In this document: positions 1 through 64,000 of the stretch, one piece after another | Layout of the letters: every line of letters starts with the position of its first letter | Numbering within the stretch: the first letter of the stretch is position 1 | From: Sphyrna mokarran | Lineage: Eukaryota | Length of the DNA stretch: 64,000 bases | Assembly (NCBI GenBank): GCA_024679065.1 | Contig: JAGIQG010000011.1 | Location: forward strand, 71,300,001-71,364,000 | Direction: 5' to 3' | Translations under genes and position numbers: made by a program | Notes under the pieces: model-generated | Seen by the model: the letters and a program-made list of their open reading frames with translations, nothing else | Told to the model about the DNA's origin: nothing | The model's database searches: none

Positions 1-595
1 TGAAGTGTGAGATTTTGGTCTTCAGGGTTCCTCCTGACTGCTTCTTTAAGCTTGACGTAGAAGTTTGGATGGCTCGCTCAACTAGTCCATTAGATGTCAC
101 ACTCCTTCTAGATATCTTTGTGTTATTCTGGCTTTCGAGATGATTCTGAATATAGAAGCCTGTGTTTACCAGGGTCATGTGACCCTTACTCTGCAGATTG
201 ATCCTTAAAGGGAAAAATCACCATGATTGAGAAGCCAAGACATGGCAAAACAAGAAGGAGAAAATGCCAATAATGAATTAGCAGAACTATCAGCAGTATG
301 GGAAGGAAGATTTGCATAACAGGCAATATTTCCACGTGACTTCCAAGAATTCTTACAGCTGCAACATTACATTGGAGCAACTCAATCTGCCATGCCCAAA
401 CTAACCTTATCATGCATTTGCATATTCAATTCTTACCTATTGACATTTTATGTTGGGACTTTCCAAATAAGAACCAAAGACAAACAAATACTCACTCAAA
501 GTTAAAGTGAAATGTCAAGGCATTTACTTTATTTGTTTGTAGCTTGGGTTAGCATTATGCTCCTTTGTGATATCTTTGCAATGTTTCAGACTTGT

Positions 596-691
596 GGGCT
601 GGAATTTTACCATGCCATCCACCACGGGAATCAGAGCCGCATGGGATGGGATTTTATAGTTTCAGGACAAGCAAGGCTGTAAATTCCTACC
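596..691. mobile_element. Short MITE-like element (putative PIF/Harbinger-derived)
   Basis: Imperfect terminal inverted repeats gggctggaattttac ... gtaaattcctacc; same terminal style as other copies in the window. Confidence 0.5.
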
Positions 692-3600
692 TCTTAGTAC
701 ATCTTAAGGGCTTCTCATGTGCAAGTATTGTAGTACAAGTATTGACTGGGTCTAAGGTTTCATGGGGGCCTGTTGTGATTCAAAGGGTTGTTACCCTCTC
801 TGGGCTACAATATTGTGAACTTGGCCTGTAGTTGGTGATGGCCAGGACTGCAGCAATTGACCAATTTCCCCTCTAGTAAGTTTCCTGTCCCATATTTGGT
901 GTACCAAGTGCTTATGGTGGGAAGGAAATGGAAATTAATCACTTAATTTGTGCGTCTTTCTTCTAACTCTCATAAAGCACATGTAGCTCCCGATAAATCC
1001 AATTGATGTTTCTCACAGAACTCAAGTTGTTGAATAAGCATCCTCTGACCAATAGCCCGGGTTTTGAAAAATTCTGATTGTAATTCAGAAGATTATTGCT
1101 ATTTCCTTTTCATTGACTCTTCCACCATTGTGGGAAGAAATGCTTTTATTGATTGAGATCCTTGTGGACATAATAGGAAAGGCTTCCCTTGTACATTGTA
1201 TATGCTAAAATTGTAAGTGCATTTGTTAGAAATATACATACGATTTCAACACTTCCCCTCCAGCGCTCAACATCAGAATTTCTTTTTGAAAATCTGTTCC
1301 TTGCTGACGTGCTGAGGACTGAAGGGCCTTCACTGCCTGCCTCAGCAGTGTCTACTGCTCCTGGTGGTCCTGCAGAGGTTGTTGAGCTGCAAGCCAGCTA
1401 ATTATGTAGACAACTCTCAGGAGGCAGGTATGAATAGAACGTCCAGCCCATTGACAGCCCCTAAAATGGCTGCCACTCGTAAAATGATAGAGGGAACATC
1501 TGCCATCAGCGGCACGTTTCTTTCAAGCCAACAGCACAATTGGCAAAATTCAGCCATCAACATCTTTAAAGAACTGGATTCATAGGTCATTGAATTCACA
1601 AAAATGTCACAACTAGTACCAACCATTTATAGTTGGAAATATAAGAATAGGTGTCCTCCATCATTTGTGCAAATGGAAGAAAATGTTTCTACATTCCAGT
1701 CCAAAACATAATTTTAGATAATTTATCTTTCCCCTTTCAAGAGAAGAGTTTGGCTTTTAGGTACAGTGATGAAAGAATGTGATCATTAGACAGAAATGTC
1801 AACCATATCATGACAGTTGCATTACTTAAGGTTCTCAAGATCAGATTTGAGGGAGTTTAAAAACTGCTTTGAAGGATTCAAGAGAGTGGTAATGCCAGAG
1901 AAACCACGAGATCTCTATGTTCAAAATATTATCTATTTGCTTGATTTTTAAAAAAAACATTTACCTGAAGAGCAATAATGAGCGAATGATTCAATCTTAA
2001 TGAAATCTCTTTATTCAAAATTAGTCTGTAGATCACAGTGATCAATTTTGTATACTTTTACCACAAACGGGAAGAGTTAAAGATTTTATTTCCCCTTTCG
2101 GCAACTGCGTAATACATTTGGTTGTCTTGTGTTGCATAACATTCCTCTGCATGCTACTTTAATGCAATTCTTAGCCAATTAAAAATAAATAGGCTGGCAA
2201 ATCGATTAAAATGATACACAACAGAGCTTAACACAAATGTGCTAGAGAGAATTAAACCCATTGGAGTAGTTTGGTAAAATAGGGTTTGAAGGGTTAAATA
2301 ACAATTGCAAGATATATCTTTGGCTTCAGTTTAAAAAATACTCTTAGAACGGATGACTAATTAACCTAAGTAACTTTAAACAGATATTTTATTGACTTGC
2401 CCTCTTTAATTAAGTAGATGTATTTCAACCCAGGTGAAAATTATCTTTTGAATTCACAGTTTATGGATGTATCACAGTTTGTGGATACCACATTTTAATT
2501 GGTTTTCCTTATACAGTTGCTTAACAAATGTTAACTGTGCATTTTAATCATTTCCTATATTCTTCATGCACATAACAATTTACTGTGCAGTAGAAGTTAA
2601 ATAATTTTCTCTGTTACAAACTTATCTCAGGTACAGCATGACTAACAATCGGTATGGGCCATACGTCATGAATCTATATGGTTGAACCAAAGAATCAAAC
2701 CACCAGGTTAATGGCCAGTCAGTTTACATCCTTCAAGGCAAAAAAAAACAATTTGCAAAAATTAGTAACCATATTTGGAATCATTTAGAAGGTTAAACCT
2801 TTGTCATTTTGGCCATTTCCCTTCCAATCTGGGAAGGAACAATAAAGAATATTATCTGACTAATTTCCATTTTATTAAACAGTTCCAATCCCTAAGTGTA
2901 ACACTGACATTGTGTTGTGGAGGGGCAACGCATTTATAGAACACTAGTTCTGTTCATTTTTCAATACCAACTCTGGACTGTTTAGGGCAGGAATATTTTG
3001 AAAGCCATACTTTAAGTGGAGCATGTCCCATTGCATCAAGTAATTTTTTTCATTCTCCAGATGTTTATCTCTGATCTGGTGTTGCCAAACTAGCAGAATT
3101 TTATGCTGAATACTCCCACTTCTGAAAGACTATATTTTGACTGCCAAAATTCATTTTATGTACAGTCGCCGATCATCGTAAGCAAGAAAAAATATTTTGT
3201 CATTCACCTCACGGTTGGATTGAAAACATGATTTTTCTAAGTGAAGTACTGGGTCTTTGACCAATGTCTTCAGTCCACCAAATTATCTAGCCGTCAACAA
3301 GCTGCCATTATTTTGTTTATAGGCCGGGTCCTCAGGTGGATTTAGAGAACTCCTCCATGTCTTTCCAAGCTGTTATTCTGGAAGAGAATCAAGGCAGCTG
3401 TGTTTACTGCCTGGAACTTGGCATAAATTTACAAAAAAAAACTAGAATTTATATCATTCGGTATCACTGAGAGATCTCAAACCACCTGCCTATGTGACAA
3501 ATTCACCCTATTGTGAGCTCGTTGTTAATGACATCATGCAATAAAGTCAACAATTCATGTTGATGAATTGAGGTTTTATGAGCATTGCTAAAAGATATAC

Positions 3601-4316
3601 CCATAAAGGAAACATCACAGTACACTGCTTTCACCAATGAATCAGTTTTTTCAGAAATTAGAATATGTGAATCCTGACCTGCAACCCTAGAAATACATCA
3701 TATGGAACACAAGCCTTATTTTCATTAACCCTTGCCTGATGAAACCACTTAAAGGGTAGCATAGCATATTCTTGGAAAACCTGATGGAAACGGATCCATC
3801 CATTTTGCGAACTGATTTAGTTCACCAACATTGCTTCTTGTTAAACTACTGGTTTAGGTCTGACTGCCACTGAATACAGAAGATAATGCTTTGCTAGATT
3901 GTCCTATCTGCTGCTCAGCTTTGTGGTATGAGCTGCAAAAGCAATACTGAAAGGACATTTGTGCTGCCTTGCAAAACTGAAGATTGACTGAGCAAATGAA
4001 AGACAAAACCGAATTTTCAATTTTTCAGCCTATCTTCGGTTGTCTAAGATAGAAGGTCTATAATACTATGTAATCATACTTGAAAATGTGTATGTTGAAG
4101 TTCCACATTGTTTTATGTTTGAAATGTTTATTTAATCAAATCATATGCTGTTACGGCTCTGCTCTTGTGGCTGAACTTACTGATATCCCATCATGGTTTT
4201 CTGAAACATACTCAATCTTATCAACTGTCCTTAGCCAATGGAGTTTATTTTTGACATTAAAATTAAGTCAGATGTAACTGTTATTCCTTGCATTCTCTAG
4301 GTGTCAGCTGGAATAA

Positions 4317-6070
4317 CAGCAATATGCATTTTTTTTAGCACCTTAATGTAGAAATTTGTCCCAAGGCACAGCACACAGACATATGGAAGAAAAACAAACA
4401 TTGAACCAAAGAAGGCAATGTTAAAATAAGTGGCTGAATATTATTTCAAAGTAGTTGTTTGCAAGAAGGGTATTAAAAGAAGTGAAGCAGGTGGAGATGT
4501 GGGATAATTTAGGAAAAGAATTGTATAGTATGGGATCTAGGAGGCTGAAGACACTGTAACCAACAGTGGGGTTATTGGAAGGAAGCCAAAGTCAGAAAAA
4601 CAGAAGGTTTGATGTTATAAGTTTTAGTATTGAAGAAAATTACAGATACAGGAAGGGATGAAGCCATAAAATAATTTAAATGCAAGGAAATTAAAATTTG
4701 AGGCATAAGAGGTATGGGAACAAAAATGGGTCAGCAAAGGTGAGGTGATGGTTGAACAGGACTTTGCACAGGATAGGAGATGAGCAGCAGGATGTTGGAT
4801 GAGCTGAAGTTTATGGGTAGTGGACAGTGGGAGACTGGATTGTAAAGCACAGATATGATCAAGTCAGGGAATGACAAAAATATGGATAAGGGTTTCAGCG
4901 CCATCCCCACTGAGATGGCAATGGCTAATGTTATGGAAGTGAAATGGGGCAATCTCTGGGTCAATGGGACACTGAGGTTGCAAACAGTTTCTTCAGTTTG
5001 ACACAGTGGCCATGCAGAGCTGGTTATGGTAATAAGCTTGTGGCAGATTAAATGATTATAGTTTTAGTCCATCCCATGTTTAGCTAGAGAAAATTATTGT
5101 TTGCCCATGTCAGACACAGTTCAGAAGCCATGGACAGATAAATATGGTGTAAAAGGTTAGTCTTCTGGATGAGATATGTTGAAGTGGGAAATGGATGAGA
5201 AACTGGAAAGACAAGAGTGTTCAGTTCTCAGTTAGAAGGAAGGGAAGGTCTAGATAGAGAGCCAGGAGTAGCTTTGGCTTGGTGGGCAAAGCAACGAGGA
5301 AACAAAAGGAGAACATACAGTTATATCAAAACTTCATGAGATCTTTGGACTTAAGATTAGAGGCAAGAGGAGAGAGATTTAAGTCAGTTATTAGGAGCAG
5401 AGAAAATGTATTGGCGTTATCTTTCTTTTCAATGTGATACCAGTGTCATTGCTTGTTTTGTAAGAGGAGTTAACCCTGGGAAGTTGTTATGTGTCCTAAT
5501 CTAAGATTAAGTCACGAAGTCAAATGTGCATCATAGACACGTCTCCCCTACACACATACACACATCTAAACACCCACATACACATTCATGCATGCTCACA
5601 CGCACACACACGTGCGCGCGCGCACACACACACACGCACACACACGCACACAGCTCCCCATCCTACTTTGTACTCAAGAGATAGAGGACAAACCGGGGAA
5701 ATAGCAGGGGTAGGCAACAGTCAAGATTTTTCATAGAACTTGGGCATCAAAAGTGGAAATGAACATGGCCAAGAAAAGTAACAGCTTTGGAGGTAGTACA
5801 AAGAACCAAAGGATTGGCAGCTGAGATGGAGTAGAAAGTATTATTACAAGTTGAGTAGAGGAGGGTGATAGACATGGAAAAAAATAAGTAGTCAGTGATT
5901 ATTTTGTTAGTGATTATGACATAATAAGAAAGGCTAAAGAGATGGTAAAATTGAGGGCTTGGCCTTGAAATAGTGGTAGCAAAATTAAATGGAGAGAGAG
6001 GTTTATAGGGGAGAGAAGGAAATGAATTGAGGGGAAAGAAAGAAGGGAAGATGGAAATCACTGAGGTTAT
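4317..6070 (-). mobile_element. Degenerate L2-clade LINE, 3' portion
   Basis: Minus-strand translation near 4750-4900 gives AETLIHIFVIP*LDHICALQSSLPLSTTHKLQLIQHPAAHLL, resembling the L2 ORF2 C-terminal motif AETLIHAFVTSRLDYCNSLLAGLP...KLQLIQNSAAR. An L2-type 3' tail lies near 4317-4370 and the plus strand is purine-rich throughout. The right boundary is approximate. Confidence 0.75.
5550..5652. repeat. Imperfect (CA)n microsatellite with central (CG)n tract
   Basis: cacacataca...cacacgtgcgcgcgcgcacacacacacacgcacacacacgcacaca seen directly. Confidence 0.95.
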
Positions 6071-9000
6071 ATGTCTCCATATCAGAGGGTGATCTTTACC
6101 AATATAATGCTTAACTTTTTATATCGCTCAGTTGCAACGAATTAGTCATGCTATTTACAGTGAAGAGTAATGCAAATATTTTCATGAGAATGGATAGAAA
6201 TGATCAAAAAATGTAGTTAAGTTATACTAAGTAAATCTTCCCTAAAGCCACAGATATCATGAGCCACTTTTGAAATTTCTCACAGTTTCTGATCCTTTTC
6301 ACTATTTGACAAACATCTTTTAAAATGTAATGGCTCTCTCAAAATATATACACACCATCTTTGCTCTCACAAAAATAACATCTCCTAGGATGTAAAAATA
6401 AATAACCGCCACAAGAATACAATGTAGGAAACAATATGCTGGACCTTTTAAAATAGGAAGTGTACAATGCCAGGATGTCATAGACCAGTGATAAAGTGGT
6501 TGCTGTGTTTTTATTCTGTGTCCTCATATTTACTTTATTTGTTGAAAAAGTAACTATTTGTTGGTCCCATTGGGATATAACTTATCGGAATTTGGCACTT
6601 AAATTGGGAAACAGCTGTTCTCCAGCTAATGGCAGGTGTCCTATATTGGTGCAGTTTATGATTACCTAAACACTATTCATCTGCAATAATCTGTTTTCCT
6701 ATAACAAAACAGTTCATTTTTTGCAGCTAGTATTAACTATATGTTGAAATGGTCACAATGTGAACATACGCTTATCTGAAAACACCTTTTTTATCCTTGG
6801 CTATGCTACACGTGTACAGTGAGCATGCATTCTGTACAGTCACATGATTACCCCTGTAATGGAGAATAATAAGAAATCTGCTGTAGAACTGTTTTGTTTT
6901 CAATGTAAGGAATTTGCGGCACAGAAAAGAGAAAAAATTGTCAAGAATTAGCAACAAAAAATCCTAGGGTAACTCAATACTTCTGTTCTGTCACGTGATC
7001 CACTGTGATTCTGATACAGACAATTTATTCGACTCAAATGACAAAGTACGACGAGTGGGTTGAACCCCTCACTTTTATTTCAGTTTGATGACACTGGAAA
7101 TACATTCAATTTGGAAGCTTCTTCTGTCAGGAGCAATGATGCTTCAAACATTGTTATCAAGGTTTATATTTATTGTGAACCCTTCTCCCCACCCCACCCC
7201 CATCTCATTCAATGTGATCACATGACTAAATTGCAGGGCCAGCAGTGCTTGGTACCTTAAATCAAAGATTTTGCTTAATATGAGATAGTATAATATGGGG
7301 ATCGTAAATAATAACAATTACTACTAAATGCTGATGGAAAACCCATACAATTCAAGTCTTGACCTTTCATGTGTTATGTGAATTATTAACACACATGTAA
7401 TATAAATTGGTATTTCATGCTCTTCCTTACCATATCATTCCAAATCAAAAGAAACAGATGTAGGACTGAGTTCCTGCTCTTAACCTCGAACATATTGCTT
7501 GTACCACCAGAAGTTTCAATGAAATTAGATGCATCAAAACTTGTGATCACCTTTATTTCACAATTATTACATTGTTCCAAGTGACAGGCCCTCAAAAATG
7601 GATTAGATTTTGTCACCTTTGAGGGGCATGTCAATACAATATTGTTGTAACGAACGGGTGTATATCACTGATATATTAACTTTACATCTTTGGACCTGTT
7701 GGGTGTTTCTTTGTACATTAGCACAACCATATTGCCTGAAACTCATAATGCACTTTGCACATCAGTGTTCAATATTATTGTGCATATACCAAATAAACTA
7801 ATCTCACCTTTATTCTCTTATAAAGAGAATGTTGCATTCAAAAACAAAATTACAGCCATTAATACTACCCAAAATGTACTTTTTGCATCAATGCAAATGG
7901 ACAAATTTGGATTTTTTTGGGTGTTGGTTACCAAAAGAACATCAAATATGCATAATTGTTGAAAGTAAGTGAGTGCACCATTTCTAAACAGGAATAGTGT
8001 AATGTGCATGGAGATAGATTTTAACAACGTATCCATAATTTATTACAATTTTTCTTTCATGTTCATCTTAGTTTGCATAAAACTAATGAGTGAATAAATG
8101 TTATTCATCTTTAAAACATGCAATGATCAGCATGAAAATTCAAACTAAAGTCTAATCTTAACGAGACTGACTTTAAATTGTAAGCATAAAGATCATGAAG
8201 CATTTTAATTGAAGACAGAGCTGTGGATTTGATACACCAGCCAGGTATCATTCTGAGAGAGAAAATAAGTCTGTTGGAAAAGAAAGGACATTGGATAAAG
8301 CAAAGTTAATTTGAAAATGTGTAAAATGAGCTGCAATTTTGTGGAGATAGAATGGACAAATACTTATTCCACCATAGTGCTATTTTCATTAATGCGTATA
8401 ACATACCTGATATGTATAAAATGCAATCATATGTGCAATGTTGTTACAATGCACAGGCAAATAGAACTATTTGTGGGATTTTCTTTTTCCAATATGATTT
8501 CCGTTTACAATTTGATTCAAGTATTCAGTATTTAAAGTACTCTGAAAACCTAATGGCCAATATATTTTTATGTGCCTATAATAAGATGGGTAAGGATCTG
8601 GATTTATGTTATGGGTATACAAATACAGCAGCAATTGTACTTAGGACTTATAATTTATACAATACTCACTTAAAATGACATTGATATTCCAAATAAATTA
8701 CAATTTGTGGCAATGGTGAAGAGGATAGCATCTGATATAAAAAGAATAAACAATTCAGAAAACACAGAACCTAGAGAGGAGTCATTTAGAATGGGGTCGA
8801 GCTGTCCAGGGCCATCGAATGAATTCTTGTTGTATTATAAACATTGGTGTAATCAAGTAACAAAAGGTTGAAAGGTTGTAAATCAATTTAGATAGGTGAC
8901 CTTTGTTGCTCATGTTTCTGACCCGACTGATATGTCAACCATGGCAACCTTAAACAGATTTTGATGGAGCCAGTCACATACTTCATTTAAATTGCAGTTT

Positions 9001-10809
9001 AAAAGCACTTAGATTGGTCTTATTTGCATTCGACAAATGGGAATGTGATGAGCAAAATGATAAAATATCTGTAATATAGCATATCTGATTTTGCCAGCAA
9101 ATAAGGAGCTCTTGACTATGTTAAACTGGAGGAATTTTAAGCCAGAGATTGTGTTGCATTAAATATAAATGATCAAAAGTTGCATTGCAAAGACAATGTT
9201 CAAAAATATACTGGGAAAACAACAGAGTTGCATTACTTAAATATGTAATTAACAAATTTATTACAAATTCTTTGCACTTTTTGCACATTCAGCTTTCTGG
9301 GAAAATGAACATTAATTCACAATGGCAGAATGAAGCTAATTTCAACACTTTGGAGAAATGAATGCCTTTTTGTGCAGCATGTTACACTTATCTACATGCC
9401 GCATTATTGTAATAAGTACATTCAAGAATAATTTCTTTTCAAATATTTTTACAAATCTCTCCCTCATTTGCATGCAAGTAAGTTGTCAGCTTAAATCTTT
9501 GAAATGCAAAATGTATCTCATTTCTATATTTCATCAAGGGGTCTTTCATGTTTAATAAATTACAACTTAGATCCACAAAGACTTTGTTTTTCCCCAACTA
9601 AAAGCAAAAGGATATGGTTAAAATCTTAATCAGAACCTGCAAGGTTATTTGCATGTTGCTGATATTTGGCTAGATGAGGTTTAATTCCAGCAGGCTTATC
9701 CTAATGGCAAGGTTAAATTGCCTGAAAGAAAATAGTAACTTTATTGTAAATTGTGGAAAAAAAACATGCATTGCTGCTCCTGTTGGGATTATAGTATTCT
9801 GATTTACTCTTAGTTCCAAACAAAATACAATAACTGCATGTGTAATGTTTGGCAGGCTAACAGGTTTTCAAATTAAGCATAGTATTGGTTACAGAGCACG
9901 GAATGAGTTATCCCAGTTACATTTGAGAAAAATGTTTCTGGATGAACAAAGCGTATTTCCATAAAAATGTGACAAGTATTGGGTGTAAACGAGAGAAGAT
10001 TAGGCCATGAAAAACAAATACACTTGTCTTCTGTCACAGTCAGGATATCCTCTAAAAGGCTGAAGTCAGATTGCTTCTTTTTCAAAACTGACATGACTCA
10101 TGCACAATTGGCTCAGGACAACTTGTTTAGCTAACCTGTTTATCTGCTGTGTGTCAATGCAGATTAAAATTAATGAAACCTTGTGAGATGGAGTTACTTT
10201 AATACATATTATCTAAATTATGAATATTTACAAAGACTTTTAATAGCAAAATAGCATTGCCACACAGAATAACCAGGCTGCTAAGAAGTATCTTAATATT
10301 CTCATGAATTATTTTAAGGATTGCAGTAGCAAGATATTGATTGCTTAAAGAATAAAACAATTTAAATTTTGCTCTGCTTTGTGTTGGTACAATATTGCAC
10401 GTACAATATTATTTGGACTGAAAATAACAGTTCCTACAACAGGCAAGAGGTGTAGGATGTGTGAGGTAAAAAGAAATAAATCATTGTAGTCACAGAAACA
10501 GTAATCCTTGTTGAGCATTTTGAACTGATTGATATAAATAACATCTTTGCAGCCATCTGTCCAAAGAGGGACCTTTCCAGGCAGTGTTAAGCTGCAACGG
10601 CAGAATAATTAATGAATGGTGTCCTTTGTACTAGTAATAAAGACAAGACAAATTATGTTATAATCCAACTGCTGGTCATTTTTCAAAGCCAACTAAAATG
10701 ACAAATAAAAGTTCAGAGTACTGTATCTACTTAATATGCTGCATCTTAAATTTATTTTTAACTATACCAGTAATTTTTGTTTGAGAGTGATTATTCATAA
10801 AATGGCTGG

Positions 10810-11330
10810 GGCTAAGTTTGTTCGGAAAAAAATGTAATTATGAAAGAAAGTACTTTGATGTTTGCGTATATTAAATCATCCCCAGCATGCAGCCTGTAGT
10901 CAGCACACTGTAGTCTACATTGTGCTGAGGGACTAATGTTGGCACACTGAAGGGAGATGTCATCCAGCCCTTGAGCATGTTCAGCAAGTCCCAGTGCACA
11001 CAGGTTTATGAGGGCAGAGTGTGTCTGTGCGCCTGGAGAGTACACTAACCTCGTGGGCAGACGGGCAGGGTTGTTTTATGTCAGTCAGAGCTGGAATGAG
11101 CCACGTGTTGAAAAACGGGCCGAAATTAATGTCTGAACTCCGTTCAGCCGGTTCCTTTTCACTACTGGACGTGTTTGCATTAAAGCTGCACCATATTCGA
11201 GGAAAACAAGGTTTCTGCTCAAATTTAAAACTGCACTTCTGCCAAGATGTCATTTAAAGATCCCATAGCAATAGCTTTTGGGTGATGTCATTGATGGTTG
11301 ATGTCACCCTGTCATTTTGCATTTGGCCAA
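10810..11330. promoter_or_regulatory. Candidate conserved noncoding element / enhancer
   Basis: Repeat-free, non-coding, with about 10 CpGs in 11021-11200 against a CpG-poor background. It lies in an ARHGAP15 intron, a known CNE-rich location. Conservation was not tested. Confidence 0.55.
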
Positions 11331-11577
11331 TTTTGAGAGGAGAAGTGGGCGAATAACTTCCTAGTACCGCCTGAAATATCAAACAGATCCCTTTGCCAAT
11401 TGACCAGTTTATGCTTTTCTGGGTTGTTTTAATAATTATGTTGAAATGCCATTAATGAACAAAGCAACAAATAATGATCATGAAAATCAATTTGAAACTC
11501 AATTTCAGATCATTTCAGATTTTATTTCAGCCGCACTTTTAAAAAAGGGGTTTTTGCAGGCAAAAGAGTAACAGATA

Positions 11578-11680
11578 CCAAAATAGAAAATGATGGAAAA
11601 TCTCAGCAGGTCTGGCAGCATCTGTAAGGAGAGAAAAGAGCTGACATTTTGAGTCCAGATGACCCTCTGTCAAAGCTAAC
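11578..11680 (-). mobile_element. Short Penelope-type repeat (family B) with decayed hammerhead-like core
   Basis: Shares aaaatgXtggaaaa..tcagcaggtctggcagcatctgt.gagaga with copies at about 15380, 41400 and 47850. Minus strand reads ttgacaga-gggtc-atctg-gactc-aaaatgt. Confidence 0.65.
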
Positions 11681-12849
11681 TGAAAGTTTTATATTTTATA
11701 ATTTTAAGCTTTTAACTGATATAGAGCAACAAATCTCTGTGCGTGCATGTATGTTACTATTATATAGACTTCATCAAGTATTTGTCACTATGATATAACT
11801 TCCTAGGTAGATTCATAGGTATTACTGGAGCACAGTATCAAAAGTACATTGTGTTTGCATTTTGATTTAGTATCCATTTGTTTAATGTGGGAATGACAGA
11901 CTGGTGAAGGATATTGCTGGCAGGCCAGTCCATTTGAGGAAGACAAGAATAAGTCTTATTTGACACTTAGTAGCAAAAGAAGGAATGTGCATCAAGTTGT
12001 CTCCTATGATCATTGGGAGTAGTAATGTTTTCTATGGCTCCAGAAGACCACATGTTATCTGGCAAGACCAATCTTTAGATTTGGTTCTGTAAATCTCAAG
12101 ATTACAAACCACAAAAACTTCAAAAAAAATCAAAGTCAGATGTCTAGCACTCAAGTTGCCATACCCCCTAAACTATCCTACATACAGTTGATATTGTAGA
12201 TACGGTTGTAGGGACCGATCTTTACAAAGTGACAATATTGACATTCGAAGAATGTCAGGGAGAGAAGAAAAAGTCCTGGATGATGGATAATGAATTAAAA
12301 GAAATCTGTGCTGTAGACCTTGCCTGCACCTGCGTTTCTCCATTGAAGATCAAAGTACTTTATTCTATAACTTCATTTTATGGAAATAAAAAGATTCCTG
12401 TTTGTGCTCGAGGTTTAAAAATACAGCATGCTTTAGAAGATTTTTAAAAAATTAAATTAAGATTTATTTCCCATAATCTACTCTGCCGTTTGAGTAACCT
12501 ATTCCCATATAATCTCTTTTAGTCTGAAGCTAAGCCTCAGGTATATGTCTGCTGTCAGTCATTGTCAGCCAACAGGCTGTGTGGTACAAAGGCAATAAAT
12601 TGGACTATGACAGCTCCCCTGGTGATGTTTTGTGTATCTGAGAAATAACAAACCTCGAGTAAGTGAATTCCAACAACAGGCAAGCTTTGCACCTTGAACC
12701 TATGACCTGGAAGGATATTCTTTAAGCTATTACATGACCGCCTCATGTCATACAGTTGACCAGAGCGTAGGATCTATGACAGATTGACCAGATGATATTG
12801 CTGATATTAGTCTCCAAAATTGCTGCGAATCAAATATATTTTAAAGCTT

Positions 12850-13320
12850 TGAGGGCAGATCATGTTTACAGTTTGTTAACTGGGAAATCGGGCTGGAGGG
12901 AGCTGCAGGTTCTGACATGAAATTTCACTTGAAAAGACCATAACAGCAGTGCTCTATGGGAGGTGTTGCCAGTGCAATGGCTCTTTATGCCCATGTGGGA
13001 TTGAGTCAGTAGGCACAACAGCTGCACCCAAATCTGGCAGCAGGCAGCCAAGTGCCGGCTGTCACTGCTGGAGGAAATAGGGGACTAAAGTTGGTAGGTG
13101 CGGCGCAAATGTCTTTTGAAGTTTCATGTTATTTTAAGGTGTACAATGTTTCACATCATTTTCCAGAAGTTCCATTTAATAACACATGCTCGCCACATCA
13201 ACATGCATTATTATGAACTGCATCCCTGATCTGCGCGTTCTGCCAGGAAGCTGAACAAATTCATTGACAATCTGAACAGCTGCTATCATCAGCTGTTATT
13301 ATTCTACATTAAGCTGCCTT
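12850..13320. promoter_or_regulatory. Candidate conserved noncoding element / enhancer
   Basis: Repeat-free block with a FOX site (tgtttac), an AP-1 site (tgagtca), three cagctg E-boxes and several retained CpGs. Conservation was not tested. Confidence 0.45.
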
Positions 13321-13661
13321 TTTTTTTGCTATTTTTGTCAATTTTAATTGTACATTGTTTGAGATGGAGCTTGGAAGTAGCAGCTAACCCAGGTAAATTT
13401 ATTTGTATGCAAAAATGAGTTAGCATTTATCAAAGTGAGAATATCAGAATACCCAAAAGCAGGAACAATATAGGTTTATTCATCAATTCCAGCATCATTT
13501 CAGCCCATATTATGATCTTTTCTGAAGTTTTTATTCCCTCTTCATTCAATGCAACCTTCCTCCCTTCCACTCTCTGTTGAGTTAAAGATCTCTTCATTTC
13601 CTATGAAAGCCTCAGTTGAATTCCTCCTGTTTGCACTTTAATCCACAAGATGTTCCTCTGT

Positions 13662-14724
13662 GGGCCCAATTTTACCATTTAGATTCCAAGTACTGAATCT
13701 GGGCGCAATTCAGATCCAACTTGGAAAACTGCTATCAGGCACCGGCCCCCCCGCCCCTTCTCCAATACACCCTTAGCCTGAAAAAACATTGCGAGTGGCA
13801 GGGTTCATCACGCCCGAAACGCTACAACTCTCATCAGAGCTTTGAACTGCACACGCGCAGTGAGAAAAAAATGCACCCCTGTCACATCGTTCCCAGGCTG
13901 CAAAAAACAGACAAAACAGCCCAGGAACTATGGTCCCCACAGATATTGCCCCACCCCCACAACTAAACTGTCCTGTTTTTTCAGCCTCCTCCCTCCCATT
14001 CTCCCAGACTGATCACAACACTCTGCCCTCCCTTCCCGCCCACCGATCGCCACTGATCGTGGCAGCAGACCCCACCTGCTCCCACACCAGCCGTGATCAG
14101 GTTTAACCTCCCCATCCCACTCCCTCCCCCACCGGAAATACATTTGACTTACCTCCATCCCTCTTCCTTCCTCCCACCAACCCCGCACTACCCCCCCCAC
14201 CCACCCACCAAAGAATGATCTGGCCTCTCGTCCCCTTCAGGGAACGATCAAGCCTCCCTCAACCCTCACCTGAGAGCAATTTGGCCCTCCTCCTCCACTC
14301 CCCTCCCCCACTATTTGGCTTCTTTCTCCCCTCTCGCCCTCACCAGAGAATGATACGATCTGCCTCCCTCCTCACCCCACCCTCACCCTTTCCCCTACCC
14401 TCCCTATTACCAATCTGAGTCAGATTAGAAGCTCTGAACTTACCTCTTCAGAAGCTGGAGCACCCAAAGCAAACAGCATGGCTGTTTTGTGTTGAATCTG
14501 GACAGGCAAACCTGATGGTAAAAGGGAAAGTGCAGGTAAAGTTGGGCAGGCAGGCCATTAATTCAATTTAAATGCATGTGCCTATTTCATGTGCAGTTCG
14601 GATTGTGGCCATTTTTGGGCCTTGGTAAAGTGGGCATCTGCACAGACAGGGGCATGGATCGCACTAAATCACCTCACACCTGACTTCACCAAGTTTTTGT
14701 GCCTGAAATAGTAAAATCAATCCC
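13662..14724. mobile_element. Non-autonomous DNA transposon (putative PIF/Harbinger type), about 1.06 kb
   Basis: Imperfect TIRs gggcccaattttaccatt / aatagtaaaatcaatccc, flanked by a 3-bp direct repeat TGT (13659-13661 and 14725-14727). The GC-rich interior contains C-rich diverged tandem units. Confidence 0.65.
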
Positions 14725-15054
14725 TGTATCTCTGTGATACTAGAAAATTGAAATAAGAATAGAACGTGATGGAAACATTAACCAGTAAGGAAAGGTCTAT
14801 GGAGGGAAAAGAAAAACTCATGTTTATACAGCATCTTCCACAGACTCTTGCACTGGAATTTTACCTTCTCAGTTAGCTGAAGCTTGAAAGATCCCACCCG
14901 AGACCAACAGAGAATGCCATTCTGTGAGCCTCGCCTGCTCCAATTCCAGGATGGGCATGCTGGTAAAACTCTGGCCTTGATGTCCCAAAGTGTTTTACAA
15001 TAAATGAAGGACTTCCACTGTGTGAAATGAAAGGCACCGTTCATGAGGACCAAG

Positions 15055-15245
15055 GCTGCTTTCCCCTTTTGAGGGAGAGTTGACTGCTAGTGATTTAATC
15101 TGAGGGTTACCGCAGCTCAGACGAGGGGCAAGGCTGACAAGGTGGAACATTCAACCTCAACCAGCACGGAAATTGTACCTGTGCTGTTGGTGTGTCACTC
15201 TGCATAACAGAGCAGCCATCCAGCCAACTGAACGAACCGACTGCC
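15055..15245 (-). mobile_element. tRNA-derived SINE fragment
   Basis: Minus-strand head ttcagttggctggatggctg...gccaacagcacaggtacaatttcc resembles pol III A/B boxes of a common shark SINE. Confidence 0.55.
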
Positions 15246-15279
15246 CCCTGCAAAGTGTAGTTATAATTGGAATGTTTGA

Positions 15280-15500
15280 AAGCGGAATTAACATTTCAGG
15301 TCAATTATCTTTTCCTCAGAACTGGAGATGAACAATGTTTAAACCAGTGAGGGAAACTTGTGAGGCAAGTGAAAATCAGTGCAAAAAACAGAATTTCTCA
15401 AGCTGGTCATACTGGAAACATTCAGCAGGTCAGCCAGTATTTGCAGAGAGAGAAGCAGAATTAACATTTCAGGTCGGTGACCATTCATTTGAATTGAAAA
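15280..15500 (-). mobile_element. Tandem pair of Penelope-type family B units, each with a hammerhead-like core
   Basis: An 18-nt exact repeat gaattaacatttcaggtc occurs at 15285 and 15458. Minus-strand cores are ctgagga-a...gacct-gaaa-tgttaa and caaatga-a-tggtc-acc-gacct-gaaa-tgttaa. Confidence 0.65.
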
Positions 15501-16626
15501 ATGTTCCACATCGTCCTAAATTAGCACAGATAAATGAGTCATTAGTGCCATCAGGTTAACTGGTAAACTCATCCATAATGATGCTCTTGGCATCAAATTC
15601 TCCTGTAAATTCAGAGACTGGAAATCTCTGCTGTGACTGTACACTCACATATTCTCGGCAGTTTAAAGTTATTAGGGAAGTCAATAATAGCAAAACAATT
15701 CCTCTTTGTTTTTTTTTGTTAGTGCTGCAGGGGCATTTGGAAGCTAAGATAATAATTTGTCATCCTCAGTCTAGCAAGGGTGAGTTGAGAAATTGTTTTA
15801 GACATTTTTGACTGAGTGAGCCTATGGTTGCTATGGCAGGGTCTGAGGTGCCAGTGGCATAGAAGGTAAGTGCAGTAGATTCCTTCACTGGCACTGACAG
15901 TAAAACTGATATGAGACTACAATTCTTAATCCATCTTAAACTATTCAGAGCTTTGTTTATTAATCCGAGGTCTGTCCAGTCATTATCATGAACTAATGCT
16001 ACATCTATAAATATCAACGGGTATATTATTTCATTAAATTCTAATATATGCATATATAATGGCAGCTATTTATTTGAAATCATGAAAAGCATCTAAAAAA
16101 CCGTTGTTTTACATTTCCTCTCTTTATTTTCGGAATAAAGCCTTAAGTAACAAATGAGACAGATTAGACTTCAGCACAGAATTTTGTGAACAGACTCACA
16201 TTTTGTGCCAGAGTGTCTAATGTACACAGATATAAAATGTGTTAACACTCAAAAAAAGTCAAGGATGCAGAGCGTGCCTGAAACAACACTTGGAGCAAAA
16301 TGTCTCCAGGCATGCTGGTACAGAATTAACATGTGAGTGTGAAAAATTAAATTGCATTTAGCTCATCCTTCTCTGAGCAAGTATATCTACTGCAAAGACA
16401 TGCGCACCCAAATCACAGATTGTCCAATGAGCAGCAGCTTGGATAGCACGTAGGCAGGGCAGTATCATTTGCTTTGATTCTTCTGTTCATCCCAATGGGA
16501 GTGCACCTGCTCACTCCCACCCCTGTCATTTCAGTGCCTTTGAGTGCTTTATATAAAATTGCAATTAGTTTTATGCATCCCCTCTGTAACTATGATCCCA
16601 GTCTAAACTATAGCCAGTTTTCAATT

Positions 16627-16904
16627 ATAGAATCACTGAATTTACAGTGCCGTCAAGACTGCACTAACAACGATCTCACCCAAGTCCTATCCCCATAACC
16701 CCACACATTTACCCTGCTAATCCCACCAATACTAGGGGGCAATTCAGCATGGCCAGTCAACCTAGCCTGTGCATCTTTAGAGTGTGGGGAGAAACCCGAG
16801 CACCCAGAGGAAACCCATGCAGACAGGGACCCGAGGCTTGAATTAAATCTGGGTTCCTACCACTCTGAGGCAGGAGTGCTAATCATTGTGCCACTGTGCT
16901 ACCC
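16627..16904 (-). mobile_element. HE1-type V-SINE (internally deleted)
   Basis: Reverse complement has a tggcacaatgattagcact head, the gggtttcctctgggtgctcgggtttctcccca V-domain and a gattctat tail. Confidence 0.88.
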
Positions 16905-17984
16905 ATATTACAGGGAAAAATATGTAAAATTCAAATGATGGCACACAAAAACTAGCTTGTCCTTCTCCTTATATTTTCAAAGGGCAAAGGCTAACTTTAA
17001 ATATTTAGATGAGGATGGGTAATAAATGCTGGCCTAGCCAACGATGCCCATTGCCTATGAACAATATTTTTTAAATTCACCAAATTGATCTAAATTGGAT
17101 CAATACTGGATTATTAGTTCAGAACACATATTAAATAGAAATCCACTCAACTTCCTCCTCACAGTTTACTTGTAGTGCAGTTCCCTTGATCAATCCTTCT
17201 TTCATCTTCTCCTGTAATCCCATATCTATCCCAGTGCACTAATTTTCATTCCAGTAAGCTCATGGAGGGGAAGCGTTGGTATGACAATTTCAGCACTGAC
17301 ATGTATAGACAGTCATTTATCGTCCAATAAGTTTTCATTTATTTATTCGGTAGAGCATTTAAATATTAAAATAAAAGCCCTTTTCTGTGTCAGTGTTGAA
17401 TACATTTGTGTGAAGGAGAGAAGTTTCTGCTTTTGAAATAGTCATCTACATCCCTTGTTTCCTTTTCTTGTCTTGTTAAAGGTCACCTCCCCACCCTAAT
17501 TGTAGTTACAGGCAAATTAAAAGGTCAGTTACCATTAAAATTAATTTAGTTATTTTCCAACTAAACAAAGCTGCTGGTATTAATTCTTCTCCACCTGGAG
17601 CAATACTAATTATCCACCCTACCTTGGAGATGTTGTCATGAACTTACTCTGGATCATTTCCTCTTTCCAGTGAAGAGTTTTCAAAATGTATTTTTTCTTT
17701 CTCTTAATGCTTGACTATGATTTAGAGATAGTTTAGTTATAAGTGAATTTTGTCTATCTTAAGAAGTGATGCCAATCAATTTCTCCACACAGCCCAGAAA
17801 GAAAAATGGCTTTGTTAAAAAGCATTTTTTCTGGCATCAATGTCTTTGTTCCTCTGCAGACTAATTAAAAAATCCAAGATTTACGATATCTAATAACGAA
17901 GAATGTGAAGCTATCTTTCACAGTTTTGGTCAAATCCTCCATAGTCTTGTGCCATTTTGGGAGGAGGTTTGAATAAAAGAAATT

Positions 17985-18095
17985 CTTTGGAGAGGTGAAG
18001 TACCCTTTTGAATAGGTACAGGGATACCCTTGGGAAAGATTTGGTACCCTTTGAGAGAAGTAAGGTACCCTTTGGGAGATTTAAGGTGCCCTTCT
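17985..18095. repeat. Diverged minisatellite, about 21-bp period, about 5 units
   Basis: Units of the form tgggagaXXtaaggtaccctt; taccct(t) recurs every 21-23 bp. Confidence 0.75.
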
Positions 18096-18284
18096 GGATT
18101 ATTAATAATAGACATGAATGTGTGTAAGAAAAAGATAAACTCAATGGAGCTGTTAAGTTATCAAGGGAATTGTCAAGGGAGCTGTCATGCTGTCAAGGAA
18201 GCTGACAAATGAGATGTTAAGCCATTAAGGGAATAATCAAAGGTCACCGGAACTATAAGGTTGTGAAGGCATTTAAAGCTCCTT

Positions 18285-18411
18285 GGGCAGCACTTTTTGG
18301 CCGCACTCTCCCCAAAACAATAAAATCCTGCCTGAGATCAATAGACTTTTGCATATTTCATGTCCCGCCGACAATGATTCCCGTAGCAAGCGGGATGGGA
18401 AAATTCTGCAC
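18285..18411. mobile_element. About 125-bp MITE family copy
   Basis: gggcag...aaaattctgcac termini with CTT on both sides; internal aaaatcctgcc..tcaat.gac and atgattccc motifs shared with copies at 24332 and 30154. Confidence 0.65.
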
Positions 18412-21400
18412 CTTGTCTTCAAATTTAAAAAGCAGCAGATAGTTTAAACAAAAATCGTGCTTGCTATTTCAGTCTGTTTGTTGCCACATACCTGAGGGTT
18501 ATCATTCTTGGATTTGTGCTACTTGACTGATATCACAACCTAGCAATATCCCCATTGAGCTGACAGCTCACAGTTTGATTGACAACTCCAAGTGGTTAAT
18601 AGTCTCTGGTGTTAGACTATGAATACAATTGCTTGTTGTTCGAAGGGGTCAAGAAGTCGAAATGTAGTGAACGGGTTTTAAATTCATCAACACATCTTGA
18701 TTTTATTTCTTCTCAACATGGGTCCTGAGTTCTGCCCATATAGGATATGGGGTGAATTGGCATGGAGGATGTAAGAGTGGTAGGTGGGCAGGTGTTGACG
18801 TGTTTTGGCACTAAGTTGTCATAATGGTTATAAAAGACAAGAGAGGTGGATAAAAGGGCATATTTGGCATGGATAGAGCATAAGAAATGTGTCGCGGAAT
18901 TGGGTGTGATGGGGTGATGACTGGGAGACTGTTTTTGTTTACAAATAAATGTCATAGCATTCAATTTCCTTTCCTGGCATTCATCAAGTTGAGTCAGCCC
19001 TCCTAGAAATGAAAGGACTTGAGTTAACAGCTGAAGAATAATTGGTTGTTCCTGTGTGAGGCTTAATATGGCCACTGGCCTCATTAATTGACAATCTGAT
19101 TCTAAATTTACAGGGTCCACAATAAAGCGTAATATCACCATCCATTTGCTCAGCCGAGTGACTGCTTACAAATCACATAGCAACCTGCAAACCCTACACT
19201 TTTAGAAGTTACTGTTCTGTACACTGCTTTAAGCTCCATCTTCAAAGGAGACCTCAGGAAACCTGACAACAGCATAGTTGGTATCTTCCTCAGGAATGGT
19301 CCCACTGGAAGTTGGTGGACAATGAGATCCAAATTTCATGACATGTTAATGGTCAGTTTCAGCTCCCAATGTCCCCTGACTTTTTTTTGCAGCTGGGTCA
19401 CCGAGGCTGGCCTTTCACCCCCAGCATGCTTCACACAACAGCCCCTATGCTGCCTTCGAACTGTTTCCATGGACAGCAAGCCCAAATCCCACTATACTTC
19501 GCAACTATCCCCACAGTCCAACAGAATTAAAATCTGAATTTTCCACCCAGGTTTTCATGAATCAAGTTCATGGAGCCGGGAATTCTCTCAACTTCGCACT
19601 CCCAAATCTCGGGTAAAACTCCAGGCATTTATGCTCTCTCTTTCCAAAAGAAAGTGGTTTTTTTAACTTAATTTTAGAGGACAAGTGCTCTCCAAAATAA
19701 TTCTAATTGAGACTAGAGATTATTGAAACTCCAAGTTTAAAAATAACTGTTGGTGATATTAGAGAATAAAAATGAGGCAAAATGTTAACCCATTTATTTT
19801 AAATAGGTTAAAATATCCCTTAAGTTAACTGACAAAAATGTAATATAAATGAGGTAAGCATTCATTCATGATATAGCAAATAATACTTTCTAGACCATAT
19901 CACGGTGTTTTGAACATAATCTGAATCTAAAAGAGAATGAGTGACACTAGTTTATTTATAGTGTAACTTCATTAAATGGTTAAAGGGTTCAATAATGAGA
20001 GTATACAACAGATTATTTCAACACAAATTAATTGACAAAAGGAGAGAAGATATGCACTAATCTTTTCATGAAATAAGGTACATTTAATCACCTATGCACT
20101 GTTGTCAGGACGTATATTAATAGATTTGCAGATAGGGTTTGTGTGTGTAAAAAATATCATCAGCCTTTCAGGTCTGCACTTCCAGATGACCAGAAAAGTG
20201 ACCCAATATAGTTTATAACTTCAAAATGCATTGTATGAAGGAGAGGAGAAAGGAGAAATGAGAGAAAGGAAATATCTTAAACATAACTGGACCAAACCTT
20301 AGAAAAAAAAGAAAGAAAATGGAAAAGGGAAAACAGGAAGAATTACAGATCCTGCAATTGTATTAGCTTGAGAAAAAATATGAAAGTTTACTTGTTCATC
20401 TATAATTCCTTTCTTGCAGAGGTATCAAACTAATTAAATTAAAGGAGTTACATCTCTGCTAAAATATCAAAGCGGGAAATTTCAAAAAATATGATCAGCA
20501 GTTTGGTGTAATTTCAAAGGCAAAGTCATTATTTTTATTCATAATTAAAATTTTTTATGTATCTATAATAATTGAGGGTTAATATTACGATATGAAACAG
20601 TACTATTTCTAACGGTTAAGTAAGTTTATTACAGCACTATATTTCACTGTTTTATTGCAAGAGTTGAAAACATGTCTGCTACAGGGACACTGTCACCTCA
20701 CTGGATCTGCTGGCAATTTAAGAGTTAAAGATCTGCAAAAGCGATGCCTTTTTTTTTGCCCTGCTTTGCAAGAAATTATTAGCTGCTGTTAATGACGATT
20801 CTACTTACATGAGAGTCATATAGAAAATTTAGACACCTAGTTCATCGATGTGTTTGGTTTAAATAACTGGTTCACTGGATTATGTGGCATGACGGCAGAG
20901 CGTCATTTTATCACTGCTTCAGTCATCAAGATAGTGGGATATTGTCAGTAAATTCTGAAAACTAGTCAATATAATACTCATTAAATTTGTCAACATGTTG
21001 ACTTCTTATGCTCGTGTATACGTGATTTCAGCAAATTATGGAAACCAAGTGTATGTTTTGATTGGTGCATTCATTTATGCACCAAATTTTGCAGAATTAC
21101 ATTATCAGTTGACATTCTGATAAATTTTTGCTGATTTCATAATCTCTTTGCAACCTATTGAATGCAGTAAGGGGAGAATGTTGATTATTCGTACTATGCA
21201 GTGTTAAGCAAAAAAAATGTTCTTGTTTGAATATAGCAAACACTTCTAGTCAAATAACAATTAGCAAAGTGTTTTCCTCGGTGAATTGAAAGATCTTAGT
21301 GAGTGAACCTTGCTAAATTTTTGGTATGCAGCTTGCTCAGGACGTCAAGCCACTTTGCTTTCTTATTTAACAAAAACTTGTCAGATGTTAAACAAATCAG

Positions 21401-23620
21401 ATTGAAGTGTGGTTTGAATTCATCTGGAACTTGTCAAACCTCATAGCAGTGCAGTGGTCCATTGCAGGGATCAGAAACAAAGGCAAAGAGGATGGGAAGG
21501 GAGGGCAGTGGGTTGGGGCATGTAATGAGCAGAGTGGAGATTGGGAACATAACCAAGGTTGCAGCCGATGCCTCAGGTGTGTGCCTAGGTGTATTAAGGC
21601 GCTTAAAAGGAAAGATGGTGTTCTGATTTAGAATAGGAAAATGTCTTTTGAGAATCAGCAAAGTTTGAACAGAGAAGTCTCTGCCCAGAACGCCACATGC
21701 TCATTTCATAAAATCTAAAAACCTGGCATCCTCACAGGCATCTGCCACTCGATCTAATGCCAGTCTATAGTATACTTAGAAACATCTGCTTCCCTGCACA
21801 AAAGGGACAGAGTGCGCTTGACAGGTCTGTGTTAGCAAGACGTGCTCTGCCAGTTTTTTTTTATGAAAAATTCTAATGCTTCCCGTCAAACCATTAGCAA
21901 TGATACAATCAGCACAGACCCATTAGAGCATCAGTATCCACCTGTGATAAAGAAAGCCATTTGTTTTCTTAAAGCTCACTTAATGTCCATTTAACTCAAT
22001 TTGTCAGGAAATGTGCTACAATTTCCTCCCAGCCTGCAATTTTGTAGTGTTGTTTTTTTTCCAAGTCGGAGGGACAGCAGAACATGAAGTCAGAAAGTGT
22101 CTGAAAGTCAGGGCTGCGCAAGGGCTGTGTGGGATTGTTGACATCTGCTGAGGTGGGAGAGATCAGTAAGCAGGAAATGGGGTGTCACTCCTCGTGGTAG
22201 TTTGCCATTATCTTGGCATTTCTAATGAAGTGTCTGCAGCACAGAGCCTCTGGATGGCATCTTAACGCACGGATAAGCAAAAGCACTTCTCCCCCTTGTC
22301 ACTGTCATCCATCTGCATGCACCCCTACTGCAGCCAATGGGATGGAACCGGGCTACTACATTCAGTAAGCCATTTAGACTTTATGCATCACATGATCGGT
22401 CACACCAAATATGAAGAAAAAAATTGTATTTTATCGGTCATTCTGTTGTAACACTGGCACCTAGAGCTTGATGTGCGGATGCTGGCCTCAGTCGTGCTTC
22501 AGCTAATGATTCTGAATAAATTCTATATTAAACCACTGACAGAGAGCTTCAGTAACTGCTGGCAAAAACACAAATTGACAACTAATTTTACAAAACATGA
22601 CTACCGTCTCATTTGTAGACAGAGTATTAAATTATTCAATTAATAATGCACCATAACAAAAAAGTACCTTAATATTCTGTTTGAATAATTTAATGTTCAA
22701 ATTTTTTTCTCTTTTTTTTAATTCTATTGTTGCGGTAAATCACAGTAAATAAAAATGATTAGCTAGGTGGCGCAGTTGACTCAGACCTGGAGAGAAATCC
22801 AGCCCAGGGTAAGTAAATGGAAGGCTGAGTTGTTGTTATCATTCACAAGTTGACAGGAGTTTGCCACATTGTAGTCAATCTGGATTCAGGGTCAGGTTCA
22901 GGTTCAATGTGCGACTGTTGGATTCCACGCAGACAAGTGACTATTATCTTGGTAAAATGGAAGACAGCAATGAGCAACTTAATGGATACATGCCATTACT
23001 TTTGTGGCATGTAACAGCATGTGCCCAGATGCTCATACATGGTGGCACAACAACCCCCTGCCAGCACCCAGCAATGATACTCCTCTGAGCTTATCTCTTC
23101 AAATGAATTCAAACTGATACTCAATCATCTTCAGCGCCCACTGGAACACTACTCCAGGATTGTGAGTGAAAGTTCCTAAGATTCAGTGTGAATTAACATG
23201 TTGTGGGCAAAACGCCAAAGCACAAATTAATTGAGAATTTCATAAGTTGTACTGTATACCAGGTTATGAATCTGATGAACTGGGTGAGACCAATCAGACC
23301 CTCAAAATAAATTTCAGTGAACACTCAATTAGCTCTCAATGGAACTAATGTGTGCCCAGAAATTACTGACTAATTCATGCCTTCTTCAATGTGTTCCTCC
23401 ATTGGTTTGGGAGTAAGACATGGCATGTTGGTGTACTTCAGACAAGGGCTTGTGAAATAGTAATGGTTACTAACCTCAACAAGTGAACAGAGGCGTGAGG
23501 TGACTCAGCTAATACCTCAACCATCTGGTGACGGCAGGGCTGGCTTAAATCTGATGTTCTGTGACATCTGTGCACTCACTTGATGAGGCAGGAGTTACAT
23601 AATCTGGCATCAAATAACAA

Positions 23621-23779
23621 AATGTTGGACTGGGGTGAACACAGTAAGAAGTCTCACAACACCAGGTTAAAGTCCAACAGGACTCACTTGATGAAGGAGC
23701 AGCACTCCGAAAGATAGCATTTTGTGCTACCAAGTAAACCTGTTAGACTTTAACCTGGTGTTGTGAGACTTCTTACTGT
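23621..23779. mobile_element. Fold-back Penelope-type element (family A) with hammerhead-like core and TSD
   Basis: 41-bp inverted arms at 23641-23681 and 23739-23779 with 1 mismatch; core ttgatga-a-ggag-cagca-ctcc-gaaa at 23688-23712; flanking direct repeat tcaaataacaa / tcaaagaacaa. Confidence 0.8.
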
Positions 23780-24331
23780 CAAAGAACAACACAGGATAGC
23801 AACAGGCCCTTCAGCTCATCAAGCCTATGCTGACATATGACACCTTTCCAAACTAAAGACCTTTTGCCTCTATGGATTCCATTTCCCTCTATTCCGTGAT
23901 CATTCATGTATCATCAAAAGAAATAGCCATACCAACCTTAACCATTCAATGTCTGCCTTATAACTCAACCTGCCCACTAATCTGGATGATTTGTATTTAT
24001 CTGGAGGAAACAAAGAAAAACAAAGCATGGAACCATCTTTAACAGCAATTTGTCCAAATTGTATTTCACACAATGGCACAGAACTGTCCCAAGCAGGCTT
24101 CTGAAAATGTGTAAGACAATGGGCATTGTCTGATCCTCCTCTTTTGCTGTTTTTCACCCTCTTGGTTATGAGTATTAAAGAGTTGAAAATTATTATTGGG
24201 AAAAGGCCACTCAGGCATAACAACAGCATTACATGTCTACATTGACATAGGGATAATCAGGGAGAACAGTATTTCAAATTGTCAGGAAAGGAAGTGTTAA
24301 TGCAAAATTGAAATACTATGACGTCTTCCCT

Positions 24332-24461
24332 GGGCAAGATTTTCCAGCCACGCTCAGATGAAAACTGGAAAATCCTGCCAGAAGTCAATGGACATTTGCA
24401 TGGTCCCTCCCCCACCACCTACTGTGATTCCGGTGATGGGCAGGTCAGGAAAATTCCTCCC
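24332..24461. mobile_element. About 125-bp MITE family copy
   Basis: TIRs gggcaagattttcc / ggaaaattcctccc; internal similarity to the 18285 and 30154 copies. Confidence 0.7.
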
Positions 24462-24764
24462 TCCCTTCCCTGATATATAATGGGCAAATGCAGACAAATT
24501 TGTGGTACTGTGGGATCTTTCACAATTGGAATATTACATCAATATAAGGTCTCAGTAGTTGGTGCTGTGGGACCTCAGACAAAGCAAGCTGACCAATTTC
24601 CACTATCTTCTGCTGCCCATTATATTATAGCATTGGAGGCAGAATTAAGTCCTTAACTGGTCATGAGTTGGACAGTTAAGGGCCTCAATAGGCTTCAAGT
24701 CATGTGGCTGGAAATACCACACTGTAATTTGAAGGACAGCTCAGGGATGGGTGGAAAGACACAT

Positions 24765-24852
24765 GCTGGAGTGTGGTGACTAGGGGATTTTCACAGTCAC
24801 TTCATTGCAATGTTAATGTAAGTTTACTTGTGACATTAATAAATTAACTTAC
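24765..24852 (+). mobile_element. Isolated 3' tail of the second V-SINE subtype
   Basis: gctggagtgtggtgactaggggattttcacagt.acttcattgca...acttgtgaca matches the tails at 38340-38430 and 63055-63140. Confidence 0.8.
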
Positions 24853-27514
24853 CTTAAAAAAAACTTAAGATCACATATTGCCTGCCACTGTGGAGCAGGC
24901 AGTGAATTCACACCCTATCCCACTACGGAGACACTTCCCAGCTAGTGGGTCTACATCAGGGAGCCGTATCGATATGTTACCTTACTACCTTACTGTCCCT
25001 CCCTTCTCATTCCTGTCATTTAGCAACGACTGGAATTCAGACCAAGCTGTTTCCAAATGTGCAAGGTCTGGATCTAGTAAAATACATTGTTTAAGTAATA
25101 TTTAAGCATAGACATTTTGTAGGCACACACTCTCTTCCTGTCACATACAGGGTTAATGCAGGCTTTTCCTTTCATAATGCAGCCCATCTCCAAGTCCTCT
25201 ATAATCATTTTTTACAAACACATTATTCTTGCAGTAATATACTGCCAACGTTTGCATTACTCTGCAACAATCATTCTGGTTATAATGTTCTACTAATACA
25301 AATGATTGCATGGAAACACCTCACATGTAATATCCAGAAAAGTTATTTTGTAATATGTAAATACAGGTCTATTAAATGAACTTTTCCAGTGCATCAGCAT
25401 AAAGGTTAACAGGCTGCATCCTTAAGCAAATATTAATGAGCGACGGTAGCTTATTGCTGTGACCTTGGTCAGTCATTTTGTCACCCAGTAGAATTTTACA
25501 CAATGTTGGTGTCATTTTCTTTTTTCATCAAGAAGACTTGTTCATCCAGTTGATTCTTCCTGTCAAAGCTGACTTCAGATTATAAAGTCACTAATGTGTT
25601 AAAGTCAGATTAACCCTTTTAGTCCCAAATGCCCTGGGAATAACATTCTGGATGGATTGAGCCTTGGCTCAGTGCCAGTAATCTCAGTGTGTGATTTAGG
25701 CTTCGTTCCAGACAAAACAGTACAGAGGCATGAGTTCCAAGCTCTGAATACTGGGTTGACAGCCATGGGATGCTTGGACAGAGATAGAGTTACATCCACC
25801 CCCACAACTATCGCCACATCAAACTACTTCCGCTGGTAAGATGCTGGTATTTGTCTAACAACCTGTCCATGTAATAAATGACCTTTGTTACGGAAATAAT
25901 CCAGAGCACGATCTGCTGGATGTTAAAGCTGTGCAAGAAACAATTTACCACATGTAGTCCTTGGTATGTAAAGACAAGGAGAGTACTTTATTTGATTTCA
26001 CCTGGTCTAATTGAATATGTTTTCCAAGGGCCAGTTAATCTCGCATTCTACCAGATTAATGACAGCAATACCTGCTTAAGAAGAGGATGCCATTTTTTGT
26101 TATTTGTTGTTGCAAATGCTGACATTGTTCAGTATTGCTCTCCTGGAGGTTGACTGCAGAAATCACATAAATAATCATTTCTTACAACTGGGAAAATAGC
26201 TTGGCAACAATCGTGTTCAGTGGTGGTAACCAAGTTATTATTATTTCCAGTTGTTAGCAGTCAACTTTTGGAATTGAAATTATATCAAAGGAAATACCAT
26301 GAAATCCAGATTGTAAATCAGATTTGTTTATGAACCATAGCCCTGCTTTTAGAATTGTCATTTTGATTCCAAAAAATTAACCAATACTGTGTGTGTATGT
26401 CATATAAGCATAGACAATTTAATCAGAATAAGACCATTTGGAAGTGGGATGGTGAAAAACATAACTCATAATGAATGAAATTCAGCAAAGATATCATGAG
26501 CTGTGTAGTATTCGAGGGTCTGACACATAAAGGGTTAAGGTGGGATAGTACCACCCATACTGTGATGTAAAAGAACACATGATCCTCATCTGATGTCAAT
26601 GTAATGCTGGACAGAGCTTGGTGTAGAAGCAAGCATGGAGATAGCACCTAGCTCAGAACTCTACTATACTTATGTGTATAGTTTCTAATCGCTAATAAGT
26701 ATTTACTGTCAAATTATCAAAGACTACAATTACCTTAATAAGACCAACCAAAATACACTTGTACCTTCCAACATGGTGGCAGTGAATGGAACAGTTTAAA
26801 ACTTCGCAGGGATGACAGAAGAAAATTAAAATCTAGGAAACTGAAGGACAAATCAAAAAAGCATTCTAATCTGAAGAAAAGCTCAAGAAGCGAAGGTGAA
26901 AAAGGAAATCACCACTGAAAAGCACCAAAGAAAGGATTGGTTGCTAAAGCAGAAATTAAATTCCACACTTCAAAGGAAGACTCTACTAAATCTCATGGAA
27001 GTCCAGCTTCAATACCCAAAGTGTGCAGAGTAAACAGAACTAGCAACGATGAGTTAAAATTTTAAAATTGCTGGACAGCAAAATCCTTGAAAAGGGATAA
27101 TAACTTCAGTGGTCAGAAATTGCTGTTTAAATCGCAGTCCAAAAAACTCGATTCCCAAGCTCACTCTGAAGGAAGAGGAAAAGTATTCATTCCTTAAAAA
27201 TTAATTGCAATGAAGTAGGCAACTTGAAAAACCCAACAAAGGCAAGAGTTTGATGCTTTCATCAAAGCATCAAGAAATTCCATGGGAAATTAAATTACAA
27301 TGTTCAATAAACATAGAGGCTGAGAGCTGAAGAAGCATTTCTTCAGCTCTCAGCTGAAACCTTTGGTTTTTGGAAGTCTCTTAAAGCAGAATCTGCAATT
27401 TACAAATCAGAAATCCACACTTCTAGAACAAGGCCTAAAATTTGAGATACATGATTGCTTCAGATCTGGATAAAAAGCCTGGCTGAACAATTTAACATAC
27501 TACTTTATTCAGTA

Positions 27515-27715
27515 TATCTGGGATTGAGAATCTACTGATGATTGTCGGAGAAACCCATCTGGCTCATTTATGTCCTTTCGAGAAATCTGTTGACTATACC
27601 TGGTCTGGCCTACATGTGAGCTCAGAGCTACAGCAATGTGGTTGACTTTCAACTGCTCTCCAAGGGCAACAAGGGATGGACAATAAATGCTGGCATTTAT
27701 AAATAAAATTTAAAA
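27515..27715 (+). mobile_element. SINE 3' fragment inserted in the Gypsy gag
   Basis: aaacccatctggctcatttatgtccttt...cctggtctggcctacatgtga...caataaatgctggc is shared in reverse with 56553-56750 and 57975-58375. Confidence 0.75.
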
Positions 27716-27808
27716 AGGTTCAGCAGCCAAAAGGAGACAAAGAATCAAAGGATCATCTGAGAGATTTGATGAATTTTTAAAAGTCATTCAAGGCTTATTT
27801 TAACCTCA

Positions 27809-28019
27809 ATGCAGAGATGCCGGTGTTAGACTGGGGTAGGCACAGGAAGTAGTCTCACAACGCCAGGTTAAATTTCAACGGGTTTATTTGGTAGCACAAG
27901 TCACAAGCTTTCAGAGCGCTGCCCTTTCAGCAAGTGAGTCTCACCTGATGAAGGAACAGTGCTCTGAAAGCTTGTGCTATCAAATAAACCTGTTGGACTT
28001 TAACCTGGTGTTATGAGAC
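27809..28019. mobile_element. Fold-back Penelope-type element (family A) with hammerhead-like core and TSD
   Basis: About 80-bp imperfect inverted arms at 27851-27938 and 27940-28020; core ctgatga-a-ggaa-cagtg-ctct-gaaa-gctt at 27945-27973; TSD tattttaacctca (27796-27808) / tattttaatctca (28020-28032). Confidence 0.85.
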
Positions 28020-30153
28020 TATTTTAATCTCAGAAGCAACTAAATCCTTGAAAGGAATAAATTTAATAAAAGCATCCAATAGCCAACAGAACGTGTCACA
28101 CCCTTGATTAATAAGCTGTACAGAATGGCATCAGGCTGCAATTATGCTGACTTGCAATCTGAGCTAACCAGAAATAGTTGTAGGAGTGGTGGATGATGTA
28201 CTTTCAGACATGCTTCAATGGAAGTAAGATCTAACCCTTGAGAAAGCCACCCAGATTGTCGGGTAATCTGAAATCCATTTGAAGCACATAAGGGGACGGA
28301 AGCAAACCACAACAATGAGTAAACTCCGCTGTCCAACTAGTGAAACAGTACCAAAATAGAATTGGTTGCATCAATCGTTTCTTTCTCTGGATTTAGAGAC
28401 GGCAGATTGTCTAATGTACAAGCTGATGCCATTGGCCCATTGGAATCATCAATAAACATAGAAGCTAAGAGCTGTTGTGACCCCAAAGTCACTGGCAGTT
28501 CTTTGTGTGGATAGGTTCGCCTGCAGGTCATTGCAACACACAACACAACTTAGTCGCACTTTCCCCAATGTATCAGAGCTTTCACGAGCATCGTTGTTCT
28601 CAGATGATTGTAATTTTGTGTATTTCCGTCTTTTAACAAAGATTTAAAAACAGTGACAGATGGTGCACACCAACTCTTGTGCCCCTTTACTGACTTTATA
28701 TTTGCTTCATCCCTCAAAGAGCACTGGGAGAGGGGGGAGTCCCCAGTGAAACCTTTTGTCGTTTCTGAAAATTGTGCAACTTTGAATATAGCTCTGTCAA
28801 TGAATTCCCAAACACAGCTCAATCCCTTGTAGACCTGCACATCTATTTTACACAGGAGTGTATATGAATTGTGTTAGGCATAAATATACGTTAGGAAATT
28901 GTACGGACATTTATTGGCAGAACAGCAATATGTTTTCTTGGAGTTCTCACCTCCACCCATCATATACTCCACTCCAAATTCATGGAATGTTCTTAACAGA
29001 CTGCTGTGTGATATTACTAACTTCCACCCCTTTTCCTGTTTCAGCTGTGTTCACATTTTATCTAAAATGAGAAAACTAGGCTAAAGAATTTCTGATAAGC
29101 GTTGATCTGAATTTGTAATCTAAAATAACCTGAACAATTTGATTATATCTGCATTTGACTTGAGTTCAACAAGTTCACCTTTTAAAAAGGAACATTCTCA
29201 GAAAAATATGAAAACAGCTGAAATGAACTTCCGTGCATTTATATTGCTGTTTCTCATATCCCTTCAGTAGGATCTTGTCTTCATACAGGACATTGTCTGT
29301 TGTTATAACTCAAGCCATCCTTCAATTTTTTTTTAAAGGAAAGAATGTTGTTTTGGACGCAGCAGATCAGGAGAAGTCTATAGTATTGCAAATTACTGGG
29401 AAAGTCTGATGTTCGTCAGTCTAATATGACTTTTTTTTTAATTGTGATTCTTCCAGGAGATGCAATGGTTGGTGTCTGGTTTGTTTAATACTGCAGGATA
29501 TGTCGGAATCTTGATTTGAGCTCCCCATGTCCAATTAGAATGAAGTGTGTGGCATGTTGAATCATTAGCTGTGTGGCATTCAATAAAGCTGCCCATGCCA
29601 TTTTTAACTCACACAGTCTAGGCAGCCTGTGATACCCTTATATCCATCTCCCCACCATACTACCACCACCACCATAAAATTCTCCTTAAAATTCTAAAGT
29701 GGTAATTTAAATACTTTCATTCAGACTCCAAGCACATTTTATTCAGCAAATATCGATTAGCCCCCTTGTATTAACCTCACAACAGATACCCACTGTCAGA
29801 AAACAGTTGACCAAGAGGAACCCAGTGAGTTTTTTTTAACAGGATTCCCTGATTTCTGCTTATGCTTCCTCTGCCTCAGGCTTCCTATTACTGTGTGGGC
29901 CCAGGGCTGCAACTTCCTCCTGCATTCAATCCATTCCCAGCCATTAGCTTGGTGTCATTGACATCAAGTTCAAATGGGAGTGAGGCCTGGCCTATGAGAA
30001 TTAAAGCATCCAGATCTCATGTACAGTGAATCAGCATGTGTTTGAGGATTGGAATTCATCCTGAGTTAAAATTCTAAACCTTAGTTTAGAACTAAGGTTC
30101 TAAACTCTGACGCTGTAGTGATACTGTAAGTATCTATCCCAAAGCATTCTGTT

Positions 30154-30278
30154 GAGCTAGATTTTCCAGCTGCATTCACTCCCAAGGCTAGAAAATCCCA
30201 CCCAAGGTCAATGGCTCTTTGGGACCATGTCCCATCTGCTATGATTCCCATGGCAGATGGGAGGGGAAAATTCTACCC
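30154..30278. mobile_element. About 125-bp MITE family copy
   Basis: TIRs gagctagattttcc / ggaaaattctaccc; internal gaaaatccc..ggtcaatgg and atgattccc motifs. Confidence 0.7.
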
Positions 30279-30329
30279 ATTGTGTTTCACTAGTGGTAAT
30301 GTCATGTTGGAGCCTGTGTCTGCCTTCAG

Positions 30330-30638
30330 GAATCATAGAATCATTGAATCCCAGAATCCCTATAGTGCAGAAGGAGGCTATTCGGCCCATCAAGTCTGCA
30401 CCAAACACAATCCCATCCAGCTCCTATCCCTTATCCCTTATCATCATAATTGTCCCGTGACACTAAGTGGTAGCTCAGCATGGCCAATCTTTGGACTGTG
30501 GAAGGAAACTCGAGCACCTGGAAGAAACCCATGCAAACATGAGGACAATGTGTAAATCTATATGGACAGTGACCCAAGGCAGGAATCGAACCCAGATTCC
30601 TGGCACTGTGAGGCAATAGTGCTAACCAGTGTGCCACT
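30330..30638 (-). mobile_element. HE1-type V-SINE
   Basis: Reverse complement has A box tggcacactggttagcact, B box ggttcgattcc, the V-domain and a gattctatgattc tail. Confidence 0.9.
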
Positions 30639-30704
30639 CTGTAGGAAATGCAATCATTTAATTTGACATTTTAGTAATGACTGTTTGGTAGAAGAGAACA
30701 TGAG

Positions 30705-30860
30705 TATTGCTAAAAAAACACATTTTGTTGAAGCTTTTTATCTTGCACTCATCAGGACAATTGCAAGAATACCAATGTCAGCGGAAACAACAAACTTATA
30801 TGATATGAGAAATCAGTTCTGATTGGTTATCAAGTGGATTCTGATTGGTAGAGGCATGTT
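30705..30860 (-). mobile_element. Penelope-type repeat fragment (family C) with hammerhead-like core
   Basis: Minus strand 30726-30756 reads cctgatgagtgcaagataaaaagcttcaac: CUGAUGA, a decayed GAAA box and an AAGCUU palindrome. Confidence 0.5.
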
Positions 30861-31544
30861 GCTGTTTATCTGTTTGATATTCAATTCTATTAATGGAAAC
30901 TAGAGAAAAATGATTTACATTTATATACTGTCTTTTAAATCTCAGGTTGTCTCTTTTAAAGTGTCATCATTATGGTAATGCAGGAAGCATTACAAAAACA
31001 TTGCTTGCAATGGAGCAGAAATATAACAGGCAGTGGATTTAATGCTGCCTTTTGCTACTAATATCCAAGGTGACCTTTTACCCTGAAAATCTGGCTTATG
31101 CTTGGCAAGTCTCAGCATGTGTGTCCTAAACTCTGACCTTCCAATGTTATAGCTTGTATTCAATTTCTGGTAGTGTGATGATAAATTACAGATCTAATTT
31201 TGTGTAGCCTAGACCCAACACAAAATCTCTTGACTTGACTTCAAGAGTTCAGGCTGTCCCAGGAGCCCAGCAATCCTTTTATTGGCAGGAGTCCAGTGAT
31301 TGTACCAGGATTTAATGAGCACTTCTACATTCAACCACCCAACAAACAATTCGAAGGGAAATGAAGCAAAAGTATGTCATATCACTTCCAATAGCTTTGT
31401 TGGATTTGCTTGCAGATATAACTCAGGAAAACACAGGTCGGTGTTATGGAGCAGAGATGCTGACAGCCAAAGCCTTTCCTCTTTTTCTTCTATGGCTATT
31501 GTTCCTTTGGCACAGATTAGAAAAGGCTGTCCTTTAAAACTTTT

Positions 31545-31880
31545 AGAGGTGGCTCCAGAGGCAGGGAGGGATGAGGTCAAGGAGTTGGAAACACGATATG
31601 GATTTTAAAATTGAGGTGGTATTAAAATCAAGACTAGGAGCCAATCTGGGTCAAGAAGAACAGGGGTAACAGGTGAACTTTGCAAGTTAGTCAGCAGATA
31701 GCAGTTTTAGATGAGTTCAAGTTTACAGATGTAGTTGACCAGTTTGATGAGCATTGGAATAGTTATATCTAAGAATAACATTGACCAGAATGAGAGTTTC
31801 AGCAGCGGATGATTTCAAGGTAGAGACAGATGATGTTATGAGTGTGGAATACAAAACGTACTTTAAGATTGTCAGAGAGC
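31545..31880 (-). mobile_element. Degenerate L2 LINE fragment
   Basis: Collinear similarity with 4640-4950 and 40200-40480 (gcagttttXgatgagXtXaagttta; atgagXgtttcagc). Confidence 0.65.
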
Positions 31881-32598
31881 TGTTCGATGCTGTTTTAGCC
31901 AACTTATTCCATGAATCAATATCAAGTGGTCATTCAGCTCACTGCTGTTTACTGGATGTTGCTAACACTGAATAAGTCTGTGTCTGTCAATATAACCATT
32001 GCAGGACTTAAAAAAATAATTAAATAAATGTGACTTACTTTGAGTTTCAATGCAGTAATGCATTTCACAATTTTCTTTCCAGAACAGTTTATCTGAATCT
32101 TTTATACATTATCTGTTTGTGCTCTAATTTGTTCTCTCTCCGATATGTCTAGTTATTGGCATCCATATTTGTGTTTCTTTTAATATGTATTTAGTGCACG
32201 TCCTTCAGACATCAAGATGTCAATGTGTACATTCCTAATTCCTAATAAATCCCAGTGTAGCAATTTCCACTCGTATGGGCGAGGATGCCATGCACTGATA
32301 TTCCTGACAGTGAGGAAATAAGGACAATAAGAAGATTAATTCACACAGGTCACTACGAGGGCAATGTTGTAGTAGTTAAGGAATTTGAACCTAAACCAAC
32401 AGAGGCATTGAGGGATGGAAATGTGCCTTCGAACAATGGTGCAAACAAGCAATATCGGATTGGCTGCCTGTTGCACCCTGTACGTGATATTTAATTCCAT
32501 TGACTGCCATGGAACTGAAGATCATGAGCTGTTTGTTGCAAGCTGGCAATCCAACACTGCCTGTTTCTACTCCTGAATATTTTTGAAATAACTTATTT

Positions 32599-32710
32599 GG
32601 TGGGATTTTACGACCTCACTCGAGTGAGACCGAAATTCCTGTGTGATATTTCCATTGTGCATCCCTTGTCTGCTCCAATTCCACGGCAGACATGGTGGTA
32701 GAATTCTGGC
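32599..32710. mobile_element. MITE family copy
   Basis: Termini ggtgggattttac ... gtagaattctggc. Confidence 0.5.
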
Positions 32711-32716
32711 AATTTT

Positions 32717-33134
32717 CCAGGTTCATGGCATCTCATCGAGCTTAACAGCTAATGGAGTATGTCATGAAGAGTAGTCAGGGTTATGATGCAAGAAACAGAG
32801 CCATCTTGCACATTGCAAATTCCAATGCACGGCAATTTAATACTGACCAGATAGTCTGCTTTTTATGATTTTGATTAAGGGACAAATATTACTCGGGACA
32901 CCAGAAGATAACTCCCTTGCTCTTCTTTGAAATAGTTTGATGGGATTTGTTACATCCACCCAAGCAGACAGGTGATATATTTAACATCTCAGTCAAAAGA
33001 CAGCATCTTCAATAGTGCAGCGCCTCAATTCTGCATTGGGGTATCAACCTTGATTTTTGTGCTCAAGCCCTGGAATGGGACCATAACCTTCTGCCTCAGA
33101 GGCAAGGGTGCTACAAATTGGGCCATAGCTGACC
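32717..33134 (-). mobile_element. Deu-SINE (SacSINE1/AmnSINE1-like), near full length
   Basis: Reverse complement contains Deu-domain-like ggtggatgtaacaaatcccatcaaactatttcaaagaagagcaagggagttatc...gtgtcccgagtaatatttgtccct and a tRNA-like head gtcagctatggcccaatttgtagcaccct. Confidence 0.8.
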
Positions 33135-36056
33135 ACAAAAAAGTACTCCTTGAAAGCACATGGACTATTCTTTTTACATAAGGATCACTATATGAACATT
33201 GGATGGTATAAAGTCAAGCAGATCAAGGAGATGCTAAGTTCCTTTTTAATTGCCTGAGTCCAGTCAGCATTGTATTGACCAGCAGATGCCTATGTTTGAT
33301 GAGGACTGGAAAAAGTTTGCTTGCTATGGCTAACAGACCGTCTAGATACAGAGGCGAAAGAAAGAAAAATACCAGAAAGTCACAATTAAACAAGGAGACA
33401 TATTCCAGCAGAACTCACCACTTATGCAAAGGTTAGGGAAAACAATTTGAGGTAATGTTGGACAAGTAATACATGCATAAGCATGTGTACAGAGTCACAA
33501 TCAGCTGAGCTCAATGTGGGATTGTTAGTTCAGCATCATGGGCTAAAAGATTGCATTTGTTTTAGTTGCTATACAGGGCTGGCTGCATTTGACCTAATGT
33601 TTTCTAGAATAAAGCTTATCAAATAAAAAAAAACATCACAAATACAAGCACATGGGCATTATATCTCATCTTTGAAAAATTGCATCCATTTGTATTACTT
33701 AACAGATATAATGAAATAGTTCTCCAGTTAAAATAAACAAAAAATACGATTTAAAAAAATTCCAGTAAACTGCTTGGAGTACAAGGTGTTAGCCATAGTC
33801 CAGTTGCAGAATCAGAGGTTATTTTGTGTAACCTCAGGTACTGGATGCCATATAACTTCCAAACTTGATTTTTCATACTTCAGGCCAGTCTCTCTGAAGA
33901 TGATCAATGTGTCCAGGAATTAACAATAGTCTACTTACCAGTTAAGTTGAGTCCATGAGACAATTTGGAAATTTTACAGCAGATCTCCCATAGCATTGCT
34001 CGTAGTAAGACGCAAAGTCTGTCATTTCAAAAAAAAAATTCATCAAGTAATGGACTAGCCTGTTGCAAATTTGGAACTAGAAATAATTTGGACTACTATT
34101 TTAAGATCACAAGGTTCGATTAGGCACATTGCAAGGTTAATTAAAAACAAATGGTTGGCTCATAAACTTATCAAAAATGTGACAGAAATTTTGCACGAGG
34201 TGACAAAATGTGACATTGCAACATGTTGGTATTTTTATAGTTTTTATACACTATAATGTGATCACTTTGAAATAAAGCTATTGGTTTGAACAGCATTAAT
34301 CCTTAGGAGCATCACATTTAACTTGTGCTCTGCGCAGTCACCTCATCTAAACCAATTTGAATAAGAAGATGCTGTGCGGTGGCTCCAAAGTCTCTCACAT
34401 GGAAGGACAAGGAACATTAGGGCATAGGATCACAACTGGTCAATCCTTTGTATCCTTTGGTAGATTACCCTGGGTTATTGGTTGTGAAGTAAGCTAAGTA
34501 CCCATCTTCTCAGCTGTAACAGTGTCATTCGAGGCAGTTAAACAAAGGGGTTAAATTACAGAGGGCAATAAGTTGACTGTTACTTGAAAGCTCTCCCATA
34601 AAAAGGAAAGCTTTAAAACTCCCACTGACCTGCCAATATCAGAGCAACATAACATCCTCACAATCACTTGTGTAACAGCTTTTGTGCACTCAGATTGAAA
34701 TAAATTTGGTAGATAACTACACTGCAAAGGAAACAGATATTTAAAATCCAAGAAATTAAAATATTATGGTATCCTTTCATGAATTAGAGTTTAGAGGAGG
34801 TTGTTAAAAACTGAAAAAAGCGGTATAATGTGTTGAAGGAAAGGATGTAGATTTGAACAGTGAAAGCTTCTTTCTTCTCATTCTGAAAAGGAAACCCAAA
34901 GTGCTCTCCTCTTTTAACACAATGTTCAGTGGTGACCTGCTGAGGTGACATCTTTAAAAATAATTGTCTACTTACCATTAGATGCAGTCGTAGAAAGTTT
35001 TACAGGAACCATGAAAATGGTCTCTGAAAAACTGGCCTCAGCAGGATTGTGTGAAAGAACAAAACAATGTGACTGGGTGATTTATAACAAAAAAAAGTAT
35101 ATAGTAAGTAGAATTTTCTACCTAGCTGCAAGCCATAATTCATACTGATCTCTTATCAAGATAAAGTACCTTTTCTCTGAATGATCTGTGTGGTTAAATG
35201 ATTTTGATAAATGCCAGTACATAACAGGTAGCTGCTTCACAAACAATCAAGATAAACTAGGCTTACTGGGAGACGAATGGTAAATTGCTTTCCTTGGTTA
35301 TGTTTAAAGCTCTACAATTTCCTTATCAATGGTATAGTCTGCTGACCTGAGGTGGAGTTGTTGTAAGATGAAAGAAACCTTGATTATTTATGCTCAAAAT
35401 GCAGTCGATTTTTTTGCAGTGAATAGCAGAATTTCAGCTGCACAAATGTTCCAAAATTACTACATTTACAGCATTTTGTAGGTTGCTGGAAGATATTAAG
35501 AGTACTTAACTACAATGGTCATTAGCATGGAAACTTTCAATTTTGCCAATGATACTAACACCAGTTTTATCCCAACTAAGCCCTTACATCAGGAAGGGGC
35601 CAACAGTGAAAGTGACATGAAATGTGTAGACTTGAGGCCAAGCCATTCCAGCAGATTCCCAATGTAATTTCACTGGAAATCCATTAAATTGGCTGACAAC
35701 TAGGCTGGAAGGCGGTTATGCCAGATCCCAGTCGAGTGCTGAAGTTTCCAAGATAGTTTTGTATGGGTAGATTGAATCACATCTGTCCTGTTCAAACTAC
35801 TAAGTAGCCTAATATTGGTGTAAAACAACTACTGAGAATATTTGTCATATGGCTCCTTTGATTTTGATGAGAAATGGATGAGAAAATAATGATTTAATGG
35901 GACAAAGGAATGAATCAAAAAGGAATAATCTAATTGAGGGGTTTAAAAGGCATCATGGTCTATTTCATCCTCATTCTCTTAGACACATCATTGACAAGTA
36001 TCTGTTCTAAATATACCAGATGATAAATGTTTGAGGGTTTTGGAGACAAAATTTTG

Positions 36057-36377
36057 CGTGGCGCTGTGGCACAGTGGTTAGCACTGCTGCATCACAGCAC
36101 CATTGACCCGGGTTCAATTCCCAGCTTGGGTCACTGTCTGTGTGAAGTTTGCATATTCTCCCTGTAACTGCAAGGGTTTCCTCCAGGTGCTCTGGTTTCC
36201 TCCCACAGTCCTAAAATATGTGGGTTAGGTGGATTGGTCATGCATAAATTGCTCTCGAGTGTCAGGGGACTGACAAGGGTAAATGCGTGGTGTTAGGGGA
36301 AAAGGCCTGAGTGGGATTATGGTTGGTGCAGACTTGATGAGCTGAATGGCGTCCTTCTGCACTGTATGATTCTATGA
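36057..36377 (+). mobile_element. HE1-type V-SINE, full length, CR1/HER1-type tail
   Basis: A box tggcacagtgg, B box ggttcaattcc, V-domain gggtttcctccaggtgctctggtttcctcccacagtcc, tail gaatggcgtccttctgcactgtatgattctatg. Confidence 0.93.
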
Positions 36378-37009
36378 AAATAATGGTTGTTGTAAGATGG
36401 GAACAGAGGGGTCTAGGATTGTCTGAGCACAATTTTGAAAAGATTTGAAGAGAAGGACATCGTGCACCATGTCTGACAGTATGTTGAAAGACTAGTTGGG
36501 TGACTAGGATTTTAAAGAGAATGGATTTGAAGGAGCAGAGATTGGGTCAAATCAACAAAATGAGCTCACAATGGAGATGAGAGGCTTGATGAAATAATTG
36601 AAGCTATTGGAAGTCAAGACAGGTATGTTTAAGTGAAAAAGAAATCAATAAGTTCCTTGCACATATTGTTATCCATTATTATCCATTAGTTCCTGTATTT
36701 TTTTTTGCATAATCACTTCCATAAACAAACCTAAGACATTATCAAGGAACCATTGCACCCCATTGACTCTAGTAGAAAGGTGCCTCTTAGTCAGGTATTT
36801 TCTTATTTGTATGCTATCATTTATTCGTCTCGTTGTTCTAGTGAACTAGGAATTCAATCACTTTCCTTCAGGTATCATGCCTTAAAAAGCTATTGCTGGC
36901 CAGGGATCTCCATGTCTTGGTTATGCTTGGCAAGGCACAGAAGTGCTTTCCAAACATCTTCAACAGGTTCTGGCTGACTGGGAGACTCTCCTGCTGTTAC
37001 CACCTGCAT

Positions 37010-37160
37010 AAACATATTTGGAAGGATTTGTAGTTTGATATTCAACCAATTTTTCCATGTTGTGAACACATCTTCAGTGGGCACCAAGTCCTGGAGTGGG
37101 ATTTGAACCCAGAGTTTCTTGCTCAAATACAGAGACGCCTCTACTGTGCTACAAGGCACC
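37010..37160 (-). mobile_element. tRNA-derived SINE 5' fragment
   Basis: Minus strand cttgtagcacagtagaggcgtctct...ctgggttcaaatcccactccaggacttg shows A and B boxes. Confidence 0.6.
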
Positions 37161-37329
37161 CCTCTGTTTAGGTGCCACATCAATTATATGGGCATATATG
37201 GGAATGCCCGTTGTGAATTAGTGGTAAGGGTTTCACTATAGAAGGCAGTAAGAAAAAAGACCATCCACACCTGACGCAGCTGAAAGGCAGGTTTCAAACT
37301 CTTCTCTTAGCTGCATGGCTGAGAAAATG

Positions 37330-37820
37330 TTTTCTTAATTCCCTCAGTCAAAGCTGACGTTGTGGATATTGAAAGCCTGTGAACTCAACCATTTCTCACA
37401 GGTAACCTCTCTTCCTTGGAAGAGTGTAACTTCAGTAATGCGCAATACTTGTGTAAATGGCATAATTTCTGAGATCACAGCATTTATCCTGTCATGCGCG
37501 ACTTTGAGAGGCGCATTGTGCATCTTCTACTACCAGCTAATTGTAGCAGAATTTAGTGCATATTCTGGCTTGTCTGACTTATGCTTACAGGAACTTCTTT
37601 GATCTTAATGAGGCTGAAATTGCATTGAAATTTATGCTAATTTCTACTCTGATTTTCCTGACATATTTTATGTCAAATTTCCAGTGGAGCCCATGTTTCG
37701 AAAGTTGCAACTTAAAAACCGCCATAGATGCAGCACTAGCAATAAGGGTAATAATGAGTGGGCTGTTTGCTGTATTTTGTCATCATAGTGTCACATCCTC
37801 ATCACCTCTTCACTAACAGG
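37330..37820. promoter_or_regulatory. Candidate conserved noncoding element
   Basis: Repeat-free, homeodomain-type TAAT motifs, retained CpGs (gcgcaatac, gcgcgact, ggcgcatt). Conservation was not tested. Confidence 0.4.
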
Positions 37821-38131
37821 AAAAGGTCACTCTCACCCTGGCAAGTGGCAGGGAAGGACAGGGGTCTGAAATACTTTGCACATGCTGAGGCAAACAGCAC
37901 TTTGGTTAAGTAGAGCATGGATGTCAGTAAGAAAGATTCAAAACAACTCTGGAAGAAAATCCCTATCAAAGTCTGCAAATCTCAGCTGCACATTTATCAG
38001 GGGATTTGTTGGGTTGCGTTGCACTTGAATATTTAGATTCAAATTGATGCTGGTGTACTATTTGGAGTAAATTTTCTGACCTCATCCACGGGAATCTTAT
38101 CGGATAGGACTGAAAATTTGGTGGATCATTT

Positions 38132-38430
38132 CGGCAGTACGGTGACACTGTGGTTAGCATTGCTGCCTCAAAGTGTCGGGACACAGGTTCAATTCCCAGC
38201 TTAGGACATTGTGTGTGCAGAATCATCACACTCTCCCTGTGTCTGCATGGGTTTCCTCTGGATGCTAGGATTCCCTCCCACAGTCCAAAAGATGTGCTGG
38301 TTATGTGCATTGGCCATGCTAAATTCTCCCTACCTACACAGGCACTGGAGTGCAGCAATTAGGGGATGTTCACAGTAATTTCATTGCATTGTTAATATAA
38401 ACCTACTTGCAACACTAATAAAAAAAACTT
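38132..38430 (+). mobile_element. V-SINE subtype with alternative 3' tail
   Basis: HE1-like head and V-domain, followed by caggcactggagtg...aggggatgttcacagtaatttcattgca...acactaataaa instead of the gattctat tail. Confidence 0.88.
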
Positions 38431-39316
38431 GTTGACCTCAGGCAGAAATTTCCAGTCTTGGAGCGCATGCAGCCAGGAAATCCCACCCTTCATGTAAATC
38501 CAGAAAAACTGCTCACATGCATGGGGTTGGGTCTTGGAACTGAGTGGCAGATGATTTTGGCAGACATATCTTGCAACTGGAGCAAAGAAATGTGGACACT
38601 TGCGCAATTCGATGGCTCAGCATAAAATTGGCATTGTCAGTTACACACAAATTTCCTCACCCAATGCTTCTGCAGTATAAATATGCCAAAAAGTTCCAGG
38701 AAATTCCAGGCTTATCACACAGATGTTTAAGACAAGAGTATCTGATTCTGTTATTTTAATAGCCACATGAACTAAGCAATTTAAGTTTTCAGGTTAAAAT
38801 CGTGGCAAGAGGAACTTAGTGCTGTTGTGTCAGGCCTATGTACAATATGTCTGCTGACAGTCATTTCTCTCTTACAGTTCTTTAAGACTCAGAGCTACAA
38901 CAAACAGGTTAACATCTTATGAAACCCCTGCATCTAATAAACAAATTAAACTGAATGATTCCTGTTCACCTTGATCTCAAAACCTCTGTCTTTTAGACTC
39001 ATCTCTCATATCGATGTGTTACAATAGACTTATTGTTTTAATTTTAAAGGCTGAGAAACATAGCTGCAGAAAACTCAGATGGTAATCTGGGTCATGCATG
39101 CCTTCCATCACTGTCATGAATGTCTGGTATTAAGTGAACAATTGTTTAGTTAAAAGAACTAGAAGTGCATTCTGTTTCGCTCTTATTGTAGTATCTTTAC
39201 TCAGCTGTCACTGCCGCGTATGTATCAGAATGCAATAAATGTGTCACAAGGGACCAGCTGAGGAGAGTTAACAGTATTCAACCAGTATTCTAACTGTGGA
39301 CATTTCTCTCCCACAG

Positions 39317-39422
39317 AAAATCAGAATTACAGTCAACGTGTTCAGTGTGTGAAGAGCCTGGTGAAGAAGCTTCCTAAACCTAACCATGATACCTTGAGAG
39401 TTCTCGTTAAACATTTACAAAA
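39317..39422 (+). CDS. ARHGAP15: Internal coding exon (106 bp, phase 1 to phase 2) of a RhoGAP gene, best match ARHGAP15 penultimate coding exon
   Basis: Acceptor catttctctcccacag ends at 39316 and donor gtaagc starts at 39423. The exon reads aa|NQNYSQRVQCVKSLVKKLPKPNHDTLRVLVKHLQ|aa with no stops. It aligns without gaps to the recalled human ARHGAP15 segment KQDNNTRIEAVKSLVQKLPPPNRDTMKVLFGHLT. Paralogs ARHGAP12/9/27 are less likely given the length match, the VKSLV motif and the very large flanking introns. Confidence 0.88.
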
Positions 39423-39754
39423 GTAAGCACTGAAATATTCATTTCTTATTCATATACCTTAGCATGCATGCTTCATTTCACAAATTTAAACTGTATTACA
39501 GAAATTGCAAAATTTAGGTAATTTGTGCCTCCTATTACCATGGGAGATCTCAATGACTCATTATGCACCACCAGTATTCTAAATGCAGTCTTTAAAATAC
39601 ATTACTAGAAATAGTGAACATAAAAAATATTTCTGCTATTGTTATAATGCCATTAATACCAAGTAACCAGGAGAAGATTTCCTTCCAAATGTTGTAGTTA
39701 ATATTAAAAACAGAAAGACATTTATTCTCAGGATGACAGTAATGACAACAAATA

Positions 39755-40500
39755 TCAAAAACTTGCATTTATATACTACCTTCAATGAATAAAGATATCC
39801 ATAAGTGTTTATAGGAAGTATAATGATGTGGAGATGCTAGCGTTGGACTGCGGTGGGCACAGTAAGAAGTCTCATAACACCAGGTTAAAGTCCAACAGGC
39901 ATATTTGGAATCATAAGCTATCAGAACGCTACTCCTTCATCAGATGAGTGTATGGGAAGTATAAAGCAGAATGAATACAAGGCAAGGGATGAATTATTAG
40001 GGGAAATGGTCAAAAAGATGCATTTTGAGGAGATTCTTAAAGAAAGACAACAAAGTGGACAGGCAGAAGGACTTAGGGAAGGAGCTTTAGAACATGTAAC
40101 CTTGGAAGCTGAATGCATGATTGTAACCAATGAAGCAAGTGAGGAGATGATGCACAAATAGCTGGCGTTAAGGCATCAGATAGTTTGGGTCATTGTTGTA
40201 TGATCAGAGAGTTAAAGAGATAGGAAGGGATGAGACAACAGTTGTATTCAAACAGAAGGATAAAGATTGTAAGTTTTAAGCATTGGAGAACTGTGCAAGT
40301 TATGCAGGCCATTGATAAAGGGATTGATGAACAAGAAGCTGTAGGATAGGATGCAATCAGATTAGTTTTGGATGAGCTGAAATTTAAGGTAGAGGAAAGA
40401 CGGTAGAGAATTAGAGTGATCGGTCCGGAGGAGACAAAGACATGAATCTGAGTATCAATGGCAAATACGATGTGGTGGAGAGTCAGACAGATAAGGGATT
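39755..40500 (-). mobile_element. Degenerate L2 LINE 3' portion, interrupted by a Penelope-type insertion
   Basis: L2-type tail aacttgcatttatatactaccttcaatg near 39760; collinear with 4317-4950. Confidence 0.7.
39824..39950 (-). mobile_element. Single-arm Penelope-type element (family A) with TSD
   Basis: Matches the left arm of the 23621 and 27809 elements. Minus-strand core is ctgatga-a-ggag-tagcg-ttct-gata-gctt. TSD tataggaagtataa (39810-39823) / tatgggaagtataa (39951-39964). Confidence 0.82.
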
Positions 40501-40516
40501 CAGTGCTTCAATGCAA

Positions 40517-40755
40517 GGCTTGCATTTATATGGTGCTTTTTACTTTCCATGGTCTTTCCAAAACACTTCAGAACCAACACAGAAAGTTTGAAAATCAGCC
40601 ATTTTGCAGTAAAGGTAAATGTCAAACTATACACAATAAGGTCCCACAAACAGCAACGAGATAAATCTATCAGATTGTTTGATGGCATTGGTTGAAGGAC
40701 AAATATTGGCCAGGACGTTGGAAGAGACCCCAATTCTTTATAACAGTGCCTCGGC
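40517..40755 (-). mobile_element. Deu-SINE 3' half
   Basis: gtcccacaaacagcaa...cagattgttt...ggttgaaggacaaatattggccaggac is the reverse complement of the Deu domain and tail. Confidence 0.7.
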
Positions 40756-41399
40756 TAGGGCAGAGCAGACCATGTTATCTCATCGAGCCAAGAATATAGG
40801 TTTACTTCTGTTAAAAGTTGAGCCACAATCAATTCTAAAAAGAATAATCAGATGATTAAATCTTGTAGGGATCTGAAAGGAAACATTGCAATTCCGATTC
40901 CTTATTAAAAATGATAATTCACAGCAATTGCAAGTCAGAAATACAGGCCTGTAATTTCAAATTGGCAAATTTATATTATTTCTCCCACTCTCAGTGGATT
41001 GCTTTACTGACAAGACCTGGATTCAGTTGTGCTTTTAGCATAATCTGTTCAACACATGGCATTGCCCAGTAGAACAATGCACGCAGAAAAAGGAATGCGT
41101 CATTACTGAAACAATAACATTTAAGACATAAATTCCAAACACTGAAACTAATAAGGATCCCATTAGCTGCAGCAGTTATCAAGTATTTGCTCAGGGTGGG
41201 CACTTAGTTTCAGCTTTCTTTTTCTTTCTCAGGATTTTAGTCCACTGACATCAATGACCATAAAATTGATAAGAAAACTTGTAATGGCTTTAGTTAACGA
41301 AAGACATAGTAGTAGGTAGGAAGTGACAAAGCAACATTTTATGTTAATATAATGCAACCTTCCTCAGAGAAACATTGAAGATTAATAATTTTGCAATAA

Positions 41400-41495
41400 A
41401 ACCATAACAACAGAAAATGTTGGAAAATCCTAGCAGGTCTGACAACATCTGTGGGGAGAGAGCAGAGCCAACATTTCGATGATCCTTCGTCAGAT
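41400..41495 (-). mobile_element. Penelope-type family B repeat with hammerhead-like core
   Basis: Minus strand 41470-41493 reads ctgacga-ag-gatcatc-gaaa-tgtt; the body matches the 11578 copy. Confidence 0.7.
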
Positions 41496-41603
41496 TTATA
41501 GATAAATTTATAAACAGATTCTGAGGCATGATTCTTTGTATTAATATCAATTATCTACTTTATTGATTATCTTGTCTACAATAAGTTGTCAGTTTGATTC
41601 TGT

Positions 41604-41815
41604 ATCACAGAATGACGACAGTGCAGAGGGAGGCCATTTGGCCCATCAAGTCTACACTGATTCTCTGACAGAGTATCTTACCTATGCTGTCTCTCCCACC
41701 CTACCGCTGTGACCCTTCTCATTTACCATGGCTAATCCATCCAACCTACACATCTTGAAACACTACAGGGCAATTTTTTTTACTATGACCAATCCACTTA
41801 ACCTGCACGTTTTTG
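41604..41815 (-). mobile_element. HE1-type V-SINE 3' half
   Basis: acagtgcagagggaggccatttggcccatc ... gggcaatt...atgaccaatccacttaacctgcac. Confidence 0.75.
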
Positions 41816-42794
41816 GTTTGAGTTCAGTTTGAGTCTACTCCTTCAATGAATCCTATAAGTTGTTGATTGCTGGATTTGTATATTGCTGCTTTTTTTTATA
41901 AGCTACCTTTAGACATCTTTCACCAATCAGTAAAACTGACACCTTCCACATCAGGCTGGAGTGGCAAAAAAATGATAGTTAAAAAGAAATGTGTGAAGCA
42001 AAATAGAAACAGCAAATTTCAAACTTGAACTCTATCTATTTTTTAAAAAAATGTATAGTAATCTGCTGTAATGAACCTGAATGTGCAAGAAATCACTGGG
42101 GCTATACAAAGAGAGTTGCACATTGTGGATATTAGTCCAGAGACCCACAGGCCAGTGAATACCCAGATTAAATCACTAGTCTTTGCCCACCTAACTGAGC
42201 ACCACTGAGGCAGCAACAAAGTTCCTCCAATTGCCTTAAGTGTTCCTAAGGCAAGAAACAGAACCAAAAGCCTATGCAAAATATTTATGGATGTCAAGTG
42301 AGGGCTGTGATGTTCATTTTAGTTAAATCTTCCGATGACACCTGTTCTTCAGACTTGCGCATAGAGATAATCATTTGTCTGAATTACACAAGGACTGCTA
42401 TCATTAATGTGGGCATGCCTCCACTGTAAAATAATACATTGAGCCGAAGAATGTAAGCAATTGGATGGGTTTGTGGTGAGAGGGAGAGGAGAGGGGAGGG
42501 AGATGGCAGCACAGGAAAAGGGTTTAAATATCAGATTCTGAGATCTACAAGTACAAGCTCAAATTTACATCACTGGTGTTTTGCTCTGGTCACAGGAAAG
42601 GTTGAGATTTTCTAGATATTCATGTCAGGTGGATCTTACAGTCTTGATGATAACGCATCCCCATTGTGGGGTTAGCAGCTGGATGGTGTGGATTCAGTGG
42701 GAAATTCCATTAACAGCCACAGAACCAGAAGATCCGAGAAACACGCCAAGGGGAGACCAGAGAATCTCACCCATAAATGAGAAAATAGAAATGT

Positions 42795-43460
42795 CTGAAG
42801 GAATTCTCTCATTCTCTAGCCAACAGGATCAATGGCGAGCGGGAAAGGAGAATCCAGTGGGAGTTATAAAAATCGGTTTCACACTGGCATGAAATTACTG
42901 TAGATTTTCCGATGCTGTCCACCATGGTGGATTGGAATTCCCACTTGAGGCCAGCGTGAAACTGATACACTTGTCAAAGAGCAGAGTAATCGCCCCCCCA
43001 TCCAACCCCCCCGGCATACAATTCTCCATGTGGCCAAAACACACCAAACCAGAACACCCCTGGGTCAACTTGGTGTGTAAAGATTGGGACTTTCCTGAAT
43101 AAGGCTCAGAACTGCTTCCAGGGTTTGGAATGGAGGCTGCCAGCAGCGCTGAACACTGGGACATCACAGCAGTGGATATCGAAGGTGTCAATCAGATAGA
43201 TCTTCCAGTTTCAATGTTCTGATGAATGTCCACCTTCCAGCCGCAGGGTGTTCATTGACTTTCTTCAGGAGGTTTATATTCTTTCTTCAACAGTGAGTCA
43301 GCAGTATTGGCCACCTTATAAAGATGGTGCAATACCCATTTGTTGCACAATTGATTACATGGGTGCCAGAAGATATGGCCTAGTTCCCCATTGACTTACA
43401 CAGTGGGAAACACTCCCTTTTCCCATCCCTACCACAATCCCAGATGAGAGAATTCCACCG
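42795..43460. mobile_element. Non-autonomous DNA transposon-like element
   Basis: Perfect 13-bp inverted repeat ggaattctctcat (42800-42812) / atgagagaattcc (43444-43456) bounding a GC-richer interior. Confidence 0.55.
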
Positions 43461-43909
43461 TTAGTGTCTTAATGGATTGCCTTTGGAATTGTGCACGGGG
43501 AGCAATTATAATTCAATTCACTATCACACCTTTTAATAATCACATAAACGTCAAAATTACTACTGAGAAATCAGATCAACTGTGATTGTCAGGTGAAGAA
43601 GGGTAAGAAGCTAGAGATATTTGATCCAGAGCATGCAATATAATTCAGTTCCCATTTCAAAGTCACATGACTTACTTTAATCTGTCAATATAAATCCAAT
43701 ATCAATTTTTGATTGAAACCATCTCTAAAATTTCCCATGTTGCAATTATATCCTCCTATCAGTGATGGCACTGCACAACAAGCTTACAAAGGCAGTTCCC
43801 ATTATTAACCGGAAAATAGGAAGTCATAATGAAAGCAGTTGAACTTAAGCATGTGTATGTGTAAGCTTTTTTAGGATATTAAACTCCTATGGTGTTGATA
43901 GATAGTTAA

Positions 43910-44272
43910 GACCAGGTATAGCTCACTTGATTGGCACCCCTTCTACATACATTCACTCCCTCCACCACCACCTAAAGATGCATTGCAGGAACTCACTAAG
44001 GCTCCTTCGGCATCACCTTCCAAACTCATGGCCACTATTATTTTGAAGGACAAGAGCAGCAGACACGTAGGAACCCTATGATGTTCCCCTCCAAATCACC
44101 CGCCATTCTGACTTGGAAATATATCGCCATTCTTTTACCGTTGTTATAGGTGTATCTAAGCCACAGGGCTGCAGCAACTGAAGGAGGCTACCACCTTCTC
44201 AAGAGCAATTAGAGATAGGCAATAAATGCTGTCTTAGGCACCGATGTCCATATCCCTGAATTAATTTTAAAA
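43910..44272 (+). mobile_element. CR1-group LINE 3' end
   Basis: Remnant peptide AHLIGTPSTYIHSLHHH and tail gcaattagagataggcaataaatgctg; similar to 52630-53200. Confidence 0.75.
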
Positions 44273-44289
44273 AGCCTCTCCATGAAGCA

Positions 44290-44487
44290 TGATGTAGAAA
44301 TGCTGATGTTGGATGGGAGTGGACAAGATAAGGGGCACATGACACCAGGCTATAAGTTTATTTCAAATCATAAGCTTCAAAATCACTTCAGGGAACTTCA
44401 CCTGGTGAAGAAGCAGTACCCCAAAAGCTTGTGATATCAAATAAACTTATTGGACTTTAACCTGGTGTCATGTGACCTCTCATCAGG
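44290..44487. mobile_element. Older fold-back Penelope-type element (family A)
   Basis: Inverted arms cacatgacaccagg...tttatttcaaatcataagctt / aagcttgtgatatcaaataaa...cctggtgtcatgtg; decayed core ctggtga-a-gaagcagtaccc-caaaagctt; short flanking repeat tgaagca. Confidence 0.7.
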
Positions 44488-45859
44488 TGAAGCAGGGTAG
44501 GAGTGTTTGGACCAGGGCAAATAGACATGAATAATTTCCTAGTTTCAGAGTATTATATTCTTGTCTTTACTTTTATATTATTATCATCAATTAATACATT
44601 GGAAACCTCTAATGCAAAAACAATCCATATTGTGGTTACACTGTCCAACCAGTGGTGGTGCTGTACCATCTCTACGGGAACCAGAGTACAATTCATGCGT
44701 GACAATTTTATGTAAGTATTTTCCATTCTACATGTCATCTTACTCCATTTTAATTCACAGGAAGCTTGAGCTGACCTGAATATTTCAATAAATTATAGAT
44801 AGCCATAGATGAAATAAGAGTATATTAGTAAATTGTTGCAATCCCCATTGAGCCAGATAGCTTTTAGAAAGATATATGAATCTGCAACAGTCTGAAAGAT
44901 CAGGCAATGAGATTTTAAGTTTTAAGACTTTTACTGTAATAAATAAACTAAAAGCAACTTTGTCTAAACATAATTCAACGGACAACTTGTGCGCCAAACT
45001 GAAGAAAACTTTCCCTATTTAACTTAAAATGATGGAAGATTCCCTCTCCTTGCTTATACTGTACTCCATCCCTTAAGTAGATTCTTCATTCTCCAGGAAC
45101 CAAGCTCAAATTATTCTCAGCTCTTGCTGGTTTGCTTCCTTTTTCATTTTTATCAGATGGATAACTTCTATTCTGTGAATCTTGATGAAGTTTACTCTAG
45201 CTGTCATTCTCTCTAGCCAAAACTAGGTGAATCTTCCAGCTTTGTGTAAATCCTCACAAACTGGGTCCCATCTAGCTGAGGGTGAGCTCTCACCTATGTT
45301 ATATGTGGTGAACTCTCTAAACTAGCTGCCTCTTCACACTATTCTGTCTCTTTCTTTCTCACTTTTAGGTCCCTGCAGACTGACCTGTATGTGAATCTCT
45401 TCAGAACAACTCTATAATCTGATACTGCAATGGTTGAAATGGATTCTTGCCCCCTCTAAGCCCGTCGTCATATTAAAAACAATCACGTGGGTCTTGTTTC
45501 CAAGCAGAAATTCTAATTAGCTATCCTCTAGATCCTCTACTTTATTCCATTTTGGAATGAAGTAGTCCAAAAAACTGCTTGCAAAACCTAACCTTTCTGA
45601 CACCTCCCTATGACTTAAAGATTAACTATCTGTCCTCTGTTGGCAACATTGTCATTGTTTACAATGTGAATATCTCTAATCTTCTGTCCAGTAAGGCAAT
45701 ATTGCCCCACACCCCATCTTTAACTTTTAACAACCAAACCATCCAAACTCGTTATCGAGCAAAATTCAGAACACGTCACATGAATCCCCCATTTCTCCAT
45801 TTTATCCTAAATTGAAGAGACAATCCCACAACATAACAATCTTGCAAACTTCATGGGGG

Positions 45860-46055
45860 TGGGGGACGATTTTTCTCCCTCTCCACAGTGTGTTTGGTGG
45901 TGGTGGGAGGTGGCAAGTGCTCACTGGTCATGGGATTTTATCAACAAAATTTCCCATTAAATGGACTCTTCGCTGCCGGGAATCCCACAGTGGGGAAGCG
46001 TCGGCAGTGGGACTGTAAGATTCAGCTGGCATAAATGGGAGCAAGATTTCAGTCC
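45860..46055. mobile_element. MITE-like element
   Basis: ggggacgatttttc ... aagatttcagtcc termini with internal gggatttt/gggaatccc motifs like the other copies. Confidence 0.5.
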
Positions 46056-47849
46056 ATATCTGGAACAAAGTGCAAAGCAAATATTAATTCCATTATCAGA
46101 AATTCTGCTGTGCTACACGAGTTATCAGTTGCTTAGCATCTTTGTATAGGGATACATATCACTAATTAAAATGAATAAACAGCTTTACATTTCACAAAAG
46201 AGAAACTTGTAGAGTTTTAGAAAATTTAGAATTTTATGAAACACATCCTAAAGATACAATACAAACAAACATATGTAAAAGTGAAGGTCATTGCCAAATC
46301 TCGCATGATAATGATGCATTGAACAGATACATTGCTGATACATTTATGAATATTTCCTGATAATCTTGGAAAATTATCAATCTGATGTTATCAAAACCGT
46401 GTACCTAGCAATATCTAGACTTTGTTTCATTTCCTTCTCAGATAAAGCTGTTTGTCATAGCTGTCCATGCCAGAATGTAGGTGGGGAGAATACAGGTTAA
46501 GTGGTCTTGAAGGACGAAAGCATTCAGATAGCATCATACTCATTTCAATATCCAATTCTTTCAAGAGTCCTTCAGAGTATGAAAAATGTCAATCAGAAAT
46601 ACACAAGACTGCTACTGAGAAGTCAGATAGATGATGATTCAAATCAGTTCTTCCATCTACTATGCAAAATAGACAACTCAGTTCTTACCTTTCTTAACCA
46701 TTTTTTACATTAGAGTAATTACCGCTCGCTGGTTTAGCCAATGTGCAATTGTTCAGTTCTTTTCATAGCCGTGTTCATTCTTTCTTTCATGTATTAAGAA
46801 ATTCTATAAGAATTACACACCTGAGAAAAGGGGGTTGAGTGTCAATTAATTTCATCAGTTAAAATCCTGGAAGCTGTTGTGGGGATTTGGGGGAACAGTG
46901 TTGTGGGGTGAATGGAACTCTAGGACAGAAAGCCATAAGATATAAAGCATAAGACACAGGAGCAGATTTAGGCCATTCAGCCCATTGAGTTCTGATACTA
47001 TTGAAGTCAGGGAGAACAAAATTTTTTTTTTAATAATTCCTTTTTGAACTTGTCATTTGATGGTTACTGTGGAGGGCCGAATGCCTACTCCACTCATTGA
47101 TGGCTAATTTTCCAAAGGGATCCTTGAGTCATGCCTCCAGTTAAGTTCCATAAGAAGCCTAATGTTCTGGATGGTTAACAAAAGTCCCCTCCGTGCATTT
47201 AACAAAGAGATCAACATCCTTGCCGATTGAGCGCGAGTTGCTAAATTGTTATGATATGCTCTTCTTCTATGCTGAAATAAACAGGCACAACAAGTTCAAA
47301 TTTCTCTCCTCACATAGGAATTAGGAGCCTAATGTTTGTTGAAGGGTCCCTTGGTAAGGCAGCAACAAAAGAAGCAAACACCAGTACGGAAATTCTACCA
47401 CCCATCTGCCACAGAATTGGAACGAGGCGGACAATAGAAATGTCCACTGACCTTGTACAGGAATTTCCAATCTTGCTCAAACGAGGCCGTAAATCCACCT
47501 CTACAGGTCTGTCCAAATCAGGATTATTCAACTGCCCAACGGAATATAATTTTCAAAACTTCCTTGTCTTCCTGTGGAGCTAGAATGAGCAGGAGCGTTC
47601 CACTAACTCCAGAGGCATCATAATTTTTCCCCAGCCCCTATCCATAGCCCCTGTAACCTGCTTACCTGGACTTACAGCAGGCAGCTGCCATTGAGCCAAG
47701 CAGCTGATAATAGAATTCTTCTATCAAGCCTGTAGGTACAACCAATGCCGGCAACTCATTCAGAATATATTGATAAGGCCAATTTCCATTCATCCTCAGG
47801 CTGACTCATTTCTCCCTGACTCTTTTCAACCTCTGTTGATTCTGTCTAC

Positions 47850-47972
47850 TGAAAGAAAAATACTGCAGACTTTGGGAATCTGAAACTAAACAAAAATGCT
47901 CAGCAGGTCTGACACCATCTGTGGCGAGAGAAGCAGGGTTAGCATTTCAAGAGAAATATGATCCTTCAGAAT
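47850..47972 (-). mobile_element. Penelope-type family B repeat, decayed
   Basis: ctcagcaggtctgacaccatctgtggcgagagaagcagggttagcatttc matches the other family B copies. Confidence 0.65.
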
Positions 47973-50909
47973 TTCTTCTATTCTGGGTAAACAGCCACAT
48001 GCTTTGTTTACTTGGTTTTGGATGCAAACTGACGGTTGGTATGTCTAACAGGCCTATTTGTAGTGTTTGTTCATTAAATGCTTCATGTTGGTTGGACATC
48101 TACCCAGTAGTGAGAGAAATGCAGGTGAATAATTGTACAACCAGCAAGTATGGCTTACAGAGATCTACTTGTGATCTGTATTGATGGATGAAAATCATCA
48201 ATCTGATCAGTGCTGGGAATTTTCCAACTGTATTCGTTGGGGGATCAGTATCTTGGAAGGTGGCATTTATTACCATTTACATGTTGGCACAGATTTACTA
48301 CAGGTATGAATGCCAATCAACTACCCCTGTTTTATGTTCAGCTGCTCCTGTTTTTTCAGCTGCTATTTTGAGGCATGAACCCACAGTGCCAACTTATCTG
48401 TAGGATCATGGCGCAATGAAAACTTATAAGGCTTTAACATCATTTCATATAGTACATAGCACACTATCACGAGAGTTGATTTTGGCTACAACTGAAACTA
48501 GAACTTTGGCCCAAAGGCTCCCTTGCAATAGTGAGAGCATTCTTGAGTATTCCTATGTTGCAACCCAAAGGTTTTCAAGGTCAGAGACACCGAGATCAAG
48601 ATGTGCCACCATGCGGATGTAATAACTTTTCAGTCGCAAAAGTCCCTTCATCAAAATCCGTTTATTTACAAACTCTAACAGCAGAGTGCTAGCAGATAGC
48701 AGTCTATCTGTGGGGGTGTCAGAGTCACTGACATTCCCAATAAAGTTCAAGGCAAAGACTTCCTGATTGACTCATCAATTGGATCCTTAACAATGAGTTC
48801 ATACTTCAGTAGGCCGACCTCAATAACCTGATTGAAGTCATTACAGTGGGTTTCAGATTCGTTGGCGAAGATTGCATTATCATTATGATTATGGTGAGTT
48901 GATCTGTTGTCATAATGGAAAATTAGTTAATGAATGGGAGGTAGTGGAATCTTTTAAGTTGAAATCTAACAATCATATCTTCTTATCAATGACCATCTGA
49001 TTGTTTCACTGATGAATCACAGGATATTTTTAAGTTTAGTTAACAAACCACAATTTGTAGAGGAGACTGATCAGAGAAGGAAAGGTATCCATATGAACCT
49101 AAAGGTGATTAGGAATAACTGAATATGAAAGGCACTGACACCAGTGAAAATTCCCTCTCGTTGAAAGCCTGGATTTAACAGAAAAATACCGTAAGATTCA
49201 CATGCATAAGCCACAGGGTAGAAGATAAGCACAATAGTTTTCCTATCTTATCCCTCACCTTTATCTGCAGACTTGTGCCAGGCACAGAAAAATGAGCTAT
49301 GTTGGAATCTTTGTGATCTGTTTGCTTTCAAACTAATGCCATTACATTATACTGTGTACCTTTAACATAAAAATAAACCTTTGAGACACACATTTTTATA
49401 ACCACTCTTTGACTTTATAAGGACAGATGTATGTCTGCCCCAAATGACTCTCGGATACTATTTTTTGGGAGTGTCTCCAGTATTGTGGGCGTCACACCCA
49501 CACCTACTGATGTGGTTCAACTTTACCCTGGGGAGGCATGAAATTAAGCAACTCTGAATCGTTTACATAGATACGTTTGATCTAAATTGCATTGAAAACC
49601 ACTCCAAATTAAAAGCATCTGTATAAATGTGAAATGTTTGTTTCCTATGTCTGGTAGAAATAGGACTGACTCTGACAGGCACATGTTCATGTGATGAGAA
49701 AGACCACATTTATACATACCTCGAGGACATTCGCTTTATATATAAGAATGTCTTATCCTACATTAATGGCATCACTTAGTTATTTTAAGTTGTACCCTTG
49801 TTTTGAATCTCAGAGTATCATACTCTCAAGGAACAATATTAAATTATGATTAATGAGAAATCTCTACTTTGATCTAATCAAAGACATTTGAAAAATTGTG
49901 CAATTAAAAATGATGTAATTCTACTTTAACATAAATATACAAGAGTGCTAGCTTATTTTGTGTGATGTGGGAAATGGTAACAAGTAGTTGAGTTGTCCTT
50001 GAACAATCTTGGTGCTTAATTGGTTTGAGGAGAAGGTAACTTCTAGAAATGCTTTCTGCATTGAGGATTGCTTCCCCTTTGTAAATGTGTCTATTTTAAC
50101 TAAATGCTGGCTGGACACTAGGTCCACATTGTCTATTATGCAGCAGCCACAGTATCCTGAATCATCAGCAGTTGCCAGAGGCTGTGAAAAGTGTGAGGGA
50201 GATCCTCTGTGTAAAAAAAAACCTGTGTCAAAACAATCTCAAATTTATCTACTGACCTTCAGCATACCGGTATATGCTGTACTTCTGACCCTAATGAGAT
50301 GTGCCTAAGGGAGAAAAAGCATCAGTAAGCAACTGCTATATCCTGGTGTACAACGGTTCAAATTAGATAGTAATTAATTACTCACAGAATCTTCAGTGGT
50401 GACTGTTCATGTGTATTGGATTATTGCCCATTTCTGTTGGTTTCTATACTGCGTCAGTGTATTTTGTTGGACTACTAATTGTACTTGCTCCTTGGCATCA
50501 GGCTTCCTAATTCTTAGTATCTATTTTGGTTCACATTATGGCTTCCATGTTTGTCCTTTCTAACTATTGTCAATCTTGATTAATGAACCTTCATTAATAA
50601 ACATCCTGCTTTTTGGTTTCCACCTACAATTGCTACATGGCGATGCATGGAATCAATTAGTCTGTACAATGTGATTTATTCTGCTCAGATCTTGGGAGCA
50701 GGTCAAAGTTCATTGACGCCAATTTTAGCAGTTGTGACTTTATACCAAGAATAATGGTTTGCCCTTCAAGTTTAAATTGGTGGATTTTTAAGTATTCTAC
50801 AAATCTTATTATGAAATGAACTGAAATCATGAGTCATTTGATTGTTAGACTATTTTAGCTTTGTAAAATGAATTGTAATTCTTCCTTAATGGTTAATAGT
50901 TAGAATTGG

Positions 50910-51228
50910 ATAGAATCCCTACAGTGCAGAAGGAGGCCATTCAGCCCATCAACAACAGTCCTACCCAGGACCCATCCCTGTAACCTCACACATTTACTCT
51001 GCTAATCTCCCTGACACCAAGGGGCGATTTAGCATGGCAAATCCACTATCCTGCACATTTTTGGAGTGTGGAAGGAAACCAGAGCACTCTGACAAAATTC
51101 ATTCAGACTTGGGAGAACATGAAAACTCCACACAGATAGTCACCCAAGGCTGGAATTGAATCCAGATGCCTAGCGCTATTACTATGAGGTAGTAATGTTA
51201 ACTACTGCCTAACCTCCATGCCACCCAT
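50910..51228 (-). mobile_element. HE1-type V-SINE
   Basis: atagaatccctacagtgcagaaggaggccattcagcccatc tail; gtcacccaaggctggaattgaatcc B-box region. Confidence 0.88.
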
Positions 51229-51329
51229 AAAAGTGAGTGGCACAGCAGTTTGCACTGCTGTCTCACTTTAAAAATGACTGATTTTCTGAAGGGAACTTTA
51301 CCTAAACTCTTTTAAAATGTAATGTGAAA

Positions 51330-51785
51330 AAGAAAGAGAAGACTTCACAACATTTCACAGTCTCAGGATGCCCCAAAGCCCTTCATAAACATTTTTCAAA
51401 GCATTATCTTACAAGTTAGTATTACCAGCACAACATAGGAAAGACACAGCAGCCAAAATTGTACACAAGGTCCCACAAATAAAAATAAGCGAAATAATCT
51501 GATAACACAGTTTTTTTTTTCTTTTGATGACTTTGGCTTGAGGGATAAAACTTGGCCTGGACAACTTTCCTGCTCTGCTGTGAAGAGCGGCAAAGGATAT
51601 TTTACATCCATCTGAGAAAAGTTAGTCAGAGACTTGCTTTCAAATCTCATCTGAAAGGAGGTGCAGTATTCCCTCGTTAACTGCACTAAAGTGTTGTCCT
51701 ACATTATCTGCTCAAATCTCTGGAGTGAGGTTTCAAAACATAACCATCTGACTCAGAGTTAAGAATGCTCCATTGAGCCAAGGCT
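51330..51785 (-). mobile_element. Deu-SINE (SacSINE1-like), near full length
   Basis: Collinear with 32717-33134 (ttttacatcca, catctgaaag, gctcaaatctctggagtg, ctgactcagag, ttgagccaaggct). Confidence 0.75.
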
Positions 51786-52629
51786 TGTTAGATTACTTTC
51801 TAGTTGGATTTAATTGCAAGCTCTAAAGGAAGGTCCAGTAACTCCTCTACGGTGCTGACGTGATCAGATTTTTGTACACATTTTCAACATGTTTAGTATT
51901 GGCAATTATTGGCTGTTTTAACCAGCCCACTTAGCTACAGGATCCTGTAACATTATCTGCCAACAGGAGTCAATTTTAAAGCTCCAGGTCACCAACAGGG
52001 ACCCTAGCCCACCATCAGTGGAAATTAATAAACCGACTGACCACAGGTTGGAAAATCATAGTCCATGAATCCCTGAGTTTCTGACGTGTGCTGCCAGCAG
52101 GTAAGGGTGTGTGTCATCTGCACGTACTTGTAAAATCTACCCCGATGTATAATTAACAACTATTGAAAATAAACGAAGCTGCAATACAGTCCATTAATAC
52201 CTCCCTTCTTGGCATCTAATGAAGAATGATATTGGCAGTTCTCTGGACCACACAAGTCACTCCAGCTAAAGCCAATTGCAAAATTGCACAGATTCATCAT
52301 CATCTTGTTCTTTTTGCATTCAGTGCCCGATAAATCCCATTTATCCTTCATATGGCTTTTCCCTGCTTGAGTGGTGTTTTTAAAGATCTGAATATCTGCA
52401 CCCCATTTCGTTGAGATTTTAAATCTCTGTCAACAAATGAGAGCCAATTTTAACTCAGCCCATGGGAGTGTTGTGGTATTAAAATTTCCGTGCAGCAGTT
52501 GTGGCTTCATTGTCACTAAACTGCCATGTTTACTAGAGCTTTTTATTGGATTTAGGCAAGAGTCCCATGACAACATGCAAATTAAAGCCATAGGATGTAC
52601 ATTAGCACCACATTAGTGCCAAGAATTAC

Positions 52630-53200
52630 CATTATTTGCAAAAGGAAGCCTAATCACCCTCCCTTAATGTTCAATGGCATTGCCATTGCAAAATCATTAT
52701 GGATAAAAAGTTCAGCTGGGCCAGCACATGCCATAGAGTAGGGCAGAAACTGGGTATCTTGTGGCAAATGAGTCACGTCCAAAGTTTCTTCACTACTATT
52801 ATGACGTGTCAAAAAGTAATGGATGTTTTCCATTTGTCTGGATGGAAGACCATATAAATAGGTCTGCACCATCCAGGATGAGGCAATCAGCATCTTCTCT
52901 ACCAGCTTAAACATCTACTCCTTCCATCATCAGTGACGTGGCTGCAGTGTGTACTGTCTGCGGGACAAGACACATGACAAAGTCATCGCTTCCCCTAAGT
53001 CACACACAAATCCAACAGGCATCATTACCATCACTTCAGCTTTGTTGGATTAAAACTTTGGAATTCCCTACCTAACAGTATTGCACACATACTTTGATTC
53101 CAGTGACTTCACAAGTTTCAGAAGAAGGCCCACCACCCCTTTCCCAAGGGAAACTAAGTAAGGGCAATAAATGCCAGTTTTGTCAGTGAAAAAAATTAGG
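52630..53200 (+). mobile_element. Degenerate CR1-group LINE 3' end
   Basis: accatccaggatgaggca..., tggaattccctacctaacag, and tail gggcaataaatgcc; similar to 43910-44272. Confidence 0.65.
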
Positions 53201-53472
53201 GCAGGTACTGACAATATGTTGAGGCAGTGATCAGGGACAGCACTTATTCTGAAAACATTCACTCTTATTATGATTGATATGACTTATTCATTCAGGCTCA
53301 GGTTAGGAAAGTTGTCAAGAAACTCCTCTGGTGGGAAGTGGCCAGTCATACTAACAAGTCTAATGGTGAATCACTGAATAGGAAATGAGTCAGAGGACAG
53401 ACCACCCACTTTTAGTGGTCAGAAGTATAAAAAGAAGAGAAACATTCATGTTGAAGGTCAATCTATCTGGTT

Positions 53473-53534
53473 GTGCCTAGGAAGGAATCCCAGAGCCTGG
53501 GAAGGAATCCCAGTGCCTAGGAAGGAATCCCAGT
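53473..53534. repeat. 20-bp tandem repeat, 3 copies
   Basis: gtgcctaggaaggaatccca / gagcctgggaaggaatccca / gtgcctaggaaggaatccca. Confidence 0.95.
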
Positions 53535-55355
53535 CTTGTGAGGAAAGAACTCACTCATCTTAATCATTGAGCATCCCCAAAACAAAAGGCTAACCAGGCA
53601 AAGTTAGGTTTGCCAATAATGTGGCATGGTTTCTTACTTCTCCTATTCATGAACGGAAGTTAAGTGCAGTGTCTCATGATTATTACTATTTTTCTGTATT
53701 TAGGCTGACTGTCTGCAAATATACTGGCTGAACCATTTATATCTGGCCTTTTCTCACTTAACTGGTTGCAGTCCGGATGCTGACAGGTTGGTGAGGCACA
53801 CGTAACGGCATATGTGAGAGCCTCAGTGTCCAATTCAGACCACAAGGGGGTACTATTGTTATTCCCTGGGGATAGTCTATTGTATGATTAAATATCGGGC
53901 AGTGTTGGCACAGTAAGGTGTGCGGATCACCTAGCAGAGTGTCCCGTCCCGCTGAACCCAGAAGAACATTTAATTGGGACCCGACAAAGCATTATGACAA
54001 AGAAATAGGCATATATAAAATCTGCATCTGTAGCTTATCAAGTTAAGGAGGCAAACAGTGACTCTACCAGTTAATACGTCAACTTCTCTTTTAAGCAATG
54101 TATGCACTGGATTTTACGGTAGTAATTTCTAGGCATTCAATAATAATCATGAATTCTAATCATTCATGCACTAATCACTAATATCAAGTAGTAAACCAAA
54201 CCACTTCTTTTCCGTTTGTGTTTTAATATCCATTTCCCCTCTTTTCATTTCATTTTCCACGTTATTTAACAGTCAACTAGGTGGGTTGGCCTATGAAACA
54301 AAATATGAAGGGCATCAATTTAGATGGCACTACTTTGTAGTTTGACCAGTAAGATACGTACATCAGCTCACGATTAATATTGGTGATTCTGTCTACATTG
54401 CAGCTGCTAATTTAGGCTTGTACAGATTTTACAGCTGGTCTGTATCAAAAGGCATCGTGTGGATGGTGCAAATGTGATTATGCTGCTTTTCCTGCAAAGT
54501 AAAAATGTTGCACTGCTGGTTTTAATCTATCTGAGAATCAAAATGATTCAAATCAGACTCATCAAAAAGCCTGATTCAACTAACCATTGGACTTCCACCC
54601 CCATGCTCAAAATAGCACATACAGCAAACTGTAATGTAATAGCTTATGACACATATTCCATTTTTGATGGCAAGGTGCTCTTTAAATTCATGAGAGAGCA
54701 CAATAAGAGAAAGCAGCCATTAGAGAGTAGTACTGAGCTTCTTTTTTACCACAAAGGTGAGACTGTTGAGACTTTGAAACATCAAAGAGAGGGGAAGGAA
54801 ATATCCCCAATACACCAAGGAATCATTTGACTCAAATTAAGCCAAGTAGATCATTAATCCAATCGAACCACATTCTAGCCACCAGAAGTAGTAGATATAT
54901 CAAACAGTTAGGTCACTACTGAGGTCATACAGAATGACCTGAGAGGCTGCTCAGTTAAAACATTGAATTTATCCCAATACACTAGTGATTATGAAAATAA
55001 TTCCAACAGCATTGCTGAGGTGGTACAACTTGGATGCGTTATCCAAGATTATTATGGAGACTGAATGCTAAGCCATCATAAAGATATGTTGGATGCTTAA
55101 ACCACTATAGAGTTCTCATGCTTTGGCCTATATGCTCTATAGCACCATTGAGATTAGATAGTTAACGTTTTTGTAGAAAGACACAGAGATGAGAAACTTA
55201 ATTGCCAATGAGCTCACTTGCTTAGAAAATTTGCGATACATCTGCAAAAGATAATGGAAGTAATTTTAAACTTGAAATGGATAGGGAAACTGGTAGTGGG
55301 GGGAATTGGTTGCCATTCAACTAATTTCCCAGCTAGATTGTTCCCAAATCTGGAG

Positions 55356-55675
55356 AATCATAGAATCCCTACAATATATAGGGAGGGCTCTCAGCTCATC
55401 AGGTATGCACTGATGCTCCAATAGAGCATCCTATCCAGTACCTATGCCCGTAATCCCATGTATTTACCCCATTAATCCCCCTAAACTGCACAGTTTGGGA
55501 CACTAAGAGGCAATTTAGTATGGCCAATCAATTTTGGAGTTGAAACATCTGGAGAAAACCAACACAGACCCAGGGAAAATGTGCAAACTCTGCACAGATA
55601 GTCACCCAAGGCCGGAATCGAACCCGGTCCCTGGTGCTGTGAGACAGTAGTGCTAACTACTGCATCATTGTGTTA
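55356..55675 (-). mobile_element. HE1-type V-SINE
   Basis: gaatcatagaatccctaca tail; gtcacccaaggccggaatcgaacccgg B box; gtgctaactactg A-box region. Confidence 0.88.
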
Positions 55676-56552
55676 GCCTGTTTTGTCTATAAGTGGGAGT
55701 TCAACTTTCGTCCACCCTTTGTTTCAGAAAAGCCTACAGAAGCCCATGAGAGAGAGAGCCAACTCTCCTGCTGTCAGGAGCAATGCAATAGAATGTGCAG
55801 GCAAGATGGAACAACATGGTAGCTTGTATTCCATGTGGAAGGCTTGTTCTTCTGAGGGAGACAAGTCACTAAAATTCAAATCAGGCTTCAAGATATTTGA
55901 ATTTCCACTTTTGAAGAAATACTTTCTGTATTGATTCAAATTAAACATCACCCTGACATTTTAACCTGCCTACGTATAGGTTCATGTGTGGCTTTAAGTA
56001 GGTATTATGCGGAACAGTAATTACAATTTTTGCTGATACCAGTTCAATTCTTGACTGTGGGTTAGAATGAGGTATATGAAAATAACTGGGTTGGACACTA
56101 AATTTGATCAATTTTGGCTGATGTAGCTGAACCAATGCTGAGTAAACATGAAGACAAATGCGCACAGATGTAGCACAGAAGTACATCAAAGGCTTTGTGT
56201 TTGAATTTAGTCCACTGGATATGATGTCGTATGTACTATTTCAGTAATGACTAGGTTAGCTTTGGCATGTGAGTTGCTCTTAATACTCCACTAGGATCAG
56301 GTCTGTATTCCAAATGTTAAGACAGTTTTTTCGTGGAATAAAAGGATTTCACACAAAGAATCACTTTTATCTCTGCATCGACTCCGTACTGCCAACTGTA
56401 ACTGCAGGTTACTGATCCACATGACTCAATTCAAACCGGTCACAGTTGATACACATGTTTTGAAATTATTAATTGGCACCATGTGATTTCAATTAAAAAC
56501 AATAACTTTCTACAAACATTAGTTTTTATGACATTAACTGGCACCAAAGATG

Positions 56553-56750
56553 TTTTTTTTTTAATTTATTCATGGGATGTGGGTGTCGCTGGCTGGGTCA
56601 GCAGTTATTGCCCCCAGTCCTAATTGTCCTTGAAATGAGTGACTCGTTTAGCCATTTACAAATCAACCTCATTGCTGTAGCTCTGGAGTCACATGTCGGC
56701 CAGACCAGGCAAGGACATTAACCATCGGCAATGGCTTCATGATCATCACT
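56553..56750 (-). mobile_element. SINE 3' fragment sharing its tail with the CR1-group LINE
   Basis: ttattcatgggatgtgggtgtcgctggctgggtcagcagttattgccc...ctggagtcacatgtcggccagaccagg. Confidence 0.75.
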
Positions 56751-56754
56751 GGCT

Positions 56755-57035
56755 CACAAAATCATTGCAGAAGAAATTCTTTGGCCCATCAGATTTGCAC
56801 CAATATGTGAGAGTCCCCTAACCAGCCCTATTTACCAGCACTTGGTCCATAGCCTTGGATGCAATGATATTGCCAAGTGTCCGTCCAAGTACTTTTTAAA
56901 GATGAGAGGCAATCTGCTTCCACCGCCCTCCCAGGCAGTGCATTCCAGATATTCAGCACCTTCTGGTTAAAGAAGTTTTTCTGCACATTCCCCCTCAATC
57001 CCTTGCCCTTCACCTTGAATTTGCAACCCCTATCA
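56755..57035 (-). mobile_element. CR1 (HER1-like) LINE 3' fragment
   Basis: ORF 56828-57214 contains FKVKGKGLRGNVQKNFFNQKVLNIWNALP, the typical CR1 ORF2 C-terminus (FFxQRVVxxWNxLP). Confidence 0.85.
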
Positions 57036-57974
57036 CCACAGCTCTTCCTTACTTCTTCTCCGCCTGTATGGTCAGGCTGCTTGGAGCTGTTCTCACTGTC
57101 TAGAGGAACTAACACCTTCATCAGCCTCCAAAATGGAATACCAACTTCGCGAGCGGGATCCCTTAAGTATCTACCTGTTTCTCTTGACCTGGTCACCCAT
57201 TCCCTTCCTTTCACGATGCTCTCAGACTGGCATTATATTGCACTTAACATCCCACCACTCGTCTCCTGGGCTCCTAACCTGGAATTCAGCCTAACATATG
57301 AATTAGCACATCATGTTAGAAAATAACCCCACAAAATTGGTGTCCCCTCCCACCAACCCCATCCTGGGGTGAATATTCATTATGGATAATTGCCACTAAT
57401 TGCCCCCATTTGCAGGCATTTGAGGAAGCTATGAAAATAAGCACTTTTTGATGGCAGAGTACCAGGACACTAATAGGTATGTTTTAAAAGCTTCTTGAAT
57501 ATAATTACTTTTAAGTGAGGAAATTAATTTTTTCTGTACAGATTTAAAACAATCACTTTCAGTAATTTAAATCGGAGTGCTCACGGGTACAGGCTCAGGT
57601 TAAAAAAGCTTATTTTGGTGATATGCCATTTCCAGCTGTATAAACGGCTTGCTTTGGTCCTTCTCAGGTTTGCAGGTGTAATAAAAAGAAAATGCGGCAT
57701 CGCTTTGTACACTTCTGCTGTAATTCCTGGGTGGAAACTGAATTGGTGTAAATTCCCACCTGCAGAGATTCAGGGGCCTTTATAAAAGCATTCAGCGACT
57801 TTATTTTTTTGTTCCACTTGCGCCATCAATGGATTTCCCAAGAGATGTAAATCTTTTGGAGGAAGAAGAGGAGGATGAATGGAGGGATATCAAGAATGCC
57901 TGGCTGCACCAAAGCAATTGTGTACCATTCATTGGTACCCTCAAATCCGCACCTGCCATCAAAGGTTGACATTT

Positions 57975-58375
57975 CCTTTGCCCATTCGCAGGGTGTGGGT
58001 GTCGCTAGCAATTTATTGTCTATCACTCATTACTTTTGACAAAGTTGCTGGGAAGCCGCCTTTTTGAGTGGTGCACTGGGTCCATTCAAAGAGTAGTTTT
58101 AAGTCAACCACGTTGTTATAGGTCTGGAGTCACATGTAGATCAGACCAGGTAAGGATAGTAGGTTTCCTTCCCTAAAGGGCATTAGTGAATCAACTCGGG
58201 GTTTGAACAACAATCTGGTAGTTTTGTGGTCACTATTACTGACAGTAGATTTTTATTCCAGGTTTATTTAATTAACTGAAGTTGAATTTCCCACCAAGGG
58301 ATTTGAACTCCCGTCACAAAATTATTAGTTCAGGCCTCTGGGACAAATCCAGTAAAATAGCAAAAATATTCTGTG
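57975..58375 (-). mobile_element. tRNA-derived SINE, near full length
   Basis: B box gagttcaaatccc on the minus strand near 58300; body matches the reverse of 27515-27715. Confidence 0.75.
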
Positions 58376-59584
58376 CCCATATTTCATTTGGAGAGCAAAT
58401 TAATACACACAGGGAGTTGAATTCCAAAAGAAGGCTATGGTTCACACCTATGTGAAGATGCGACTAACTGTATAGTAAGACAATCTCTGAAAGAAAACCA
58501 AATGCAGTGTGCAGTGGTTTAAGTAATATGGGTAAGAATAAAGATGTGCCAGGGCAATCAACAGGCAACATAGGCTAATTGGTCAGGTCCACAAAACAAA
58601 ACAGACCTGCACCAGACAACAACTGCAAATGTAGAGTATTGCCTTCCCAGGTTTCGAGTTAGCAGAAGGCCAGATGCACAGCGAAGCCATTTCCTGTGAG
58701 AGTTCCAGGAACTACCCTGCCATTAAATTAAAAAAAGACAATTCCTCCTGAAAGAAATTGTAGGCCATCTTGTAAAAATGAATAGAAGGAAAGATTGCAG
58801 CAAAGGAAGGAAAGAAAATAAGCCGAGCAAATTAAACAAGATGAACAGAAGGAGAGAACTAGTTCAACAGAAGTGAAAAAAAGAGAAACACAGAATTGTT
58901 TTGCTTCATTTTCAGTGTATTCAAACCTGCCTGTGTACAGTGAAGCACACAGACAGGACAGGGGGAGAGAAACAGAGTGACATAGAATTCTGAATGCAGA
59001 ATGTGGCCAAGATTTTCTGTCTTTGAGATTGTTAGCCTATAATTTACTGCCTTAAATGAGCAAGTAATGAGTCCAACGGTGCAAAGTCTCAGCTCATGGT
59101 TAAAAAGATCTACATTCAAAATGCTACTGAAACTTCCACACGTGTAAAATAAGGTACAAGTGGGATACATGCAGCTAGTATCATTGTTTGTTCAGTTCTG
59201 GCGTCAATCTGTGACAAAGTTATAAAGATTTTGAGTAGGTCATGAAATTCTCAATTATATTTACCTTAGATTTTAGAACAAGATAGTATTTGTAGACCAT
59301 TATTTCATTTTTAACACTTCACTCCAGAAAGCAGTCTATGAAAATTTGTTGAAAAAGTGAGAAAAGTAATCATTTTATAATTGTAAAACTCATTAAAACG
59401 AAATTTGTGCAACTTCTGAACTGAAGAGTCAAATCGGAATGTGATTATTTTAACACCAACTGATGCGGCACAAATGTGCCTAACCAGTGGTTCAAAACAT
59501 CAACACAACAACAACATAACTGAAAGGTACAGAATCAATTTACTGTGACTCATTCCCCTGTTAATTATTCATCGAGTCATTGAG

Positions 59585-61045
59585 TCATAGATATATGCAG
59601 TATGGAAACAGGCTCTTCGGCCCAACTTGTCCATGGTGCCTTTTGTTTAAACCCCTAAGCTTGTCCCAATTGCCCGCATTTGGCCCAGATCCCTCTGTAT
59701 CCATCTCATCCCCATAACTGTCTAAACACTTTTTATAAGACAAAATTGTATCCGCCTCTATTATTACCTCTGGTGGCTTGTTCCAGACACTCACCACCCT
59801 CTGTGTGAAAAAATTGTCCCTTTGGAAACTTTTGTATCCCTCTCCTCTCACTTTAAATCTATGCCCTCTAGTTTTAGACTCTCCTACTTTGAGAAAAGAT
59901 CTTGACTATCTAGCTGATCTATGCCCTTCATTATTTTATAGACCTCAATAAGATCACTTCTCAGCTTTCTACGCTACAGAGAAAAACGTCCCAGTTTGTC
60001 CAGCCTCTCCTTATAACTCAAACATCAAGCCCCAGTAACATCCTAGTAAATCTTTCTAGTTTAATAATATACTTTCTATAATAGGGTGACCAGAACTATA
60101 CACAGTAGTCCAAGTGTGGCCTTACCAACTTCAACAAAATGTCCCAACTCTTGTATTCAATGTTTTGGCCAATGAAACCAAGCACACTGAATGCCTTCTT
60201 CATCACTCTATCCATCTATGACTCCACTTTCAATGAACTATGAAACTGTAGCCCTAGATCCCTTTGTTCTGTAACTCTCCTCAGTATCCTATCAGTAACT
60301 GAGTAAGTCCTGCCCTGGTTTCGTCTACCAAAATACATCACCTCGCATTTATTTAAATTAAACTCCACCTGCCATTCATCAGACAACTGGCCTAATTGTT
60401 CAAAGTCCTGTTGCAATCCAAGTTAACTTTCTTCACTGTCCACTATGCCACCAATCTTGGTATCATCAGCTTACAAACCACGCCTTCATATTCTCATCCA
60501 AATCATTAATATAAATGACAAATAACAGTGGACTCAGCACCAATCCCTGAGGCACACTACTGATCACAGGTCTCCAGTTTGAAAAACAACTCTCGACAGA
60601 GGGTTCTCTGGCTTCTGTCAAGAAGCCAATTCTGTATCCATTTAGTTACCCCACCCTGGATCCCCTGAGATTTAATCTTGCCAAGAACCTACCATGCAGT
60701 CCCTTGACAAAGATCTTGCTAAAATCAGTGAAGACAACATCAACTATACTGCCCTCATCTCCCTTCTTGATAACTTCTTCAAAAATCTCAATCAAATTTG
60801 AGAGACATGATTTTCCACTCACAAAGCCATGCTGACTGTCCCTAATCAGTCCTTGTGTCCCTAAATGCTGTTGATCCTGTCTTTCAAATACCTTCCAACA
60901 ACTACCCACACAGATGTGAGATTCACTGATCTGTAGGTTTTTCCTTGCAGCCGTTTTTCAATAAAGGCACAACATTTGCCACTCTCAAATCTTCAGGCAT
61001 CTCGCCTGTGAATATAGATGATTCAAATATCTCTGCTCAAGCCTC
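59585..61045 (-). mobile_element. 5'-truncated CR1 (HER1-like) LINE with disrupted reverse transcriptase
   Basis: ORF remnants LIRDSQHGFVSGKSCLSNLIEIFEEV..VDVVFTDFSK, QLSDEWQVEFNLNKCEVMYFGRRN..RDLG and NFFTQRVVSVWNKPP; frameshifts and stops between them; 3' tail at about 59585. Confidence 0.95.
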
Positions 61046-61869
61046 ATCAACCATAGACAAAGGTTGCATTGATATAGCATTTTTACCACCTCAGAGCATC
61101 TTCCATCTTTGTTTCCATGGTTCTCAGTTCACTGAAAACCATGGAAACAAAATTACATTTTATGCCAGGATTACCAAACCAAAATTTAGTCAAATTAAAT
61201 TCTAATTGATGGAAATCAAATATTGAACCAGTTATTCTTAACTATGGTTTGACGATCTTATGTTAATGATGACTCTCCAGTTTTCATGCAATTCCTATCT
61301 CTGTATCAGCAATCAGGAAAATTGTAACATAAACAAGAAAAGTTATTCTTGACAGGAACAAGGTTTGTGCCAAGTCTACTTGGTCATCTTACCCGTCCTT
61401 GAGCAATTCTCCCTTTACTACTTTAGCTGGGCTAATGAGGTATTTTCTCTGCATGCCTTTCATAATGTTTCATACATTTACTGTAAACCTTTGAAAAATA
61501 TTCTGAAAGTCGCACAGTAGTTTACATATGTAGGTTGCTTTGCATGTATCGAACAAGTATAGCATAAGATATTCAGGTCTTTCTTTGTCAGTACATGAAC
61601 TCTGTTTGATGTGAATTCATATTTCCAGAAATCATATTTTAAAACCTTCTCTATCCACATGTCTCATGGAACAACTTAACCTCATCTACATTATAAATGT
61701 ACATTACTCATTTTTTTTTTGCTGACATGTTGTCATTTTCATATCTAGCCGGTTAGAATACTAGGCAGTAGCATTAGCTATTAACAAAAACTCCAGTCTA
61801 AACCACATTTAGCATGCTGAGGGTAGTTCTGGGCATTAGGAAGAATATGTTGCTCTTGGGGCATGTGGA

Positions 61870-62345
61870 CCATAGGTTGGTCAGAATGATCCCTGGACAC
61901 CAAAGGTTAAAATATGAGAAGAGATTACACTAACTAAGGGCATAATCTTTGAAATTTTAAAAATTTAAGTGGTAATTTGATGGAAAGTCTTCAAGATGTT
62001 GTAGGGAAACAGGATAGGTACAGAGAATCTATTTCTGCTGTTAAGGAAGTCTATAACTGGCAGCGCTGTCTCAAAACTACAGTCAGATTTTTCGGGAGCG
62101 AAATTAGGAAACATGTCAACACACATAGGATAATAAAAGTTAGGAACCCTTTTCAGCAAATGGTGACTGATGCTAGATCAATGGTTAATTTTAATTCTAA
62201 GGTTGATTGATTTTTTTTGTGATCCAGCAGTATTAAGGGAAGTAAAGCAAAGGTGATTTCTATGGATTTAGGTTGCAGATCAGCCATTATGTCACTGAAT
62301 AGTGGAATAAGGTTGAGAAGGTACATGTCCTAAGTTGTTCCTGTT
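61870..62345 (+). mobile_element. Old CR1 LINE 3' fragment
   Basis: agaatgatccctgg..ggttaaaatatgagaagagattacac (RMIPG..LxYEERL-like) and EIRKHVNTHRIIKVRNP resembling a decayed FFTQRVVxxWNxLP region. Confidence 0.65.
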
Positions 62346-62878
62346 GGAATTCTGAAGCTTGTGTAATATATTAATATTTTAGATTCACATCACTAATAAA
62401 GGCAGACCATGGGTTCTACTTATGACCTATCTGTTTTGTGAGGTAATGTGCTTCTGGACCGTAAAGTTAATGCAATTGGGTTCAATAGTCAATTAAACAG
62501 AGAAACCTAATTAGTAATCATAGGAAGCCAACTAAACAGCATGGATATAAATTCACCATGGAGCTGCTGACTATCTTGATTAAACTGGGCAATTTTGAGC
62601 ATAGAAGCATGAATCACTCACTTGGATACTATGATACACTCGTGTTTCGCAGCACTGAACAGAAGTGAAGTGGTTCAAATGCATAATTTGAAAATTAATG
62701 TAAATGTGGTGATCCTCATTATAGTATAAGTATAGTCCAGCCTTTTCTGCCAGAAGATGTCTGCTGTCCTCCCAATGCTAAAGCAAAAGTTAGGGTACTA
62801 AAGGAATACTCAATGGGAAAATGGTCTTTTCTTTGCCATAACTTTTCCAATAGCCTCAAATTTATGCTGTTGTTCCAT

Positions 62879-63140
62879 GGTAGCACGGTGGTCAGCATTG
62901 CTGCCTCACAACGCCAAGGACCCAGGTTCGATTCCTGGCTTGGGTCACTGTGTGGGTTTCCTCCAAGTGTTCTGGTTTTTTCCCACTGCCCTAAAGATGT
63001 GCTGGTTACGTGCACTAGCCATGATAAATTCTGCCTCTGTGTACCCGAACAGACGCTGGAGTGTGGCGATTAGGGGATTTTCAGAGTAACTTCATTGCAG
63101 TTTTGACGTAAGCATACTTGTGACACTAATAAACTTTAAA
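62879..63140 (+). mobile_element. V-SINE subtype with alternative 3' tail
   Basis: Head ggtagcacggtggtcagcattgctgcctcac, B box ggttcgattcc, tail aggggattttcagagtaacttcattgcag...cttgtgacactaataaac. Confidence 0.88.
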
Positions 63141-63212
63141 ACTTTCAAGTGACTAAAATGAAATTTTAAAAAAACAGTGTGAATGGTTTCTTCATTCAAA
63201 AACACAGCTGCT

Positions 63213-63487
63213 TCCTGGCTTGGATCACTGTCTGTGTGGAGTTTGCGCATTCTCCTTGTGACTTCATGGGTTTCCTCCAGGTATTCTGGTTTCCTCCCAC
63301 AGTTCAAAGAAGTGCAGGTTAGGTTGATTGGCCATGCTAAAATTGCCCTTTAGTTTCCTGAAATGCATAGATTAGAGAGATTAGTGAGTAGATACGGGAG
63401 TAGGGCCTGGGTGGGATTGTGGTTGGTGCAGACTCGATGGGCCAAATAGCCTCTTTCTGCACTGTCGGATTTCTATGATTCTATGAT
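63213..63487 (+). mobile_element. 5'-truncated HE1-type V-SINE
   Basis: Starts at ttcctggcttggatcactgtctgtgtggagtttgc, includes the V-domain, ends ttctatgattctatga. Confidence 0.9.
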
Positions 63488-64000
63488 ACTATACAAGTGG
63501 TCCTCACAGTGAGAAAATGATCAGAACTGGCCAGAAAGGATGAAGGGTTCATAGACTGAAGTCTGTCACAGATGAAGAGAGATTAGATAACAAAATGCTT
63601 TGGCCTAACCTTTCTGGTAAATTCATTTAAATGTTATGATTATCTTATCGATATGATCTCAGTGCTGACAATGAAAGGCACTTCAACTTTATGTATACTC
63701 TAGTGCACCTAAACTTTCTGACCAATCTAATGTTTTTTCCTTGCAGAGATAATTGTTGGTTTTATAAGTTGAATAAGAATTTGGTTGAAGCATTTTTTCT
63801 TCAGGCACCTGAACATATGGCCCAGATTTTTGTAGTATTGATGATAACAAAAGCCTCTGAAACTGACAGCAAGTTTGAGAGTCTACATACGCACAGATAA
63901 CTTGGAAATCCAGAAGTTTCTGTAAGCAATTTGACACTTCTCCGTTGGGTGCTCTGTTGAAGTCCTTGAAGATTGCCAAAGTTTGTGGTGTTGTGAGGCA

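Follow-up and report, generated by a model that had tools for sequence, protein, structure and literature searches.

The four small hammerhead-bearing elements in the window (the whole 64,000-nucleotide stretch of Sphyrna mokarran DNA analysed here) are almost certainly stubs of a Penelope-like retrotransposon common in this genome, that is, truncated 3' ends made up of pseudo-LTR and tail. They show the described layout of a known retrotransposon class and are in that sense ordinary. The fold-backs among them are recurrent products of a coding element, newly made each time, with no separate lineage. The explanation as a whole, in which such stubs would arise by priming at two target nicks and by run-off of the copying enzyme, is one that we hold with high confidence, and its individual parts are graded below.

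Structure of the four elements

A profile search of the window returned six arms and no other family member; the decayed left arm of the fourth element, E4, was missed by the profile and detected by blastn and repeat search only. A first-pass annotation, made from the sequence letters alone, had described four related elements, three of them self-complementary, and both descriptions are confirmed. The cores match at 73–93%, and E1 (23621–23778), E2 (27809–28019) and E4 (about 44288–44482) are fold-backs of two opposed arms, none of them equalled in stability by any of 200 shuffles (z of −10.6, −14.5 and −4.0, respectively). E3 (39824–39950) is a single arm on the minus strand. A tblastn search with the Penelope ORF found no coding fragment of it in the window.

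The left arm of E1 (23621–23681, minus strand) represents a short stretch from the 3' part of the pseudo-LTR plus an incomplete tail (profile 823–884) in which profile alignment places no hammerhead core. The right arm of E1 (23682–23778, plus strand) starts at profile position A767, a hot spot for 5' ends, and stops untailed at the upstream of two 3' ends; its hammerhead is mutated (C3U, palindrome broken). In E2, the left arm (27809–27939, minus strand; profile 767–899) holds the hammerhead domain, with a broken core of the long-spacer form, and a full tail that stops at the ORF start position. The E2 right arm (27940–28019, plus strand) starts at profile C768, has the short-spacer form, is untailed and carries the sole intact core in the window (27942–27976, plus strand). 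The solo stub E3 (39824–39950, minus strand) begins at the hot spot (profile about 766) and extends to the tail end, its core broken by GAUA in place of GAAA. The E4 left arm (44288–44392, minus strand) has two internal deletions and a full tail including the ATG, and the right arm (44396–44482, plus strand) starts near profile 769, with a broken core and no tail. The copies had been judged to be mutated, and indeed only one of seven arms has an intact core. A common left end had also been proposed for all four; it is present in the other elements but incomplete in E1, where the outer ~15 nt are missing, and what was read as a left end corresponds, in reverse complement, to the 3' tail of the element and stops at the ORF start codon.

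Comparison of the flanks bears out the duplications of 11–14 bp reported at three of the elements, each with one mismatch: 11 bp at E1 (23610–23620 and 23779–23789), 13 bp at E2 (27796–27808 and 28020–28032) and 14 bp at E3 (39810–39823 and 39951–39964). Scores were judged against 300 mismatched-flank controls, none of which reached the 9 and 10 scored by E2 and E3; the E1 duplication, at 7, exceeds the 95th control percentile and falls short of the 99th. Flank scoring gave no clean duplication at E4.

A coding parent and a ladder of lengths

Upstream of the core, copies run into a broken GIY-YIG frame, and the same genome contains units of ~3.0 kb with the order pseudo-LTR, ORF, pseudo-LTR (L086, L087 and L088). 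The 814-aa frame of L086 matches RVT_1 (E 2e-7) and GIY-YIG (E 9e-5), a CX4CxxC linker is present in its translation, and the Atlas neighbours of the protein are HTH_animal, RVT_1 and GIY-YIG clusters at 0.98; a sequence search of the PDB with this protein gave 0 matches. These ~3 kb relatives with RT and GIY-YIG support the Penelope origin that had been claimed, and long copies continuous with a pseudo-LTR of this kind do exist. Judged by the CX4CxxC linker and the C-terminal GIY-YIG domain, which it shares with Nematis, the parent would be a Neptune-type Penelope-like element.

Direct repeats flank the ORF over 384 bp in L087 (97.7%) and 274 bp in L088 (96.4%). The arms of the window align with the pseudo-LTRs of the full-length copies, with the tail ending at the ATG of the ORF, and the old subfamily is linked to the full-length copies through coding sequence that is 81–83% identical as well as through the aligned pseudo-LTR. 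The window copies belong to an older subfamily than the full-length copies examined.

The genome was sampled in 120 evenly spaced 10-kb tiles (1.2 Mb), which yielded 97 uncensored arms with a 3' end. Twenty-four of these extend 100 nt or more above the hammerhead and 20 reach into the ORF; the same 3' end extends upstream through 3' UTR, GIY-YIG and RT as a ladder of lengths, and 5' truncation is frequent and variable in the elements of this genome. The 3' ends take two fixed positions, separated by about 35 nt, of which the outer coincides with the ORF start codon.

The hammerhead of the pseudo-LTR

In the E2 right arm, stem I (27942–27944 with 27974–27976) encloses CUGAUGA (27945–27951), a bulged A, stem II (27953–27965), GAAA (27966–27969) and an AGCU palindrome, with the cut predicted after 27973; the layout matches the minimal type described in the available text of PMC4209133. 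The annotation had given all elements a version of CUGAUGA-A-stem II-GAAA, which is intact in this arm, with GCUU directly after GAAA, but not in the other six of seven: the core pattern fails in E1, the left arm of E2, E3 and the right arm of E4, and the core of the E4 left arm carries a deletion. With an E cut-off of 1, the suggested scan of the window with Rfam models gave no hammerhead match, and two chance microRNA matches were returned instead.

Among 191 copies with the core pattern, the bulge is A in 187 and positions 15.2–16.2 are GC in 174. Stem I shows compensatory changes at pair 2 (A-U to G-C) and pair 3 (C-G to U-A or U-G), and so does stem II at pair 2 (G-C to A-U) and pair 3 (A-U to C-G). 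These changes represent few lineage events rather than many independent ones. Stem I is 85% paired and stem II 90%, whereas 1000 shuffles gave 76% and 70% and never equalled the observed pairing. By this covariation of stems I and II between subfamilies, the minimal hammerhead claimed for the elements gains support, and the hammerhead of the pseudo-LTR is real. The AAGCUU palindrome listed as an element feature, on the other hand, is mostly a CpG-decay product of AAGCUC, because copies unselected on the CG position within AAGCUC/AAGCUU vary there (TG 20, CA 13, CG 12, TA 3 and other 2 in 50 copies) and the young subfamily retains CG in 70 of 90 copies; the conserved palindrome is AGCU. Two-strand minimum-energy folds, which do not measure activity, did not give the active dimer.

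A pile-up of 5' ends at the front edge of the hammerhead

More than half of the arms at risk (38/70) end at profile 741–780, as against 16/86 and 4/32 in the flanking 40-nt bins (P 4e-6 and 7e-5). Alignment clipping was ruled out as the source by 1587 simulated uniform truncations, which produced no peak, and a splice boundary was rejected as well, in that the sense strand has no AG at the site and the donor-like sequence on the opposite strand would cut 5 nt further in. In the younger subfamily, which has other stem sequences, 25 of 61 arms stop no more than 19 nt above the matching base and 2 of the remaining 36 end in the next 20 nt upward. There the ends scatter over ~20 nt and show no step at the A767-equivalent base, at which 549 of 16,702 are non-C (3.3%). 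The short size class had been taken for a discrete unit; its 5' ends are indeed non-random, lying at the front edge of the hammerhead, but it has no lineage of its own.

Copying would run off at the 5' end of the RNA, just before the hammerhead. We regard it as an evenly balanced question whether the pile-up reflects such run-off on a transcript whose 5' end lies in the upstream pseudo-LTR, with the enzyme starting in this first pseudo-LTR. The old subfamily has a TATA-like run ~30 nt above an initiator-like CCACT, and an initiator-like sequence recurs at this position in the young one too. A serious competitor, which we nevertheless do not favour, is that the same Penelope stubs end at a structure or protein boundary, where reverse transcriptase would pause or jump or a 5'-to-3' nuclease would stop. 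In two subfamilies whose upstream sequences differ, the pile-up does coincide with the 5' edge of stem I, the TATA-like run is lost in the young subfamily, whose ends are scattered, and an upstream CTCAC complements a downstream GTGAG, with some jump junctions (L279, L303). Yet a stalled polymerase should be expected to halt on entering the helix, at its 3' side, and not past it; E3 and other solo stubs stop there although they have no partner arm; and the initiator-like sequence has persisted at the site.

G, counted by itself, precedes A767 in 810 of 8798 cases (9.2%) and is the commonest non-template base there (810/1699); inspected by eye, 26 of 30 loci with a G before A767 end there. A cap as the source of an extra G is at most a possibility: many of these bases trace to the partner arm or the target, and no G excess is seen in young copies.

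Fold-back pairs mostly join one tailed and one untailed arm

The sampled tiles contain 31 head-to-head pairs and 0 tail-to-tail, in agreement with the inverted pseudo-LTR layout proposed earlier; fold-back pairs would number ~55,000 per genome, extrapolated from 24 in 1.2 Mb. In 22 of the 24 pairs with both 3' ends present, one arm is tailed and the other untailed (binomial P 4e-5), in a sample whose arms overall are 45 tailed, 47 untailed and 5 between. Across all loci fetched, 76 of 93 pairs are tailed plus untailed, 6 are of one class and 11 are intermediate. Duplications reach a score of at least 9, at lengths of 9–16, in 14 of 60 insertions (sample plus window) and in 0/300 controls, which supports them as a mark of insertion, and they exceed all controls in 9/24 pairs against 3/32 solos (P 0.02). 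That only 9 of the 24 pairs do so goes with old copies and decayed flanks.

Junctions are varied, with 85 different coordinates among 93 pairs. Only two of the 27 fold-backs with both arms at the hot spot, E2 and L302, have a junction sequence in common, and these two differ in the 7-nt spacer. Many junctions are near-palindromic, the arms being truncated at separate points with extra letters between them. Paired arms agree in subfamily (of 93 pairs, 46 concordant, 1 discordant and 46 unclassified) and in spacer form (19 concordant, 2 discordant). The 2 of 21 classified pairs that differ in the 7-nt spacer, E2 among them, would fit two RNAs per fold-back; slippage in a short repeat accounts for them equally.

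In the mechanism that we propose, two staggered target nicks would each prime reverse transcription on the element's RNA, each using one of the two RNA start sites and so giving one tailed and one untailed arm. The two cDNAs would then be joined head to head, afresh at every landing. From the pattern of arms and junctions we think that this is probably what happens. According to the available text of PMC11167929, a Penelope enzyme acts on both strands, which it nicks and extends, and its two internal start sites delimit the tail. The inversion of these Penelope stubs might instead arise by self-priming or template switching on one cDNA or antisense RNA, which we consider unlikely. Antisense-template self-priming has been put forward for palindromic head-to-head junctions (PMC3846280, in the text available), near-palindromic junctions are common here, and arms of the same subfamily fit a single template. 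Concordant arms are also expected, however, where both nicks draw on a single RNA or on a single active subfamily, and self-priming alone leaves without explanation the joining of tailed to untailed arms, the separate truncation points and the letters added between the arms.

The stubs would in all likelihood be dead on arrival, because they are without the promoter side and the ORF-start RNA; the related Anolis enzyme requires ORF-start RNA downstream of its start sites (PMC11167929, available text). More tentatively, and with considerable doubt on our part, the stubs may be a genome-wide insertion record in which a two-enzyme complex primes both nicked strands, using a different RNA start site for each, linear RNA gives a fixed strong-stop cDNA that terminates at the RNA's 5' end, and tandem RNA, or circular RNA made by the hammerhead, is the source of long or more-than-unit copies. 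If true, this would bring the role of the hammerhead, the tail on one side only and the inverted pseudo-LTR under one explanation.

No support for a retrozyme-like family

It had been suggested that the fold-backs are a non-coding, non-autonomous retrozyme-like family of tiny units, transcribed, self-cleaved, circularised and reinserted as such. An arm class of about 100–135 nt is strongly over-represented, the hammerhead stems are kept across subfamilies, one junction is common to E2 and L302, and non-autonomous Penelope derivatives are described in the available parts of bioRxiv 10.64898/2026.07.22.740005 and PMC8557442. Even so, we find the suggestion very improbable. It is unsupported because of the length ladder, the nearly all-different junctions (25 of the 27 hot-spot pairs have their own) and the lack of tandem arrays: the 1.2 Mb sample holds no head-to-tail hammerhead array, and its 3 same-strand neighbours are all 152–286 nt apart. 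The ladder through GIY-YIG and RT is 5' truncation from a long element, which had been named at the outset as the pattern that would speak against a discrete unit. In addition, a fold-back carries its two hammerheads on opposite strands, the predicted fold of E2 buries the core inside a long hairpin, and no accumulation of 5' ends is seen at the cut site. A joint described as 'goes back 3020' in RNA contigs was considered as a circle and discarded, since it is what the reference used would give where the ORF meets the 3' pseudo-LTR.

That the hammerhead cut site itself makes the copies' 5' ends is scarcely credible for this genome and was rejected, for although core and stems are conserved, only 6 of 80 arms at risk end around it (profile 795–808), which is the background level, a purine precedes it in just 198 of 4788 exact matches (4.1%, as against 9.2% for G by itself before A767, and with a match pattern that also takes the long-spacer variant, where the position differs from the cut site), and cleavage is dispensable in vitro (PMC11167929, available text).

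Relation to known elements

The insertion mechanism of Penelope-like elements is called undefined in the available text of PMC8557442. The value of the stubs is statistical: because tiny insertions number in the tens of thousands, they define positions that are exact and open to testing, namely two RT start sites, a rule of one arm of each kind, a 5' stop zone and no stop at the cut site. These positions predict an RNA start and the products expected of an in vitro reaction. For annotation, such hairpins should not be labelled microRNA precursors, MITEs or retrozymes. In the open literature we found no account of twin priming, strong-stop or solo pseudo-LTR starts for Penelope, and Repbase or Dfam may hold the family; the one-of-each pairing and the front-edge pile-up suggest a step beyond the published accounts found.

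The comparisons that follow refer to the available portions of the cited papers. Pen2a_Av of Adineta (PMC3846280) and the scheme in PMC8557442 have the same head-to-head inverted, 5'-truncated copy with a short target duplication. Pen2a_Av and EN+ Penelope-like elements also have the same 30–40 bp tail at one end only, the same TATA-like and initiator-like pseudo-LTR sequence, and long copies with direct pseudo-LTRs. They differ in that the inverted pairs here are often just two arms of ~100–135 nt and that the tail here ends at the start codon, whereas theirs ends inside the ORF. The Neptune clade (PMC8557442) has the same single ORF of RT followed by GIY-YIG, with a CX2-5CxxC linker (here CX4CxxC), and, as here, a hammerhead in the pseudo-LTR. 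Microsatellite targeting was not seen in the insertion flanks examined.

Metazoan Penelope hammerheads (PMC4209133) share the short stem I, the bulged base before stem II, G10.1-C11.1, the palindromic 15.2-16.2 and the absence of stem III, but stem II is 4–5 bp here and 7–8 bp in the Schistosoma family; the motifs in that paper are, as here, mostly single ones on truncated elements, with opposite-strand pairs 100–700 bp apart noted. The Anolis Poseidon element PAc, studied in vitro (PMC11167929), has the same two internal starts bounding the tail with the hammerhead upstream, and likewise shows no sign of ends at the cut site. It belongs to another clade, however, and its start sites lie inside the ORF, unlike those here; inverted pairs and clustering of 5' ends are not addressed in the portion available. 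Metazoan non-LTR retrozymes (PMC7229834; bioRxiv 10.64898/2026.07.22.740005) have the same type I hammerhead, small size and relation to Penelope pseudo-LTRs. They are built of tandem units joined head to tail, each with its own hammerhead, and give circular RNAs, whereas the elements of this window are head-to-head or solo and are continuous with their coding parent.

The window elements and their parent

The four related elements lie where the first-pass annotation placed them, at 23621-23778 (E1), 27809-28019 (E2), 39824-39950 on the minus strand (E3) and about 44288-44482 (E4), and their cores are 73-93% alike. The fold-back structure claimed for them is far above chance in E1, E2 and E4 (z -10.6, -14.5 and -4.0), while E3 is a lone arm, a single copy of the element 3′ end. 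Flanking duplications of 11 bp (E1), 13 bp (E2) and 14 bp (E3) were likewise recovered, with one mismatch in each. The common left end holds for the elements overall but not for E1, which lacks the outer ~15 nt. When the window arms were aligned with the pseudo-LTRs of longer units, this "left end" proved to be the reverse complement of the element 3′ tail, which terminates at the ORF ATG.

These longer units, ~3.0 kb and flanked by direct pseudo-LTRs, are found in younger relatives. Among the best 30 matches to the E2 core in the 2.77 Gb genome, the downstream end is fixed and the upstream reach varies, with three extending 720-780 nt upstream into a broken GIY-YIG frame. Two further search steps led to a young subfamily whose copies are 95-98% identical to each other and show 81-83% identity in coding sequence to the old subfamily, that of the window copies. 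The 814-aa frame of the young locus L086 contains RVT_1 and GIY-YIG domains and a CX4CxxC linker, a type that marks Neptune and Nematis in the account of PMC8557442. The near-intact frames of L086-L088, together with more than 16,000 exact genome-wide matches to a 17-nt motif, are a sign that the young subfamily was recently active. Four metatranscriptome runs (X2-X5) contained 24-42% of sampled words from the young element's 3′ part.

Two smaller features adjoin the window elements. A 21-nt segment at 23574-23594, 108 bp upstream of the E1 right arm, is 86% identical to the start of that arm and carries the same C-to-T core change; it is either a local copy or an additional tiny stub. Immediately after E4, a 13-nt inverted copy of the hammerhead start lies at 44480-44492, and the E4 flanks look duplication-like with a few additional bases; E4 may include a third piece. 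An ORF search of the window gave no convincing gene ORF, and other high-copy repeats lie at 16646-16917, 24759-24866, 30331-30642, 36051-36386, 38122-38432, 50900-51232, 55354-55674, 59571-61026 and 62873-63496.

Arm pairing across the genome

A profile made from 18 old copies was searched against 120 tiles of 10 kb, taken at even intervals along six large contigs, yielding 113 matches, 98 of them with a 3′ end (97 once one tile-edge case was removed). The 3′ ends of these 97 fall in two groups ~35 nt apart, 47 untailed and 45 tailed, with five in between. Their 5′ ends are spread as a ladder: 24 arms extend at least 100 nt above the hammerhead and 20 enter the ORF. Pairs in the tiles are oriented head-to-head in 31 cases and tail-to-tail in none, and a tailed arm is joined to an untailed one in 22 of the 24 pairs having both 3′ ends (P 4e-5). 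Across all fetched loci, a biased set of 93 pairs, 76 are one-of-each, 11 have an intermediate end and six are of the same class. Duplications scoring above all 300 controls flank 9 of 24 pairs vs 3 of 32 single arms. Scaling from the 24 counts gives a rough figure of 55,000 pairs genome-wide. In four fetched loci (L347, L303, L313 and L297), apparent single arms have a second arm, just 20-40 nt long, lying between duplication and main arm. The profile search does not pick up arms this short, so the fold-back counts are too low.

The proposal that the elements are a non-coding, retrozyme-like family finds no support: junctions are nearly all distinct (85 of 93 pairs) and the 1.2 Mb sampled held none of the head-to-tail arrays, with one hammerhead per unit, described for metazoan retrozymes (PMC7229834; bioRxiv 10.64898/2026.07.22.740005). 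Of the pairs whose arms both end at the 5′ hot spot, 27 in all, only E2 and the fetched locus L302 have a junction in common, and these two are unlike in spacer form. A fold-back has its two hammerheads on opposite strands. The E2 hammerhead core is buried in the predicted fold.

The 5′ hot spot

Seventy arms still reach profile position 780, and 38 of them stop between 741 and 780; for the adjacent 40-nt bins the proportions are 16 of 86 and 4 of 32. When 23 long copies were truncated uniformly in simulation (1587 constructs), the distribution was flat, with no peak. In genome-wide exact matches, A767, the hot-spot base, is preceded by C 7099 times, by G 810 times and by A or T 889 times. On visual inspection, the copy stops exactly at this point in 26 of 30 loci with G and in 22 of 30 lacking A767, but in none of 30 with C; four pairs within the C set are either duplicate entries or the two arms of a single locus. 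At the predicted cut site, neither 5′ ends (6 of 80 at profile 795-808) nor a preceding purine (198 of 4788 matches) are in excess.

For the young subfamily, the count covered 61 motif occurrences in the first 6.9 Mb of one contig; it leaves out ends below the motif, and three stretches were dropped from it as duplicates of another's context. Of these occurrences, 25 end at most 19 nt above the base matching A767. Two of the other 36 stop within the following 20 nt, and 20 of the 61 extend beyond the 350 nt fetched. This peak is broad, with no step at the base matching A767 (549 of 16,702 non-C).

At L248/L249 and L272/L273, two copies are joined head-to-tail, in L248 as a hot-spot stub and then a longer copy; these joints are partial tandems of the kind that create pseudo-LTRs.

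A proposed route of insertion

As reported in PMC11167929, the Anolis Penelope enzyme, a predicted dimer, nicks and extends both target strands, begins copying at two internal RNA sites bounding the tail and requires ORF-start RNA downstream of these sites, while hammerhead cleavage is dispensable in vitro. Here, two nicks 9-16 bp apart would each prime from one RNA start site and the two cDNAs would join head to head, which would account for the hairpin, a tail on one side and the target duplication. It is probable that both nicks prime in this way, one start site each; self-priming in place of the twin nicks is unlikely.

The usual stub size may be set by the RNA itself. An enzyme starting in the transcript's first pseudo-LTR would run out of template at the RNA 5′ end once ~100 or ~135 nt had been copied, leaving stubs of a common size. 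Transcription of the Drosophila element begins within its own pseudo-LTR (PMC2377424), and pseudo-LTRs with TATA and initiator motifs are known (PMC3846280, PMC8557442). Against run-off, the young subfamily has neither the TATA-like run nor a sharp step, and no cap G is established. We regard run-off as evenly balanced between right and wrong, and a structure or protein boundary as a serious rival source of the pile-up, at somewhat under an even chance. Under run-off, E3 would represent one stub with its tail, E2 and E4 a pair of stubs each, and E1 one stub joined to an arm of shorter length.

The element layout, hammerhead and clade have already been described, the layout with its inverted pseudo-LTR, one-sided tail and 8-10 bp duplications in PMC3846280 and PMC8557442. 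Because a literature search turned up no account of twin priming, of strong-stop or of solo pseudo-LTR starts in Penelope elements, two counts may be unpublished: the one-of-each arms, and a pile-up at the hammerhead's front edge that has no counterpart at the cut site. The elements are real and their mechanistic value is modest.

The hammerhead

A hammerhead had been ascribed to all copies; its core is intact in the E2 right arm and in no other window arm, and an Rfam scan of the window returned no matching model. The predicted motif fits the minimal Penelope hammerhead described in PMC4209133. The AAGCUU palindrome also noted is mostly a CpG decay product of AAGCUC: 50 copies read TG (20), CA (13), CG (12), TA (3) or other (2) at the CG position, and 70 of 90 young copies retain CG. 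Among 191 copies keeping the core pattern, the bulged A is conserved in 187 and an AGCU palindrome in 174. Across 145 distinct motifs, stems I and II are paired at 85% and 90%, vs 76% and 70% in 1000 shuffles. Both stems show compensating pair changes between the old and young subfamilies, and these are few lineage events.

A young branch (L088, at locus positions 3487-3760 and 6512-6785, and L361-L380) has a CUGAGGA core; of the 90 young motifs, 30 have G at N7. In L088 stem I is weakened, yet the CUGAGGA branch is abundant; hammerhead quality may not limit spread.
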